Below are positions 1-64,000 of a stretch of 64,000 nt of DNA, piece by piece (position 1 is the first letter of the stretch; each line of letters opens with the position of its first letter). The stretch comes from an uncultured virus (IMG/VR IMGVR_UViG_3300031951_000099). Lineage: Duplodnaviria > Heunggongvirae > Uroviricota > Caudoviricetes. The stretch lies in IMG/VR virus record IMGVR_UViG_3300031951_000099. One strand, written 5' to 3'. The position numbers and the translations under genes are program-made. The notes beneath the pieces are model-generated. The model ran no database searches. It was given only the letters and a program-made list of their open reading frames with translations, and had not been told where the DNA came from.

Positions 1-3000
1 ATAAAACGCCTATACGATTTGAAAAAGAACCGTCAATTGTCGTGGAAGAAAAATTTTACAAAGCGCCAGAATCAGCAACATTCACGGAAAAAATATATGT
101 TCCCGTGGATGTGGAATTAACTCCTAAATATTTTAATATTTTTCCTAACGGATACCAAATCCGATTGACTGGACCTGGTAACACACGATATTTCTCCGAT
201 TACAGTAACGGTATAATTACTGGATCGGCAATGATTTCTCCATCCAATGAATATGCAACTATAGAATTACCAATTACTAAAATTTTAAACTCAACCCGTG
301 CAGAATCAGATGGACGACTTATATACACGGATAAAAACACATTATTATTGGGTGGATTTTTAAGTAACAGTGGCGCGTATAACACAACACTTTTACCATT
401 CGGCTCAACTACTGTATCCGGTAGTATGCAACTCGTGTATAGTAAATTGGATACGGTGTCAACTGGATCCGATATTTCTTTTGCAAAAATACGAATTGTT
501 GATACAAAAACATTGTCCGGTGAAATTAATAAGGTTAGAGTTTCATATAAAGAAAGTACACGACCTGGAGAATATGTAACGTTGTCTGATGTAGACGTGG
601 GTGTTACGGAATTATTCGCAGTGGACAGCGGAAGTAAAATTGTAAGTACAGGGCAATTTAAAGATTTACTAATTAATGATTACTGGTACACTGCTACCAT
701 GTCATTACAAAAAACAGACGCTATCCCACAACCACCCATATACTTCAACTCATCGTCACTAATAACTAGCAATTCAATTATAACGCAGTGTTGTGTAGAT
801 TTACTTGATTCAATAAATGCAACACCGTTAATATCGGCAAGTACATATTTAAACAATGTTTCATATTTTATTGGGAATAGAACGGAAAATTCGTTGACTT
901 TATTCCCACGTACAGAATATACACTTGCGTTTGATGCGTTTATTACAAAAACTTCAGCATCATTAGAAGTAGACCAAGCAGATTATTCAATGGAAGTATA
1001 TCTGGTACAACAAGAAAACTCTACGGGTGTAGTACTAACTGCGGATAAACGTGGACAATTAATTGGTACCTTAACACCAAAAACTGGATTTTTAAGACAA
1101 AATTTTGAAACTGTAGAATTTAACTTTACACCACAAATATTAAGTACCGGTGAGTTTGGACTCCGATTTGTCGTATACGGTGGATACTGGAATATTGCAA
1201 ATGTGTCTGTAAAGACTGCACAGGAACCATATTTTAGTCCTGATGAAATTGATATTTTGATTCCAATTGTTAATTACCAAAATACAATTTTACAATTTAG
1301 AGCAGAATATCTAGACATCAATAATAATACGGCAGGGACAACTACAATCTCTACGCCGTTGTATGTTACGGGATCTGATAAATATGCAGTGAATGGGTTT
1401 CCGTACACGGGTAGTGCCATGATTTCGGGATCACTTGGTATTACTGGATCATTAACAATTACTGGATCCGGTACTTTAATTAATATTGGACCCGCACGAT
1501 TCACCGGATCAGTTTCAACAACCGATAATCTATTAGTTAATGGAAACGTCGGTATCGGCACAGTTACACCGCAAGGTAAATTACACGTAGTTACCGGATC
1601 GTTAGTAAACGCACATTATAATAACCAAGGCGCATTCTTGTTTGAAGCGCAAGAAGCACAGATGCAAGTTATTTCCGATGATAGTGGTAATCACGCATCT
1701 AAATTTGTACTATCAACCGTATCTTCATCAACGGTAAATAAGCATTGGATGTTGGATCAGAAAGGACCTGGTTTAGGAAATAGGTTTGATATTTCATACT
1801 TTACGTCATCTAACAGTGGTAATATTTTAGCACCGTCTGGCGTAGAAAAGCTTACCATAACTACAAATGGACATGTTGGTATAGGAACTACCACACCTAC
1901 CGCAACCCTACATGTACAAGGTACAATCTCCTCATCTGGAAATGTAACAGTTGACGGTAACCTAACGGTCTCGGGTCTAGTAACTGCTGCATCACAGTCC
2001 ATAACATATATTAGTTCATCGCAATTAAATGTTGGAACGAACATCATTACCGTTAACGTTCAAAATCCAACTGTACAATTTGGTGGATTGGCGGTCATTG
2101 ATTCGGGATCATCACCACAACGTAGTGGATCATTACTATTTGATTCAATAAATGATCAATGGATATTTGTACACCAAAATCAAACATCACCGACATCCTC
2201 CGTGTTATTGATGGGTCCACAAACCTATAATAATATTGGAAACGAAACGAATTTAACCAACAACTATTTGTTGAAGTCGGTCAACGCAGAACATGTTGGG
2301 GATTCACAAATTTATGATAATGGAACGAATGTTGGCATTGGTACATCAAGTCCCGTTGGCAAGTTAACTGTAAACGGTTATACAGGAGGAACGGTAGGTA
2401 GTGCAATTGCCGCTCACCAAAAAAACGTAGTGATAGGTGGAGCATACAATCAACTGTATAATACCAGTGCATCGGTAATGTTTCTCATCGCCGATTACAG
2501 TAACGATACTACAGACGATGTATATCCAATATATGTCGAAGATGAAAATAACGTTGTAGACTTTTTCTTACATGCTGGAAATGATCAAACGACTGCTACC
2601 AAACGAGCATATTTTGGTGGGAAGGTGGGCATAGGTACCACAAGTCCAAGCTACTCCCTTGAACTGGGCGGAGCAACTGCAAACATTAGAATTGCTCCTT
2701 CAACGTTAACAAACAATGCGTTAATTAGATATGCCAATAATGCGGGTAATGCATACGTTGGGTTAGATAATAGTTCTGGTGGATTGGGTGGTGCGTATAC
2801 ATTAAATATGTGGCATGCGGGAGCATACTCTATTGTGTTTGGCACTAATAATACGACACGAGCGGTCATTGACTCTAGTGGTAATGTCGGTATTGGAACC
2901 ACAAGTCCAAGTTACCCGCTGCAAGTACGAAGAGCCGGTGGAGCAGGGTCACTTGGAATTACGATAGACAATGTGTTCAGTGCTTCGGATAGAACAACAA

Positions 3001-6000
3001 AATATTTAGCAGTTGCAGATAGTACGTCAGATACTACCGGGCATGTATTTTATGTTAGAAATGGAACTGCAACCGATGTAGCAGTTTTATCGCTTCGGTA
3101 TGACGGTAATGTCGGCATCGGTACTACAAGCCCTGCACAAAAATTACAAGTTATTGGAAATGCAATTATTGGGGCAAACTCAAATTCATCAGTGGCGGCA
3201 CGACTGGATATTACCGCAGGTGGCAATGGATATGATTCGGTTATTGATTTCGGATATTATGATACGTTTGATGCAGGTATTTGGAATATTGGAAGAAAGG
3301 GAAGTACGGGAGCATTCTTCATTAGTAACTATGGATCTGGTACAGAAGCAAATGTAGTGACGATTAATGCGTCTAACAACGTCGGTATTGGTACCACAAG
3401 TCCATCATATAAATTGGACGTTTCAGGAACGATTGGGTTATCTGGATTCCCATTCGCAGTAAAATCTGGAAATTACAATCAAATATACGAACCCGCCGGG
3501 AATACTGCAATTTATTTAGGTAATGCCACCGATCCTACGAACTATTACGATAATTCAGTTCATCAATGGCGGAATCGTGGTGGTGGTACAGACTATATGC
3601 GTCTTAACAGTGTCGGTAACGTTGGTATCGGAACCACAAACCCACTCCACAGATTACAATTATCCACTGCTGCCAGTATTGCAATCCCACCAGCATACTC
3701 TCAAGTGCCATCATCGTGGACTCGTGATGCAGGCGGAATTATTCTAGCAGGATCGGAAACATCAGATGGCAGTAGTGGATGGAGATACGGTTCACGTATC
3801 ATGACCAAAGATTATGGAGACGGTCTAGGGGTATCATGGGACGTATTGTATAATGGAACATGGACGAATGATGCACTCTTTGTTGGAGGACGTTCTGGTA
3901 AACTTGGATATGTTGGAATTGGTTCTACTAATCCTCTTACACCATTATATGTGGTTGGAAATATACAAACAACGACGGGAGTAATTGCGTCAACGTTCTG
4001 GACAAATACGGATATTAGAAAATTAAATGCGTCTACCGCGATGAATTTTAGAGATTCTGCGGGTAATATTGAAATGATTATTGATGGATCTGGTAGAGTT
4101 GGTATCGGTACAACAAGTCCATCATATAAATTAGATGTAAATGGAGGAGTGCGACTTGCAGATGGTGGAAGTAGACCAACGGTGATAGAAACCGGAGGAA
4201 TGATATATTCTCAAGGTAATACCGGTGGTTGGGCATTTGGACATCATATAAAGGGTTCTTCCGGAACTGACCGTGGTGGGTTTGGGTTTTACGGTGGAGT
4301 AAATGCGTTAACTTATTACTACATCGGACAAGATTATTTATCTCCAACGATGGTCATTCAAAGTGGAAGTTCTGGTAATGTCGGTATTGGAACAATAAGT
4401 CCTTCAACAAAACTTCACGTATATACTGGAACGACTTCAAATATTGCAATACTAGAAGGTTCTGCTGGACAATATTTGCAAGGTGGTACTGATGGCGGTG
4501 GATTTTATTTAGAGCAAGTTGGAACTACTTCGGGAAATAGAATTCTGCGTATTCAAAATTCAAATGGGTCGGGAACGTATACTCAACTATTTTTACACGG
4601 AGCCAATCAAACAATATACACTAGTGCGAATGTTAATTTCGGCATAGGTACCTCAAGTCCATCATATAAATTAGATATTGCTGGAGCAGGAAGCGGCAAC
4701 GTTGCCGTACGACTTACACCGGATACTGGTATAATTAGATTATACGGATATGATTTGCTCGGGTATAGTAATGGTACTTTGTGGACTATTAGTAATACTA
4801 CGTACAACGAATTTGTATTAGGAACGAGTTGGGATTGGGATAGATCAATGAGTTTCAAATACACACCAGGCACAACAGGAGCAGCTACCGGTGAACTCAT
4901 CATAGGCCAACAAAGTAAAAATGATGCCAATTGGACACATGGTATAATTAATTTACAAACAAACGGGACCACCCGAATGTACATCAATTCATCGGGAAAG
5001 GTCGGTATAGCAACAACCAGTCCACAGTCAACACTTCATGTAGCAGGAACAGTTGGATATGGCACTATCCGTATAACACCAACGAGTGCAAACGGTGAAT
5101 CAGCAATGGCGTTTTTCACAGATGTCGCGGGAACGGATACGAATGACGCGTGGGTAGTTGGACATGCAGGATGGGGTCACACTGGTGATTTTGTAATTGG
5201 TAATGAAAATAATGGAGCAGGTGGTGATGTTAGACTACTGATAGAAAAAAGTGGTAATGTTGGAATTGGAACAACCAGCCCAGGAGAAAAACTGGAAGTA
5301 AATGGTAATATTAAAACCCAAGGTTATGTCATTTTTAAAGATACTAACAATTCCAATACATATGGATTGCGTGGATTGTCGGGAGTTATTACACTAGATG
5401 GTGGCGCACAATATCCAACTGCCTGGAATTTTCAGTACGGAAACTCTAGTAATTCGGGAATGTATATTAGTTCTTCTGGATATGTTGGCATCGGAACTAC
5501 AAGTCCTGGAGTAAAACTAGACGTTAGTGGTGTTATACGATCCCCATCATTAATAGATAGCGATTCAACACGTATAGTAAATCCTGGTGGAGCATATTAC
5601 GTAAGTTCGGCCGGTACCGAAGTAGGTGCATTTAAGATCAAACTTCCCGTTGCAAAAAATAATTCGTCCACTATGATGCGTATGACAGTACAAATCTATC
5701 AATATAGTACTGGTACGTCACACACATTTTTAATTGGGGGATACAATTATGGAGGAGGAGGTTGGTACAACGTATTTGCAACAAATATAACTGACATCGG
5801 AGGAAACTATACAGTTAGATTTGGATATGATGGAACGAGTGATTGTATTTGGATCGGTGAAACGAATTCTTCGTGGTATTATCCACAAGTGTTTGTCACG
5901 GATTTTCAAATGGGTTATAATGCATATGATACAAGTTGGGCAACGGGATGGACAATCACACGAGTTACCAGTTTTGATACGGTTGAAACTAGTAGAACTG

Positions 6001-8162
6001 CTGCATATGTTTGGACCAATAATAACGACGGAGCAGGTTCTGGACTAGACGCTGATTTATTAGACGGATATAGTTCAGCAACTTCTGCAACAGGAAATAC
6101 CATAGCATTGCGTGATGCAAATGGGGATTTAACAAACCGATACAACTTTGCAAGTTATAATAATACCTCGGATGATGTGAGTTCTGGTACTATCACATAT
6201 ATCATGGCAAAGTTTGGAGATAATTATCATCGTTCTGCAACTGCTGCAAAAGTAGCTGCATTTATTAGTGGCCAGTCCATGAATATTGCTGGCAATGCGT
6301 CAACCGCAACAACTGCGGTAAACTTATCAACCGATAGAACGAACTGGAGTACTAATGGAACGATAAGTGCGGTGGTTGGACAGTTAGCATGGAAAAATTA
6401 TGGTAACGGCCACACCATAATTGATGCATCTGCAGGTACTGCTCCGAACGGAACTGCTATAAACAATACAAATTCTACATACGCTTGGACCGGAAATTAT
6501 CCCACATTGATGGGATGGAATGGATCGGATACATACGGAGTACGAGTAGATTCTGCGAGAGTTGCAGATACTGCGGGAAACATTACCGCATATACCATTA
6601 ATCAAAATGTAGGATCGGGTAACACACCAACGTTTGCTGGTTTATATATAAGCACGGGCAACACCAGCGCAGCATATCAATACTTTTCAAATAACGGTGG
6701 ACAATTTTATATAGGAAAAGAAAATTCTGCGGGTAGTGCATTTGGTGTTGATGCATATGCAAATATTTTGTATACTTCTAATACGTACCCCATGATATTT
6801 TTAATAAATGGTTCCGAAAAAATGCGTTTGACAAATACCGGAAGACTTGGGATTGGTAACACCAGTCCTTCATTTACACTGGATGCATCAGACAATACGG
6901 TTCGCACGGGTCGCATTTATCGGTCATTCCAATCGTATACGGGAACAACTAATAATCTAGTTCGTACATGGGATGGTGTGTTGGTTGCAGGATCCGATAG
7001 TGGTGGAGCAGAAACATACACCATCATTGACACGGGTGTTCCACAAGACAGTTACATGATGGGTGGGTTTACGATTGATTGGTTTGAAGACTATGGTTCA
7101 ACCAATGCAAAAACACAAATTAAACTGGGCGGTTACTGGAATGCAGAAAGCAACGGTGGATTTCAGGGATGGGAATATACGTCTACGAATCCCGATATAC
7201 GTCCTACAATACAAATTGCACGAAATAGTAGCACAGGAAATACCGCATTTATATTGAGTCATTTTGGGGCAAGTTATGCAATTATCATGGCCCGTGATTT
7301 ATGGCTCGGATATAATAGTGGTGCCGAGACATATGGAAGCGGGTGGACTATACAACAAGTAAGTTCAACGTCTGGATACACGAATTTTGATACGGTAGTT
7401 CCACGTATTGCGCCATCACCAACCGGCACAGGTGCATCCGGAACATGGGGAATTAGTATTTCTGGCAACGCAGCAAATATTACTGCATACACCATTAATC
7501 AAAGTGTGGGAACTGGTAATAGTCCAACATTTGCTGGATTAACCATAAATGGATCAAATTCTGCAAAGATTGCGCTTGTTGCCGGTAGTTCAAAGGGCGT
7601 ACGATTAGGAGCCGATGGTAGCTATGGATATGTTGAAGCGGTAGATAACACTGGAGTGGCAAGTTATCAGCCTATGTATTTTGGTGGATCTGTTATAAAC
7701 TTTGCCATAGCCGGATCAATAAAAGCATACATGGATGCAAGCGGTAATTTGGGAATTGGTACAACAAGCCCAGCTGCAAAACTTCATGTGGTTGGTGATA
7801 TCGTAGCAACTGGCAATATCACGGCATACTACTCTTCGGATAGAAGATTAAAGAAAAATATCAGTCTATTGACTAATGCGTTGGATAAACTTTCCAAAAT
7901 CAGTGGCGTGGAATTTGACTGGACCGATGAATATATTAAAACACATGGTGGAGAAGATGGATATTTTATCCGACGCCATGATGTCGGTGTAATTGCTCAA
8001 GAAATTCAAGACGTTCTACCCGAAGTTGTAGCAGAAAAAATAGACGGATATCTCGGAGTTCGTTATGAAAAAGTGGTCCCGTTATTGATCCAAGCAATCA
8101 AGGAACAACAACTACAAATTGAAGAATTAAAAAAAACAATTAGTAAACTAGATGTTATATGA
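1..8162 (+). CDS. Giant tail fibre (5'-partial) with about 17 GNVGIGT-type repeats and a C-terminal peptidase S74 intramolecular chaperone
   Basis: The frame is open from the window edge (KTPIRFEKEPSIV precedes the GTG at 42), so the true start is upstream. Repeated G(N/K/Y/R)VGIGTTSP units. The C-terminus SSDRRLKKNI...GVIAQEIQDVLPEVV...VRYEKVVPLLIQAIKEQ is the S74 signature. Confidence 0.9.
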   Translation, partial: KTPIRFEKEPSIVVEEKFYKAPESATFTEKIYVPVDVELTPKYFNIFPNGYQIRLTGPGNTRYFSDYSNGIITGSAMISPSNEYATIELPITKILNSTRAESDGRLIYTDKNTLLLGGFLSNSGAYNTTLLPFGSTTVSGSMQLVYSKLDTVSTGSDISFAKIRIVDTKTLSGEINKVRVSYKESTRPGEYVTLSDVDVGVTELFAVDSGSKIVSTGQFKDLLINDYWYTATMSLQKTDAIPQPPIYFNSSSLITSNSIITQCCVDLLDSINATPLISASTYLNNVSYFIGNRTENSLTLFPRTEYTLAFDAFITKTSASLEVDQADYSMEVYLVQQENSTGVVLTADKRGQLIGTLTPKTGFLRQNFETVEFNFTPQILSTGEFGLRFVVYGGYWNIANVSVKTAQEPYFSPDEIDILIPIVNYQNTILQFRAEYLDINNNTAGTTTISTPLYVTGSDKYAVNGFPYTGSAMISGSLGITGSLTITGSGTLINIGPARFTGSVSTTDNLLVNGNVGIGTVTPQGKLHVVTGSLVNAHYNNQGAFLFEAQEAQMQVISDDSGNHASKFVLSTVSSSTVNKHWMLDQKGPGLGNRFDISYFTSSNSGNILAPSGVEKLTITTNGHVGIGTTTPTATLHVQGTISSSGNVTVDGNLTVSGLVTAASQSITYISSSQLNVGTNIITVNVQNPTVQFGGLAVIDSGSSPQRSGSLLFDSINDQWIFVHQNQTSPTSSVLLMGPQTYNNIGNETNLTNNYLLKSVNAEHVGDSQIYDNGTNVGIGTSSPVGKLTVNGYTGGTVGSAIAAHQKNVVIGGAYNQLYNTSASVMFLIADYSNDTTDDVYPIYVEDENNVVDFFLHAGNDQTTATKRAYFGGKVGIGTTSPSYSLELGGATANIRIAPSTLTNNALIRYANNAGNAYVGLDNSSGGLGGAYTLNMWHAGAYSIVFGTNNTTRAVIDSSGNVGIGTTSPSYPLQVRRAGGAGSLGITIDNVFSASDRTTKYLAVADSTSDTTGHVFYVRNGTATDVAVLSLRYDGNVGIGTTSPAQKLQVIGNAIIGANSNSSVAARLDITAGGNGYDSVIDFGYYDTFDAGIWNIGRKGSTGAFFISNYGSGTEANVVTINASNNVGIGTTSPSYKLDVSGTIGLSGFPFAVKSGNYNQIYEPAGNTAIYLGNATDPTNYYDNSVHQWRNRGGGTDYMRLNSVGNVGIGTTNPLHRLQLSTAASIAIPPAYSQVPSSWTRDAGGIILAGSETSDGSSGWRYGSRIMTKDYGDGLGVSWDVLYNGTWTNDALFVGGRSGKLGYVGIGSTNPLTPLYVVGNIQTTTGVIASTFWTNTDIRKLNASTAMNFRDSAGNIEMIIDGSGRVGIGTTSPSYKLDVNGGVRLADGGSRPTVIETGGMIYSQGNTGGWAFGHHIKGSSGTDRGGFGFYGGVNALTYYYIGQDYLSPTMVIQSGSSGNVGIGTISPSTKLHVYTGTTSNIAILEGSAGQYLQGGTDGGGFYLEQVGTTSGNRILRIQNSNGSGTYTQLFLHGANQTIYTSANVNFGIGTSSPSYKLDIAGAGSGNVAVRLTPDTGIIRLYGYDLLGYSNGTLWTISNTTYNEFVLGTSWDWDRSMSFKYTPGTTGAATGELIIGQQSKNDANWTHGIINLQTNGTTRMYINSSGKVGIATTSPQSTLHVAGTVGYGTIRITPTSANGESAMAFFTDVAGTDTNDAWVVGHAGWGHTGDFVIGNENNGAGGDVRLLIEKSGNVGIGTTSPGEKLEVNGNIKTQGYVIFKDTNNSNTYGLRGLSGVITLDGGAQYPTAWNFQYGNSSNSGMYISSSGYVGIGTTSPGVKLDVSGVIRSPSLIDSDSTRIVNPGGAYYVSSAGTEVGAFKIKLPVAKNNSSTMMRMTVQIYQYSTGTSHTFLIGGYNYGGGGWYNVFATNITDIGGNYTVRFGYDGTSDCIWIGETNSSWYYPQVFVTDFQMGYNAYDTSWATGWTITRVTSFDTVETSRTAAYVWTNNNDGAGSGLDADLLDGYSSATSATGNTIALRDANGDLTNRYNFASYNNTSDDVSSGTITYIMAKFGDNYHRSATAAKVAAFISGQSMNIAGNASTATTAVNLSTDRTNWSTNGTISAVVGQLAWKNYGNGHTIIDASAGTAPNGTAINNTNSTYAWTGNYPTLMGWNGSDTYGVRVDSARVADTAGNITAYTINQNVGSGNTPTFAGLYISTGNTSAAYQYFSNNGGQFYIGKENSAGSAFGVDAYANILYTSNTYPMIFLINGSEKMRLTNTGRLGIGNTSPSFTLDASDNTVRTGRIYRSFQSYTGTTNNLVRTWDGVLVAGSDSGGAETYTIIDTGVPQDSYMMGGFTIDWFEDYGSTNAKTQIKLGGYWNAESNGGFQGWEYTSTNPDIRPTIQIARNSSTGNTAFILSHFGASYAIIMARDLWLGYNSGAETYGSGWTIQQVSSTSGYTNFDTVVPRIAPSPTGTGASGTWGISISGNAANITAYTINQSVGTGNSPTFAGLTINGSNSAKIALVAGSSKGVRLGADGSYGYVEAVDNTGVASYQPMYFGGSVINFAIAGSIKAYMDASGNLGIGTTSPAAKLHVVGDIVATGNITAYYSSDRRLKKNISLLTNALDKLSKISGVEFDWTDEYIKTHGGEDGYFIRRHDVGVIAQEIQDVLPEVVAEKIDGYLGVRYEKVVPLLIQAIKEQQLQIEELKKTISKLDVI
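1543..7775 (+). repeat. Dispersed in-frame GNVGIGTTSP fibre repeats
   Basis: About 17 copies counted in the translation, separated by variable spacers. Confidence 0.85.
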
Positions 8163-9022
8163 CACTAAATAGTTCAGGACAAATTAGTATGGGTGGATCT
8201 ACTACTGGACAATCTATTAATTTGGAGTTAGGACAAAGTGCAACTGCACAAGTTTCACTAAATGACGGGGGACTTCGTTCACTCGCAGGAGTTCCTTCCG
8301 GTCAAATTAGTCTAAACAATTTTTGGGGAAAAGCCTTTGAAAATAAAGTGTATGTCGGATTTACGGAAACCTGGACAGGCGACGGTTTTGGTTTACAACG
8401 TCAACCTGGAGACTTGGTTATTGGTTATGTAGTTAGGTCTTACGGTGGAAGTGCGGCATTTAATATGAATAATCCGAATTTTCAATATTTACCCGGTGCT
8501 ATAGATTTACAACATTATACTTCATTACCCGAATATCCGTGGTACGTGTCTCTTTGGATTAATGTCATATATGGGTTTATAACAGAACAAAACGAAACAT
8601 TCCCAGCACCAGCGGGTGGTTTTAGCGGTGCTGGGTATTATGTGTTTAGAAACGTAGGAACTCCAAATGTTAACCAAGTAATTAATACAAGAACAACTTC
8701 AATGGACGGAAACTTTGCAGTATCTGGATTATCTGGAACATATGGCGGGGCTCGATGGGGGTTAGTGATTGGTTTAACCGATCTTAATTTTTATCAAGGA
8801 TACGCATACAGTCCAAATATTACTACCGGATTTAAAGCACCAATAACTACTAATAACAACATAATTTATAGTTATGTAGCACAGGCATCTAATGGGGGAA
8901 GTACTAGTAATATGGTTTTTTACAATGAAGTGTATAACGAAGAATTTCAAGAGAATGTTACGGTTGAAACAACAGGAACATACAGTTTCCTTACTGCAGC
9001 AATTAACATACCACCCGTATGA
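8159..9022 (+). CDS. Putative fibre-tip adhesin / receptor-binding protein
   Basis: ATGA overlap with the fibre stop. The N-terminus MTLNSSGQISM...SINLELG...LAGVPSGQISLNNFWGKA is a module typical of fibre-associated proteins, followed by an aromatic, beta-rich body. Confidence 0.55.
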   Translation: MTLNSSGQISMGGSTTGQSINLELGQSATAQVSLNDGGLRSLAGVPSGQISLNNFWGKAFENKVYVGFTETWTGDGFGLQRQPGDLVIGYVVRSYGGSAAFNMNNPNFQYLPGAIDLQHYTSLPEYPWYVSLWINVIYGFITEQNETFPAPAGGFSGAGYYVFRNVGTPNVNQVINTRTTSMDGNFAVSGLSGTYGGARWGLVIGLTDLNFYQGYAYSPNITTGFKAPITTNNNIIYSYVAQASNGGSTSNMVFYNEVYNEEFQENVTVETTGTYSFLTAAINIPPV

Positions 9023-9043
9023 TTTTGTTTCATAGATTAATAG

Positions 9044-9535
9044 AATTCTTTTCTATATTTAAAAGTAAAACCTAAAAAATTAAATGGACAATTTAAAGTA
9101 GGACTCCGTTGGTCGGGAAATCCAGAATTTGAACATCAACAACATAGAAGGTTTGATCCCAAATTAATGTTAGATTTGGCAGATATCCCAGGGGTTACCT
9201 TTTACTCGTTACAAAGAGATCATGACTTATTTGACGTATCATTTACTGATTTACGTCATAAAATGAAGACGTGGGAAGATACGGCACGTGTTTTAGCGGG
9301 ACTGGATTTGGTGATTACCTCGGATACATCAGTTGCACATTGCTCTGCCGCTCTTGGTATAGAAACATGGATTATTGTTCCAATATTACCGTATTATCCG
9401 TGGGCCTTGCCTGGAAATTGTACGTCGTGGTATGATAGTGTAAAATTGTATAGACAATCAACTTATGGTAATTGGGACGCACCGTTTGAACAAATTAAAA
9501 AAGATTTACAAGACAAAATAAACAACGCACCGTGA
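9044..9535 (+). pseudogene. 5'-truncated C-terminal part of a GT9/TPR-associated-type glycosyltransferase
   Basis: The conserved-looking YL...KVGLRWSGNP motif lies in frame upstream of the first ATG (9167), right after TAA/TAG stops and with no start codon. Downstream motifs: LDLVITSDTSVAHCSAALG, WYDSVKLYRQ, GNWDAPF. Confidence 0.55.
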
Positions 9536-9601
9536 TTTTTTATTGTTAGACATGATGAGTTATATATATAGACGTACAACTCTTAATTTTACGGAGGTTT
9601 T

Positions 9602-10006
9602 ATGAAGTTACGGAATGAACAAATTTTAAATGTATTTACGGGTCTAAACTCACTAGGTAATGAAAAGTTCGCAGCAAAATTAGCATGGAAGATTTCTACT
9701 GCACGCGGTGCGTTGACCCCGTTTGTTGAGTCATTGGAAAAGACGATGGTTGAGGTACGTGCCAAGTATGCGGTGAAGGACGAAGAAGGAAAGATTGTTC
9801 CTGCTGTAGGAGAAAATGGATTACCAATTGAGGGTACAATGCAAGTAGCAAAAGAAAATGTGATATTACTTAATCAAGAATTAACAGAATTACTCAGTAT
9901 TGAAACTGAAGTGGAAAACGTCAGTTTATCCATCAACGACTTCCCAGATACATTGGAAATCTCACCAAATGCATTGGCAGCACTCCAACCAATCCTTCAC
10001 GATTAA
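9602..10006 (+). CDS. Small helical protein (DUF1617-like)
   Basis: GGAGG SD; ...AKLAWKI...RAKYAVKDEEGK...ELTELLSIE pattern. Confidence 0.55.
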   Translation: MKLRNEQILNVFTGLNSLGNEKFAAKLAWKISTARGALTPFVESLEKTMVEVRAKYAVKDEEGKIVPAVGENGLPIEGTMQVAKENVILLNQELTELLSIETEVENVSLSINDFPDTLEISPNALAALQPILHD

Positions 10007-10017
10007 ACATATTTGAC

Positions 10018-10060
10018 TATTGGGTAGATATTTATAAGAAGTTCAAATATTTACCCAATA
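10018..10060 (+). promoter_or_regulatory. 16-bp hairpin overlapping a TATTTATA putative late promoter (10029-10036)
   Basis: TATTGGGTAGATATTT pairs with AAATATTTACCCAATA (one G-U pair). The hairpin ends 6 nt before ATG 10067. Confidence 0.6.
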
Positions 10061-10066
10061 TCATTT

Positions 10067-13000
10067 ATGAATATTGAATCATTATTATACGAAGCGCTCC
10101 AACTCCCGTCAACTAACCGAGCCCATATTAATGCGCTGCGGTACATTTTACATAAAGAAGTTTCCGTTGATTTAAAGTTCTTAGCGGCACAGTCCCTAAC
10201 GGAAATTCATAATCAATATAATTGGTGGATAACAGAACGGGGGTTGGACGAATCGTGCATTGTGGGACCAAACGATAGTGCCGCAACCGTCCGTAAAAAA
10301 TGTAAAAAAGCGTTCAAACATGGGGAGAAGGTGTACCCCATGCACTGGATTTATGCTGTCTCTGGCTCCCCTATGGCGTCTGGATTGGGGGAAGAACACA
10401 ATCCCTACGATTCTCCAGACTATGCCTTAAACGGGTTCACGGGAACGTTTAAAAAGAAACAAGACCCAGAAGATAAAGAAACGTTAACTCGTCGATTTGC
10501 GGATTTAGACCCGATAGAAGAAGAAAAATCCAGTACGGAACGAGTTAGAAGATATTATAAAAGACATCCCGAAAAGGTCCGTAAATATTTGAAAGATACG
10601 GTCAAGGATCGTGTTGCTCGTAATCGGGACCGGGCAAAGGCTATCAAAAAACATGGTAAAGAAAAGATGAAGAACCATGACGTGCACCATCCGAACGGAC
10701 CACAAAACGGTGGGGCACGATTGGCTAAAAAAGATCATGGACGGGATAAGGTGAATGAAGAATACTCACCAGATGTCATTTCTAGTACGATTCAAGAGTT
10801 TGTGAATTTTGCCGTACAAAAACTTCAATTACAAACTCTTCCTACCGTTACTATTATCCCATCATCTGACCATATGACGAGTTTGGGATATTATGATCCC
10901 ATGACGAAGCAAATCAATGTAGTCGTAGAAGGAAGATTACTAGCAGATATTTTACGGACACTTGCCCACGAATTAGCACATAGAAAACAAGACGAATTGG
11001 GATTGATTACCAACCCAATGATTGATGGTGCAACGGGATCTCCCATAGAAAATAACGCAAACGCAATTGCAGGAATTCTACTCCGTCAATATGGTCAAAG
11101 TAATCCTCGTATATTCATGACCGAAGGATTGTTGATGGAAGGTGGTGCACATGGACATCTAGCACATCCATTTGAAGACACAGATTTATCGTTTGATGAC
11201 TTTGATGAAATGATTAGTCGGTCGTTAGTGGGTAATTTAGAAAAGGAAGGACCGGTCGTAGAAAAAATGGACGGTCAAAATATTGCGTTCACTGTTCGTG
11301 ATGGAAAGGTTGTATTTGCACGAAACAAAGGACATGTAAAAAATCGTGCAGAAAAAGCACTATCAGCAGAAGAATTAGCCAAAATGTTTGCAGGTCGTGG
11401 GGAAATCTCCGATGCATTTGCTAAAGCAGCAGAAGATATTGAAGTGGCAATGAGTAAACTGTCACCTGAAGAAATTGAACAAGTATTTGGAGACGGTAGA
11501 CGAGTGATGAGTACCGAAATTATTTACCCGGGCACTCGTAACGTAATTCCATATGACAAGACGGTGTTGGTATTTCATGGTACATTGGAACATGATGATG
11601 ATGGCGAAAAAGTCGGTGTTCAAAACACTGAAAATGGACAAATTATTGCTAATGCCGTAACTAAAGCAAACGCAGATAAACAACGTACGTTTGGTATTTC
11701 GGGTCCACGAACAGTTGCTATTTCGGATCAAGTCACTGAAGAAATGCAGCAAGTATACACTCGATTATCACAAAAATTAGAAGATCTTCGTGCGCAATAT
11801 AATTTAAAACCATCTGCTACGTTACACGATTATTTGGAAGAATGGTGGAACGAACAATTAACCGAAATAGAAAGTCAACAAGGATTTAAGTTCACCAATC
11901 AAGAACGTGCTGGACTTATTGCTCGTTGGATTGATAACGATAAAAAGTTTGGAGTAAAAAATCTATCCGATGAAAAGAAAGAATGGTTTAGAGAATTTGA
12001 AAAGAATGATCTAACACCAATGCTAAAACAATCCGTGAAACCTGTTGAGCAAGTATTTTTAACCGCAGGTGTATATGCATTAAAACGTGTTGTAGAGTTT
12101 CTATCGGCAAATAATCCTGCAATGGCAGAAGAATTGAAAAAACAATTTGTAGATAGTATACGTGGTATACAACAAGCGGGTGGTCCTGGAAAATTACAGA
12201 AATTAGAATATGAACTAGCTAGATTAAAAGAACTTGGTATTGATAACGTGGTACCAAGTGAAGGATTAATATTCACATATAATGGTAATCCGTATAAATT
12301 AACAGGTGCATTTGCTCCGGTAAATCAAATTATTGGAACAATGAAATATGACAGAGCTCCTGAAAAACCAGAGGCTTCATCAACAGAGCCGCAAAAGACC
12401 GAAGCACCGCCAGAAAAAGCACAAGACGAACCTGTACAGCCAGAAACTCCCGTACAACCACCTAAACCAATTGCCATCTATCCAGGACGTTTTCAGCCAT
12501 ATCATGCGGGACATCATGTGACGTATGAAGCATTGGTTGAAAAGTTTGGAAGGGAAAACGTGTATGTAGTGAGTTCAGACAAGCAAGATAGTATTACGTC
12601 ACCATTTGGGTTCAGTGACAAACAGGAAATCATGACAAGTATGTTTGATATTCCAGAAGATCGTATTATTCAAGTAAAAAATCCATACAATCCAATAGAA
12701 GTAACAAAAGGATTACCCGAAGGAACTCCTGTAATATTTGCAGTGGGTGAGAAAGATGCGCAACGATTGGGTGGTAAATACTTCCAAAAATATGATCCAA
12801 ATGAAAAAATGTTAGGGTACAAACAAGCAGGATATGTGTGGATTGGACCCCCACCAAATCTGGAAGTTAATGGAAAAGAAATTAGTGGTACACAACTTCG
12901 TGCAGTTATGGGTGATCCAGCTATTACGGATAGAGCAAAACAAGAAATTTTTATTAAAATATATGGTAAGTTTGACAAGAACATTTTTGATAAAGTAGTC

Positions 13001-14002
13001 AAAAAAACGTCGGATGCAGAAGAGGCACGTAAATTAACGGATATGCACGGTAAACCAGAGAAACCTACCACAGAACCAGAAACTACGCCAAAAAAAGGAC
13101 GTGGAAAAAAACCTGACGAAAAAGCACTTGGTCGTGCTAAATCTGTACTAGGGCAAAAAGTTCGTAATCCAAAAACGGGTCGGGATATCTTGGTGGCAAC
13201 TGCATTAAAGTACCCAGAAGATGAACCTGTACGAAAGGCGGCTGAACGTATGGTACAACAAGCAATGGCGGAAAAAAATGAAATATTATCCGAAGGAAAA
13301 GCACCAAAAAAACTTAAGGTATATACACACATCCGTGAATATACCGATGAAGATTTGGAATATGAAAAAGACGAATATTTTAATAATGAACGAACATTTG
13401 AAGCATTTCCAGATTTAGCAGATTCAGCAGATGAATTAAAAAAATTAATTTCTAATGCGGCAAGTGAAGTACTAGAAGTGGAAGAACTACAAGCATTAGA
13501 AAATAGTGATGTTGGGGAGGTCTTACGTGGTGAAAATAAGATGAAAGTATTAAAAAATCTTATTAGTAAAGAAAAAGACGTAAAAGGATTACTTAGTGAT
13601 ATTAAAAATAAGAAGCCGATTGCCATGCCAATTATTATTAAGCACACCAACGGATACTACTTATTGGGGGGAAACACTCGGTTGTCAGTCCTTGCGGCAA
13701 TTGGACATACAATGCCTGTGAAAGTTTTGGGTCAAGCAAGTCCATATCCATCCCCGTATGTAGTTGGAAAGTCGGGAGACGTAAAAAAGACGGGTAAGAA
13801 AAAGACAGGAAACAAAGATTTATTTAAAAAGTTAATGCAGATGCGTATCACTAATCCTGAGACGGGTAATCAAGTCAAAGTGGATACGGCAATGGATTAT
13901 GATAGATTACATCCTGCTCATAAAGCAGCAATGGCGTTTATTCGTCAACACATGAAAGGAATTTCCAACCGAGCAGGTATACCAAAAAACAGAAATGACT
14001 AA
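10067..14002 (+). CDS. Multi-domain protein: HNH-like segment, HExxH domain, KxDG ligase-like nucleotidyltransferase, HxGH cytidylyltransferase-like domain, ParB/Srx-like domain
   Basis: Motifs in order: DVHHPNG; TLAHELAH (10967-10981); VEKMDGQNIAF (11261); IAIYPGRFQPYHAGH plus ISGTQLR (12482 on); MPIII..GYYLLGGNTRL (13667). Confidence 0.75.
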   Translation: MNIESLLYEALQLPSTNRAHINALRYILHKEVSVDLKFLAAQSLTEIHNQYNWWITERGLDESCIVGPNDSAATVRKKCKKAFKHGEKVYPMHWIYAVSGSPMASGLGEEHNPYDSPDYALNGFTGTFKKKQDPEDKETLTRRFADLDPIEEEKSSTERVRRYYKRHPEKVRKYLKDTVKDRVARNRDRAKAIKKHGKEKMKNHDVHHPNGPQNGGARLAKKDHGRDKVNEEYSPDVISSTIQEFVNFAVQKLQLQTLPTVTIIPSSDHMTSLGYYDPMTKQINVVVEGRLLADILRTLAHELAHRKQDELGLITNPMIDGATGSPIENNANAIAGILLRQYGQSNPRIFMTEGLLMEGGAHGHLAHPFEDTDLSFDDFDEMISRSLVGNLEKEGPVVEKMDGQNIAFTVRDGKVVFARNKGHVKNRAEKALSAEELAKMFAGRGEISDAFAKAAEDIEVAMSKLSPEEIEQVFGDGRRVMSTEIIYPGTRNVIPYDKTVLVFHGTLEHDDDGEKVGVQNTENGQIIANAVTKANADKQRTFGISGPRTVAISDQVTEEMQQVYTRLSQKLEDLRAQYNLKPSATLHDYLEEWWNEQLTEIESQQGFKFTNQERAGLIARWIDNDKKFGVKNLSDEKKEWFREFEKNDLTPMLKQSVKPVEQVFLTAGVYALKRVVEFLSANNPAMAEELKKQFVDSIRGIQQAGGPGKLQKLEYELARLKELGIDNVVPSEGLIFTYNGNPYKLTGAFAPVNQIIGTMKYDRAPEKPEASSTEPQKTEAPPEKAQDEPVQPETPVQPPKPIAIYPGRFQPYHAGHHVTYEALVEKFGRENVYVVSSDKQDSITSPFGFSDKQEIMTSMFDIPEDRIIQVKNPYNPIEVTKGLPEGTPVIFAVGEKDAQRLGGKYFQKYDPNEKMLGYKQAGYVWIGPPPNLEVNGKEISGTQLRAVMGDPAITDRAKQEIFIKIYGKFDKNIFDKVVKKTSDAEEARKLTDMHGKPEKPTTEPETTPKKGRGKKPDEKALGRAKSVLGQKVRNPKTGRDILVATALKYPEDEPVRKAAERMVQQAMAEKNEILSEGKAPKKLKVYTHIREYTDEDLEYEKDEYFNNERTFEAFPDLADSADELKKLISNAASEVLEVEELQALENSDVGEVLRGENKMKVLKNLISKEKDVKGLLSDIKNKKPIAMPIIIKHTNGYYLLGGNTRLSVLAAIGHTMPVKVLGQASPYPSPYVVGKSGDVKKTGKKKTGNKDLFKKLMQMRITNPETGNQVKVDTAMDYDRLHPAHKAAMAFIRQHMKGISNRAGIPKNRND

Positions 14003-14011
14003 GGGGTTATT

Positions 14012-14602
14012 ATGGCAGATCATGAAGCAATTAATAATGTACGACGAAAAATTAATGAAGTAATGAAAAAAACCGACGAACGTATCGTCGTCGGGTGGCG
14101 CCCAGAATTGGCAGAAAAACGAAACGAAGGTGATGTGTGGGAAGATTTGGATGGAAAGAAATGGACGATTAAAAATGGTATTAAGCAAAACGTTACGAAA
14201 CTAGACGGAGCAAAAACGCCATGGTTCTGTCCTATGTGTAGTAAAGCAATGAGTCACCGATTTGATACAAAATTTTGGATGTTACAGGGCAAATGCATGG
14301 ACTGCGTTATTAAGGAAGAAACAGAAATCCGTCGCCAGGGAAAATGGAAAGAATACGAACGAAAAAAACTTCAACAAAATTATGTTGCTTCACTAAAAGA
14401 TCATATCAATGAATTACAAGATTATCATGATACGGTAACTGCTCCATCTTTTGTCCACGCGGATGAAGAAAAAATACTCATGATAGAAAAATGGGATGTT
14501 GATATAAACAAAATAAAAACGGATCTTCAAAAAGATATTGAAGAGTTAACAAAACACCTCGCAGAGTGTGAAGCGGAGATGATGTATGGACAAAGTGATT
14601 GA
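14012..14602 (+). CDS. Hypothetical protein with a CxxC...CxxC putative zinc site
   Basis: AGGGG SD; WFCPMC and KCMDC; helical C-terminus. Confidence 0.7.
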   Translation: MADHEAINNVRRKINEVMKKTDERIVVGWRPELAEKRNEGDVWEDLDGKKWTIKNGIKQNVTKLDGAKTPWFCPMCSKAMSHRFDTKFWMLQGKCMDCVIKEETEIRRQGKWKEYERKKLQQNYVASLKDHINELQDYHDTVTAPSFVHADEEKILMIEKWDVDINKIKTDLQKDIEELTKHLAECEAEMMYGQSD

Positions 14603-15245
14603 TGCATTTAGAAAATTGATAAAAGATTTTGCCAAGATGCCACAACCAACACAACTAATAGTGGCGTGCGTGTTGGTTGTTGCTGCATTTAGTACTGGTC
14701 AATGTAACAGTGATTCCAAACTTAATCAATTTAGACAAGAATTTGCAAAACTACAAAAAGAAGCAAACACGGCAAAACAATTTGCGGATAGCACCAATAA
14801 TATAGTCATTCGCTTAACAACAGAATCACAGCAAAAAGATAAACAAATTGCATCATTGACGGTCACTATAGATGTTACAAATAAGCAACGATCTATTCTC
14901 AAGGGAAGCCTTTCCAGATTAGAGGATAGTTTAGAGGTAACCAAAGACACAGCACAAATGGTAGCAATACAAGAAGGAATTATTTATAACTTAAAAGAAC
15001 AAGTGTCCAACGCAGAATCGGTTATCGGACAACAAAAAGAAGTTATAACGGCACAACAATTTAAAATCACCAAGTTAGACAGTGCCGTAGCAATTGCAAC
15101 ACAGCGTGGCGATAGTTTACAAACAGTTGTTACTAAATTGATTACTATGCCAAAACCACCACGTCAATGGATTAGTAAGAAGACCGCTGGTATGATTTCA
15201 TTTGCAGCAGGTGTCATTATTGGAGATCGGTTGGCAGGGAGATGA
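14586..15245 (+). CDS. Membrane-anchored coiled-coil protein, possibly spanin-like
   Basis: Hydrophobic LIVACVLVVAAF, a long heptad-rich region, a PKPP linker and a hydrophobic C-terminus AGMISFAAGVIIG. Confidence 0.45.
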   Translation: MDKVIDAFRKLIKDFAKMPQPTQLIVACVLVVAAFSTGQCNSDSKLNQFRQEFAKLQKEANTAKQFADSTNNIVIRLTTESQQKDKQIASLTVTIDVTNKQRSILKGSLSRLEDSLEVTKDTAQMVAIQEGIIYNLKEQVSNAESVIGQQKEVITAQQFKITKLDSAVAIATQRGDSLQTVVTKLITMPKPPRQWISKKTAGMISFAAGVIIGDRLAGR

Positions 15246-15246
15246 G

Positions 15247-16824
15247 ATGTCGCAAGATTTAAAAGAAATTATTAAACAAGAATACAAAAAATGTGCAACC
15301 AATCCTGCATATTTTTTGTCTAAGTATTCTTACATTCAACATCCAACCCGTGGTCGGATGTTGTTTGATTTGTACCATTACCAAAAAGATGCACTGAAAG
15401 ATTTTGACAATCATGATTATAATATTGTACTCAAGGGTCGGCAGATTGGTATTTCTACATTGGTTGCTGGATACTCACTGTGGCTCTTGTTATTTCACCG
15501 AGACAAAAATATTCTCGTTATTGCCACCAAACAAGAAACTGCAAAGAACTTGGTAACGAAAGTACGATTCATGCATCAAAATCTTCCTGTGTGGCTACGG
15601 GGAAGTGTAACTACTGATAATAAACTCTCCTTACAGTTCGCAAACGGATCACAAATTAAAGCAGTGGCAAGTAGTAAAGATGCGGGTCGTTCTGAGGCAC
15701 TGTCTCTCCTTATTCTTGACGAGGCCGCATTCATTGACGATGCAGAAATTATTTGGACAGCTGCATCCAGTACGTTATCTACGGGTGGTAAAGCCATTCT
15801 TTTATCCACCCCAAATGGCATTGGTAATTTTTTTCATAAGATGTGGCAACAAGCAGAAAATAAATCAAATGGATTTAATCCCATTCTCCTAGATTGGCGG
15901 GTCCATCCAGAACGTGATCAAGCATGGCGTGATCGTCAAACAGAATTAATGGGTGAAATGGAAGCATCTCAAGAACACGATGCATCCTTTATTTTCTCGG
16001 GTAACACAGTTATACCGCCGGATATTATTGAGTTTTATAAAAAGACTTATGTGCAAGAACCCATCTCCAAACAAGGATTTGATGGGAACTTATGGATCTG
16101 GGAATATCCGTTGGCTGGAAAATCGTATGTAGTATGTGCTGACGTTGCACGAGGTGACGGCGAAGATTATTCTACTTTCCATGTTATTGACGTTGAAAAA
16201 TCTGTACAAGTTGCCGAATACAAAGGAAAGGTGGAAACAAAACAATTCGGTAATATGTTGGTATCTATCGCCACAGAATACAATGATGCACTATTAATAC
16301 CTGATAATAGTTCTATTGGATGGAACTGTATTCAACAAATTATTGATCGGGGATACAGAAATCTTTTTTACATGTCACGAGATTTACAATATGTAGACGT
16401 AGAACATCAGGTAACGGGTAGATATGCTCGTGATGAACGAAACATGGTACCAGGCTTCATGATTTCCCAACGCACTCGTCCATTAATCATCGCTCGACTA
16501 AAAGAATATATGTTGGATAACTCGTTTACAATTCGGTCTGGACGGATGATTGCTGAACTAGAAACATTTATTTGGAAAAACGGTCGTCCAGAAGCATTGC
16601 AGGGATATAATGACGATTTAGTGTTGGCGTTGTGTATTGGACTATGGGTTCGTGATACAGCCTTACGATTACGAATGGAAGGAATAGAATTGACAAAAAT
16701 GGCGTTGGATAAAACATCGTATAACACTGTTCCCTTCGTACAACGTGGTGGATTACAAGAAAATCCCTATGAAATGCCCATCGGTGACGACCGGACAGAA
16801 AATATCAGTTGGTTGATTGGATAA
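15247..16824 (+). CDS. terL: Terminase large subunit (T4 gp17-like)
   Basis: Walker A LKGRQIGIST, Walker B LLILDEAAF, coupling motif LSTPNG, nuclease motifs CADVARGDGEDYS and YNDDLV. Start reassigned to ATG 15247. No intein-sized insertion. Confidence 0.95.
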   Translation: MSQDLKEIIKQEYKKCATNPAYFLSKYSYIQHPTRGRMLFDLYHYQKDALKDFDNHDYNIVLKGRQIGISTLVAGYSLWLLLFHRDKNILVIATKQETAKNLVTKVRFMHQNLPVWLRGSVTTDNKLSLQFANGSQIKAVASSKDAGRSEALSLLILDEAAFIDDAEIIWTAASSTLSTGGKAILLSTPNGIGNFFHKMWQQAENKSNGFNPILLDWRVHPERDQAWRDRQTELMGEMEASQEHDASFIFSGNTVIPPDIIEFYKKTYVQEPISKQGFDGNLWIWEYPLAGKSYVVCADVARGDGEDYSTFHVIDVEKSVQVAEYKGKVETKQFGNMLVSIATEYNDALLIPDNSSIGWNCIQQIIDRGYRNLFYMSRDLQYVDVEHQVTGRYARDERNMVPGFMISQRTRPLIIARLKEYMLDNSFTIRSGRMIAELETFIWKNGRPEALQGYNDDLVLALCIGLWVRDTALRLRMEGIELTKMALDKTSYNTVPFVQRGGLQENPYEMPIGDDRTENISWLIG

Positions 16825-16850
16825 TTTTGTAGTATTAGGAAACAGAGTTA

Positions 16851-16858
16851 TATTTATA
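16851..16858 (+). promoter_or_regulatory. Putative late promoter TATTTATA
   Basis: Intergenic, 35 nt before ATG 16894. Confidence 0.6.
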
Positions 16859-16893
16859 TATTGATATACTTTATCTACTCTACGGAGATTTGT

Positions 16894-17184
16894 ATGAAAC
16901 GTAGTGAATTAGAAGAAATTATTATGGAAGAAATTTATAAGACACTGCACGAAGAACGTCTTATGAACGAACATGTACTTGACGAAAAATCCGTTCCAGA
17001 ACCATATGATAGAAAAAATCGTCGTAGAATGAATAGATCACAAATTCTTCGTAGAGACAAGATAGGAAAAGCTATGAAGAAAAATAAAAAAATTGTTGCA
17101 AAATTTAAAAAGCAATATGGTAGTGAATGGATAGATTATTTATGGGCAACCGCAACGCATAACGCCATTAAGGGCGGAGAATAA
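16894..17184 (+). CDS. Small basic protein, putative internal head protein
   Basis: GGAG SD; Glu-rich leader MKRSELEEIIMEE followed by a basic domain ending YLWATAT. Confidence 0.65.
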   Translation: MKRSELEEIIMEEIYKTLHEERLMNEHVLDEKSVPEPYDRKNRRRMNRSQILRRDKIGKAMKKNKKIVAKFKKQYGSEWIDYLWATATHNAIKGGE

Positions 17185-17186
17185 AT

Positions 17187-18056
17187 ATGATTAGAATGAT
17201 GGGATTAGTGGACTTACGTCCTATAAAAACATTACGAAGTACCGTAGATATTGAAGAAGCGTTGGATCCGGTTGGAAAAGAAGATAGTGATGTTGATAAT
17301 GATGGAGATACGGATAAGTCAGACGAATATTTAAAGAATCGTCGTGATGCAATTTCCAAGAACGTTGACGAAGATTCTGCCCGTAACCAACTAATGGCAA
17401 CGATAGTGAAGTGGAAGGGCGAAGATGGAAAAGATCATGAAGCAACATTAAAATCCATCTACGGTAGCCCACAAACGTATCCAAAGGGATCTCCAGCTCG
17501 TCGTGCAGCAGACCAAATTTACGCACGTGCCAAGAATCCACAACAAGCACGTCCAGCACGAACATTTGCACCACCAAGAAAGTCCAGTAAATATAATTTT
17601 AGACCTGGTACAGATGACGAGTTTGAATATGAAAGAGACAAACGTGGTTTGTGGGGTGCTGATCTTGACGAAACGATTACTGAAGACGATAATCCACAGC
17701 CATCTAATGACCATGAAGTGTCGATGGCAAACAATTCATTAGATATTATTATTCAAAGTGCTAATGAATTAAAAACTAAATTAGGACAAGAAGAAAAAGA
17801 TATTCCTGCGTGGATTCAAGATCATATCACAAATGCCGCTAATTTCATTCAACAAGCAGCAAATAATTATCACGAGTACAATACGCCTGACCAACCACAA
17901 CCTGATCAACTGGAACAAGAACCAATGAACGAAAAGGCTCCAGAAGGTTGGGAAGGTACTGTCAAGGCAATGAAAAAACATAAAGAAATTGACAACCCTT
18001 GGGCACTTGCATATTACATGAAGTCCAAGGGATATAAATCCCACAAGAGCGAATAA
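17187..18056 (+). CDS. Modular putative internal head protein
   Basis: Modules LDPVGKEDSDVDNDGDTDKSDEYL (EF-hand-like), DHEVSMA...AWIQDHIT and EKAPEGWEGTVKAMKKH...NPWALA, each preceded by a hydrophobic-X-E site. Confidence 0.7.
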   Translation: MIRMMGLVDLRPIKTLRSTVDIEEALDPVGKEDSDVDNDGDTDKSDEYLKNRRDAISKNVDEDSARNQLMATIVKWKGEDGKDHEATLKSIYGSPQTYPKGSPARRAADQIYARAKNPQQARPARTFAPPRKSSKYNFRPGTDDEFEYERDKRGLWGADLDETITEDDNPQPSNDHEVSMANNSLDIIIQSANELKTKLGQEEKDIPAWIQDHITNAANFIQQAANNYHEYNTPDQPQPDQLEQEPMNEKAPEGWEGTVKAMKKHKEIDNPWALAYYMKSKGYKSHKSE

Positions 18057-18057
18057 T

Positions 18058-18420
18058 ATGGAACAGATTGCAAAGTTTCTTGGCACTTTGATGTCAAGTC
18101 GGACTCAGGCACACATCTTTCATCTTCAAACTCCATCATTTGCTGCACATAAAGCGTTAGATGATTATTATAGTCAAATTACTGACTTGATTGATTCGTA
18201 TGCAGAAATGGCACAAGGTCGGTACGGGATTATTCGTGGATACGTCATGCAAGGTCAAATTTTTGAAGACGACACGGCAATTAAATATTTTGGCGGTTTG
18301 CAGAAGTTTGTGGACGGTATTCGCGGTTCTCTTCCACAAGACGGTGAATTGAATAATACCGTAGATGAAATTTCAGGATTGATATCCAGTACATTATATA
18401 AACTTAAATTCCTCAAGTAA
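18058..18420 (+). CDS. Ferritin/Dps-like four-helix protein (DUF5856-like)
   Basis: QAHIFHLQT.SFAAHKALDDYY...IDSYAE..QGRYG...LYKLKFL pattern. Confidence 0.7.
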   Translation: MEQIAKFLGTLMSSRTQAHIFHLQTPSFAAHKALDDYYSQITDLIDSYAEMAQGRYGIIRGYVMQGQIFEDDTAIKYFGGLQKFVDGIRGSLPQDGELNNTVDEISGLISSTLYKLKFLK

Positions 18421-18421
18421 A

Positions 18422-18754
18422 ATGAAATACAAAGAATTTTACGAAGATATCTGTCGGTGTGATGAAGGATGTGGATGCGAAGAAACTACCAATGAATACA
18501 CGGGTGATACGTTTAGTGCCCCCCAACCAGATTTTGATACGTATTCAACACACAATCCCGACCCACATAAAAAGAAAATTGAAGAGTTGGTAGCATTATT
18601 AGAAAAGAATGTTCCAACAAGTCCTGATAAATGGGCAAAAGCAAAAGCCGCAGCTCGTGCTAAATTCAAAGTGTACCCTTCCGCTTACGCCAATCTCTGG
18701 GCAGCTAAGAAATATAAAAGTATGGGTGGTGGATGGAAGAAAGGAAAGAAGTGA
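18422..18754 (+). CDS. Small putative internal head protein
   Basis: MKYKEFYE leader; basic C-terminal module AKFKVYPSAYANLWAAKKYKSMGGGWK. Confidence 0.7.
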   Translation: MKYKEFYEDICRCDEGCGCEETTNEYTGDTFSAPQPDFDTYSTHNPDPHKKKIEELVALLEKNVPTSPDKWAKAKAAARAKFKVYPSAYANLWAAKKYKSMGGGWKKGKK

Positions 18755-18906
18755 TTAAATTAGTTGATATTATTTTGGAAAAGTGGACAAAGAAATATAA
18801 AAAGTCCATTAATTGCAGCAGTCCCAAAGGGTTTTCCCAACGAGCTCATTGCGCTGGTCGTAAAAAACGGAAGCGTGGGGGCACAACAAAATCCAAATCT
18901 GTATGA
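18751..18906 (+). CDS. 51-aa basic Cys-pair protein (not in ORF track)
   Basis: GTG start overlapping the previous stop; MIKLVDIILEKWTKKYKKSINCSSPKGFSQRAHCAGRKKRKRGGTTKSKSV. It fills the gap exactly and has the shared leader. Confidence 0.8.
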   Translation: MIKLVDIILEKWTKKYKKSINCSSPKGFSQRAHCAGRKKRKRGGTTKSKSV

Positions 18907-19226
18907 TTAGTCTCACTGAATTGTTGGAAGACGTAGTAGAAGAACTTGACGAAAAATATAAAACCAAGGGTAACTTGGGCAAATGGCTTCGTCAAAAATG
19001 GGTGGATATTTCTCGTAAAGATAAAAGTGGGAAGCATCCACCGTGTGGCGCATCTGCGGGTAAAAAGGAACGGAAGGGTGGTTCTGCGAAATATCCGAAA
19101 TGTCGTCCAGCTCGTTCAGCGGCAGCAATGAGCAAGGGTGAAAAACGATCAGCAGTTGTTCGTAAACGTAAAGCGGGAAATCCTGGCGGGAAACCTACGA
19201 TGGTCGCAACATATAAAAAGAGTTAA
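18903..19226 (+). CDS. Small basic Cys-pair protein, putative internal head protein
   Basis: MISLTELLE leader; GNLGKWLRQKWVDI...PPCG...YPKCRP. Confidence 0.75.
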   Translation: MISLTELLEDVVEELDEKYKTKGNLGKWLRQKWVDISRKDKSGKHPPCGASAGKKERKGGSAKYPKCRPARSAAAMSKGEKRSAVVRKRKAGNPGGKPTMVATYKKS

Positions 19227-19230
19227 TACT

Positions 19231-19653
19231 ATGGATAATATTAATGAAGCTTGTTGGGAAGGATATAAGCAGGTGGGAATGAAAGAAAAGGGTGGTAAGA
19301 TGGTTCCCAATTGTGTCCCCTTAGACGAAAGTTGTATATATGACGGTGAATTTTGTCCTGCATGTCTTGCCAAGTATATCTTAGAAAACAAAAAAGCAGG
19401 ATACTTAGAAGAAGCCGAATACCAAGGACGCAAGGTTCCTTTAGGTAAACCAATGCGCGGCGATGTAAAAAAATTCAAAGTATTTGTCAAAGACCCCTCG
19501 ACAGGCAATGTCAAAAAGGTTAATTTTGGCGATAAGACTATGAGAATTAAAAAGTCTAATCCTGCTCGTCGCAAGTCATTCAGAGCACGTCACAATTGTT
19601 CTAATCCTGGTCCACGAACAAAAGCAAGATTTTGGTCGTGCAAAAAATGGTAA
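19231..19653 (+). CDS. Modular basic Cys-containing protein
   Basis: Start reassigned to ATG 19231. Modules CWEGYKQVGMKEKGGKMVPNCVP and AEYQGRKV...KKVNFGD...SFRARHNC...FWSCKKW. Confidence 0.75.
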   Translation: MDNINEACWEGYKQVGMKEKGGKMVPNCVPLDESCIYDGEFCPACLAKYILENKKAGYLEEAEYQGRKVPLGKPMRGDVKKFKVFVKDPSTGNVKKVNFGDKTMRIKKSNPARRKSFRARHNCSNPGPRTKARFWSCKKW

Positions 19654-19659
19654 ACTACT

Positions 19660-20370
19660 ATGAATGATCTAACACTAACACAACTTATACAAGAAATTCT
19701 TGACGAAGAATCAGAAACGGCCAAAAAAGCAAAAGCTATGGGATTGACCTACATGAAATTTGGTCGTTGGGGCAAGGACGGTAAAGTTACCCACACAACA
19801 CAAAACGGAGTTCTGACTCCTGCAAAAACAAACGCCGTAGGTACTAATCCTACCGCAGGTACGACGACACCTACGCCAATGAATAAAGTTCAGACCCCAG
19901 CAACTTCTCAACAACCAACTATAAAATCTCCGGGGTCGTTTAAAAAAGATGCCGGACAATCAATGTATAACGCAACATATCGTAGTATTTCTGCGGCAGG
20001 ACTAGGTAATAAAGATGCCTTTGACAAGGGATATGTCCCATTGACTGTTAAATCAGCAAGTCCTAAAAGTTGGTCTAGAGGTGATGGAGCACGACATAAA
20101 GATTGGATAACCGTGGAGCCCAACAGTGAGTGGCAACAATTTGACTCGGCAAAGGAAAAAGATCCCCAAGTAGTACAAAAGTCTCTACAACAATATATTG
20201 ATTCTACGGGTGCCAAGAAAATCGGTCAAATTAAAGGTCAGTTTGGTTCTTCCGCACACAATGATGTATATAAGTTGGGATCAACGTTGTTTGTTAATCG
20301 TGGAGATAGAGTAGAAGTGGGAAGCACGGGTAGATTAAAAAATAAGGATGTGTGGGGGTTTAAAAAATAA
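19660..20370 (+). CDS. Putative internal head protein (variable middle gene, copy A)
   Basis: Leader ...LIQEILDEE, then AKKAKAMGLTYMKFGRWGKDGKV, a Pro/Thr linker and a unique C-terminal domain. Confidence 0.7.
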   Translation: MNDLTLTQLIQEILDEESETAKKAKAMGLTYMKFGRWGKDGKVTHTTQNGVLTPAKTNAVGTNPTAGTTTPTPMNKVQTPATSQQPTIKSPGSFKKDAGQSMYNATYRSISAAGLGNKDAFDKGYVPLTVKSASPKSWSRGDGARHKDWITVEPNSEWQQFDSAKEKDPQVVQKSLQQYIDSTGAKKIGQIKGQFGSSAHNDVYKLGSTLFVNRGDRVEVGSTGRLKNKDVWGFKK

Positions 20371-20371
20371 T

Positions 20372-20782
20372 ATGATACGTCTCCGTGATTTATTGACCGA
20401 AGCAGAGACTAAAAAAGACACTCCCTACATGAGTGGGGATACTTATATTAGTAAGGAAGAAGCAAAGCGTATCTATGATTATATGGAATATGACTTTGAC
20501 TTCAACCAATTTGTTTTGGGCATGAACACGGAATTAGAACACCAAGATGTAACGGACGGGAGTTTAGTAAAAACAGCAATGATAGCTGCTGCTCATTTAC
20601 GGGAAGTTCCAGACTATTACACGAAATTAAAACAACACGTAGAAAAACAAAAAGTTTCCGAAGATGGTGCTCCAACGGGAGGAATCGGATTAAGTCTTCC
20701 CGGCGGTTATATTAATGGAGCACCAAAACCCAAAGATGTCAAAAAGATGCGGAAGCATCTCAATAAGGAGAAAGATCAATGA
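20372..20782 (+). CDS. DUF5661-like protein, copy A
   Basis: Start reassigned to ATG 20372. MIRLRDLLTE leader; GMNTELEH...IAAAHLREVPDYYTKL. Confidence 0.75.
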   Translation: MIRLRDLLTEAETKKDTPYMSGDTYISKEEAKRIYDYMEYDFDFNQFVLGMNTELEHQDVTDGSLVKTAMIAAAHLREVPDYYTKLKQHVEKQKVSEDGAPTGGIGLSLPGGYINGAPKPKDVKKMRKHLNKEKDQ

Positions 20783-20955
20783 TTCGTCTAAAAGATCCAT
20801 CGTCGGGAAATGTCAAGAAAGTCAATTTTGGTGATCCGAATATGAGAATTAAAAAGTCTAATCCAGCTCGTCGGAAGTCATTTAGAGCACGTCATAATTG
20901 TGCAAACCCTGGTCCACGCACAAAAGCTCGTTATTGGAGTTGCAGAAAATGGTAA
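20779..20955 (+). CDS. 58-aa paralog of the C-terminal domain of 19231-19653 (not in ORF track)
   Basis: AGGAG SD; MIRLKDPSSGNVKKVNFGDPNMRIKKSNPARRKSFRARHNCANPGPRTKARYWSCRKW. Confidence 0.8.
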   Translation: MIRLKDPSSGNVKKVNFGDPNMRIKKSNPARRKSFRARHNCANPGPRTKARYWSCRKW

Positions 20956-21695
20956 ATTTAACATCGTTATTACTATCGGAAGACGTGGGTGAAGAAGCCA
21001 AAAAACGTAATCTTCACCATATAGGTTGGGGACGTTACGCTGATGCTTCTGGTAAACTTGTAGCCAAAAGTGTGGATGGTAAACTAGTGGATGTCCCAAA
21101 GGATGAACTTGACCCTGAAGTAGACCAACCAACTAGAGACATTGAAGGTTTACCTAACGAAAAACGTCCGGGTGCATGGAAAAACTGGAAACCAAAATTA
21201 TCTACTACTGACGATGAATTACGTCAGTACAATTACGCAAGTAGAGCAATTAGAGCAATTGGCCCCGTGATGGGTTCTGAACGAGAGATAAAACATAGAA
21301 AACTTCCTCCTGGCGAAGTGACATATGAAAAAGGAGCGGGTAATCCATACGTGGCCAGAAATCCAGATGGAAAATTAGCATCATTTTCACACGACACATT
21401 TGCAGCCGCATTTGCAAACGGGAAATCATTGAAAGGATATGATTTTGTAAAAGATTATGATGGTTCTATGAAAAAATTATCAAAGGAACTAAAACCTACG
21501 CTTGATAAACTAAAGTCAGCTGAAACTGGTACCAATGATAAAGGTAAGATAAAATCTTTTTTAAGAGATTTAGTTACCGCATTTGTTTTAGGTACGCGCC
21601 GGGGCCGTAAAGGTTCCCGAGCGTCAAGTTCTGGAGGTAGCGGATTCGGCGGCGGAGGCGGGTTCAGTGGCGGCGGCGGGGGTTCATCGTTCTAA
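20949..21695 (+). CDS. Putative internal head protein (variable middle gene, copy B) with a Gly-rich tail
   Basis: Start reassigned to ATG 20949. MVNLTSLLLSE leader, then EEAKKRNLHHIGWGRYADASGKL; ends GGGGGFSGGGGGSSF. Confidence 0.7.
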   Translation: MVNLTSLLLSEDVGEEAKKRNLHHIGWGRYADASGKLVAKSVDGKLVDVPKDELDPEVDQPTRDIEGLPNEKRPGAWKNWKPKLSTTDDELRQYNYASRAIRAIGPVMGSEREIKHRKLPPGEVTYEKGAGNPYVARNPDGKLASFSHDTFAAAFANGKSLKGYDFVKDYDGSMKKLSKELKPTLDKLKSAETGTNDKGKIKSFLRDLVTAFVLGTRRGRKGSRASSSGGSGFGGGGGFSGGGGGSSF

Positions 21696-21696
21696 C

Positions 21697-21975
21697 ATGA
21701 TTTTACTTCGTGATTTATTGACCGAGGCCGATACCAAAAAAGACACTCCGTATGTGAGTGGGGATACTTATATTAGTACGGATGAAGCAAAACGTATCTA
21801 TGATTATATGGGATATGATTTTGACTTCAACCAATTTGTTTTGGGTATGAATGTAGAACTGGAACACCAAGATGTGACGGACGGGAGTTTAATCAAAACT
21901 GCGATGATTTCCGCCGCACATCTCCGAGAGGTTCCTGATTATTATACAAAGTTGAAACAATATGTGGAGAAATAA
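21697..21975 (+). CDS. DUF5661-like protein, copy B
   Basis: Start reassigned to ATG 21697. MILLRDLLTE leader; 10 differences in 92 aa versus copy A. Confidence 0.75.
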   Translation: MILLRDLLTEADTKKDTPYVSGDTYISTDEAKRIYDYMGYDFDFNQFVLGMNVELEHQDVTDGSLIKTAMISAAHLREVPDYYTKLKQYVEK

Positions 21976-21976
21976 A

Positions 21977-22312
21977 ATGATTCGTCTTACCGATTTATTG
22001 ATGGAAAACGCAGAACGTCGGGTCAACTTGATGAAAATTCAAGCCATCATGGAAAAATTGTACCCAGAACTAACAGATACCCAATCAAAAAAACTTATGG
22101 AATTGTGCACAGAAGTTCATATGATGGCTTCCCAAATGAATACCATCCCCTATATTAGAACAGAGAGTAGTTTAGTTGAATGGACCATTTTAGCTGCAGC
22201 ATTTAAGGCAAAAGTCACTGAATTAAAAGAAGAAGTAGTCAAAGTATGTGAAGATAAAAAAATTGATTCGGCGACTGTAGTAAAAGCACTTGACGAAGTA
22301 TTAACATATTAA
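21977..22312 (+). CDS. Small helical protein with the shared leader
   Basis: GGAG SD; MIRLTDLLME leader. Start reassigned to ATG 21977. Confidence 0.7.
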   Translation: MIRLTDLLMENAERRVNLMKIQAIMEKLYPELTDTQSKKLMELCTEVHMMASQMNTIPYIRTESSLVEWTILAAAFKAKVTELKEEVVKVCEDKKIDSATVVKALDEVLTY

Positions 22313-22322
22313 GTGAGGTTTT

Positions 22323-24197
22323 ATGGCAGACACTAGTGTTTTCGGAAGACTTAAAAAACTTTTTTCTACTAACACCATTGTAAGAAACGTTGGAGGAAAA
22401 AAATTAAGAATTGCCGATACTGATCAAATCCAATCATTTGTCAATCGTCGTGGTGTAGACCGATATCATCGTGTATACCAGTCAGGCACTGGCGGGTATG
22501 GGTCACACCACGGTCGTTATGAAGCAGCTGCGGCGTTTCAAGGGGCTAGACTTCAACTGTTCCGTGATTATGACATGATGGATAATGATCCTATTGTCGC
22601 CTCTATCTTAGATATTTACGCAGACGAAAGTACGGTAAAGGACGAATTTAGTCGTATTTTGACAATTAAAACCGACGACACACAAATTCAAGAAATTCTT
22701 CATAACCTATTTTACGATATTCTGAACGTCGAGTTCAATCTTTGGCCGTGGATTCGTAACATGGCAAAGTATGGGGATTTCTTCTTGTACTTGGACATTG
22801 ATCCAGAATACGGAATTGTGAACGCCATTCCACTCTCCGTGTATGAAACGATTCGTGTAGAAGGTGAAGAACCTGGTAATCCTTTTTCCGTTAGATTTAC
22901 TATTCAAAATGATTTCTTAGCTCTCGGAAAAACAGAATTTGATAATTATGAAATTGCCCATTTCCGTTTATTAGCCGATACTAACTTCCTTCCATATGGC
23001 AAAGCAATGATTGAAGGCGGTCGTCGTGTATGGAAACAACTTCAACTCATGGAAGATGCAATGTTAATTCATCGTATCATGAGAGCACCAGACAAACGGA
23101 AGTTCAAGATTGATATCGGAAATATTCCACCCGCTGAAGTGGAAACTTACATGCAACGGATTATTGACCGAATGAAGAAGATTCCGTTAGTGGATCCAAA
23201 GACGGGCGATTACAATCTCCGTTATAACATGATGAATATTACGGAAGATTTCTACCTCCCGGTACGTGGTAAGGACAGTGGGACAGAAATTGAAACCATG
23301 CAAGGTCTGCAATTTAATGCTATTGAAGATATTGAATATCTCCGTAAGAAACTCCTTGCTGCATTCAAAGTACCGAAGTCATTTATTGGATACGAAGAAG
23401 ATATTAACGGTAAAGCAACGTTAGCGGCACAAGATGTTCGTTTTGCTCGTACGATTGAACGTATCCAACGGATTATGATTTCGGAACTCACGAAGATTGC
23501 TATTATCCATCTATATGTTCAAGGGTTCACGGACGAAAAACTCATCAATTTTGAATTATCGTTGACCAATCCATCCACGCTGTACGAACAAGAAAAGATT
23601 AATATCTGGAAAGAAAAGTTTGCTCTTGCCAAGGATATGACCGGTGGTCAAGCAGTTCTTCTCTCACAAGACTGGGTATATAATAATATCCTGGAAATGT
23701 CCGATGAAGAAATTGTGAAGGAACGTGAAAAGATCATGGAAGACATGAAACGTCAACAGGAACAACAGGCGGCAATGCAACCTCCAATGCCGGGGCAACC
23801 TGGAATGGACGGAGGAATGCCACCGGAAGGAGCTGAACTTCCTCCCGAAGAAACTCCGTCTGAAGAACAACCGCCAGAAGGAGACGGAGAACAACAAATT
23901 GATGACGTAGATCAAATCCTTTCTAGTCTAGAAGATATGGAAGATGATGAATCTGAATTGGAAGAAATGTTGATGAAAAACAAAGGAGGTCGTCCCCGTG
24001 AAGGATTAAAGTTTGGAACCGACAAACATCCGTTGGGACGTGATCCATTGGGACATAAAGAAAATAAAAAAGCCATGAAAAGAACACTTTCTGCTGAAAC
24101 TAAGACATTTTTGGACGTACTACAGAAAAAAGGAGTGAGTAAATACAGACAAATGATCTCCGAAAATATTCTAAGTGATGAAAAATTAGAAGGTTAA
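22323..24197 (+). CDS. gp20: Portal protein (T4 gp20-like)
   Basis: LMEDAMLIHRIMRAPDKRKFKIDIGNIPP; EDFYLPVRG..GTEIETM.G; DIEYLRKKL.AAFKVP; acidic, Pro-rich C-terminal tail. Confidence 0.95.
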   Translation: MADTSVFGRLKKLFSTNTIVRNVGGKKLRIADTDQIQSFVNRRGVDRYHRVYQSGTGGYGSHHGRYEAAAAFQGARLQLFRDYDMMDNDPIVASILDIYADESTVKDEFSRILTIKTDDTQIQEILHNLFYDILNVEFNLWPWIRNMAKYGDFFLYLDIDPEYGIVNAIPLSVYETIRVEGEEPGNPFSVRFTIQNDFLALGKTEFDNYEIAHFRLLADTNFLPYGKAMIEGGRRVWKQLQLMEDAMLIHRIMRAPDKRKFKIDIGNIPPAEVETYMQRIIDRMKKIPLVDPKTGDYNLRYNMMNITEDFYLPVRGKDSGTEIETMQGLQFNAIEDIEYLRKKLLAAFKVPKSFIGYEEDINGKATLAAQDVRFARTIERIQRIMISELTKIAIIHLYVQGFTDEKLINFELSLTNPSTLYEQEKINIWKEKFALAKDMTGGQAVLLSQDWVYNNILEMSDEEIVKEREKIMEDMKRQQEQQAAMQPPMPGQPGMDGGMPPEGAELPPEETPSEEQPPEGDGEQQIDDVDQILSSLEDMEDDESELEEMLMKNKGGRPREGLKFGTDKHPLGRDPLGHKENKKAMKRTLSAETKTFLDVLQKKGVSKYRQMISENILSDEKLEG

Positions 24198-24214
24198 TGA
24201 TGTTTCAAGATATT

Positions 24215-24222
24215 TACTTATA
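24215..24222 (+). promoter_or_regulatory. Putative late promoter variant TACTTATA
   Basis: Intergenic, 36 nt before ATG 24259. Confidence 0.45.
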
Positions 24223-24258
24223 TATGGTGGTTGTTTACTCGTCTAATACGGATAACAT

Positions 24259-25137
24259 ATGAACATCAAACATAATAAACTACGTAATACAGGCATTCTT
24301 TTTGAACTATTGGTAAGAAAAGTAGCCTCAGATGTCCTTGATAATAAATCTGACAGCTTTGCGGTTAGACTTATGCGAGAACATTTTCATTCAAAATCGG
24401 AACTTGGAAAAGAACTCCAATTATACCGTTCGTTTTTTAACGCCACTAAATTATCAGAAACAAAAGCACTTGATATGTTAGATTTAGTATTGGCAAAACG
24501 TAAAACATTAAATGAAAAAATGTTGGACGTACAAAAATTCTTGTTAATTAAAGAAATCAAACAACACTGTGACTTAAAGCAATTTATGTCAGGACGAGTT
24601 CCTTCGTATAAAGTGTATGCGTCCGTATATAAACTATTTGAATCCATGACCCGTGCTGATTCTGACCCATCTATGTTTATGCAAATAGACGAAATGGTGA
24701 ACGCACGGTTTGTTGTTGTGGAGCACTTAAAGGGTGAAATTAAAGAAGAAAAGATTGTCAAGGAAAGTAACTATTCGGAGGCATTAAAAGAGCAACCAGA
24801 AGAAATTCGGTATCTTTCATACAAATTCTTATTAGAACGATTTAACGAAAAATATAGTAATTTCAGTGATAAGCAGAAAGCATTATTACGTGAATATATT
24901 AATAACGGGACTGACCTTGAAAAGTTCGGTACGTACGTTGTTCAAGAAGCAAAAGAATTAACTCAACGAATCAAGAAAAATTCCCATAAAATTAAAAATG
25001 ACGTTACGAGAATTAAAATAAATGAAGTCACTTCTCAATTACAAAATATTCAAACAAAAACCGCAATAAAAGACAATTATATTACTGCGTTATTAATTGC
25101 CTACGAAATTTCACATCAACTTGATTCGTTGAGTTAA
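24259..25137 (+). CDS. Helical head-module protein (function unknown)
   Basis: Lies between portal and protease; IKHNKLRNTGILFELLVR...FNEKYS...QKALLREYI. Confidence 0.7.
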   Translation: MNIKHNKLRNTGILFELLVRKVASDVLDNKSDSFAVRLMREHFHSKSELGKELQLYRSFFNATKLSETKALDMLDLVLAKRKTLNEKMLDVQKFLLIKEIKQHCDLKQFMSGRVPSYKVYASVYKLFESMTRADSDPSMFMQIDEMVNARFVVVEHLKGEIKEEKIVKESNYSEALKEQPEEIRYLSYKFLLERFNEKYSNFSDKQKALLREYINNGTDLEKFGTYVVQEAKELTQRIKKNSHKIKNDVTRIKINEVTSQLQNIQTKTAIKDNYITALLIAYEISHQLDSLS

Positions 25138-25140
25138 TAT

Positions 25141-25605
25141 ATGAATAGAGAAGAAAAACTTCGTGAAATGATTCGGGAATTAATTGAACAAGAATTGAAT
25201 GAAATCAGTACCACTGCTGGTGTTGCGGGATATTTAACACCTAAAGCATTTGTTGGTGATAAGAAAGCAAATACTGATCACATCAAACAAATGGCCAAAC
25301 GTATTGGATATACATTAACTAAGCGTGGCGCAGAAGCTACGGGCAAAGGTGATAAGTTAAACGAAAATTATTATACTTACCGTAACGATCCCAATAAACT
25401 TCCACATCAAAAGATTGGAGAAGCCATTTCCGCAATTAATAAACAATTAAAGTTAATGGAAAAGGCGTTACATTACAACACACGTTTAAAAAACGAATAT
25501 GGTATCAGTAACGAATCGTTGTGGAAACGAACACAACATCAAATGACTAAATTAGAAGCACGACTCATGGAAATGGCTCGTCGCCTTCGTGAGATGCGAG
25601 GATAA
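25141..25605 (+). CDS. Putative prohead core or internal protein
   Basis: Leader KLREMIRELIEQELNE, then ISTTAGVAGYLTPKAF; coiled-coil C-terminus. Confidence 0.65.
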   Translation: MNREEKLREMIRELIEQELNEISTTAGVAGYLTPKAFVGDKKANTDHIKQMAKRIGYTLTKRGAEATGKGDKLNENYYTYRNDPNKLPHQKIGEAISAINKQLKLMEKALHYNTRLKNEYGISNESLWKRTQHQMTKLEARLMEMARRLREMRG

Positions 25606-25606
25606 T

Positions 25607-26191
25607 ATGGGACTTCTCTGTGAATATACCGAATTACATTATGACCGTAACATTCTAACGGAAGCGTTAGATGGAAGTAAACCTTTCATCCTAAAAAACG
25701 TCGTATTACAACGGGCTAATGCAAAAAATCAAAATGGTCGTGTGTATCCAAAAGAAGTATTGATGCGTGAGGCAGCAGTTTACAAGAAAAACTTCGTAGA
25801 TAGTCGTCGTGCATTAGGTGAACTGGACCATCCTGAAAGTCCCGTCGTCAACCTCAAGAATGTGTGCTGTAACGTGGTGGGGTTGTGGACGGACGGTGAT
25901 GATGTTAAAGGCGACATTGAAATTTTGACCACACCAACCGGTAATATTGTACGGGAACTCATCAAGAACAATATTCGTCTCGGAGTATCATCCAGAGGTA
26001 TGGGATCGGTGCGCCAAATGGGAGAAAATACGGTAGAAGTTCAAGAAGATTTCTCACTAATTTGCTTTGATATTGTAAGTAATCCCTCAACAATTGGGGC
26101 ATTCATTAACGAAAATGTACAGTCTAAGATTGTTACACCATATGATGCAATTGATAAATTGGTTCACGATTTCTTAAGCGAAGTTAAATAA
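25607..26191 (+). CDS. gp21: Prohead protease (T4 gp21-like)
   Basis: LQRANAKNQNGRVYP, ALGELDHP, LGVSSRGMGS, FDIVSNPST. Start reassigned to ATG 25607. Confidence 0.95.
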   Translation: MGLLCEYTELHYDRNILTEALDGSKPFILKNVVLQRANAKNQNGRVYPKEVLMREAAVYKKNFVDSRRALGELDHPESPVVNLKNVCCNVVGLWTDGDDVKGDIEILTTPTGNIVRELIKNNIRLGVSSRGMGSVRQMGENTVEVQEDFSLICFDIVSNPSTIGAFINENVQSKIVTPYDAIDKLVHDFLSEVK

Positions 26192-26201
26192 GGAGAATTA
26201 T

Positions 26202-26477
26202 ATGTTACTATTATCGGTAGTTCTTGTCGTTGCATGTGTTATTGCATGGTTTGTCATTAAAGATATGAATCAACCACTGGCAGATAAACTTGCAACTGCT
26301 GCAAAGAAAGTAGAAGATAAAGTTGAAACGGTAGTTGAAAAAGTTGCCGATGTCAATAAAGACGGAGTAGTCACTGTTGCCGACGCTAAAATTGTCGCTA
26401 AAAAGACAAAGAAGGTAGCAAAGACGGTAGTAGAAAAGGTTAAGAAGACACGTGGCCGTAAAAAGAAAACGGATTAA
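26202..26477 (+). CDS. Small membrane-anchored protein with an EF-hand-like loop and a Lys-rich tail
   Basis: AGGAG SD; N-terminal hydrophobic helix; DVNKDGVVTVAD; KKTRGRKKK. Confidence 0.7.
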   Translation: MLLLSVVLVVACVIAWFVIKDMNQPLADKLATAAKKVEDKVETVVEKVADVNKDGVVTVADAKIVAKKTKKVAKTVVEKVKKTRGRKKKTD

Positions 26478-26480
26478 CAC

Positions 26481-26870
26481 ATGCCAGCAGTTAGTAAGCA
26501 ACAACAAAAACTATTTGGACTAGTTCACGCGTATCAGATGGGAAAAGTTTCTTCTGATAAAGTGAACGATAAAATTAAAAAAATTGCCAAGAGTATCTCA
26601 CCAGAGGACGCAAAAAAGTTTGCGTCTTCTCGTGTTAGTATTGATGAAGTAAAAAAAGTATTTAATTCACCAACATATGTTCACGAAACATTACAAGAAA
26701 TTGTGAATACGAAAACGCCAACCTATGTGAAGGGAGAATTGGTAGATACATTTACTGCACAAATGCTTACAACTGTACTCAAGAAGTTAAATGAACATAA
26801 TAAAACTATGTTGTTACAAAAGCCACTGACTGAAATGGTGGCAATTTCATATAAAATATTAACGTATTAA
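26481..26870 (+). CDS. Hypothetical protein (DUF3008-like N-terminus)
   Basis: MPAVSKQQQKLFGLVHA...DAKKFAS. Confidence 0.6.
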   Translation: MPAVSKQQQKLFGLVHAYQMGKVSSDKVNDKIKKIAKSISPEDAKKFASSRVSIDEVKKVFNSPTYVHETLQEIVNTKTPTYVKGELVDTFTAQMLTTVLKKLNEHNKTMLLQKPLTEMVAISYKILTY

Positions 26871-26879
26871 GGGGGTTAC

Positions 26880-27095
26880 ATGTACGTAAAGGTCAATGAA
26901 GGAAAGGATGAATTAGGAAAGGCATTAAAACAGTTTACTAAAATGGTAAAAAAGTCAGAGTTAATACAAGAACTCAGAAATCGTGAACATTTCTTAAAAC
27001 CCTCTAAGAAGCGTATTTTTAAACGCCAAGAAGCATTACGCCGCAGAAAACGTGAAGAAAGACGAGCGGCACGACAAAAACATTACGATAATTGA
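26880..27095 (+). CDS. rpsU: Ribosomal protein bS21 (phage-encoded)
   Basis: 71 aa, basic; V.V......KALKQF.K.VKKSELIQELRNREHFLKPSKKR..KR..A.RR matches the bS21 pattern (R/Q-F-K, REH/Y-x-KPS). Confidence 0.9.
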   Translation: MYVKVNEGKDELGKALKQFTKMVKKSELIQELRNREHFLKPSKKRIFKRQEALRRRKREERRAARQKHYDN

Positions 27096-27116
27096 TATTT
27101 TAAAAATCCAACTATA

Positions 27117-27124
27117 TATTTATA
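27117..27124 (+). promoter_or_regulatory. Putative late promoter TATTTATA for the scaffold/capsid operon
   Basis: Intergenic, 97 nt before ATG 27222. Confidence 0.55.
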
Positions 27125-27221
27125 ATAGTAAAACACTAATTTTTTAATATTGGTGGTATTTTATTACATTTTAATAACAGATCCTAATATCTGTTTCTAA
27201 TCCTTATAGGAGTAACATAAT

Positions 27222-28346
27222 ATGGCACAAATTACCAACAAGCTTTTAAAAGAAGCCATTGCCGACGCAGAAGCAGTTCGTGAAACTGCTGTTGCGAACG
27301 CAAAGCTCGTTTTAGAAGAAGCAATTACACCACAAATTCGTGATATGATTGCCCGTCGTCTTCGTGTTGAAGCAATGGAAGGCGAGGAAGAAAAGGAAGA
27401 AGTGAAAGAAGAATCAGTAAAAGAACTTCCACACCAAGACGCTGAGGCAGAAGGAGGTGCAGACTTCCCAGCCGATTCATCAACAGTTGGCGCTTCCGAT
27501 AACAAGGAACCATCTGATGATGCATTTGACACATCGGCAATTGGCGACGGTGGTGAAAATAAAGAAGATAGTCACACGGATTGGTACGATGATTGGTCCG
27601 AAAGTGATTTTGACCTTGACGAAGTAATCAAGGAATTAGAAGAAGATATTGCACGTCTTTCAGAAGCAGAACACGAAGACGAAGCAGAAGAGAAGGAAGA
27701 AGCTCCAGAAGCTGAAAAGGCTCCAGAAGCAGAGGAAGAAATGAAGAAGGAAGGATGGAAGAAAAATGAAGTTTCACACGAAACTCAAGATGCAGATCCA
27801 TCAAAGTTTGCCAAAGCACCAGTCGTTGAAGACGATATGGAAGCTGGTGAAGAAGGTGAAGAAGAACTTGATCTTGAAGCAATTCTTGCAGAACTTGAAG
27901 CCGACGAAGACGAAATGGGCGCAAAGCCAGATGCTCATGACGCCAAAAAAGCAATGGCTGCTAAACTTGCGGGACTCAAGAACGAATTGGCACAATATCG
28001 GGAAGCAGTCAATATTCTCCGAGGCCGTTTACAAGAAGTTAACTTATTAAATGCTAAGTTACTCTTCACAAACAAGATGTTCCGTAAGGACTCTTTGACC
28101 AACGAACAAAAGATTCGCATTGTGGAATCATTTGATCGTGCAACAACGGTTCGTGAAGTGAAGTTAGTATACACAGCATTAGTTGAAAATCTTGCAACAG
28201 CAGCAAAGACGTTCAACACATCACGCAAGAAAGTTGTTACCGAAGGATTAGCCTCTAAGGCAACTCCAACAACGGCACCAAAGAAAGAAGTTATCGTTGA
28301 AAATACGGTAGCTCGTCGTTTACAAGAACTCGCAGGAATTATCTAA
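27222..28346 (+). CDS. Prohead scaffold/core protein (T4 gp22 position)
   Basis: Very acidic with a coiled-coil C-terminus; immediately precedes the capsid gene; ends RRLQELAGII. Confidence 0.8.
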   Translation: MAQITNKLLKEAIADAEAVRETAVANAKLVLEEAITPQIRDMIARRLRVEAMEGEEEKEEVKEESVKELPHQDAEAEGGADFPADSSTVGASDNKEPSDDAFDTSAIGDGGENKEDSHTDWYDDWSESDFDLDEVIKELEEDIARLSEAEHEDEAEEKEEAPEAEKAPEAEEEMKKEGWKKNEVSHETQDADPSKFAKAPVVEDDMEAGEEGEEELDLEAILAELEADEDEMGAKPDAHDAKKAMAAKLAGLKNELAQYREAVNILRGRLQEVNLLNAKLLFTNKMFRKDSLTNEQKIRIVESFDRATTVREVKLVYTALVENLATAAKTFNTSRKKVVTEGLASKATPTTAPKKEVIVENTVARRLQELAGII

Positions 28347-28367
28347 TATTATAGGAGATTTACCATT

Positions 28368-29942
28368 ATGTCAGATGTACAAGAATTTATCAACGAAGCA
28401 GGTAGTGCACATAAGCACGTCATTGATCAAACCCGCAAATTAGCAGGTAAGTGGGAACGTTCAGGTCTTTTGGAAGGGTTGAAGGGATATGATCGTCAAG
28501 GTATGGCGGTTATGTTGGAAAACCAAGCAACGCAACTTCTCCAAGAAAACAGTAAGACAAACTCAGCCGGAACAAGTGGTGAACAATGGGCAGGTGTTGC
28601 ACTTCCATTAGTTCGTAAGGTTTTCGGAAGCATTGCAAGTAAGAACTTCGTCTCAGTTCAACCAATGAACCTCCCAGCCGGACTTGTTTTCTACATGGAT
28701 TTCAAGTATGGCAACACACGTAACGGACAAACGTCTGCTACATCACTCTATGGAACAGCTGCAAGTTCAACGTGGGGTGGATTTGGAAACACGGATGCGG
28801 GTGGTTTGTATGGTGCAGGACGGTTTGGATACTCCATTAACAACGCAACAACAAGTTCACTTGCAGTAACTTCAGCATCGGTTTCATTTGCTGATGTAAA
28901 TTTCAACGATACATACGTTGCAACCGGTTCATTGAAGAAATACACAGTAAGTGCAGGTGTATTACCAAATGCTGATTGGTTAGCAGTACGTACATTCGTA
29001 CCAAGTGGTTCAGGAATTGATTTTGGTGCATTGGTTCTTCCTGAATTTACCAAGTATGATGGAACAAACGTAACCTTCATCGTCAATAGTTCATTCGGTG
29101 GTGTTGCCCCTCTCCAAGCAGTAACATGGGTCAAGCAACCAACCGATACAACACGTGGTGATTTTGAAGATCGTGATGGTTCAACTGATTTGAACATTCC
29201 ACAAATTGATTTGGAACTCAAGAGTGAAACCATCGTTGCCAAGACACGTAAGTTGAAGGCGGTATGGTCACCAGAACTTGCACAAGACTTGAATGCATAC
29301 CACTCAGTTGATGCAGAAGCAGAATTGACCAGTATGTTGTCAGACTATGTTGCAACAGAAATTGACCTTGAAATTCTTGACATGTTGATCAATGCAGCAC
29401 AAACAACCGAATACTGGTCAGCAGAAATCGGTTCAACATGGAACGGTTCAGCATTTGCCGCTTCATCCTTCACAGGAACAGCATGGACCAACATGACCTG
29501 GTTCCAAACACTTGGTCAGAAGATGCAAAAGGTCAGTAACCGTATCCACCAACTCACAATGCGTGGTGGTGCAAACTTTGCAGTGGTTTCACCAACGGTT
29601 GCAACAATTCTCGAAACCATCCCTGGCTTCCAAGCTGGAACAGATGGTGACAAGATGGAATTTGCTGCTGGTGTAACCAAGATTGGTTCATTCCAAAACC
29701 GTTACACCGTATACAAGAACCCATATATGAAGGAAAATGTTCTTCTTATGGGCTTCCGTGGTTCACAATTCTTGGAAACTGGTGCAGTCTATGCCCCATA
29801 CATTCCATTGATCATGACACCACTTGTGTACGATCCAAACAACTTCACGCCACGCCGTGGTGTGATGACACGTTACGCAAAGAAGATCGTCCGTCCAGAA
29901 TTCTTCGGCAAGATCTACATCGACAAGCTTGCACAAGTCTAA
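28368..29942 (+). CDS. gp23: Major capsid protein (T4 gp23-like)
   Basis: VQPMNLPAGLVFY, AKTRKLKAVWSPELAQDLNAYHSVDAEAEL, YAPYIPL, DPNNFTPRRGVMTRYA. Confidence 0.97.
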   Translation: MSDVQEFINEAGSAHKHVIDQTRKLAGKWERSGLLEGLKGYDRQGMAVMLENQATQLLQENSKTNSAGTSGEQWAGVALPLVRKVFGSIASKNFVSVQPMNLPAGLVFYMDFKYGNTRNGQTSATSLYGTAASSTWGGFGNTDAGGLYGAGRFGYSINNATTSSLAVTSASVSFADVNFNDTYVATGSLKKYTVSAGVLPNADWLAVRTFVPSGSGIDFGALVLPEFTKYDGTNVTFIVNSSFGGVAPLQAVTWVKQPTDTTRGDFEDRDGSTDLNIPQIDLELKSETIVAKTRKLKAVWSPELAQDLNAYHSVDAEAELTSMLSDYVATEIDLEILDMLINAAQTTEYWSAEIGSTWNGSAFAASSFTGTAWTNMTWFQTLGQKMQKVSNRIHQLTMRGGANFAVVSPTVATILETIPGFQAGTDGDKMEFAAGVTKIGSFQNRYTVYKNPYMKENVLLMGFRGSQFLETGAVYAPYIPLIMTPLVYDPNNFTPRRGVMTRYAKKIVRPEFFGKIYIDKLAQV

Positions 29943-29969
29943 TACAATTCGTAACGTGGTTAATAAATT

Positions 29970-29994
29970 GGGTGGTCTTCGGACCACCCTTTTT
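29970..29994 (+). terminator. Rho-independent terminator with a cUUCGg tetraloop
   Basis: GGGTGGTC-TTCG-GACCACCC-TTTTT after the capsid gene. Confidence 0.92.
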
Positions 29995-30030
29995 ATTATC
30001 TATAAGTCATGGTTAACATGTGGTATTTGA

Positions 30031-30038
30031 TATTTATA
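30031..30038 (+). promoter_or_regulatory. Putative late promoter TATTTATA
   Basis: Just after the terminator, 23 nt before ATG 30062. Confidence 0.65.
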
Positions 30039-30061
30039 TATGTCTCTAATAGAGGGCATGT

Positions 30062-31246
30062 ATGCAGAATCGTGAACCTATAATATTTGAAGAAACACGA
30101 ATTAGTCCTGTTAATGCAACTCCGTTTGGTTTTTATGACGGGGATGTGGAATTTCAACAAGAAGCGCCAGAAGTTGCCACGTTTGTTGCTAGACGACTGG
30201 GATATCCTGTCGTTGATGTAGAATTAACACATAAGCAAATTTATGCATGCTTAGAGGAAGCAATTACAACATACAGTAATCAGGTAAATCAATTCAATGC
30301 ACGTGAACATATGTTTGCTTTGCAGGGAATGAACACAAGTATTAATATTACTCAAAGAAATATATTAGCAACGCCACTACCTCAATTGGTTAAATTATCC
30401 GCTCAATACGGAACAGAAGCAGAAAGCGGTGGAAATGTTACAATAAAACGAGGATATATCAGTGCGTCTGCGTATCAACAAACATATGATTTGAAGTCAT
30501 TGTGGGCAGATCCATATGAAAGCGGGTCTGCTATAGAAATTCGTCGTATCTATCACTATATGCCACCTGCCATTGCTCGTTACTATGACCCATTTGCAAC
30601 GACGGGTCTTGGATTAACTAACTTGATGAGTGAATTTGGATTTGATGGATATTCACCGCCCGTGACATTCGTGATGATGCCTGCATACGAAGATTTACTC
30701 CGTATTCAAGCAATTGAAGTGAATGATATGATTCGTAAAAGTCAATATAGTTTTAGTGTATCCAATAACGTTGTTAAATTTACCCCCATATTTACAAAAA
30801 ATACAACTATTTGGTTTGATTATATGGTAGTAGGTGATAAACAAAATGGATCGTCTAATAATGGAATTGGCGGAGTAATTCAATCGGGATCAGAAAATAG
30901 TGTGGTTTCAGATTTATCTAATATTCCATATGAAAACATTCAATATAAAAATATCAATAGCATTGGACGGTTGTGGATTTATCGGTACACACTAGCTTTG
31001 GCAAAAGAATTACTAGGTAACGTACGATCAAAATATCAAGAAATTCCAATACCAGACGCAACAATACGAATGGATGGAGAAACACTTCGCCGAGAAGCGT
31101 CTGAAGAAAAGAAAGGATTGATAGAAGAAATTCGTGAAACCTTAGAACAAACTGGTATGCAAGCACAGTTGAAAAAACAGATGGAAAATGCACAAGCAAT
31201 GCAAAGTATTTTTGTACACGTTCCTACTCAAATTTTTATAGGATAA
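30062..31246 (+). CDS. gp13: Neck/adaptor protein (T4 gp13-like)
   Basis: RRLGYPVVDVELT..QI..CLEEA; WIYRYTLALAKELLGNVRSKY...I.MDGETL..EA. Confidence 0.85.
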   Translation: MQNREPIIFEETRISPVNATPFGFYDGDVEFQQEAPEVATFVARRLGYPVVDVELTHKQIYACLEEAITTYSNQVNQFNAREHMFALQGMNTSINITQRNILATPLPQLVKLSAQYGTEAESGGNVTIKRGYISASAYQQTYDLKSLWADPYESGSAIEIRRIYHYMPPAIARYYDPFATTGLGLTNLMSEFGFDGYSPPVTFVMMPAYEDLLRIQAIEVNDMIRKSQYSFSVSNNVVKFTPIFTKNTTIWFDYMVVGDKQNGSSNNGIGGVIQSGSENSVVSDLSNIPYENIQYKNINSIGRLWIYRYTLALAKELLGNVRSKYQEIPIPDATIRMDGETLRREASEEKKGLIEEIRETLEQTGMQAQLKKQMENAQAMQSIFVHVPTQIFIG

Positions 31247-31247
31247 C

Positions 31248-31709
31248 ATGCCAAGATTCGTTTCTGCAAGAGATTATCAATTTTTTCAACATATCAACCG
31301 AGAAATCGTAGTTGATGTTATTGACGTTGAAGTCATATTATATAAAATAATAAATGATGTAGTCAACGTAAACATATACGGGGAATCAACTGAAAAAACA
31401 TATTACAAAGGCATTAGTTTGAATGGATTAATTAAATACCCAAAAAAGACTGCAGCAACTGACGATGGATTTGGATATGATATTACCCAAAAAAACGTTG
31501 AATTTAGGTTTGTAAGACAAATATTACAAGATGTAAATGTATATCCTGATGTTGGAGATATCATCAAATATAATGAAAATTATTATACAATTGATAATAT
31601 TAACGAGGCACAACTAATTGCCGGTAGACCAGAATATAATCAAGCCATTATATGCCAATCGCACTTAACTCGTAAAAGTAATATTAATCTTGAGGATACG
31701 CATATATGA
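31248..31709 (+). CDS. Neck/head-closure protein (gp14-like)
   Basis: Follows the gp13-like gene; NIYGES...PDVGDIIKYNENYYTI. Confidence 0.65.
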   Translation: MPRFVSARDYQFFQHINREIVVDVIDVEVILYKIINDVVNVNIYGESTEKTYYKGISLNGLIKYPKKTAATDDGFGYDITQKNVEFRFVRQILQDVNVYPDVGDIIKYNENYYTIDNINEAQLIAGRPEYNQAIICQSHLTRKSNINLEDTHI

Positions 31710-32500
31710 ACCGTCCAACATTTGACGTAAACAATTCTACAGTACGTAACAGATATAATCGTGGGTTTGATACAAAACACGAACCGGGAGTGAGTAAACA
31801 AGTTGAGATTGGATTACAAACAATAGATACTGCAATATTACGGTATCTGCAAAATAATATAAAACCAGTGGTGTCACAACAAGGTAAACAAATACCCGTT
31901 CCAGTCATATATGGAAATCCAGAACGATGGAAAAGTGCACAACAAGATGGAGCGTTGCGAGATAAGAACGGGATGATTATGTTACCTATCATGATGATTG
32001 CACGAACAGGACTAAAAGAAAATAGCATCAATAATCCAACAAACAAATATCAAACATATACATTTAAAACCGGATGGAACTCAAGAAATATTTATGACAG
32101 GTTTGCGTTAGTAAATGGCATAACTCCTAGTCAGGTGTATCACTCATCGGTCATGCCAGATTTTTATGATATAACATATGAAGGGGTTGTGTGGACAGAA
32201 TTCACAGAACAAATGAATAAAGTAATAGAAAATTTGTCGTTTGAAAGCAACGAATATTGGGGCGAGATAAATAACTATAAATTTATTTCAAAGATTGGTC
32301 AATTTGAAAATACGGTTCAATTACCGGCGGATAGTTCACGATTGGTCAGAAGTAAATTTACCGTTGACGTAAAAGCATATATACTTCCACAGAGTACGTT
32401 AGATAAAAACGGCAACCGAGAACAAACCACAAAACTGCAATACTCGCCAAAAAAGGTTGTATTTGACACCGAAGTCATCACGGGTCCAATAAATAAATGA
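31706..32500 (+). CDS. Tail terminator/completion protein (gp15-like)
   Basis: IPVPVIYGNPERW...LPIM...PDFYDITYE..VWTEF.EQMNKVIE. Confidence 0.7.
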   Translation: MNRPTFDVNNSTVRNRYNRGFDTKHEPGVSKQVEIGLQTIDTAILRYLQNNIKPVVSQQGKQIPVPVIYGNPERWKSAQQDGALRDKNGMIMLPIMMIARTGLKENSINNPTNKYQTYTFKTGWNSRNIYDRFALVNGITPSQVYHSSVMPDFYDITYEGVVWTEFTEQMNKVIENLSFESNEYWGEINNYKFISKIGQFENTVQLPADSSRLVRSKFTVDVKAYILPQSTLDKNGNREQTTKLQYSPKKVVFDTEVITGPINK

Positions 32501-32521
32501 TATTTTGAGATTTGTTTTGTA

Positions 32522-32529
32522 TATTTATG
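32522..32529 (+). promoter_or_regulatory. Putative late promoter variant TATTTATG
   Basis: 30 nt before ATG 32560. Confidence 0.4.
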
Positions 32530-32559
32530 ATATGTATAGAACTTTAAAAGAGAGTGTTT

Positions 32560-32820
32560 ATGAAAAAGGTTTTGGATGAAGAATTACAAGAATTGAAGAG
32601 TCTTCGGGAAACATACTTGGAAATAATAACCACACTGGGTGAACTTCATTTAAGTAAAAAAATACTAGAAAATAATCTAAAAGAGTTATCCCTACTTGTT
32701 GAAACGCAAGAAAATCGGTTTACAGAATTCCAAGAAAAAGAAAGGGTTTTATACGAAAAGTTGCAGCAAAAATATGGAACCGGTGATATTGATTTTGATA
32801 CCGGAGAAATAACAGAATAA
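32560..32820 (+). CDS. Small coiled-coil protein
   Basis: Heptad pattern; ends KYGTGDIDFDTGEI. Start reassigned to ATG 32560. Confidence 0.7.
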   Translation: MKKVLDEELQELKSLRETYLEIITTLGELHLSKKILENNLKELSLLVETQENRFTEFQEKERVLYEKLQQKYGTGDIDFDTGEITE

Positions 32821-32843
32821 TATAACCCATTTGGAGGATTCGT

Positions 32844-35498
32844 ATGGCAAATGAAAGAATTGTTTCCCCTGGAGTTTTCACACGGGAAAGAGACTTAAGT
32901 TTCTTAACCCAGGGTATCAGTGAAATTGGGGGCGCATTTATTGGACCAACACCAAAGGGTCCAGCATTTATCCCGACAATTGTAAGAAGTCAACAAGAAT
33001 ATGTTACCCGTTTTGGTGAAGCCGATGCAAATCACTACACAGGGTTAACGGTAAAAAATTATCTACGTGAATCTGGTGTAGCAACCATCGTTCGTGTTCT
33101 TGGAACGGAAGGATACAGTAATACAACCACAATCCCCGCACTTGTTTATGTGTCAGGATCCGGTGGAAATAAATTATTTGCAGTTATCCACCCAAGTAGT
33201 ACTGGGAATACAATCAACAGTGTTACTGCAACTGGATCTGGAACTAGTTTCACATTATCGGTAGATACTGCAGCAGGAACGGATATTTCAAACCAATCAG
33301 GATTGAGTGTCAATCCTGATTCAAATGGATATCTAGGAAATTTACTGGGATACAGTCCCGTTACAACGAAAAACTCCTATATCTACGCAATATTCCCAGA
33401 TGCAGTTACAGAAGTAGGATCATACGGTACTATAGGGGGATTATCAGTTGCATCACAATCATTGAATGCAAGTGACGTTCCGGCTGGTGTTTCTACGGGA
33501 AGTCTTGTTAAGTATGTTATACCAACTACATCATTTTCCAATCTAGATACTACTAAGTTATCTAGCGTAGCTGTTACTGGATCTGGTGTAAATTTTGCCT
33601 CATTGTTACTAACACAATATACGGCAACGTCTGCATCAAATATCATGTTTATCGTAAGTTCAAGTTCAACGGGAACACTTACGACAGTAACCACATATCC
33701 AAAAACATCAACTGGGGTATTTCAAGATGTTATAGTATCCGCAACTACGTCCAGTACGGCATTAAACTTTCTTGATGCGGGATATTCTAACGCACATACA
33801 CCTTGGATTCAATCACAAACAATTGCAAATTTAAATGTTGATCTATTTAAACTTCATACATTGGGTGATGGAAACAGTGCAAACAGAGAAATTAAAGTAT
33901 CCTTGTTAAACATGAAACCAAGTAGCGATGTTGAATATGCGTGGGGAACATTTTCTCTTGTAATCCGTAAATATGATGATACGGATGCACGTCAAGAAAT
34001 ACTTGAACAATACGATAATCTAACACTGGACCCAGATAGTCCACAATATATTGCACGAGTGATTGGTAATAGTGCGCCAACAGAAGATCAAGTCACGGGT
34101 GAAATGTATTATCAAGGTGATTTCCCAAATAATTCACAGTACGTATACGTAGAAATGAATGATTCGGTAATTCCAGATAGTGCTCTCCCATTTGGATTTG
34201 GAACATTGGAATCAAGTATAAGACTACCTGCAATAAATCTTGCATCACCAAATTATGTAACATCACGTTGGCTTAGTGGTACAACGGAAGGATATACTAC
34301 GGAGTCTATTGATAAGAGATATTATTATGGATGGGATTTCTCTGTAGCAAATGGTACAAACGAATCGTATTTAAATCCAGTATCGGATCCAAATAACACC
34401 AACCCAATTATAGTTGGAACTGCGTTTAACTTAGAAAATTTGGTTGAAGTTCCAAGTGGATCATCATCACAGTTCTCTGCATCAATTTCACTTACCGATG
34501 ATAATTCGTTCATTTACCGTAAATTTTCTGTACCGTTCTTTGGCGGGTTTGACGGACTAAATCCAGCACGTGATATTAAGTTAGGTGGTGACATATTGTC
34601 AAATAATTCACAAGGATTTGATTTATCAACGTCGGTTGCAGCCGGATCAAAGGCATATAAGAAAGCACTAAACGCTATCAGTAATCCAGATCAATGGGAT
34701 TTTAACCTCTTGGTATTACCTGGTGTTATCTATGATTTCCATTCATATGTTGCAAATGAAGCGTTAAGTCTTTGTGAAGATCGTGGTGACGCATTCTACA
34801 TCATGGACACGACTGGATTAAATGCTACACTTGCAACGGCAACAGCAAAAGCAGGGGAAATTGATAGTAACTATGCAGCAACTTATTATCCGTGGTTGAG
34901 AGTAATTGATGTTAATACCAATAAATTAATTTGGGTACCACCGTCAGTTATCCTTCCGGAAATCTATGCATACAACGACAACGTTGCAGCAGAATGGTTT
35001 GCACCAGCAGGGTTGAACCGTGGTGGTATTGCAAGTGCAGTGGGTGTGAAGGTCCGTCTCCCACAAGCAAGTCGTGATACTCTCTATGAAGGTAAGGTTA
35101 ACCCAATCGCACAGTTCCCTGGACAGGGCATCTGTGTGTGGGGTCAAAAGACACTACAACGTCGTCCATCAGCACTTGATCGTGTCAATGTCCGCCGGTT
35201 GTTAATTGCTGTGAAGAAATATATTGCAAGTGCTTCACGTTACCTCGTGTTTGAACAAAACGTAGAATCCACACGCAATCGTTTCTTGAACATCGTCAAC
35301 CCATATTTGGCAAGTGTCCAAGAACGTTCTGGTTTGTACGCATTCCGTGTCATTATGGATGAAACCAATAATACACCGGACTTGATTGATAGAAATATCC
35401 TTTACGGACAACTCTATCTCCAACCAACCCGTACCGCTGAATTCATCATCCTTGATTTCAACGTACTTCCAACGGGCGCTACATTCCCAACGGCATAA
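32844..35498 (+). CDS. gp18: Tail sheath protein (T4 gp18-like)
   Basis: VSPGVFTRERDLS; WFAPAGLNRG; WGQKTL...ALDRVNVRRLL; LQPTRTAEFIILDF. Confidence 0.96.
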   Translation: MANERIVSPGVFTRERDLSFLTQGISEIGGAFIGPTPKGPAFIPTIVRSQQEYVTRFGEADANHYTGLTVKNYLRESGVATIVRVLGTEGYSNTTTIPALVYVSGSGGNKLFAVIHPSSTGNTINSVTATGSGTSFTLSVDTAAGTDISNQSGLSVNPDSNGYLGNLLGYSPVTTKNSYIYAIFPDAVTEVGSYGTIGGLSVASQSLNASDVPAGVSTGSLVKYVIPTTSFSNLDTTKLSSVAVTGSGVNFASLLLTQYTATSASNIMFIVSSSSTGTLTTVTTYPKTSTGVFQDVIVSATTSSTALNFLDAGYSNAHTPWIQSQTIANLNVDLFKLHTLGDGNSANREIKVSLLNMKPSSDVEYAWGTFSLVIRKYDDTDARQEILEQYDNLTLDPDSPQYIARVIGNSAPTEDQVTGEMYYQGDFPNNSQYVYVEMNDSVIPDSALPFGFGTLESSIRLPAINLASPNYVTSRWLSGTTEGYTTESIDKRYYYGWDFSVANGTNESYLNPVSDPNNTNPIIVGTAFNLENLVEVPSGSSSQFSASISLTDDNSFIYRKFSVPFFGGFDGLNPARDIKLGGDILSNNSQGFDLSTSVAAGSKAYKKALNAISNPDQWDFNLLVLPGVIYDFHSYVANEALSLCEDRGDAFYIMDTTGLNATLATATAKAGEIDSNYAATYYPWLRVIDVNTNKLIWVPPSVILPEIYAYNDNVAAEWFAPAGLNRGGIASAVGVKVRLPQASRDTLYEGKVNPIAQFPGQGICVWGQKTLQRRPSALDRVNVRRLLIAVKKYIASASRYLVFEQNVESTRNRFLNIVNPYLASVQERSGLYAFRVIMDETNNTPDLIDRNILYGQLYLQPTRTAEFIILDFNVLPTGATFPTA

Positions 35499-35507
35499 AT
35501 TGAAAAC

Positions 35508-35540
35508 GTGGAGGGAGCGTAAAACCTCCCTCCACAATTT
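35508..35540 (+). terminator. Stem-loop after the sheath gene (terminator or stabilising hairpin)
   Basis: GTGGAGGGAG / CTCCCTCCAC 10-bp stem; weak U tract. Confidence 0.6.
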
Positions 35541-35552
35541 CAAAATATTACA

Positions 35553-35560
35553 TATTTATA
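35553..35560 (+). promoter_or_regulatory. Putative late promoter TATTTATA
   Basis: 26 nt before ATG 35587. Confidence 0.65.
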
Positions 35561-35586
35561 GTTAGAAATCCTTTCGGAGATTATAC

Positions 35587-36075
35587 ATGGCAAATCTAGT
35601 AACTGAACAAGAGCTGTTCTTCACAGCATTTGAACCAAAGATGAAGAATCGTTTCATCCTATACATGGATGGAATTCCTTCATATATCGTCAAAAAGGTT
35701 GCTCGTCCTACATTAACACAAGAAGCAAAGCCACTTGATCATATCAATGTTCAAAGATATGTAAAGGGCAAAAGTAAGTGGGGTACCATGCAGATGACAC
35801 TATATGATCCAATCGTTCCTTCTGGTGCACAAGCAGTGATGGAATGGGTTCGTCTTCACCATGAATCAGTAACTGGCCGTGATGGTTACCTTGAGTTCTA
35901 TAAAAAGGATTTAACTCTCAACGTTCTTGGACCAGTAGGTGATAAGGTAGAAGAATGGATCATTAAAGGAGCACAAATTACAGAAGTTAATTTTGCTGAA
36001 ATGGATTGGGGAGCAGATGAACAAGTAGAATTTACCGTAACAATCCAACCAGATTACTGCGTACTCAACTACTAA
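35587..36075 (+). CDS. gp19: Tail tube protein (T4 gp19-like)
   Basis: Follows the sheath; FEPKMKNRF...W..MTLYDP...EW...YKKD..L..LGP.GDKVEEW.IKGA. Confidence 0.9.
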   Translation: MANLVTEQELFFTAFEPKMKNRFILYMDGIPSYIVKKVARPTLTQEAKPLDHINVQRYVKGKSKWGTMQMTLYDPIVPSGAQAVMEWVRLHHESVTGRDGYLEFYKKDLTLNVLGPVGDKVEEWIIKGAQITEVNFAEMDWGADEQVEFTVTIQPDYCVLNY

Positions 36076-36093
36076 TATTATATTAGTTGTATT

Positions 36094-36126
36094 AAAACTC
36101 CCGCATTAACCTGCGGGAGTTTTTTT
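36094..36126 (+). terminator. Rho-independent terminator
   Basis: AAAACTCCCGCA-ttaacc-TGCGGGAGTTTTTTT. Confidence 0.9.
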
Positions 36127-36148
36127 ATATTAATAACATAACTTTTGA

Positions 36149-36156
36149 TATTTATA
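36149..36156 (+). promoter_or_regulatory. Putative late promoter TATTTATA
   Basis: After the terminator, 25 nt before ATG 36182. Confidence 0.65.
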
Positions 36157-36181
36157 CTAGAGTCCTTGTAACGAGAAATAT

Positions 36182-36535
36182 ATGGCAGAATTTACAGATT
36201 TTCAATTTGGCCAAGGTGAAACGTTTCGGTTTGCTGCCACAATTATTAGCGATGACGGAATTACGGCATTCAATATAACAGATTATACATTTATTGGTCA
36301 AGTAAGAGAAAATTATACAACGGAAGAAATTGCAGCTACATTAAATATTACAAAATATTTACCGTATACGTCTGGTAGTATTATGGTGGAATTAACACCA
36401 ACGCAAACAATGAATCTCGGTTCAAGAAAATACGTGTACGATGTAAATATGACTAGCGGATCCGTTGCACCAATAACACGAAGAATATTAGAAGGTACGT
36501 TGACCGTCCGTCCTACTGCTACGAGAAATGATTGA
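36182..36535 (+). CDS. Small beta-sandwich virion accessory protein
   Basis: QGETF...FNITDY...QVR...ELTPTQT..L...KYVYDV...RILEG.LTVRP pattern. Confidence 0.65.
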   Translation: MAEFTDFQFGQGETFRFAATIISDDGITAFNITDYTFIGQVRENYTTEEIAATLNITKYLPYTSGSIMVELTPTQTMNLGSRKYVYDVNMTSGSVAPITRRILEGTLTVRPTATRND

Positions 36536-37587
36536 TGAGTGGTTCACTTAATCTAGGAATACCAAATATAACGGTTGTTGTCAGAGAAAATACTGACACA
36601 AATAAAATTGCATTAGCACTTCCTGATGTAAGTGTCAATGTTCAGCAGGGAAATAACTATACTGTAGAAATACAACCACCGGATTTGGTAGTATATAGAA
36701 CAGGCTCGTTACCTGCAATTGCTATATCTGCATATTCTGCTTCATATGTACAAACAGCAGACACAGCAAACACTGCCTCATATGTACAAACAGCACAATC
36801 TACAATCAGTGCTTCATACGCATTAAAAGCAACTACATCAAGTTTTGCAACAAGAGCAGTTACATCATCACTTGCGTTAAATTCTAATACAGCAAATACT
36901 GCGTCATATGCATTATTTGCATTAAGTGTGGCGGCAAGTGCTTCTTCGGTATATACTAATTTAAGTGCATCAAATGATTTATTTGTTGGTAATAATCTAA
37001 CGGTAGGAACTTCGGCAACTATCCCGTCCATCACGGGTTCCGTAACAGAAGCAATAACTTCGTCATATGCAATAACGGCTTCGTATGTAAGTGGAGCTAT
37101 CGTTGGATGGAATGAGGTTATTAATAAACCGACAGGAATTGTGTCAAGTTCGGTGCAAACGGTAGAGTATATCAACAATCAGATAATAACTCCATCAAGT
37201 GTAACCGCATCAATTCAGTCAACGCAAATTCAAGTAAAATCAGATACATCAAATGTGTATCTAAGTTCGTCGGTAGTCACCGGAGTATATGACGAAACCA
37301 GAGTAATTGATCCACCAATATCAGTACAGAGCTTTTCAGGTGTATCAATTGAATATACCGCTCAGAGAACATCGGGAATTCGGTCTGGATTCATCATAGG
37401 ATCATGGAGCGGAAGTACTACGACATATACCGACGTTTCTAACACAGATATAGGAAGTACTGAAGATTTATCGTTTAATCTTATTAGAATAGGAGATAAT
37501 ATAAGATTGCGAGCATTAAGTATAGGATCCGGAACTGGAACTTGGAGTATTCAATTCTTATTTAAACTGTTTCCTAACCTATTATAA
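36532..37587 (+). CDS. Ser/Thr-rich fibre/appendage protein
   Basis: ASY/ASF repeats; C-terminal domain shared with 37621-39780. Confidence 0.7.
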   Translation: MMSGSLNLGIPNITVVVRENTDTNKIALALPDVSVNVQQGNNYTVEIQPPDLVVYRTGSLPAIAISAYSASYVQTADTANTASYVQTAQSTISASYALKATTSSFATRAVTSSLALNSNTANTASYALFALSVAASASSVYTNLSASNDLFVGNNLTVGTSATIPSITGSVTEAITSSYAITASYVSGAIVGWNEVINKPTGIVSSSVQTVEYINNQIITPSSVTASIQSTQIQVKSDTSNVYLSSSVVTGVYDETRVIDPPISVQSFSGVSIEYTAQRTSGIRSGFIIGSWSGSTTTYTDVSNTDIGSTEDLSFNLIRIGDNIRLRALSIGSGTGTWSIQFLFKLFPNLL

Positions 37588-37595
37588 TATTTATA
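37588..37595 (+). promoter_or_regulatory. Putative late promoter TATTTATA
   Basis: 25 nt before ATG 37621. Confidence 0.6.
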
Positions 37596-37620
37596 GATAT
37601 ATTCTTTTGGAGATTCTGCT

Positions 37621-39780
37621 ATGGCGAATGAATTTATAGCTAGAAAAGGTTTAATAGTATTAGCCAATGGTATAGTAGCCACTGGGTCTACTAGTGTCAA
37701 TGGTGATATTACTGCTTCCGGCGATGTCGTAGCAGTGAATTTCCGAGGTAGTGGTCAGTACCTCACAAATATAGCAGCAGACAGTGTACAATTTGCAAAC
37801 GTTTTAAATAAACCAACATTAGTTTCATCATCAACGCAGTTTAATACGATCACGGATCCATTCACCGGATCATTTACGGGTTCATTTACTGGAGATGGTA
37901 GTCAACTAACAGGCATTGCTACCACACTATCGGTCACGGGTTCTACATCAGGAACTGATTCGGTAAACCTTAAAACGGAAGGATTGGTATTCAGTGGATC
38001 CAGTAATGTTACGGCAACTGTAACAAATAATACTGTTACGATTGGAGTATCGGGTCTTGTTTCACAATCAAGTCAAATATCATATTCGGGATTATCAAAC
38101 ATCCCAGACGGCATAGTATCCAGTTCTACACAATTCACCAATCTTGCCGCACCATTTACAGGATCATTTACAGGGTCATTTAAGGGAGACGGTAGTCAAT
38201 TAACCGGCGTTGCTGCAACAAACGTAGAATATGCAAATGTTCTTAATAAACCAGCATTAGTATCCGCATCAAGTCAAATTGATCACGATTTAACAACCAA
38301 CTTCGTAGCAAACGAACACATTGATCACAGTTCCGTATCAATTAGTGCCGGTAATGGTTTAAGTGGTGGTGGCGATATTACAACTACCCGTACATTATCT
38401 CTTGATACGGGATCAACCCATTTTACAAACGGTGTAAAAACCAAACTTAATACAGAAGGTGTCTTCAGTAGTTCGGTACAAGTTGATGTACGTAACACAA
38501 CAGGAATTGCTACTATTGCAACAACTGGGTCTAATACCTTTACTGGTGTACAAACTATATCCAACACGACAAATAGTACTGTATTTAATAATGGTGCATT
38601 AATTGTCGCAGGTGGAGTAGGAATTGCTAAAGACGTAAATATTTCGGGTAGTTTAACCGTCACGGGATTACTCACCGCAGTATCAACGTCGGTACAATAC
38701 GTAACCTCATCGCAATTAAATGTAGCAGATAATAAGATTGTTGTTAATACGAATGATTTAGTACGATTCGGTGGATTGTCGGTAATTGACTCGGGATCCT
38801 CTTCTCCGACCACTGCATCCATATACTGGGATAGTTTAGCGCATCACTTCATTTACGAAAATCTTAGTGGATCGGCATACAATAGCGCAGTAATTATAGC
38901 GGGTCCAAAAAATACGGGTGCTTTAGGAAACGAAGCAGAATTAATAACAGGTCGTATTCCAGTAGCATCAGGCGGTGATCATATTGATACGGGTCTTGCC
39001 TCAAGTTCCATGTATGTGGAATTTCCTTCACGACGGACACACGTTGAAGCGGGATTATATGTTACTGGAGCAATTACGTCTTCGGTGGGATTCTCTGGGG
39101 ATGGTAGTAATCTTACCGGTGTTGTTAGTACATTAAGTGTCACAGGATCAGAAAGTGGTACCGGTACAATTAATCTTAAAACACAAGGATTAATTGTCAG
39201 TGGAACCAACGGCGTTGTAGCAACCGCCAATGGACAAACTCTCACCATCAGTGGTAGTAATGCAACAACAACAACAAAGGGTGTTGCATCATTTAACAGT
39301 ACAAACTTTACGGTTACTGGTGGTGAAGTTACATCCAACAATATTACCATCAATGGCGGAACCGTTACACTTGGTGGTACACGTAACATTACTCTTGCAC
39401 AAATTACAACACAAGGTGCAACTACCACTGATGCAGTCACGTTAAGTGGTGGAGCAACCATTGGAAGTGCATTTCAAACGTCTAGTACTTATGTTGCTGC
39501 CGGTCCCACAACAAATGAAGTTGTATTAAGTTTGGCCACCGGAAGTTTTGATGCAGCACATTTTGATTATGTTCTCAAGAGTGGAGCAAATCTCCGTACA
39601 GGAACGGTCATGTCAATATGGACGGGTGGTTCAATAGAATTTACCGATACATCAACAAACGATATCGGAAATACTAGAAATGCAGATTTCACTGTAGATA
39701 CCAACTCTGGAAATGTGCGATTAAAGTTTACTGTTACCTCCGGCACGTGGACGATTAAAACATCAACGAAGTTACTCTAA
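37621..39780 (+). CDS. Ser/Thr/Gly-rich fibre protein
   Basis: MANEFIARKGL start; FTGSFTGSF.GDGSQLTG repeats; one domain shared with the giant fibre. Confidence 0.75.
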   Translation: MANEFIARKGLIVLANGIVATGSTSVNGDITASGDVVAVNFRGSGQYLTNIAADSVQFANVLNKPTLVSSSTQFNTITDPFTGSFTGSFTGDGSQLTGIATTLSVTGSTSGTDSVNLKTEGLVFSGSSNVTATVTNNTVTIGVSGLVSQSSQISYSGLSNIPDGIVSSSTQFTNLAAPFTGSFTGSFKGDGSQLTGVAATNVEYANVLNKPALVSASSQIDHDLTTNFVANEHIDHSSVSISAGNGLSGGGDITTTRTLSLDTGSTHFTNGVKTKLNTEGVFSSSVQVDVRNTTGIATIATTGSNTFTGVQTISNTTNSTVFNNGALIVAGGVGIAKDVNISGSLTVTGLLTAVSTSVQYVTSSQLNVADNKIVVNTNDLVRFGGLSVIDSGSSSPTTASIYWDSLAHHFIYENLSGSAYNSAVIIAGPKNTGALGNEAELITGRIPVASGGDHIDTGLASSSMYVEFPSRRTHVEAGLYVTGAITSSVGFSGDGSNLTGVVSTLSVTGSESGTGTINLKTQGLIVSGTNGVVATANGQTLTISGSNATTTTKGVASFNSTNFTVTGGEVTSNNITINGGTVTLGGTRNITLAQITTQGATTTDAVTLSGGATIGSAFQTSSTYVAAGPTTNEVVLSLATGSFDAAHFDYVLKSGANLRTGTVMSIWTGGSIEFTDTSTNDIGNTRNADFTVDTNSGNVRLKFTVTSGTWTIKTSTKLL

Positions 39781-39795
39781 GAACTACTTACATAT

Positions 39796-39832
39796 AAGGG
39801 GTGGGTACTAATCCTACCCACCCCTTTTTTTT
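39796..39832 (+). terminator. Rho-independent terminator
   Basis: AAGGGGTGGGTA-ctaatcc-TACCCACCCCTT followed by a T run. Confidence 0.88.
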
Positions 39833-39861
39833 AACCTTTGGAAATGTGAAAAAGGGATAAT

Positions 39862-41577
39862 ATGGCGAATGAATTTATTGCCCGTAAAGGGTTAATATCA
39901 AGCGGTAGTATTGAAGTATCTGGATCTGTTACCGCAAGTGGATTTTTTGGCACAGCATCATTCGCGTCCCTGGCAGTAACAGCCTCCTATATATCAGGCG
40001 GAATAGTAATAATTGGATTGCCTACTGATGGGGCATATGGCGGGGCAGCTGGAAACGTATCAGGCATTGGCTCTGGCGATAAAGCAGAAGATGCGTTTGA
40101 TAAAATTGAAACTATTTTGGGAAGACTAGCTCCAGCAAAGCCTGCTAATTTAAGTACCCGTACATTAACGACGAACGCAACCACATATACAGCATTTACT
40201 GCAAGTGGTGCAACTCCGTCATCATTTAGTAATATTACGGTAACCGCACGTCCTACAGCAAGTTGGACATTTGCCGCGGCAACCAGTGGATCTGGAACTA
40301 CCTTATCATTTGATGCTGATTCGGGAACGTTACAAGCAGAAGTTGATGGAGTGGTTGCACCTCTATCACAAGATGTCTTTACAACTGCATCAGATGTTGG
40401 TACGTTTGGTGATTTAATTGTGACCGCCGATTTAGACCCATATAATGGAACGTTTGGTCAGCAAGGATTCTGGAAAGGATTTCTTGCATCTGTCGCAGCA
40501 ACCAGAAGTTTAGCACTTGGACCACACACCTACCGATTATTACATTCCACCACAGGTAACACGCCAGTATTCACGTGGTATTTGGATAACCCATCAACCC
40601 CAGTAGTTACCGTAGTGACGGGTTCTTCAACGGGCGGATCTACCCGATTTGTGTCTGGCGTTCCTACGTTGGCAACGGGAGAAACTGTACTCATTGCCAC
40701 AACTGCGTCTAATGCAGTTAGTCAATTTTATAATGGTACACGAATATTTTCTGCGGTAGGAAATAATTCGGTAGCACCGTCAGTAAACGCAACGCTACCA
40801 TCAGTACCTCCGACATCTGCTTCTCTGGTTAGTTCGTCTATCACATTAACCGTTGCAACAAACGTATATACGGTTGCCAGTACTTATACGGTTACTGCAT
40901 ATAACTCCGCGGGAACTACGGCAACGGCAACGTGGACTCCTACATTACCAATTAGAGTAGATACAATTAGTAATGAAACGGCACGGTGTCGTTCGGGTAT
41001 TGGTTGGTATCCAAATATTGCCACTGATATTTCTGGGGCAGGAAATTTATGGACTGCATCGGTAAACTTGACGGGTAGTAGAGAATTACAAATGAGTAAT
41101 AATGTCTATCATTATCCAAGTGGTAGTAGTTATGTATCCAATTACCCATTAGCCGGACCCGATTATAGAGGATTGGCGGGGGACACTACAGCATCATTCC
41201 CAGGAGAAGCAGTTCGTTGGGTTACATTTAGTGGTTCAGTAACTGCCGCATCAAACGTAAGTGTGGCGTTTACGGGAACAAATGCTGCATTTACTGGAGT
41301 GATAACTTCTGGATCAATGCGATTATATGTACGAGTGTCCGGATCAATACCTACTAATGGGTGGATTGATGGTTCAACTGCATATCCTGGAACCGGAACC
41401 CCCACCAACAATGGAGATCCTGCATTAGTGGTGGGAAGTAGTACAGCAACTACCAAAGTTGTTACTTTCGGCGGCACTCCACGAACTGGAAGAGTATTTA
41501 TTAGAGTGGGTATTCCATCATCATCATTGGCTGGTAGTACTAGATCGTTCTCTGGCGTAACTATTACGCAAGTATAG
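39862..41577 (+). CDS. Thr/Ser-rich virion structural protein
   Basis: Same MANEFIARKGLI N-terminus as 37621; beta-rich body. Confidence 0.7.
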   Translation: MANEFIARKGLISSGSIEVSGSVTASGFFGTASFASLAVTASYISGGIVIIGLPTDGAYGGAAGNVSGIGSGDKAEDAFDKIETILGRLAPAKPANLSTRTLTTNATTYTAFTASGATPSSFSNITVTARPTASWTFAAATSGSGTTLSFDADSGTLQAEVDGVVAPLSQDVFTTASDVGTFGDLIVTADLDPYNGTFGQQGFWKGFLASVAATRSLALGPHTYRLLHSTTGNTPVFTWYLDNPSTPVVTVVTGSSTGGSTRFVSGVPTLATGETVLIATTASNAVSQFYNGTRIFSAVGNNSVAPSVNATLPSVPPTSASLVSSSITLTVATNVYTVASTYTVTAYNSAGTTATATWTPTLPIRVDTISNETARCRSGIGWYPNIATDISGAGNLWTASVNLTGSRELQMSNNVYHYPSGSSYVSNYPLAGPDYRGLAGDTTASFPGEAVRWVTFSGSVTAASNVSVAFTGTNAAFTGVITSGSMRLYVRVSGSIPTNGWIDGSTAYPGTGTPTNNGDPALVVGSSTATTKVVTFGGTPRTGRVFIRVGIPSSSLAGSTRSFSGVTITQV

Positions 41578-41585
41578 GATTATAT

Positions 41586-44500
41586 ATGGCACTAACTACT
41601 GCACAACAAGCATTACTACTATTTAAAAAATGGTTAGGATTAGGACAAACGACTTCTTCACGTGAGTTTTTTAATGAAACTTCGTTTCCTGGTCGTTCTG
41701 CGGTATATACGAATCAAATATGGACTCAAGCCGATCTTATACCTAGTACTGCACCTGCGTTAAGTAATGGACAAACGAGTGGCGTCGTCCAGTATTGGCA
41801 AAATGCTCCTCTTGGTGCTGTTCCTGGTACTACCAACGCATTTACGAGTTCTTTATTAATTGATGCAATTCCATTCAACTATGGCGATGGGTCGTCTTAT
41901 AATTATGTCATTCGTAATAATATTGGAGGAACTATTGCATTCGGTGAAGGTGATTGGATTGTAGATACGGATGCAGGTCTGGTAACGTTTTATAGTACGG
42001 TCCCAGGAAACATGCCACCAAATATTTCGTTTTATAAATATGTTGGCGCAAAAGGATTTTCTTCTGGATCAGTACCTTTAACGGGATCTTTGTTTGGAAC
42101 CGCAAGTTGGGCAAGTAATGTAATATCTGCGTCATTTGCAACTACTGCATCTGCTGCTACATCTATTACGTTCATTCCAAGTACTGCATCTTTTGCGACC
42201 ACCTCATCGTTTGCAGTAACGGCAAGTTATGCACTAAATTCTACGGAACTTCCACCAAATCTCGTGAGTAGTTCCACGCAAATAGATTACACGCAGATCC
42301 AAAATAAACCCACCACGATTGAAACCGCGTCCTACGTAGAATATAATAATGTCGCAAATAAACCAGCACTGGTGTCTAGTTCACAACAAATTAATACGGG
42401 ATCATTTAGCGGATCATTTATTGGAACTGCATCAATAGCAGATAAGGTAACGGGCGGAACCTCCCGATATATTCCAATGTGGACGGGCTCGGGGGCAAAC
42501 GAACTCACGTCCAGTATCATATATCAAACCACTAAAGGTGTTTTTATTGGATATGATACTGCGCCGCATTTTCATTCCGCAGTAGGTGAAACTCTTGCCG
42601 TTCACTCGGGCGAGACGGGTGTTAAAAATGTTATCTATGCTCACGGTTCATCTGATGATTCGTATCGTGTAAATATTCGGAATATTAGTAGTGGAGTATC
42701 TGCGTCCACCAACTTCATTGCTACTGCTGACGCAGGTACTGATGACGGTGGATATATTCGCATGGGTATCAATTCTAGCACATATTCGCGAACTGACGAA
42801 ATTGGTGACCCATTAGACGCATATCTATTCACCACAGGAAGTGACTTACTAATTGGAAATCTATCTCCAGACAAACGTATTATTTTATTCACGGGTCCTG
42901 GAGATGCCGATAATAATGCTCGGGTGTTTATTGACCCGTCTGGTAGTGTGGGAATCAATACATCAGAAGTGATAGCAGGTGCTCCAGATGCACTACGTGT
43001 AAAAGCAGTACCATCTGTTGCAACCTTTAACGTTATTACGGCACTTGGTCTAACAGACGATTACGCACAAATTAATATGAAAAATACGGGGACCGGTAAC
43101 TCCGTATCCAGTGACATCGTAGCAACTGCCAATAATGGTGACGAAAATACGAACTTCGTCAACATGGGAATTAATGGTGAAACGTATACTGGAACCATTG
43201 GTGGACCGAATGACTCGTATGTGTATTCTACGGGTGGGCATTTACATTTAGGTGCAATTGACCCTGGCGAAGAAATCATGTTGTTCGTTGGTGGCGAAGA
43301 TGTGATGATGACCACCAAATTAACATTACGAGATAACAATCAACACGAACTATCCGGTTCATTAAATGTCACTGGTAGTTTAAATGTACTACAAAATGTG
43401 GTAAATAATTTAACGGCTTCATTTGCAATCACGGCAAGTTATGTTGAAGGAGCGGCAAGTGATTGGAGTACATTAGCAAATAAACCAGACGGAATAGTTT
43501 CTAGTTCTACACAAGTTCAAAATTACAATATATTTACTACTACCGGATCCAATGCATTTAAAGCATCACAAACTATTACGGGTAGTTTAATTGTCACCGA
43601 CACGATTACCGCGCAACAATTTAATATTGAATTTATATCATCATCGGTAATATATGAAAGTGGCTCTACAAAGTTTGGTGATAGTACAGATGACACACAT
43701 CAATTTACGGGATCACTAAGTGTTCTAGGTACAATTAGTGGAAGTTTGGTATTACCTATAGGAACCGTTAGTAGTTCGGCACAAGTAGATTATAATGGAA
43801 TACAAAACAAACCCACAACAATTGCAACTGCCTCTTATGTAGAATACAATAATGTTGTAAACAAACCGACGTTAATCTCCAGTTCTCTACAAATCAATAC
43901 GGGATCGTTTAGTGGTTCTATAACGACTGCATCGTTTGCTACTACTGCGAGTTTTTCACAAACATCTTCGTTTACTGTAAGTTCGTCATTTGCAACCACG
44001 GCTTCGGCAGCAACTAGTATTACGTTTACACCGTCAACCGCATCGTTTGCACAAAACGCACAATTATTAAACAATACATCATCGGCAGTATTTGCCACAA
44101 CGGGATCCAACTCCTTTAATGGAACCCAGACAATTACTGGATCATTACTACTAACTACCGACATCGTAGTCTTTAGTGGATCGTTTACTACGTCAGGATC
44201 ATTTGCAATATCGGGTAGTTTGGGTGTCACGAATGGAATCACGGGGTCATTATTTGGAACGAGTAGCTGGGCAAATAATGTAATATCTAGTTCGTTTGCG
44301 ACAACAGCCTCTGCAGCTACGTCCATTACCTTTACACCGGCTTCAGCATCATTCAGTACGACGGCATCATTTGCAACAAGAGCAAATAGTTTAAATGGTG
44401 GTACCGTAAACTACGTTCCACTCTGGAGTAGTGCAACCGCACAAAGTTCCAGTAATCTATTTCAAGCTGGAAGTAATATTGGTATTGGTACAACAGTACC

Positions 44501-45017
44501 GCTTAGTCATTTACATGTATTATCTACGGCATCACGTGCATTTAGAATTGAACGGGGAACTAATAATGTTGGTATAGAAGTTTCTCCTGGCACTTCAACT
44601 GGTTGGGGATTTTTTGATTATAATAGAGTTGCCTATGATATATGGATGCAAGCAGGTAATGTTGGTATTGGAACAACAACAACGATTAATGCAACTCTTC
44701 AAGTCCAAGGTAACGTATCAGCATCATCTTATACAAGTTCACTAGATAATGCAGTAGGATTTTTTGGAACTAGTAGTTGGGCAGTAAGAACAACAACTGC
44801 CTCATTTGCCACTACCGCTTCTGCTGCCACGTCTATCACGTTTACTCCAACTAGTGCATCATTCGCTACCACTGCATCTGCGGCAACTAGTATTACGTTT
44901 ACGCCAACTACAGCATCTTTCGCAACAACAGCGTCAGCGGCAACCTCCATCACCTTTACTCCCGCAACATCATCCTATGCATTAAGTGCCAGTTTCATTG
45001 ACGGAGGATTCTACTAA
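41586..45017 (+). CDS. Long Ser/Thr-rich fibre protein
   Basis: Multiple TASFATTASAATSITFTP and IQNKPTTI.TASYVEYNNV.NKP repeats, GNVGIGT units; ends IDGGFY. Confidence 0.75.
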   Translation: MALTTAQQALLLFKKWLGLGQTTSSREFFNETSFPGRSAVYTNQIWTQADLIPSTAPALSNGQTSGVVQYWQNAPLGAVPGTTNAFTSSLLIDAIPFNYGDGSSYNYVIRNNIGGTIAFGEGDWIVDTDAGLVTFYSTVPGNMPPNISFYKYVGAKGFSSGSVPLTGSLFGTASWASNVISASFATTASAATSITFIPSTASFATTSSFAVTASYALNSTELPPNLVSSSTQIDYTQIQNKPTTIETASYVEYNNVANKPALVSSSQQINTGSFSGSFIGTASIADKVTGGTSRYIPMWTGSGANELTSSIIYQTTKGVFIGYDTAPHFHSAVGETLAVHSGETGVKNVIYAHGSSDDSYRVNIRNISSGVSASTNFIATADAGTDDGGYIRMGINSSTYSRTDEIGDPLDAYLFTTGSDLLIGNLSPDKRIILFTGPGDADNNARVFIDPSGSVGINTSEVIAGAPDALRVKAVPSVATFNVITALGLTDDYAQINMKNTGTGNSVSSDIVATANNGDENTNFVNMGINGETYTGTIGGPNDSYVYSTGGHLHLGAIDPGEEIMLFVGGEDVMMTTKLTLRDNNQHELSGSLNVTGSLNVLQNVVNNLTASFAITASYVEGAASDWSTLANKPDGIVSSSTQVQNYNIFTTTGSNAFKASQTITGSLIVTDTITAQQFNIEFISSSVIYESGSTKFGDSTDDTHQFTGSLSVLGTISGSLVLPIGTVSSSAQVDYNGIQNKPTTIATASYVEYNNVVNKPTLISSSLQINTGSFSGSITTASFATTASFSQTSSFTVSSSFATTASAATSITFTPSTASFAQNAQLLNNTSSAVFATTGSNSFNGTQTITGSLLLTTDIVVFSGSFTTSGSFAISGSLGVTNGITGSLFGTSSWANNVISSSFATTASAATSITFTPASASFSTTASFATRANSLNGGTVNYVPLWSSATAQSSSNLFQAGSNIGIGTTVPLSHLHVLSTASRAFRIERGTNNVGIEVSPGTSTGWGFFDYNRVAYDIWMQAGNVGIGTTTTINATLQVQGNVSASSYTSSLDNAVGFFGTSSWAVRTTTASFATTASAATSITFTPTSASFATTASAATSITFTPTTASFATTASAATSITFTPATSSYALSASFIDGGFY
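44794..44975 (+). repeat. Tandem 54-nt (18-19 aa) TASFATTASAATSITFTP repeats
   Basis: Three consecutive near-identical peptide copies with synonymous divergence. Confidence 0.8.
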
Positions 45018-45820
45018 TGCCGTGGTCATTTACGAGTAGTGGAAATCCTGGCGGATTTTCTGGGGCATCATCGGGTAATCCTGGGGGTATGGTTGCTGTT
45101 CCACAAATAACTACGGCGGGATTGGTTATTAATTTAGACGCAGGAAATAGAGCATCATACCCCGGTAGTGGAACTACATGGACAGACCTGACAGGAAATT
45201 CAAGAAATGCAACATTAATCAACGGACCAACGTTTAACAGTGCAAACGGTGGAAGTATACTGTTTACATCAGCAAGTTCACATTATGCGGATATAGCAAA
45301 TACTGCCAATTCTACATTTGATTTTGCAAATACAACATTTACGGTGGATGTGTGGTTTAATTTCACATCGTTGACTTTTAATAGAATGCTTGTTACTAAA
45401 GCATTAGACGTTGGGGGTTGGGCGGTGTATGGAGGTCTTAATGGACAAATATTCGTGGGGGCAAAAAATGGAACTACGGGAGGATATCCATTAAATTGGT
45501 TTTCTGGAAATTCTTTATTGAATAGTAACACGTGGTATAACTTAACGTCAATTATTACTACAAATACCACAACGGTAGCATCAAATACTGCAAAAGTATA
45601 TTTAAATGGTGTGGAAATACCTGGAACCAACTCACCTACCACGGCTGAAGCATATGGAGGAGAACCAGCAGTTCCTATAAAAATTGGAAGACGATCACCT
45701 GCGGCATCACCGTTTTATATGGATGGAAGAATTGCGGCAGTAAAAATATATAATCGTGGTTTAACGGCAGGTGAAGTTTTTAAAAATTATATTTCGTTAC
45801 GTGACCGTTTTGGAATATAA
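45017..45820 (+). CDS. LamG/concanavalin A-like lectin-fold protein
   Basis: GLVINLDAGNRASYPGSGTTWTDL...WYNLT...VYLNG...IGRR...GRIAAVKIYNRGLTAGEV..NY. Confidence 0.85.
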   Translation: MPWSFTSSGNPGGFSGASSGNPGGMVAVPQITTAGLVINLDAGNRASYPGSGTTWTDLTGNSRNATLINGPTFNSANGGSILFTSASSHYADIANTANSTFDFANTTFTVDVWFNFTSLTFNRMLVTKALDVGGWAVYGGLNGQIFVGAKNGTTGGYPLNWFSGNSLLNSNTWYNLTSIITTNTTTVASNTAKVYLNGVEIPGTNSPTTAEAYGGEPAVPIKIGRRSPAASPFYMDGRIAAVKIYNRGLTAGEVFKNYISLRDRFGI

Positions 45821-45835
45821 CCAATCATCACAAAA

Positions 45836-45843
45836 TAGTTATA
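45836..45843 (+). promoter_or_regulatory. Putative late promoter variant TAGTTATA
   Basis: 26 nt before ATG 45870. Confidence 0.45.
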
Positions 45844-45869
45844 TACAGTTCATATCAAGAGAGTAATAG

Positions 45870-48686
45870 ATGCCAGATACGATACTACACAAACGTAATT
45901 TAACACCAGGAGTTGCCCCCACGACAGAATCCTTGTCGGTGGGAGAACTTGCTATTAACGTTGCGGATCGGAAACTCTATACGAGAAGTGGATCCGCAAT
46001 TGTAATATTAAATGACAATACCGGATCGTTTACGGGATCGTTTACTGGAGAATTGATTGGAACTGCGTCCTTTGCGACAACTGCTTCCTATGCACCAACC
46101 ATTTTACCGAATGGATTGTTTAGTAGTTCATTACAAGTAGATTATACTGATATACAAAATAAACCTACCACGATTGAAACTGCTTCATACGTACAATTTA
46201 GCAATATAGCAAACAAACCAACACTGATTTCCAGTTCTACACAATTTACTAATATCACCGAACCATTTACGGGATCGTTCACAGGATCGTTTACGGGTGA
46301 GTTTATTGGAACTGCTTCGTTTACTACATCGGCCTCATATGCACCGACAATATTACCAAGTGGTGTAATCAGTAGTTCCGCACAAGTAACTGCAAGTATT
46401 AATGGTGCAATTATCACTCCCGCAGAAGTATCTGGTAGTGATATTCATGCACAAACATTAATGGCTCATCGTTGGTTGGAATTATATCCCACTGACATTG
46501 CAATCAGTCCCGATCCTGATTCCGCATATTTCTATATCAGTGGATCTAGTAACGATCTCTGGTATACCCATAAAACCGATTCCACGGTCAACTTTGATTG
46601 GATTGAAGGCGTATTGGAAACGGGATTAATACATGGTGGAATCAATGGATTTAATGGTAGTGAAGTTCATATTCGGTCAGGCTCGGGTATTATTGTCAAC
46701 CACGGAGCAAATACTGGATCTGCCTCTTCACCAACCGTTACATATGTAAACTGGCCGGTAATCACGGGTAGTATTGATGTCACTCAAGGATTTGTTACCT
46801 ATCTTGCTATTAACGCAAATGGAATTCTGGAAAGTTCCTCTACGAAATTTACCTCACTGGACTATCATGACAAGATTCCATTAGGTGCCGTTGGACATTT
46901 CAATCAACAAGCCATTGCGGCAAAAGGTGAACAAGTCAATACCCAATATAGTCAAACAGCCCAACTCACCGACTTTGCACGTAACTTCGGTCCAATCAAA
47001 GTGGGTGGTTATGGGATCACGGCACAATCGGGATCGTTGAAGTTTACTCGTGCAGCAGGTAACGCATTTATTTACGGGGGATTCTACAGTCAAAATCCCG
47101 AAACCCCGTCAGATTATCAATCTCCCTCCGTTAGTACAGGAAGTCTTGCTTACATCTATCGGTCGGGATCTGCATATACGGTAGATGCAAATAATAACAA
47201 TTTCTATACTGATTTGAAGCCAGGTTGGTATGATAATGGTGGACTTACGACTGCCTCACTTGCGTCCAACGAATGGAGTATTCAACGGGTCTTCATAGAA
47301 CCGGTGACGGGTATTCACTACATTTATTTCGGACAAGCAAAGTATACGTCACTTGCAAATGCAGTTTCCAATATTTTAACGGATCCATTTGCAGAAGGTC
47401 CAGCCACTACACTCTTTACCGTGTTTGTTGGCTATCTGGTGATGAAGGGCGACACCACGAATTTGGCAGATACGGGAAGTAATGATATTATTAGTGCGGG
47501 ATTATTCCGTAATACGTCAGCGGGTAGTGTGGGCGGAGGAGCGGCAGCACAATTGTTGAATGATTTGAGTGATGTGACGGTTACGTCACCATCTAACGGA
47601 CAAGCACTCATTTATAGTTCGGGAAATTGGATTAATGGAACACCAGCAAACGCAACGTCTGCTTCGTATGCAACGTCAGGATCCTATACGGTTACTGCGT
47701 CCTTTGCAACCTCTGCGTCTTATGCACCGACGATCCTTCCTGACGGAATCTTCAGTAGTTCCTTACAAGTTGACTATACACAAATCCAAAACAAACCGAC
47801 AACGATAGAAACTGCATCCTACGTAGAATATGTAAATGTTGCGAACAAACCCGCATTAATATCCAGTTCAGCACAAATTAATGAGTTAACTGGTGTCTCA
47901 GCGTCTTTTGCAACCACTTCATCGGCAGCAACGTCTATTACGTTTATACCAACATCGGCGTCATTTGCAACAACTTCAAGTGCGGCCACGAGTATAACAT
48001 TTACACCAGCAACGGCGTCCTTTAGTACGACAAGTTCTTTTGCTACAACTGCAAGTGCTGCTACATCTATCACGTTTACACCAAGTACCGCATCATTTGC
48101 TACATCTGCCTCATACGCACCCACAATCCTTCCTAGCGGAATCTTTAGTAGTTCCTTACAAGTAGATTATACGCAGATTCAAAATAAGCCTACGACGATA
48201 GAAACTGCGTCTTACGTAGAATATAATAATGTCGCTAATAAACCGGCGTTGGTATCAAGTTCGGGACAAATCTCATATACGGGAATTACCAACGTTCCTT
48301 CGGGAATACTATCCAGTTCAACGCAAATTAATGAGTTAACTGGTGTCTCGGCGTCTTTTGCAACCACGTCATCGTTTGCAACATCTGCGTCATTTGCTAC
48401 TACCGCATCATTCGCAACTTCCGCAAGTTTCGCACCCTACGCGGGATTACGAACCAAAGCAGGAAGTGTTGCAAATACCTCGTTTGCTGGTAATCCAAGA
48501 AAAGCTACAGTCAATTTTGCAACCGCTTTCCCCAACACATCGTACGCAGTCACAGTGACGGGTGAAGATGCACGAAGTTGGACGATTGAAAGTAAGGCAG
48601 CAGGAAGTTTCGTAATCAACGCTAATAGTAATACGAACTTGACAGGAACGACCTATTGGACCGCGATGACATACGGGGAGACATAA
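45870..48686 (+). CDS. Tail fibre protein with an Mtd_N/T4 long-fibre-type N-terminus and Ser/Thr repeats
   Basis: ILHKR..TPGVAP...LSVGELAINVADRKLY; repeats shared with 41586; C-terminal VNFATAFPNTSYAVTVT domain. Confidence 0.8.
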   Translation: MPDTILHKRNLTPGVAPTTESLSVGELAINVADRKLYTRSGSAIVILNDNTGSFTGSFTGELIGTASFATTASYAPTILPNGLFSSSLQVDYTDIQNKPTTIETASYVQFSNIANKPTLISSSTQFTNITEPFTGSFTGSFTGEFIGTASFTTSASYAPTILPSGVISSSAQVTASINGAIITPAEVSGSDIHAQTLMAHRWLELYPTDIAISPDPDSAYFYISGSSNDLWYTHKTDSTVNFDWIEGVLETGLIHGGINGFNGSEVHIRSGSGIIVNHGANTGSASSPTVTYVNWPVITGSIDVTQGFVTYLAINANGILESSSTKFTSLDYHDKIPLGAVGHFNQQAIAAKGEQVNTQYSQTAQLTDFARNFGPIKVGGYGITAQSGSLKFTRAAGNAFIYGGFYSQNPETPSDYQSPSVSTGSLAYIYRSGSAYTVDANNNNFYTDLKPGWYDNGGLTTASLASNEWSIQRVFIEPVTGIHYIYFGQAKYTSLANAVSNILTDPFAEGPATTLFTVFVGYLVMKGDTTNLADTGSNDIISAGLFRNTSAGSVGGGAAAQLLNDLSDVTVTSPSNGQALIYSSGNWINGTPANATSASYATSGSYTVTASFATSASYAPTILPDGIFSSSLQVDYTQIQNKPTTIETASYVEYVNVANKPALISSSAQINELTGVSASFATTSSAATSITFIPTSASFATTSSAATSITFTPATASFSTTSSFATTASAATSITFTPSTASFATSASYAPTILPSGIFSSSLQVDYTQIQNKPTTIETASYVEYNNVANKPALVSSSGQISYTGITNVPSGILSSSTQINELTGVSASFATTSSFATSASFATTASFATSASFAPYAGLRTKAGSVANTSFAGNPRKATVNFATAFPNTSYAVTVTGEDARSWTIESKAAGSFVINANSNTNLTGTTYWTAMTYGET

Positions 48687-48689
48687 GAT

Positions 48690-49454
48690 ATGGCAGTCAG
48701 GTTTTTACAAGGGGTGAAATTTTCAGGTGGAACAATACGATTTGCTGATCCCGTAGTAGTTCCCGAAGTTCCATTTACGGTGCAAACATTTACTACGACC
48801 GGTGCAGGAAATTGGACCAAGCCGGTAGGAATCACGGAAGTGGTGGTGGAATGTTGGGGTGGTGGTGGTGCAGGTGGTGGATGTACGGTTAATAACGCAG
48901 GTGGCGGCGGTGGTGGAGGAGGAGGATACGCCAAAAAAACTATTTTTTATTCATCACCATCACAAAATATATCGTATTCAATCGGTACTGGCGGAACGGC
49001 AAGCACTGGTGATGGAACTGACGGTGGTGATACTACCTGGAATACTACGGACGTAATTGGTAGAGGTGGACAAGGGGGAATATCTGCGGCTAACGGAGGA
49101 ACCTCTGGTCGGGGTGGCGGCGATATTGACTTTAGTAGACCTGCCAACGTAGGTGACACAACGTATCGTGGTGGTAGAGCTCGTCCTGGTGCAGGTGGAA
49201 TAGGATCTAATTTAAACGGGGCCGGTGGTGGCGGCGCAGGATCAACTGGCGATGGTGGTGATGCTGGTGTTGAGGGTGGATTAGGAACCACGGAAAATGG
49301 TGGAAACGGTGCAAACGGACATGGGGCAGTAAGCTTTACAGGGCTACCTGGTTCTGTATATGGCGGCGGTGGAAGTGGAGCATTTAAAACAGGTGGAGGA
49401 AATCGTTCTGGTGGCGTTGGAGCACAAGGACTAATTCGTATCAGTTATCGTTAA
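48690..49454 (+). CDS. Glycine-rich domain protein (adhesin-like)
   Basis: FTTTGAGNWTKPVGITEVVVECWGGGGAGG...GGGGGGY...GAQGLIRISY. Confidence 0.8.
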   Translation: MAVRFLQGVKFSGGTIRFADPVVVPEVPFTVQTFTTTGAGNWTKPVGITEVVVECWGGGGAGGGCTVNNAGGGGGGGGGYAKKTIFYSSPSQNISYSIGTGGTASTGDGTDGGDTTWNTTDVIGRGGQGGISAANGGTSGRGGGDIDFSRPANVGDTTYRGGRARPGAGGIGSNLNGAGGGGAGSTGDGGDAGVEGGLGTTENGGNGANGHGAVSFTGLPGSVYGGGGSGAFKTGGGNRSGGVGAQGLIRISYR

Positions 49455-49471
49455 ATGGAGAATATAGATCC

Positions 49472-50665
49472 ATGAATATGATGGTTATTAAACCAGAGGG
49501 AACTAACTCAATTATTATTACTAATAAATTACGAAGTAATATATTAGGTGCATTCAACAACACCGTGCAAGTAGTTGTAATAGATTCCAACGGAAAAATA
49601 TATGTTGGTGGATTTTTTACTTCGTACCAAGGCGTTACAGCAAATTATATTATTAGACTCAACGCAGACGGAACCAAAGACACAGCGTTTGATAACTCAA
49701 CAGGGTTTAATGGAGGAGTTTATTCTATTGAGATTGACTCCAACGGAAAAATATATGTTGGTGGAAGTTTTACTAGTTATAAAGGCGTTGCAGCAAACGG
49801 TATTATCCGACTCAACGCAGATGGAACCAAAGACACAGCGTTTGATAATTCAACAGGGTTTACTATTCCAGCAGATACTGCGTCGGTTTATATCACAAAA
49901 ATTGATTCCAACGGAAAAATATATGTTGGTGGATTTTTTACTTCATACAAAGGAGTTCAAGCAAATTATATTATTAGACTCAACGCAGACGGAACCAAAG
50001 ACACAGCGTTTGATAACTCAACTGGGTTTGACGCGGAAGTAAATTCTATTGAGATTGACTCCAACGGAAAAATATATGTTGGTGGAAATTTTATTTTATA
50101 TAAAGGAGTGGAAGCAAATAGTATAATTCGTCTGAATCCGAATGGAACCAAAGATACGGGGTTTGATAATTCAACAGGGTTTGATGGTTCCGTTTTAAGA
50201 TTAATTTTAAATTCTAGTGGAAAGCTGTATGTTGGTGGAATTTTTGAATTATATAAAGGAGTTCAAGCAAATAGTATCATCAGACTCAATGCAGATGGAA
50301 CCAAAGACACAGCGTTTGATAACTCAACGGCGTTTGGAAATTTAGAACTTGTATATTCTTTGATTCTTGATACTAATGAAAAACTATATGTTGGTGGTAG
50401 TTTTACTACGTATAAAGGAGTTACGGCAAATAATATTATCAGATTAAATGCCGATGGAACGAAAGATACCAATTTTGATAATTCTATAGCGTTTGATAGT
50501 AGTGTTACATCTCTCGCGATTGACTCAAGCGGAAAATTATACGTCGGTGGAACTTTCAGCTCATATAAATCAATCACCGCTGAAAAAATAATTCGGTTAA
50601 ATGCGGATGGTAGTATAGACGCAACATCAATTCAATTACAAAATACTCAAATTGTTACTACTTAA
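49472..50665 (+). CDS. Seven-repeat beta-propeller protein (delta-60/DUF5122-like)
   Basis: Seven copies of IDSNGKIYVGG.F.SY.G..AN.IIRLNADGTKDT.FD. Confidence 0.88.
   Translation: MNMMVIKPEGTNSIIITNKLRSNILGAFNNTVQVVVIDSNGKIYVGGFFTSYQGVTANYIIRLNADGTKDTAFDNSTGFNGGVYSIEIDSNGKIYVGGSFTSYKGVAANGIIRLNADGTKDTAFDNSTGFTIPADTASVYITKIDSNGKIYVGGFFTSYKGVQANYIIRLNADGTKDTAFDNSTGFDAEVNSIEIDSNGKIYVGGNFILYKGVEANSIIRLNPNGTKDTGFDNSTGFDGSVLRLILNSSGKLYVGGIFELYKGVQANSIIRLNADGTKDTAFDNSTAFGNLELVYSLILDTNEKLYVGGSFTTYKGVTANNIIRLNADGTKDTNFDNSIAFDSSVTSLAIDSSGKLYVGGTFSSYKSITAEKIIRLNADGSIDATSIQLQNTQIVTT
49583..50620 (+). repeat. Tandem 153-168 nt propeller-blade repeats
   Basis: 63-nt exact match between 49639-49701 and 49960-50022. 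Confidence 0.9.
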
Positions 50666-50711
50666 TATTATTTATGAAATGGTTTTTACACCACAACCTA
50701 TTTTTAGACTC

Positions 50712-50719
50712 TATTTATA
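50712..50719 (+). promoter_or_regulatory. Putative late promoter TATTTATA
   Basis: 30 nt before ATG 50750. Confidence 0.6.
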
Positions 50720-50749
50720 GATTGACGGAAACTTGAAGAGAATAACATT

Positions 50750-52837
50750 ATGCCATTTTTTTATACCGATTCTGGAAGTTTTAACAATTTAGAAGTCACC
50801 GGCAGTACGATTCTTTCCGGCTCGTTGATTGTATCGGGTGCGACCAATTTCGGTCCTTCGGGATTGACAGGATCGTTGTTTGGAACTGCCAGTTATGCAG
50901 ATAGTGCGTCCTATGCGTTAACCGCCTCGTATGCAACAAATGCTGTGTCTACTCCCGCATTCCCATTCAGTGGATCAGCAGTTATTACGGGATCGTTGTT
51001 GGTGAGTGGGAGCGGAATAAATGTTACAGCATCTTCTTTTACGTTAGAAAATCAAGGTAATAAATTAACAATAGAAAAGACTCCTGGTGGTGCTTTCGGA
51101 TCAAGTATTACTACTAACGATGTCTTTTACGTTGGCACTGGTGATTATTTTATATTAGGTGAAACTCCCTATGTTGGCGCAGAAGATTTAACTGGATTTT
51201 GGGCTAATGATATTAGATCAACAATTAACGTGTATGGGGGGTCCGTAGGCATTGGAATACAATCAAGCCAAACTAACCGATTGGCAGTTAGTGGTAGTGT
51301 GTTAGCATCCTCCTACACCAGTTCCCTCAATAACCAAGTCGGATTCTTTGGTACTTCAAGTTTTGCCGTTTCTTCGTCACGAGCAATATCGGCAAGTTTC
51401 GCACAAACCGCAATATCCGCATCTTATTTTTCTGGAAGTGTATCGTTCCCCGATGGATTGACGGTGGGACAGTTAACGGCGTCAAACGCTCAGTTAACGA
51501 ATATTGCAGTAACCCAATTAACTGCATCAAACGCTCAGTTAACGAATATTGTGGATACGACAGCAACAAATAAAATTTTGGTCTTGAACACGGCAACTAA
51601 CCAAATTCATACTACTTCATCGGTGGGAACCGGTGGTGGAAGTGGAGCAGGGTTCCCCTTTAACGGGTCAGCGGTTATCACCGGTTCGCTACTTGTATCA
51701 GGATCATCTAACGTATTACGAGCAATTGGAAGCGGATCTACAGTATTTTCTGTGTCAGGAAGTTTGGGTGCACTCTTTGAAGTGATTGACAGTGCTTCTG
51801 GTGAACTCTTTACCATTTCGTCGGCAAGTATAGACATTTTTAAAATAGATAATAAAAAAAATATACATGTATCAGGAGCATTAAACGTCAACGGACCAAC
51901 AACACTTTCAGGATCGTTGATTGTTTCTAGTTCCAATAATAGTCCAGTAACAATTAGTGGTAGTGTGAATGATTTCTTTGAATTAGAAGTTGTCAATGCG
52001 TCTGCGGGAAACAATGCAAGTGCTGATGTGGTAGTTTCATCAAATAATACCACGGATTTTGGAAACTATGCGTCATTTGGTATTAATAGTACTACGTTTA
52101 ATGGTCCGTTGGTCGGTGGGGCAAGTGATGCGTATTTGTATGTAACCTCCAGTGTCGGTGAATTGGATATCGGTCATGCGCATCCTGGCGCAAATAGTAA
52201 TATCCGATTATTTACCAATGGACCAAACAGTACCGCAAACACACGGGTATTTATTAGTGCCAGTGGAAATGTAGGAATTGGAACAGCAACGCCAAACGAA
52301 CGGTTGGTTGTTGCAGGGAATCAAGTAATTTCAGGGTCATTGACCGTATCTGGATCACGAGCAATAACTGCCACAGGATCACTCACTCTGTTATCAAGTT
52401 CCTTAACAATAAACACTGGTTCAATTTCCATAAACACCGGGTCATTAACTGTTGATCAATTGCCTGGACAGACTTCAGGAATAACCCTCCGTGTTACTGG
52501 ATCTAATCAAGTTTTATATATTGGAAACGATGGTCAGGGGTCATCGTTCTTGAAAACTAATAATACACAACTCCGATTTGGGGGGTTGGGATTTAACGGA
52601 TTTGCGTGGGACGGATTATCACTGTATCCTGAAACAACTGATGAAGAAAATTTAGGAAGTACAAGTAATAGATGGAACCGATTAATAGTGAACCAAGTAA
52701 CTGCATCCATCGTTTCCGCATCGGCTGGTATTACGGGTTCTCTCGCACAATTTAATCCCGTCTCACTAAAACTTACCGTAGGAACTACCGCACCAGGCAG
52801 TCCCGCAGTCAATGACTTATGGGTAGACACGAACTAA
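50750..52837 (+). CDS. Ser-rich fibre protein
   Basis: FPFSGSAVITGSL twice, GNVGIGT, domains shared with 41586; ends TAPGSPAVNDLWVDTN. Confidence 0.75.
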   Translation: MPFFYTDSGSFNNLEVTGSTILSGSLIVSGATNFGPSGLTGSLFGTASYADSASYALTASYATNAVSTPAFPFSGSAVITGSLLVSGSGINVTASSFTLENQGNKLTIEKTPGGAFGSSITTNDVFYVGTGDYFILGETPYVGAEDLTGFWANDIRSTINVYGGSVGIGIQSSQTNRLAVSGSVLASSYTSSLNNQVGFFGTSSFAVSSSRAISASFAQTAISASYFSGSVSFPDGLTVGQLTASNAQLTNIAVTQLTASNAQLTNIVDTTATNKILVLNTATNQIHTTSSVGTGGGSGAGFPFNGSAVITGSLLVSGSSNVLRAIGSGSTVFSVSGSLGALFEVIDSASGELFTISSASIDIFKIDNKKNIHVSGALNVNGPTTLSGSLIVSSSNNSPVTISGSVNDFFELEVVNASAGNNASADVVVSSNNTTDFGNYASFGINSTTFNGPLVGGASDAYLYVTSSVGELDIGHAHPGANSNIRLFTNGPNSTANTRVFISASGNVGIGTATPNERLVVAGNQVISGSLTVSGSRAITATGSLTLLSSSLTINTGSISINTGSLTVDQLPGQTSGITLRVTGSNQVLYIGNDGQGSSFLKTNNTQLRFGGLGFNGFAWDGLSLYPETTDEENLGSTSNRWNRLIVNQVTASIVSASAGITGSLAQFNPVSLKLTVGTTAPGSPAVNDLWVDTN

Positions 52838-52849
52838 AAGGAATAAATT

Positions 52850-54778
52850 ATGGCAACAAGAATTAAAACCGTAGAATATTGGCTGGGAGGTAGTAACACG
52901 ACACTGGCATCAAACACTCGTCGTGACTTTACACAAGTGGCAGTTCGTCTACCAGAAACATCAAAAGTATTCCGTTCGGTACGTCTTATCGTACATGTGA
53001 TGGATGCGCAGACGACTGCAGCAACCATGACAAACCCAGTACTCGGTATTCAGATTGGGGCAGTGGCATTCAGTAATGCAACGCTTGGTAACCCACCAGC
53101 CAACTCGGGTGAACATGGAGCATATATATTTGAACGAGATGTTACAGCATATTTTACAACAAACTTTACGACACAAGTACATAACGTCGGGGCTGGAGTG
53201 CAGTTCACCGGTCCAACCACGATTAATCATTCTGCCAAAATTATTATCACATATGAATATGATGATGCGTCTACTGAACACGTAAAGACGGTGCGTATTC
53301 CCATTGAATCAAATACTGGTGCCTTAACGACCACGTTGGCAAACATTGGTACCACGCAAATTCCTGCATTGGATACGTTCCTTCCAGAAGCATCTAAAAC
53401 ATATCGTCGTGTATGGATTGAAGCAATCTACAACGACCAAGCCACGGGTGCTACTAACGACCCTACGTTAGGTATCAGCGTGGCAGGTGGTGCAGAACAG
53501 TTGTCAGGTGCTCACTTTACCGACCTTGCATCTGCTCGTGCAATGGTATACATGTATGACCAAGGGGCAACGCCAGTTTGGGCGACTAACACGGCACAGA
53601 ACATTCAAGCTCGTACATCTGCCGTAACGAACGGTGCAGCATTTAATCACATTGCCTTTTTGTTATGTGTCACCTATACGTTTGACCCCGCAACAACGAC
53701 TCGCGTATTGAATTCCGTGGCATTGGTGCTTCCCCCAATCTTCACACCGGGTGGTACTACCGCTAACGATTCAAACGAACAGACATTTGATTTATGGGTG
53801 CAAGAACCTGGAACCATTACATTACGACAATCGGGAGCAGTTATATACTATTCACAGACCGCCGCAGTTGGTCCTCGTATTGCATTCGGCGCACAAGCAG
53901 AACGTTCGTATACGGATACCAACGTGTTAAATTGTGGGGTAACCTTCGTGTGTCAGCGAGTAGACAGTGGTGGTGCGCAAGGTGCGGGTATTACGCTTGC
54001 GCGAGGAAAGAATACCTTCAATTTCGGTGTATCTATTGGTACACTAGGCACTTCACCTAGTAACTTTGGTGGAATGATGTATCTCAATTACGAATCTGAC
54101 CAATCTGCATTGGGAGTGGGTGCGCACAATCAATCTCTATTGTTCGGTATCCAGAATAGTCAAGCAGCGGGTAACCAAAGTAACATCACTGCCGCACAAT
54201 TCATCTTCTTACCATCAACACACTGGTTCCGTTCTAATCTCGGGTTTTTGAGTAATCAAGTTATAAATGCTCCGTCAATTACTTTTACGCAGTTTGAATG
54301 TGAATCGGCTGTAGGGGAATTGTCGGGAGGTGGCTGGGAAAATCAAGGAGCCATTCCGTTGGTTGCAGAAACGGAATTGGGTTGGTATCCAGCGTCAACC
54401 AATGTCGGATTACAATCCCCGAACGATTGGGACCGATGGACCGATGACCCAGACACGACCAGAATGAGTCTTACTGCGTCACGTAGATGGCGTATTATCA
54501 ATGGAGTGACTTCTACTCTTCCATTGGCAGTGTGGACAACGGTACATAATATCATCTACACCGTCACCTCAACTATTTCTGGGTCGTCTGGTGGAACGGT
54601 TACGGCAAGATTGTGTCGCGTCTCGGATGGAACCTTACTCAAGAGCACAACTCGTGTCGGAAATGGTGATGTCACATTTACATGGTATGATAATGTGGAC
54701 GAAGTGTTTGTTGAGGCCCGTGAAACTGATGCGTTGGTCGGACGGTCGGGTAATGGAACTGCAACGGGTAGTCCATAA
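52850..54778 (+). CDS. Probable virion structural/receptor-binding protein of unknown family
   Basis: 642-aa beta-rich ORF with AAGGA SD, located in the fibre block. Confidence 0.6.
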   Translation: MATRIKTVEYWLGGSNTTLASNTRRDFTQVAVRLPETSKVFRSVRLIVHVMDAQTTAATMTNPVLGIQIGAVAFSNATLGNPPANSGEHGAYIFERDVTAYFTTNFTTQVHNVGAGVQFTGPTTINHSAKIIITYEYDDASTEHVKTVRIPIESNTGALTTTLANIGTTQIPALDTFLPEASKTYRRVWIEAIYNDQATGATNDPTLGISVAGGAEQLSGAHFTDLASARAMVYMYDQGATPVWATNTAQNIQARTSAVTNGAAFNHIAFLLCVTYTFDPATTTRVLNSVALVLPPIFTPGGTTANDSNEQTFDLWVQEPGTITLRQSGAVIYYSQTAAVGPRIAFGAQAERSYTDTNVLNCGVTFVCQRVDSGGAQGAGITLARGKNTFNFGVSIGTLGTSPSNFGGMMYLNYESDQSALGVGAHNQSLLFGIQNSQAAGNQSNITAAQFIFLPSTHWFRSNLGFLSNQVINAPSITFTQFECESAVGELSGGGWENQGAIPLVAETELGWYPASTNVGLQSPNDWDRWTDDPDTTRMSLTASRRWRIINGVTSTLPLAVWTTVHNIIYTVTSTISGSSGGTVTARLCRVSDGTLLKSTTRVGNGDVTFTWYDNVDEVFVEARETDALVGRSGNGTATGSP

Positions 54779-54987
54779 TGGCGTTTGATACAATTGTACT
54801 ACGAGACGGTGGAGCCGGTACCTTTGACGTTGCACTATCGTCGGCGGCAGGAAACACTGGACAAATTAAAGTCTGGACAGGTGCTGCATGGACGGCAAAA
54901 CCCATGAAAGTGTGGACGGGTGCTGCATGGGTAATAAAACCCGTCAAGTATTGGGATGGAACTCAGTGGACGGTAACACCGTATTAA
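54778..54987 (+). CDS. 69-aa protein with three K(V/Y)W(T/D)G..W repeats
   Basis: TAATG coupling; IKVWTGAAWTAKPMKVWTGAAWVIKPVKYWDGTQW. Confidence 0.75.
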   Translation: MAFDTIVLRDGGAGTFDVALSSAAGNTGQIKVWTGAAWTAKPMKVWTGAAWVIKPVKYWDGTQWTVTPY

Positions 54988-54993
54988 ACCCAC

Positions 54994-55022
54994 TTGACAA
55001 CAAAGTGAATAATATGTATATT
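54994..55022 (+). promoter_or_regulatory. Canonical sigma70-type promoter
   Basis: TTGACA (54994-54999), 17-nt spacer, TATATT (55017-55022), then GAGGG SD and ATG 55054. Confidence 0.8.
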
Positions 55023-55053
55023 GGTAAGTTAAAGGTTTCCTCACGAGGGTTAT

Positions 55054-56331
55054 ATGGCTCCAAGAAAAAAGAAAAAAGTTTCTAATCCAACGATTTATAT
55101 ACAAATTGCCGCATACCGAGATCCTGAATTATTAAATACATTACGGGATTGTTTAGCAAATGCTGATCATCCTGATAGATTACGATTTGGTATTGCCTGG
55201 CAACATTCCCCATACGAAGAGTGGGATAACTTAGACGAGTTTAAAGATGATTCTCGTTTTGATATTATTGATATTGATTATCGTGATGCGAAGGGTCCGT
55301 GTTGGGCGAGACATCAACTAAATAAAGCCTATAATAAAGAAACGTATACAATGCAGTTAGATTCCCATCACAGGTTTAGTAAGGGATGGGATACTACAGT
55401 TATTGAGATGCTGGAAAGTCTTCGTTCAAAAGATTGCCCAAAACCACTATTAAGTTCCTATCTTCCCAGTTTTGATCCAAAAAACGATCCCGCTGGTAGA
55501 ATGATGATACCGTGGATTATGGAATTTGACCGGTTTGCTCCTGAAGGGCCCGTACACTTTTTACCGCACACCATAGATAATTTTAAAGAACTAGATCGTC
55601 CAATGCCGTCACGATTTATTTCGGGTCATTTTATTTTTGCCGATGGGAAATTTTGTAAAGAAGTGGAATATGACCCCACGTACTATTTTCATGGAGAAGA
55701 GATCAATCTGTCTGTACGAGCGTATATGGCGGGGTATGATTTATTTGCTCCACATAGACCAGTTATTTGGCATGAATATACACGAGAAGGTAAAAAGAAA
55801 CATTGGGATGACCATACTGATTGGAAAGAATTAGATACTACATCCCACAAACATAATAGAACTTTACTAGGTATTGATGTAATCTCACCATCAAATAAAT
55901 TAGTAAAAAAACAAGTTAGATCATTAGAACAATATGAATTGTATGCGGGATTAAAGTTTAGTACACGACAAGTACATAGAGATACGATTACCAAGAAATT
56001 ACCTCCCGTGTCAATAGATGAAGTATATCATGCACAGGGATTGGCAAAATACCATAGAATGTGTATAGACGTACATAGACCAGAATTTACAGAAAATGAT
56101 TATAATGTTTGGGTAATTGCATTTGAAAATAAAGAAGGGGTAGAAATTCATAGAGAAGACGCATATGAACAGGAAATTCAGAGAATTTTAAGTGTTCCGT
56201 ATGAACAAGATAAATTTTCACACATCTGGAGAAATTTTTATCACGACGACCTACCAGCAAAATGGATAGTATGGCCTCATAGTTTGAGTAAAGGATGGAT
56301 GACTAGATTATCTGGAGAGTTTAACATATGA
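55054..56331 (+). CDS. GT60/Gnt1-like polypeptide GlcNAc transferase, paralog 1
   Basis: IYIQIAAYRDPEL, GPCWAR, QLDSHHRF..GWD, FISGHFIF, DPTYYFHGEEI..SVRAY..GYDLF.P...IWHEY. Confidence 0.85.
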   Translation: MAPRKKKKVSNPTIYIQIAAYRDPELLNTLRDCLANADHPDRLRFGIAWQHSPYEEWDNLDEFKDDSRFDIIDIDYRDAKGPCWARHQLNKAYNKETYTMQLDSHHRFSKGWDTTVIEMLESLRSKDCPKPLLSSYLPSFDPKNDPAGRMMIPWIMEFDRFAPEGPVHFLPHTIDNFKELDRPMPSRFISGHFIFADGKFCKEVEYDPTYYFHGEEINLSVRAYMAGYDLFAPHRPVIWHEYTREGKKKHWDDHTDWKELDTTSHKHNRTLLGIDVISPSNKLVKKQVRSLEQYELYAGLKFSTRQVHRDTITKKLPPVSIDEVYHAQGLAKYHRMCIDVHRPEFTENDYNVWVIAFENKEGVEIHREDAYEQEIQRILSVPYEQDKFSHIWRNFYHDDLPAKWIVWPHSLSKGWMTRLSGEFNI

Positions 56332-57569
56332 AAAAGAATCAAAACATTTTTATTCAAATTGCCGCATACCGAGATCCAGAATTATTACCAACGATTCGTA
56401 GTTGTATTGCAAATGCAAAGAAACCCAAAAATTTACGTTTTTGTATTGCGTGGCAACATGCAACCGAGGATGATTGGGATACGTTAGATGAATTTAAAAA
56501 CGATGCTCGTTTTAAAATTCTTGATATACCTCATTTACAAACTAGAGGAACGTGTTGGGCACGATACCAAATTCAAAAGCATTGGACTGATGAAGCTTAC
56601 ACGTTACAGTTAGATTCACATCACCGATTTGCAAAAGATTGGGATGATACACTAATTAAAATGGTAAAGGATTTACAAAAAGTAGGACACAAAAAGCCAT
56701 TACTGACTGCATATGTATCAAGTTACGAACCACACAATGATCCTACTGGTAGAGCAACAGATCCGTGGTTTTTGACATTTGACAGATTTACGCCACAGGG
56801 AGCAGTATTTTTTATTCCATCCGTAATTCCAGATTGGCAAAATAGAACACTTCCATATCCGAGTCGATTCTATTCAGCACACTTTGGATTTACCCTTGGA
56901 CAATTCTGTAAAGAAGTTCCTCACGATCCCAATTATTTATTTCATGGCGAAGAAATTTCTATTGCTGCCCGAGCCTATACATGGGGTTATGATTTGTTTT
57001 CTCCTCATAAACCAGTAGTATATCATGAATATTCTCGGGAACATCGTCCACGAAAGTCGTGGGATGATATAGCAGAATGGGGACGTTGGGATAATGCTTC
57101 TTTGGCAAGAAATAGACGATTACTCCGCATTGACGGAGAACATGATCCGGCAGAAGATTTCGGTGATTTTGGATTTGGAACTATTAGAACGCTTGAAGAT
57201 TATGAAAATTATGCAGGTATTAAATTTGATACACGATCTGTGCAACAATATACGTTAGATCACAAAGAACCTCCTAATCCTCCAGGAGAACCATATCTAC
57301 GTGTATTCAAACATTGTATTGATATACCAATATCATGGGTACCGTACAATGATTATGATGTATGGGCAGTGGCATTTGAAAATAAAGAAGGGGTAGAAAT
57401 TCATAGAGAAGATGCCAATGAACAAGAAATTTTGATGATGAAAAACGACTCCGCCGGATATTGTAAACTCTGGAGAATATTTCACACATTAGACCAGCCA
57501 AAACGATGGATTGTGTGGCCACACTCAAGAGAACATGGATGGGGTGAACGGTTGACAGGAGAACTATGA
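56328..57569 (+). CDS. GT60/Gnt1-like polypeptide GlcNAc transferase, paralog 2
   Basis: IFIQIAAYRDPEL, GTCWAR, QLDSHHRFAKDWD, FHGEEISIAARAYTWGYDLFSP. Confidence 0.85.
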   Translation: MKKNQNIFIQIAAYRDPELLPTIRSCIANAKKPKNLRFCIAWQHATEDDWDTLDEFKNDARFKILDIPHLQTRGTCWARYQIQKHWTDEAYTLQLDSHHRFAKDWDDTLIKMVKDLQKVGHKKPLLTAYVSSYEPHNDPTGRATDPWFLTFDRFTPQGAVFFIPSVIPDWQNRTLPYPSRFYSAHFGFTLGQFCKEVPHDPNYLFHGEEISIAARAYTWGYDLFSPHKPVVYHEYSREHRPRKSWDDIAEWGRWDNASLARNRRLLRIDGEHDPAEDFGDFGFGTIRTLEDYENYAGIKFDTRSVQQYTLDHKEPPNPPGEPYLRVFKHCIDIPISWVPYNDYDVWAVAFENKEGVEIHREDANEQEILMMKNDSAGYCKLWRIFHTLDQPKRWIVWPHSREHGWGERLTGEL

Positions 57570-58489
57570 ACAAAATATTGGTAACTGGGGGGTCGGGTTT
57601 AGTGGGTAGAAACTTACAGAAATATTTACCCTCTGCCAACTACATATCGTCTACTCAATTTAATTTAACAAATAAAACTGATGTAGAAAGTATGTTTTCT
57701 ATATACAATCCAACACATGTTATTCACTTAGCGTCCAAGGTTGGTGGGGTAATGGCTAATAGTAGAGATCCCGTAGGATTTTACGAACAAAACGTCATAA
57801 TGAATACGTATGTATTGCAATATGCTCATCAATACAATGTGAACCGATTACTAGGGATGATGTCAACTTGCATATTTCCCGATAAAACAACGTATCCATT
57901 ACAGCCACATAAAATCCACGATGGAGAACCTCATGATTCAAATTTTGGATATGCTTATGCAAAAAGAATGTTAGAAGTTCAAACTCGGGCATATCAAACA
58001 CAATATAATAAAAAATGGACAACCATAATACCTACAAATGTATATGGTAAATATGATCAATTTAATTTAGAATCTGCTCACGTAATTCCTGCATTAATTC
58101 ATAAATGTTATTTGGCAAAAATAAATAATACTCCATTAAATGTGATGGGAAATGGAAAAGTGTATCGTGAATTTATTTATGCCGAAGATTTAGCAAAAGT
58201 TATTGCATGGGCAATATTTAATTATGAAGATGTAGAACCATTGGTAGTATCATCACCGACTCAGTACGAAATACGTGATGTGGTACATCTAATTGCAAAG
58301 GAAATGAATTTCACGGGAAAGATTGTGTTTGAAGATAGTACACAACATAACGGACAAGAAAGAAAACCAAGTGATACGAGTAAACTCCAACTAGTATATC
58401 CTATAAAATACACAGAGTTACCAATCGGATTATCTCAAACAATTTCTTGGTTTACTCAACATTATGAAACGGGAACCATTAGGTTATGA
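57566..58489 (+). CDS. fcl: GDP-L-fucose synthase (extended SDR)
   Basis: VTGGSGLVG, HLASKVGGVMAN, STCIFP, YAYAK, PTNVYG..D.F....HVIPALIHK, REFIYAEDLA. Confidence 0.9.
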   Translation: MNKILVTGGSGLVGRNLQKYLPSANYISSTQFNLTNKTDVESMFSIYNPTHVIHLASKVGGVMANSRDPVGFYEQNVIMNTYVLQYAHQYNVNRLLGMMSTCIFPDKTTYPLQPHKIHDGEPHDSNFGYAYAKRMLEVQTRAYQTQYNKKWTTIIPTNVYGKYDQFNLESAHVIPALIHKCYLAKINNTPLNVMGNGKVYREFIYAEDLAKVIAWAIFNYEDVEPLVVSSPTQYEIRDVVHLIAKEMNFTGKIVFEDSTQHNGQERKPSDTSKLQLVYPIKYTELPIGLSQTISWFTQHYETGTIRL

Positions 58490-59184
58490 TACATTTCTGC
58501 ATGGCTTTTTGGACAGATGGCCAAGAAAATAGTAGCAGAGAACGAAATGTACACTTAACGTGGCCATATTTAAAGGATATGGTACGATATCTAAACAGTA
58601 AGTCGGTACCCGCTACTGCCAATATATTTGACTATTCACCAGAAAAAATAATTGACGACGCAACACATATTCCATACCCAATTGGAACATATAAACGATC
58701 AGAAAAACTTAACGGAATAATAAATACATTTCCAGAGGAAGATAACATTTGTTTGATGGACTGCGATGTATTTATACATCGGACACAATGGGATGCGTTA
58801 GCCACTCTCGCATCAAACGTAACATATGAAATTGGGTTTTTCTTTAATTTTGCAAAACTTGACGATGGAAATATACCATTAGATCAAGTTGATCCGCACG
58901 GAACACATCCATTAGTATTTACAAAAGGATGTGTTGGTGGATTCGGTGGATTTCATTTAACATCAATCAAATCTATAAAAGACATTGGATTTTTTGATGA
59001 AAAATTTACTACGTGGGGAGGGGAAGATGGACATTTGATGGATAGATGGAATTATAAATTCATACGAACCGGGGTCAGTGAGGATCGTGTGTTGCCATTA
59101 CATCTACCGCATTTTCAAGACAGAGAAAACATTTTATATTTTAATAGAGAAGAATATGTCAGAAACAACAATCTTGCCGTATAG
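58486..59184 (+). CDS. GT-A glycosyltransferase (GT2/GT7-C-like)
   Basis: DCD motif; IGFFDEKFTTWGGED. Confidence 0.75.
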   Translation: MIHFCMAFWTDGQENSSRERNVHLTWPYLKDMVRYLNSKSVPATANIFDYSPEKIIDDATHIPYPIGTYKRSEKLNGIINTFPEEDNICLMDCDVFIHRTQWDALATLASNVTYEIGFFFNFAKLDDGNIPLDQVDPHGTHPLVFTKGCVGGFGGFHLTSIKSIKDIGFFDEKFTTWGGEDGHLMDRWNYKFIRTGVSEDRVLPLHLPHFQDRENILYFNREEYVRNNNLAV

Positions 59185-59929
59185 TATTGGTATTACAACG
59201 TTTTCTAAACGATTTGATATGTTTAAGAAAACATTATTAGCTATTCGTGAATATAGGAAAAATATACCTATACTAGTAGCAATAAATGGACTAAATAATA
59301 CGGAATTTGATGAAACGTATCGTACATCGGTATTGGAATTGATTGGAACTACAAATAATGTATATCCTATATTTTTCCCATCATTTCGTGGATACGCTAA
59401 ATTAGTCAATACGTTGGTAATTCATTCACCCACTAATTTATTATTATGTTTAAACGATGATGTTGATATTTTAAATGAAAGTTTTTTTGATACGTTTGAG
59501 TCTATAAATTCGTCCATCACACGAATGTGTAAATTCAATGGTTCATTTAGTCATGCATGTTATACAAAGGACGGAATGATTGATATAGGATGGTTGGATG
59601 AACGATTGCTGGGTATTGGAGAAGAAGACGGGGACATAACGTATAGGTACATCGACAAATATAATGAAGCATTCCCAGAGTATTATTTACCAGGAATTCA
59701 TAATATTGTATCCGACGTTCGTGATGATAATATAACACCTGGCGTTGGAAAATATTCAAGATTTAATAGAGAATTTATTGGATTTTGGAATCATGGAACT
59801 GGAAAATATATACAAACTGAATCTTCTACTATTGTTGGTATGTTTGGACAACCTTATACCAAAGTAATGGAAGATTTGCCGCAGTATCCGTACGAACATT
59901 TTTATTTAATAAACAGAGATAAATTATGA
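59156..59929 (+). CDS. GT2-like glycosyltransferase
   Basis: SIGITTF..R, LNDD, IGWLDERLLGIGEEDGD. Start reassigned to ATG 59156. Confidence 0.75.
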   Translation: MSETTILPYSIGITTFSKRFDMFKKTLLAIREYRKNIPILVAINGLNNTEFDETYRTSVLELIGTTNNVYPIFFPSFRGYAKLVNTLVIHSPTNLLLCLNDDVDILNESFFDTFESINSSITRMCKFNGSFSHACYTKDGMIDIGWLDERLLGIGEEDGDITYRYIDKYNEAFPEYYLPGIHNIVSDVRDDNITPGVGKYSRFNREFIGFWNHGTGKYIQTESSTIVGMFGQPYTKVMEDLPQYPYEHFYLINRDKL

Positions 59930-60849
59930 AAACTAAAATTAGAATTTTTTGCTGGTGGACACACGATCAACCTTCTGTTAGTATTATTGGACGAGTATTA
60001 GCACAATTAAAATTAAATGAGTACCATTTTGAAAATTTTGAATTTGTTACCGACGATTCTTATGAATGGGCAATAGTATTCGGTAGGTTGGGTGACAACG
60101 TACTTAAAACCGATAAACAACACACCATATTTTTTGGAATGGAACCGTCGTGGTCACATAATATAGATCGCAATGCGGTTGATTATTCTGATTGGGTATT
60201 CGTTCAAAACCGTAATATTTTTGATCATGATAATGAGAAAGTAATTGAAGGTCCAAATTATATGCTGTATGGTGGCGGTGGTGATTCTGAGTGGGGACTT
60301 GAACACATAAATCAGTGGGACTTGTCCAAAACAGAAAATATTAGTATGGTGGTATCAAACTCCCCGGATAATATGTGGTGGGTTCCTTCTGACGCACCTC
60401 ACATTTATCGTAAACGTATGAACGTGGCAAATCTAATTATAGACAATGATTTACCGGTTGATGTATACGGTAAACAATGGACCGCCACCGGTAGATGTAA
60501 AGGGGAAGCATGGAATAAATACATTGCACTTAAATCATATCGGTTTTCTATAGGAATAGAAAATACAGCGGAACCATTTTATACCACAGAAAAATTTACA
60601 GATAATTTGTTAACTAACACAATTCCGATCTATTATGGAAGTACGAATATTGCGGAATATTATGATTCCCGAGGATATATACAGATGCCAGACTTGGATG
60701 ACTTGGATGCCGTGCGTTCTCTTATATTAGACATAAATAACAACGCAGAAAAATTGTATGACGAAATGTTCCCGTACATGCTAGAAAATAAAAATATATT
60801 TTTGGAAAAATACAACATACTAAATAAAATTCAAGAAGTTATAAAATAA
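59926..60849 (+). CDS. GT10-like fucosyltransferase
   Basis: YRFSIGIENT..PFYTTEKF.D......IPIYYG, the alpha-1,3-fucosyltransferase motif. Confidence 0.8.
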   Translation: MKTKIRIFCWWTHDQPSVSIIGRVLAQLKLNEYHFENFEFVTDDSYEWAIVFGRLGDNVLKTDKQHTIFFGMEPSWSHNIDRNAVDYSDWVFVQNRNIFDHDNEKVIEGPNYMLYGGGGDSEWGLEHINQWDLSKTENISMVVSNSPDNMWWVPSDAPHIYRKRMNVANLIIDNDLPVDVYGKQWTATGRCKGEAWNKYIALKSYRFSIGIENTAEPFYTTEKFTDNLLTNTIPIYYGSTNIAEYYDSRGYIQMPDLDDLDAVRSLILDINNNAEKLYDEMFPYMLENKNIFLEKYNILNKIQEVIK

Positions 60850-60879
60850 GTTATCTTACAAACACACCACGGGATTCAG

Positions 60880-63471
60880 ATGAATAATACAACAATAGTT
60901 ACTGCAGTATATTACTCAAATCCTTTATCTATAATGGGCGGTAGAGGATGGAATTTTTCTTATTATAAACCAACATTATATGCAATTTCACGATTGGGTA
61001 CGCAAAAAGTTGTGGTTTATCACGATAAATTTCAAGAACCGGAATTAACAAAATTCGTTCAAGAATATAACTTAATAAATTTTGAATTACGACACGTGGA
61101 ATTAGAAGATCTTCCAAACTATCAAAAAGTTTATTCTTTAAAAGAACGATATGTTAATTTATTCAATAATGACGCATCAGAATTATATAAACATAATAAT
61201 AGGTTACATATTCTGTGCTTGTCAAAGTTATGGTTTTTACTGGATACTATTAAACATCGTCAAATAGAAGAAACTCCTGTAGTATGGATTGATGCGGGAC
61301 TGTTTCACCATGCGTTGTTTCCAGAAACATTGGGTGGTGTTGAATTGGCAAGATTTGATTTGGAAAACTATTATCCAAATAAAAGTACAGCAAAATTTAA
61401 TGAAGACTTGGGTGATAAGTTATACGACTTACTTGTCAGTGAATCAAAAATATTTGGATATGCAACTCAAGTGATACGACTTCCTGTTGAGTGGACTAAA
61501 GAAGTAGCTCCAACCGAATTAACTGCAAGTTTAATTGGTGGTTTTTTTGGAGGAGTACCGAGTGTAATTCATACGTTTGCAGAAAAATTTTATGCACTCG
61601 TGGATACTATATTGAATGCTGATGTTGTTCCGTTGGAAGAAGGAATTATGTCCGTGGTACATACAACTCATCCTGAACTATTTTATTTAAATACGTTTGA
61701 TACTTGGTATCACGATGTTCCAACGGATCCATGTTATTTTCTACACTCAGATAATTCAGCACGGTCTTTTTATAAATCATTTTTTAATTTAATAGAAGAA
61801 AAAGAGTCAAGATTAACTAACGTGGAAAAATATTTGGTGCCTGTGTATAAGTCACCTGCACCATTTGTATATGAGAAATTTGATTTACCAAATATAGCAG
61901 TATATGGCTCCCATAACGCATCAGTTGCAGTTGAATATGGTGGAAAAATTTTGGAAGTGTTGGAAATTGAAAGATTCTTGAATGTAAAGAACGCAGGTTA
62001 TACGCAATATTACGTGGCACATTCAAGAAAAAACTTATCAAAACTGATAGTAGACTATTTTCAGAATAAATATGGTTTCACCGAATACGGTTATTGTTTA
62101 CATCAACACTGTGAAACAATTGAACACCACGGCAGTGTTAACTATTGGGAAGGATTTCCTGCAAAAATTCACGTTGAGTGTAAGCACCACGAATCACATG
62201 CGGCAGGTACATTTTATCAATCACCATTTCAAAAAGCATTGGTAATCTCGTTTGATGGTGGCGGTAATGATGGATTTTTTAAAATTTATCTAGCAGAACG
62301 AGGAAAACCACTTACTGTTTTACGAGAACATAGACTGGATTTGGGATTTCCATATATGATATTTGGTGAATATCTTGGCGACATTAAAAAAGAAAATGCA
62401 CTAAGTTTGGGTAATTTGGTATATGCTGGAAAAATTCTAGGACTACAATCATATGGTAATGTAAGAACAGATTGGGTAAATGCATTTAAAAAATTATATA
62501 CTTCTAATATTTCTGGCGGGAATTACGAAGAGCATTTTAAAATTTTATCTGAAGAAATTTCTATACCATTTGATATACAGAATAGATTGATTGATCAAGT
62601 TGCATATGATGTAGCTGCTACATCACAGCACGTATTTGAAGAATTATTTTTTGAGTACGTGGACGAGGAAATACAATCTCACACAGAACTTCCTATTTGT
62701 ATAACGGGTGGGTGTGGATTGAATATTGTATTAAATACAAAAATAAACCAAAAATATAATAGACCCGTGTTTGTTGGACCAAATCCAAATGATTGTGGGT
62801 TAGCGGTGGGTATGCTGGCAAATATGATCATGCCACCGGATTCAATTGACGTAACATACGCAGGACCAGAATTACTTGACAAACATCGGTTATCTGAATA
62901 TGTTGAACGTTATCTTGGAGAATCAATTGAGTTAGATAAATTAGCTACGTTACTTATGCAGGGTCAAATACTTGGATTTATTACCGGACGGTCGGAGCAC
63001 GGTCCTCGTGCGTTAGGTAATCGTAGTATTTTATGTAGTCCGTTACTGTCCGATATGAAAGACACATTGAATTTAAAAGTAAAACACCGAGAATGGTACA
63101 GACCATTTGCTCCTGTAGTTCGTTTAGAAGATGTGTCAGAATATTTTGAATGGGAGGGTGAATCCAGGTGGATGAGTTTTTGTCCTAAAGTAAAAGAAAA
63201 ATATAAAAATATCATACCTGCAATTGTTCATGTAGATGGAACTGCGCGGGTACAAACAGTTACACGAGAACAGAATCAGAAATTATATGATTTAATTACC
63301 GAGTTTAAAAAACTAACTGGCATTGGTGTGTTACTGAATACGTCGTTTAACGTAGACGGTAAACCCATTTTATCAACGTTAGGTGACGCATTTAAAGTAT
63401 TTGAATCCACCGAACTGAGTGGGGTTTATGTGGAAGATTTCTATTTTCATAGAAAAATGGGAGGTTTGTAG
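60880..63471 (+). CDS. Fusion of an HtrL/YibB-like glycosyltransferase domain and a NodU/CmcH carbamoyltransferase
   Basis: N-terminal part: TIVTA, SKLWFL, WIDAG, GGFFGG, EEGIM. C-terminal part: HHESHAA, FDGGG, GGCGLN, GRSEHGPRALGNRSIL, REWYRPFAP, HVDGTARVQTV, LNTSFN. Confidence 0.85.
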   Translation: MNNTTIVTAVYYSNPLSIMGGRGWNFSYYKPTLYAISRLGTQKVVVYHDKFQEPELTKFVQEYNLINFELRHVELEDLPNYQKVYSLKERYVNLFNNDASELYKHNNRLHILCLSKLWFLLDTIKHRQIEETPVVWIDAGLFHHALFPETLGGVELARFDLENYYPNKSTAKFNEDLGDKLYDLLVSESKIFGYATQVIRLPVEWTKEVAPTELTASLIGGFFGGVPSVIHTFAEKFYALVDTILNADVVPLEEGIMSVVHTTHPELFYLNTFDTWYHDVPTDPCYFLHSDNSARSFYKSFFNLIEEKESRLTNVEKYLVPVYKSPAPFVYEKFDLPNIAVYGSHNASVAVEYGGKILEVLEIERFLNVKNAGYTQYYVAHSRKNLSKLIVDYFQNKYGFTEYGYCLHQHCETIEHHGSVNYWEGFPAKIHVECKHHESHAAGTFYQSPFQKALVISFDGGGNDGFFKIYLAERGKPLTVLREHRLDLGFPYMIFGEYLGDIKKENALSLGNLVYAGKILGLQSYGNVRTDWVNAFKKLYTSNISGGNYEEHFKILSEEISIPFDIQNRLIDQVAYDVAATSQHVFEELFFEYVDEEIQSHTELPICITGGCGLNIVLNTKINQKYNRPVFVGPNPNDCGLAVGMLANMIMPPDSIDVTYAGPELLDKHRLSEYVERYLGESIELDKLATLLMQGQILGFITGRSEHGPRALGNRSILCSPLLSDMKDTLNLKVKHREWYRPFAPVVRLEDVSEYFEWEGESRWMSFCPKVKEKYKNIIPAIVHVDGTARVQTVTREQNQKLYDLITEFKKLTGIGVLLNTSFNVDGKPILSTLGDAFKVFESTELSGVYVEDFYFHRKMGGL

Positions 63472-63521
63472 TACCAGGAGTAATATTTAAATCATACGTT
63501 TATTACAGGACAAAATAGTTT

Positions 63522-64000
63522 ATGCCATTTAGTACTACAATTTTTAAACAACAAATTTTAGAGTTCATAACAAAATCGGCCAACAATACAGATGTTAAAA
63601 TATTAGACATTGGTGCGGGATGTGGTACCTATGCAGATTTACTATCCCCGCAGTTTACTAATATTGATGCAATGGAAGTATTTTTTCCCTACGTAGAGCA
63701 GTATAATTTACGGGAAAAATATAAAAATGTGTTTATAGAAAACGTAATGCACACCTCGGTAGATTTTTCCCAGTATGACTTTATTATTCTGGGAGATATA
63801 CTGGAGCATCTGAATTTAAACGATTCACGAAGTCTTATACAAAAACTTCTAAATACTTCGGCTGAATTGATTATTACAGTCCCATTTAACGCACCGCAGG
63901 GTACAGTAAATGAAAACGTGCATGAAATTCATTTGCAACCAAAACTTACATTAACTTCCTTCTTAAGAACACATAAAAAACTTATTCCATTGTGCGTTAG
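63522..64000 (+). CDS. Class I SAM-dependent methyltransferase (3'-partial, not in ORF track)
   Basis: MPFSTTIFKQQ...KILDIGAGCGTY...IDAMEVF...YDFIILGDILEH; the frame is open to the window end. Confidence 0.85.
   Translation, partial: MPFSTTIFKQQILEFITKSANNTDVKILDIGAGCGTYADLLSPQFTNIDAMEVFFPYVEQYNLREKYKNVFIENVMHTSVDFSQYDFIILGDILEHLNLNDSRSLIQKLLNTSAELIITVPFNAPQGTVNENVHEIHLQPKLTLTSFLRTHKKLIPLCV

What the first reader, a model, noticed from the sequence alone, without database searches (positions are those of the whole stretch)
28860..33665. Major capsid protein and tail sheath share a homologous inserted domain
Seen: MCP 28917-29093 (VATGSLKKYTVSAGVLPNADWLAVRTFVPSGSGIDFGALVLPEFTKYDGTNVTFIVNSS) aligns without gaps to sheath 33489-33665 (VSTGSLVKYVIPTTSFSNLDTTKLSSVAVTGSGVNFASLLLTQYTATSASNIMFIVSSS), with 22 of 59 residues identical by my count. 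An upstream L.V.S.S....DV match adds to this. Established: HK97-fold capsid and sheath cores are unrelated, and both tolerate surface insertions. Inference: the capsid insertion domain was copied into the sheath (or the reverse), so head and tail display the same module, perhaps a docking site for fibres or a glycosylation platform.
Basis: partly seen in the sequence, partly recalled or inferred. Interest (0 to 1): 0.75.

Follow-up and report, generated by a model that had tools for sequence, protein, structure and literature searches.

The report
Capsid insertion domain copied into tail sheath
In one group of uncultured T4-like phages, the small knob-like domain that sticks out of the head protein has been copied into the outer face of the tail sheath protein, a real but optional add-on that most close relatives lack.

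Summary
MCP residues 160-264 and sheath residues 195-291 are homologous: BLASTP E 1e-8, z 10-15 against shuffles, profile-profile E 1.3e-14. A profile made from sheath inserts alone finds the MCP, and nothing else, in three related records.

The MCP is gp23-like. The shared piece is its globular insertion (I) domain. It lies where T4's I domain lies and is present in all MCP relatives compared. In the sheath it is a clean insert of about 100 aa (residues 191-292). Only 11 of 114 near-identical sheaths carry it, and all more distant sheaths lack it.

The 11 inserts form one clade that branches among this lineage's MCP I domains, so there was one MCP-to-sheath copy. The sheath cores of the carriers are not one clade (p-AU 1.8e-13). 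That means repeated loss or recombination, and I could not tell which.

The insert is variable, rich in Ser/Thr and under relaxed purifying selection. Both copies are modelled confidently, with the same order of secondary-structure elements.

Function is inferred: an accessory, outward-facing surface module. Docking-site and glycosylation roles remain untested.

The parts
28368..29942 (+). Major capsid protein, gp23-like (T4-type HK97 fold), 524 aa
   Evidence: Pfam PF07068 Gp23, E 9.6e-74, residues 72-513. PHROG 138 major head protein, E 7.7e-70. Profile against PDB: T4 gp23*, E 4e-33.
28839..29141 (+). Globular insertion (I) domain of the MCP, residues about 158-258. This is the donor module. 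The homology to the sheath runs over about residues 160-264 (28845-29159).
   Evidence: It is the only confidently modelled part of the AF2 MCP model (pLDDT 62-84 over 160-260). It is flanked by stretches that align to gp23* 24-79 and 175-413, so it sits at T4's I-domain position. It is the most variable part of the MCP (column identity 0.55 versus 0.88). hhalign to the sheath insert gives E 1.3e-14.
28665..28838 (+). Presumed I-domain linker 1 (residues about 100-157)
   Evidence: Inferred. The stretch is Gly/Ser/Thr-rich, has pLDDT 25-41, and is positionally equivalent to the T4 I-domain linkers described in PMC9546572 (passages). It is not part of the homology with the sheath.
29142..29267 (+). 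Presumed I-domain linker 2 (residues about 259-300, begins KQPTDTTRGDFED)
   Evidence: Inferred. It is conserved in all MCPs, and the MCP-sheath homology ends at its start (alignment A5). pLDDT is 25-38.
32844..35498 (+). Contractile tail sheath protein, 884 aa
   Evidence: Pfam Phage_sheath_1 (residues 602-770) and Phage_sheath_1C (775-874). PHROG 23 tail sheath, E 8.9e-73. Foldseek to T4 gp18 chains, E 1e-10.
33414..33719 (+). Sheath insert, residues 191-292: the copy of the MCP I domain
   Evidence: It is a clean indel in alignment A1, present in 7 of 20 aligned sheaths and in 11 of 114 close relatives. AF2 pLDDT is 84-92. A profile of inserts alone finds the MCP in three records at E 3e-16 to 4e-14. 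Column identity is 0.51 and Ser+Thr 37%. dN/dS is 0.17 in the one unsaturated pair.
33117..33413 (+). First part of the extra distal sheath domain that hosts the insert (residues 92-190)
   Evidence: It is a beta-rich domain with pLDDT 77-93 and is present in all sheaths of the lineage. It is not homologous to the MCP (no-insert sheath profile versus MCP profile, E 0.38). It lies N-terminal to the part that matches the outer domains of T4 gp18.
33720..33776 (+). Return strand or strands of the distal domain after the insert (residues 293-311)
   Evidence: The AF2 model has H289-295 and E297-302 directly after the insert. This segment aligns with no-insert sheaths in A1.
33777..34574 (+). Sheath region equivalent to the outer domains of T4 gp18 and phiKZ gp29 (residues 312-577)

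Best explanation
The window belongs to an abundant lineage of uncultured myoviruses. Their nearest deposited relatives are Flavobacterium phage immuto, Microcystis phage Mel-JY01 and Rhodothermus phage RM378, that is, the 'Far-T4' neighbourhood.

The MCP is gp23-like. As in T4, it carries a globular insertion (I) domain on two long linkers at the E-loop position. In this lineage the globular part alone (about 95-100 aa, without the linkers) was duplicated once. It was inserted in frame into a loop of an already extra, outermost domain of the tail sheath protein. A domain that is itself inserted through two linkers should have its two ends close together, which would let it drop into a surface loop of another protein without disturbing the host fold (inferred).

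The sheath copy then diverged quickly. It became rich in Ser/Thr and shows no sign of homogenisation with the resident MCP, yet it stayed a folded unit under purifying selection. It is dispensable for sheath function, because about 90% of sheaths that are 70-90% identical in their cores lack it.

I take it to act as an accessory, outward-facing surface module of the tail, in the same class as other additional sheath domains. It may weakly bind a surface or environmental ligand, or it may brace neighbouring sheath subunits. The origin, direction, single event and dispensability are shown. The exposure on the particle and the function are inferred.
For: Homology:
- BLASTP E 1e-8.
- Shuffle z 10.5-14.6, with 0 of 2000 shuffles reaching the observed score.
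- hhalign of 11 insert-bearing sheaths versus 38 MCPs: probability 98.3%, E 1.3e-14, sheath 195-285 versus MCP 160-254. The control with 103 no-insert sheaths gives E 0.38.
- All 11 query rows (9 distinct insert-bearing sheaths) hit the lineage's MCPs by BLASTP. Best E values run from 2e-5 to 3e-19, with up to 52% identity.
- A profile of 5 sheath inserts hits exactly two places in each of three records (56, 164 and 146 kb; one of them 90% complete): the sheath, and the MCP at E 3e-16, 5e-15 and 4e-14.

No third home for the module:
- The domain HMM against 4,954 six-frame ORFs (800,642 bases) hits only MCPs and insert-bearing sheaths at E<1e-3.
- phmmer of the insert against 1.84 billion representatives gives 2 hits: an MCP fragment (E 5e-6) and a junk repeat.

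Direction of transfer:
- The segment is aligned in all 5 MCPs compared, including immuto, Mel-JY01, LR756508 and RM378.
- The HMM detects it in the Mel-JY01 MCP (1e-13) and the immuto MCP (3e-7).
- It sits where T4's I domain sits.
- The sheath insert is absent from those four phages' sheaths and from 103 of 114 close sheaths.

Single event: the 11 inserts form one clade (99/96*; 100/99*). That clade lies on the ingroup side of the branch (99/98*) that separates the Mel-JY01, immuto and LR756508 MCPs.

Folded, selected and variable:
- pLDDT is 84-92 in the sheath copy and 62-84 in the MCP copy, from independent alignments. The secondary-structure elements come in the same order, offset by 30-36 residues.
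- dN/dS is 0.17 in the insert versus 0.02 in the core for the unsaturated pair.
- Column identity is 0.51 in the insert versus 0.90-0.93 in the sheath core.

Context from papers:
- The T4 I domain protrudes from the capsid surface and lies on the neighbouring subunit (PMC9546572, passages).
- Additional sheath domains lie away from the tube and are thought to serve adhesion or stability (PMC9230969, passages).
Against: - The two models could not be superimposed directly because no coordinates are available. The shared PDB match has low Z (4.4-5.3), which the tool warns can be a common arrangement.
- The MCP model is poor overall (mean pLDDT 48), so the I-domain boundaries rest on one confident island.
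- Fold identity with T4's own I domain was not shown. There was no sequence hit between the module profile and gp23, and VIA and Foldseek aligned T4 chains through other parts.
- In the domain tree the ingroup is a polytomy, RM378 is misplaced on a 5.5 branch, and only 111 columns were available. 'Nested within the lineage' therefore rests mainly on one branch.
- Nothing here shows where the insert sits on a real particle or that it binds anything.
- The Ser/Thr-rich drift and patchy distribution are also what a nearly neutral passenger would show.
Confidence: 0.82

Rival explanations
1. The insert is a structural brace. It keeps the capsid I domain's job of lying on a neighbouring subunit, and on the tail it ties adjacent sheath subunits together, stabilising the extended or contracted lattice.
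For: - In T4 the I domain sits on the neighbouring gp23* subunit and reinforces the capsomer, with a 460-650 Å2 interface (PMC9546572, passages).
- The review PMC3185693 says such domains stabilise capsids by bridging neighbours (passage).
- PMC9230969 proposes that additional sheath domains may cement the assembled tail (passage).
- The sheath copy is under purifying selection.
Against: - The original partner surface (the MCP A domain and spine helix) does not exist in the sheath.
- The long stem branch (0.8-0.96 changes per column) and the shift to 37% Ser+Thr suggest the old interface was not kept.
- About 90% of near-identical sheaths work without the insert.
Confidence: 0.2
2. The insert is a nearly neutral passenger: an accidental in-frame duplication tolerated in a permissive surface loop, now being lost lineage by lineage.
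For: - The distribution is patchy: 11 of 114 sheaths, needing 8 changes on the core tree.
- Variability is high (0.51).
- dN/dS is higher than in the core, 0.14-0.67 versus 0.02-0.08.
- P0211 carries only a short stretch at the insert site that may be a deletion remnant.
Against: - The reading frame is intact in all 11 carriers (9 distinct plus variants) despite 40-65% divergence among inserts.
- dN/dS is well below 1.
- The fold-determining motifs TGSL.KY, SGSG.NF and N..FIV.S are kept.
- The AF2 model is confident.
Confidence: 0.2
3. MCP and sheath each took the module independently from a third, promiscuous source, in the way Ig-like domains spread among phage structural proteins, rather than one from the other.
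For: Promiscuous accessory domains on phage heads and tails are well known (statement quoted in PMC9230969).
Against: - No third carrier was found in the window, in 800 kb of related loci, in three related records including one 90% complete, in 50,697 phage records, in viral contigs by pattern or in 1.84 billion representatives.
- No Pfam family fits the module: none matches more than 1 of the 20 module sequences at E<=1.
- The sheath clade nests on the ingroup side of the MCP tree.
Confidence: 0.04
4. The similarity is a chance or compositional artefact of two Ser/Thr/Gly-rich surface segments.
For: Both segments are enriched in Ser/Thr (22% and 37%), and both have long antisense ORFs, a sign of biased composition.
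Against: - The composition-adjusted BLASTP gives E 1e-8.
- Block shuffles that keep local composition still give z 10.5.
- The equally Ser/Thr-rich neighbouring sheath domain 92-190 gives nothing (E 0.38).
- Other sheath and MCP pairs from the lineage reach E 3e-19 and 49% identity.
Confidence: 0.01

Closest known systems
Insertion (I) domain of bacteriophage T4 gp23/gp24 major capsid and vertex proteins
   Same: The window's MCP is a Pfam Gp23 member. Its module sits between stretches that align to gp23* 24-79 and 175-413, exactly where T4's I domain and linkers lie. Like T4's I domain, it is a compact globular unit between two long flexible stretches (PMC9546572 passages).
   Different: No sequence similarity to T4's I domain was detectable, and fold identity was not shown. 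T4's I domain is described as a capsid-only stabilising feature (PMC9546572). Here a copy lives in the tail sheath.
Additional (non-core) domains of phage tail sheath proteins, as surveyed in 'Evolution of Phage Tail Sheath Protein' (PMC9230969)
   Same: The insert is a nested extra domain in the middle of the chain, between the conserved N- and C-terminal core parts. It is variable, dispensable and probably peripheral. This is the general pattern that paper describes (passages).
   Different: That survey describes the extra domains as mostly Ig-like beta-sandwiches of unstated origin. In the passages I read it names no capsid-protein donor. Here the donor is identified as the phage lineage's own MCP I domain, and the domain matches no Ig-like Pfam family.
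Promiscuous Ig-like domains on phage structural proteins (Fraser et al. 2006, seen only as quoted and cited in PMC9230969)
   Same: An accessory domain is shared between head and tail proteins, is exposed and fast-evolving, and has a patchy distribution among close relatives.
   Different: The module is not a member of the Big_2, I-set or FN3 families by sequence. It is not mobile across many protein types: only MCP and sheath carry it. It arose from an integral, lineage-wide part of the capsid protein, not from a free-moving cassette.

Membership tests
T4-type (gp23-like) major capsid protein, Pfam PF07068 | Significant match to the Gp23 profile over the HK97-fold core | tested here: met
   E 9.6e-74, 249.5 bits against a cut-off of 24.4, residues 72-513. 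T4 gp23* in PDB at E 4e-33.
T4-type capsid I domain | An extra domain inserted at the E-loop-equivalent position, between the N-terminal strand region and the core | tested here: met
   MCP 72-127 aligns to gp23* 24-79 and MCP 269-505 to gp23* 175-413. That leaves MCP 128-268 opposite gp23* 80-174.
T4-type capsid I domain | Same fold as T4 gp23/gp24 I domain ('chitin-binding-like', per PMC3185693 passage) | tested here: inconclusive
T4-type capsid I domain | Lies on the neighbouring subunit of the same capsomer and reinforces it | not testable with these tools
   This needs a capsid structure. It is known for T4 only (PMC9546572 passages).
Contractile tail sheath, Pfam PF04984 + PF17482 | Sheath subtilisin-like and C-terminal domains | tested here: met
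   E 1e-11 (residues 602-770) and 3.2e-11 (775-874), both over their cut-offs. Foldseek to T4 gp18 chains, E 1e-10.
Ig-like accessory domains of phage structural proteins (Big_2, I-set, FN3) | Match to an Ig-like Pfam family | tested here: not met
   Of 20 module sequences (15 MCP, 5 sheath) scanned at E<=1, no family matched more than one. The single Cna-B-like hit had E 0.038.
Homologous module shared by MCP and sheath (the claim itself) | Profile-level similarity restricted to the insert, with a negative control | tested here: met
   hhalign gives E 1.3e-14 with insert-bearing sheaths and E 0.38 with no-insert sheaths. The insert-only profile finds the MCP in 3 of 3 records at E<=3e-14.
Homologous module shared by MCP and sheath (the claim itself) | Same predicted fold | tested here: inconclusive

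The most novel reading that the evidence does not exclude
The capsid I domain is a self-contained, portable binding module, and its sheath copy keeps the same partner. Head and tail of these phages would then present one common outward-facing site. That site could be the acceptor for the phage's own glycan machinery: the window carries two PF11397 GlcNAc-transferase-like genes, an epimerase, GT7- and GT10-like genes and a carbamoyltransferase, starting about 20 kb downstream of the sheath. Alternatively it could be the docking site for a shared decoration or fibre protein. Carrying or lacking the sheath copy would then switch whether the tail is coated like the head.
Probability: 0.12. Interest if true: 0.75.

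Novelty: new variant of a known kind. Interest (0 to 1): 0.55.

Why it matters
Extra domains on phage sheaths and capsids are common, but where they come from is rarely traceable. Here the donor, the recipient, the direction and the number of events can all be read from sequence. An integral capsid domain, described for T4 as a capsid-specific stabilising device, turns out to fold and persist outside the capsid lattice, in a different machine.

This gives a natural experiment on how insertion domains evolve new roles. It also offers matched natural with-insert and without-insert sheath variants, 70-90% identical in their cores, for testing what such accessory domains do.

The lineage is abundant in metagenomes: each of the two searches returned 8,000 proteins at E<=1e-10, and the 120 best listed were at least 77% (MCP) or 70% (sheath) identical to the window's proteins. 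The polymorphism may therefore matter ecologically. No match in four literature searches described a sheath domain derived from an MCP I domain. I saw only listings and selected passages, so this is not proof that the point is unpublished.

Tried and rejected
- Whole genome: none is held for this window, so further copies were sought in the window, in all fetched loci and in three related records.
- Homology beyond the insert: a long Smith-Waterman alignment (MCP 78-268 versus sheath 96-295) and some 190-aa BLAST hits of P0009 suggested it. The profile of no-insert sheaths gives E 0.38 against the MCP profile, so I rejected it.
- A second insertion site in three sheaths was a MAFFT artefact.
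- Recombination of the insert between sheath backgrounds: the large domain tree grouped P0203 with P0008. The smaller tree did not reproduce this, and the core-tree groupings were not rejected on the insert (p-AU 0.24 and 0.12). Recombination is therefore not shown.
- Junction microhomology at the DNA level: the alignment was uninformative.
- Fold assignment: Foldseek with the MCP model hit T4 gp23 only at rmsd 18-19 Å on a poor model. VIA wide gave weak, mixed beta-barrel matches for the module. Neither gives an assignment.
- The module profile against PDB sequences gave a best E of 0.19, and no Pfam family fits.
- The ESM Atlas returned only unnamed fragment clusters.
- tblastn of each module alone against 50,697 phage records gave no match at E<=0.01.
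- The pattern scan of viral contigs with the insert alignment found only the 10 sheath loci already known.
- Earlier-findings look-ups returned nothing.
- Link between the glycosyltransferases and the insert: PF11397 is present in 5 of 5 records, with or without the insert, so no link was found.
- Complex prediction with three copies of sheath 92-311 returned 'no answer' (score 0.00, controls not run). This is neither for nor against self-association.

Full report
**What is there.** The two peptides are at the stated coordinates and share 22 of 59 residues without gaps. One lies in a 524-aa protein (28368..29942) that is a gp23-like major capsid protein (MCP): Pfam Gp23 E 9.6e-74, T4 gp23* in the PDB at E 4e-33. 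The other lies in an 884-aa contractile tail sheath (32844..35498): Phage_sheath_1 and 1C, Foldseek to T4 gp18 at E 1e-10. The window is a phage structural module with terminase, portal, prohead protease, an acidic scaffold-like protein, MCP, adaptor, sheath, tube, fibre-like proteins and then a glycan-enzyme cluster. The nearest deposited phages are Flavobacterium phage immuto (MCP 55% identical), an uncultured 484-kb phage, Microcystis phage Mel-JY01 and Rhodothermus phage RM378. This is the neighbourhood called 'Far-T4' in PMC4360716, of which I saw the listing only.

**Is it more than chance?** Yes.
- Composition-adjusted BLASTP gives E 1e-8 over MCP 161-239 and sheath 196-271.
- The Smith-Waterman score of 143 lies 13.2 sd above 500 global shuffles and 10.5 sd above 500 shuffles that keep local composition. 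For 100-aa segments, 0 of 2000 shuffles reached the score.
- Within the window's 610 six-frame ORFs each segment finds only the other protein. The one further hit (E 0.007) is the antisense frame over the MCP segment itself.
- A profile of the 11 insert-bearing sheaths matches a profile of 38 MCPs at E 1.3e-14 (sheath 195-285, MCP 160-254). The same test with 103 sheaths lacking the insert gives E 0.38. That control also shows the equally Ser/Thr-rich neighbouring sheath domain is not part of the homology.
- Across the lineage, the 11 query rows (9 distinct insert-bearing sheaths) hit the 22 MCPs tested, with best E values from 2e-5 to 3e-19 and up to 52% identity. The weakest, L030, reached E<=1e-3 with 11 of 22 MCPs.
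- A profile built only from five sheath inserts hits exactly two places in each of three related records (one of them 90% complete): the sheath, and the MCP at E 3e-16, 5e-15 and 4e-14.

**What the capsid piece is.** The MCP flanks align to T4 gp23* residues 24-79 and 175-413, which leaves MCP 128-268 opposite the part of gp23 that holds its insertion (I) domain and linkers. The AF2 model of the MCP is poor overall (mean pLDDT 48). It has one confident island at 160-260 (pLDDT 62-84), flanked by low-confidence Gly/Ser-rich stretches. This fits a globular I domain on two flexible linkers, as described for T4 (PMC9546572, passages). The segment is aligned in all five MCPs compared. A domain HMM detects it in the Mel-JY01 and immuto MCPs (1e-13 and 3e-7). 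It is the most variable part of the protein, with column identity 0.55 against 0.88 for the core.

**What the sheath piece is.**
- Sheaths 70-81% identical to the window's come in two lengths. In alignment A1 the difference is one clean block, window residues about 191-292.
- Of the 120 best sheath relatives listed, 11 are 879-886 aa and the rest are about 773-788 aa, apart from fragments and one of 806 aa.
- All 11 carry the block at the same site. An apparent second site was an alignment artefact.
- The sheaths of Mel-JY01, LR756508 and RM378 have a gap there, and immuto's has unrelated sequence. The domain HMM hits none of the four.
- In the AF2 sheath model, residues 90-570 are confident and the insert has pLDDT 84-92.

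**Direction and number of events.**
- The module is resident in every related MCP but present in only a minority of one lineage's sheaths.
- In a tree of 68 module sequences (111 columns), the 11 sheath inserts form one clade (99/96*). The clade joins the lineage's MCP domains on the ingroup side of the branch (99/98*) that separates the Mel-JY01, immuto and LR756508 MCPs. RM378 is misplaced on a very long branch, and the ingroup is largely a polytomy. A smaller tree again gives one insert clade (100/99*).
- The insert of P0009 is sister to the others and the most MCP-like.
- Inserts are not closest to the MCP of their own genome. The window's own MCP ranks 14th of 22, L016's ranks 20th and L014's 5th. 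There is thus no sign of repeated copying or gene conversion.
- No third carrier was found anywhere I looked.

I conclude there was one MCP-to-sheath duplication after this lineage split from the immuto/Mel-JY01 group.

**Patchy distribution.** I built a tree of 117 sheath cores with the insert columns removed. Eight fragments shorter than 765 aa were dropped from the 122 proteins available, and three outgroup loci were added. On this tree the 11 carriers need 8 changes of state, and at least 6 are forced by well-supported branches. Holding them as one clade is rejected (lnL 691 lower, p-AU 1.8e-13). Either the insert is old and was lost many times, or it moves between closely related phages by recombination. 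The insert's own tree is too poorly resolved to decide, since the core groupings are not rejected on it (p-AU 0.24 and 0.12). One 806-aa sheath (P0211), sister to a carrier, has a short stretch at the site that faintly resembles the insert and may be a deletion remnant.

**Is the copy functional?** All carriers keep the frame open. Nei-Gojobori dN/dS in the insert is 0.14-0.67. Most pairs are saturated at synonymous sites. In the one unsaturated pair (L016/L017, dS 0.31) it is 0.17, against 0.02 in the core. The motifs TGSL.KY, SGSG.NF and N..FIV.S are kept between the MCP and sheath copies. The sheath copy has drifted to 37% Ser+Thr, against 22% in the MCP domain and 15% in the rest of the sheath. 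It is therefore a folded, selected but relaxed and fast-evolving unit, like the distal domain that hosts it (column identity 0.52).

**How it most likely works.**
- Shown: one-off copying of the globular I domain, without its linkers, into a loop of the sheath's extra distal domain; its dispensability; and its retention under selection.
- Inferred: exposure on the tail surface, and an accessory role of the kind proposed for other additional sheath domains, either weak adhesion to a surface ligand or bracing of the lattice.
- I favour a surface-display or adhesion role over a brace. The capsid partner surface does not exist on the sheath, the copy diverged strongly after transfer, and most relatives do without it. 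A nearly neutral passenger remains possible.
The window encodes two PF11397 GlcNAc-transferase-like proteins, an epimerase, GT7-like and GT10-like proteins and a carbamoyltransferase. The PF11397 genes are in 5 of 5 related records regardless of the insert. Phage virion glycosylation is known from mycobacteriophages (Freeman et al. 2023), a paper I saw only as a reference in PMC12619734.

**Novelty.** Extra sheath domains and domains shared between head and tail are known kinds. What is new here is the donor: an integral capsid I domain, described for T4 as a capsid-specific stabiliser. Four literature searches and the passages read gave no report of a sheath domain derived from it. I rate it a new variant of a known kind, of moderate interest.

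Noticed in passing
window 55054-63471 (+): A glycan-enzyme cluster lies directly after the tail and fibre genes. It holds two paralogous PF11397 'GlcNAc' glycosyltransferases (E 2e-69 and 2.5e-71), an NAD-dependent epimerase, a GT7-like protein, a GT10 fucosyltransferase-like protein, and an 863-aa carbamoyltransferase. PF11397 genes occur in 5 of 5 related records, with 1-4 open frames each. Their target (virion protein, DNA or host surface) is unknown.
   Followed up: partly
window 3-8162 (+), open at the 5' end: An ORF of at least 2719 aa ends in a Peptidase_S74 intramolecular chaperone domain (residues 2612-2676, E 4e-15). This is the signature of a very long self-cleaving tail fibre or spike.
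   Followed up: no
window 10067-14002 (+): A 1311-aa protein in the structural region has a cytidylyltransferase-like stretch at residues about 801-982 (PHROG 395, E 6e-11; Pfam CTP_transf_like, E 2e-4). That is an odd domain for a large virion-module protein.
   Followed up: no
protein P0211 (806-aa sheath relative), residues about 195-215: This sheath is sister to the insert-bearing P0203 on the core tree. At the insert site it carries only about 9-20 extra residues (LVPSATLSAA...), which faintly resemble the insert's VPTASL motif. It may be the remnant of a deletion of the insert.
   Followed up: partly
window 33117-33413 (sheath residues 92-190): The distal sheath domain that hosts the insert is itself extra relative to T4 gp18. 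It is as variable as the insert (column identity 0.52), has 29% Ser+Thr, and has no detected relative outside these sheaths.
   Followed up: partly
window 28748-29242 (-) and 33383-33694 (-): Long antisense ORFs (164 and 103 aa) lie exactly over the two homologous modules. The first gives a weak phmmer hit to the MCP module (E 0.007). I read them as by-products of the Ser/Thr/Ala/Gly-rich coding, not as genes.
   Followed up: no
window 36532-37587 (+): A 351-aa Ser/Thr/Ala-rich protein after the tail tube has short repeated motifs (…TASYVQTA…, …SSYA…). It matches no family and looks fibre-like.
   Followed up: no
models m2f5538dddf98 and mf8ff2263c30e: With shallow alignments (38 and 45 close relatives), AF2 modelled the variable outer domains confidently. 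It failed on the conserved cores (the MCP HK97 core and sheath residues 580-884 have pLDDT below 50). This is the reverse of the usual pattern.
   Followed up: no
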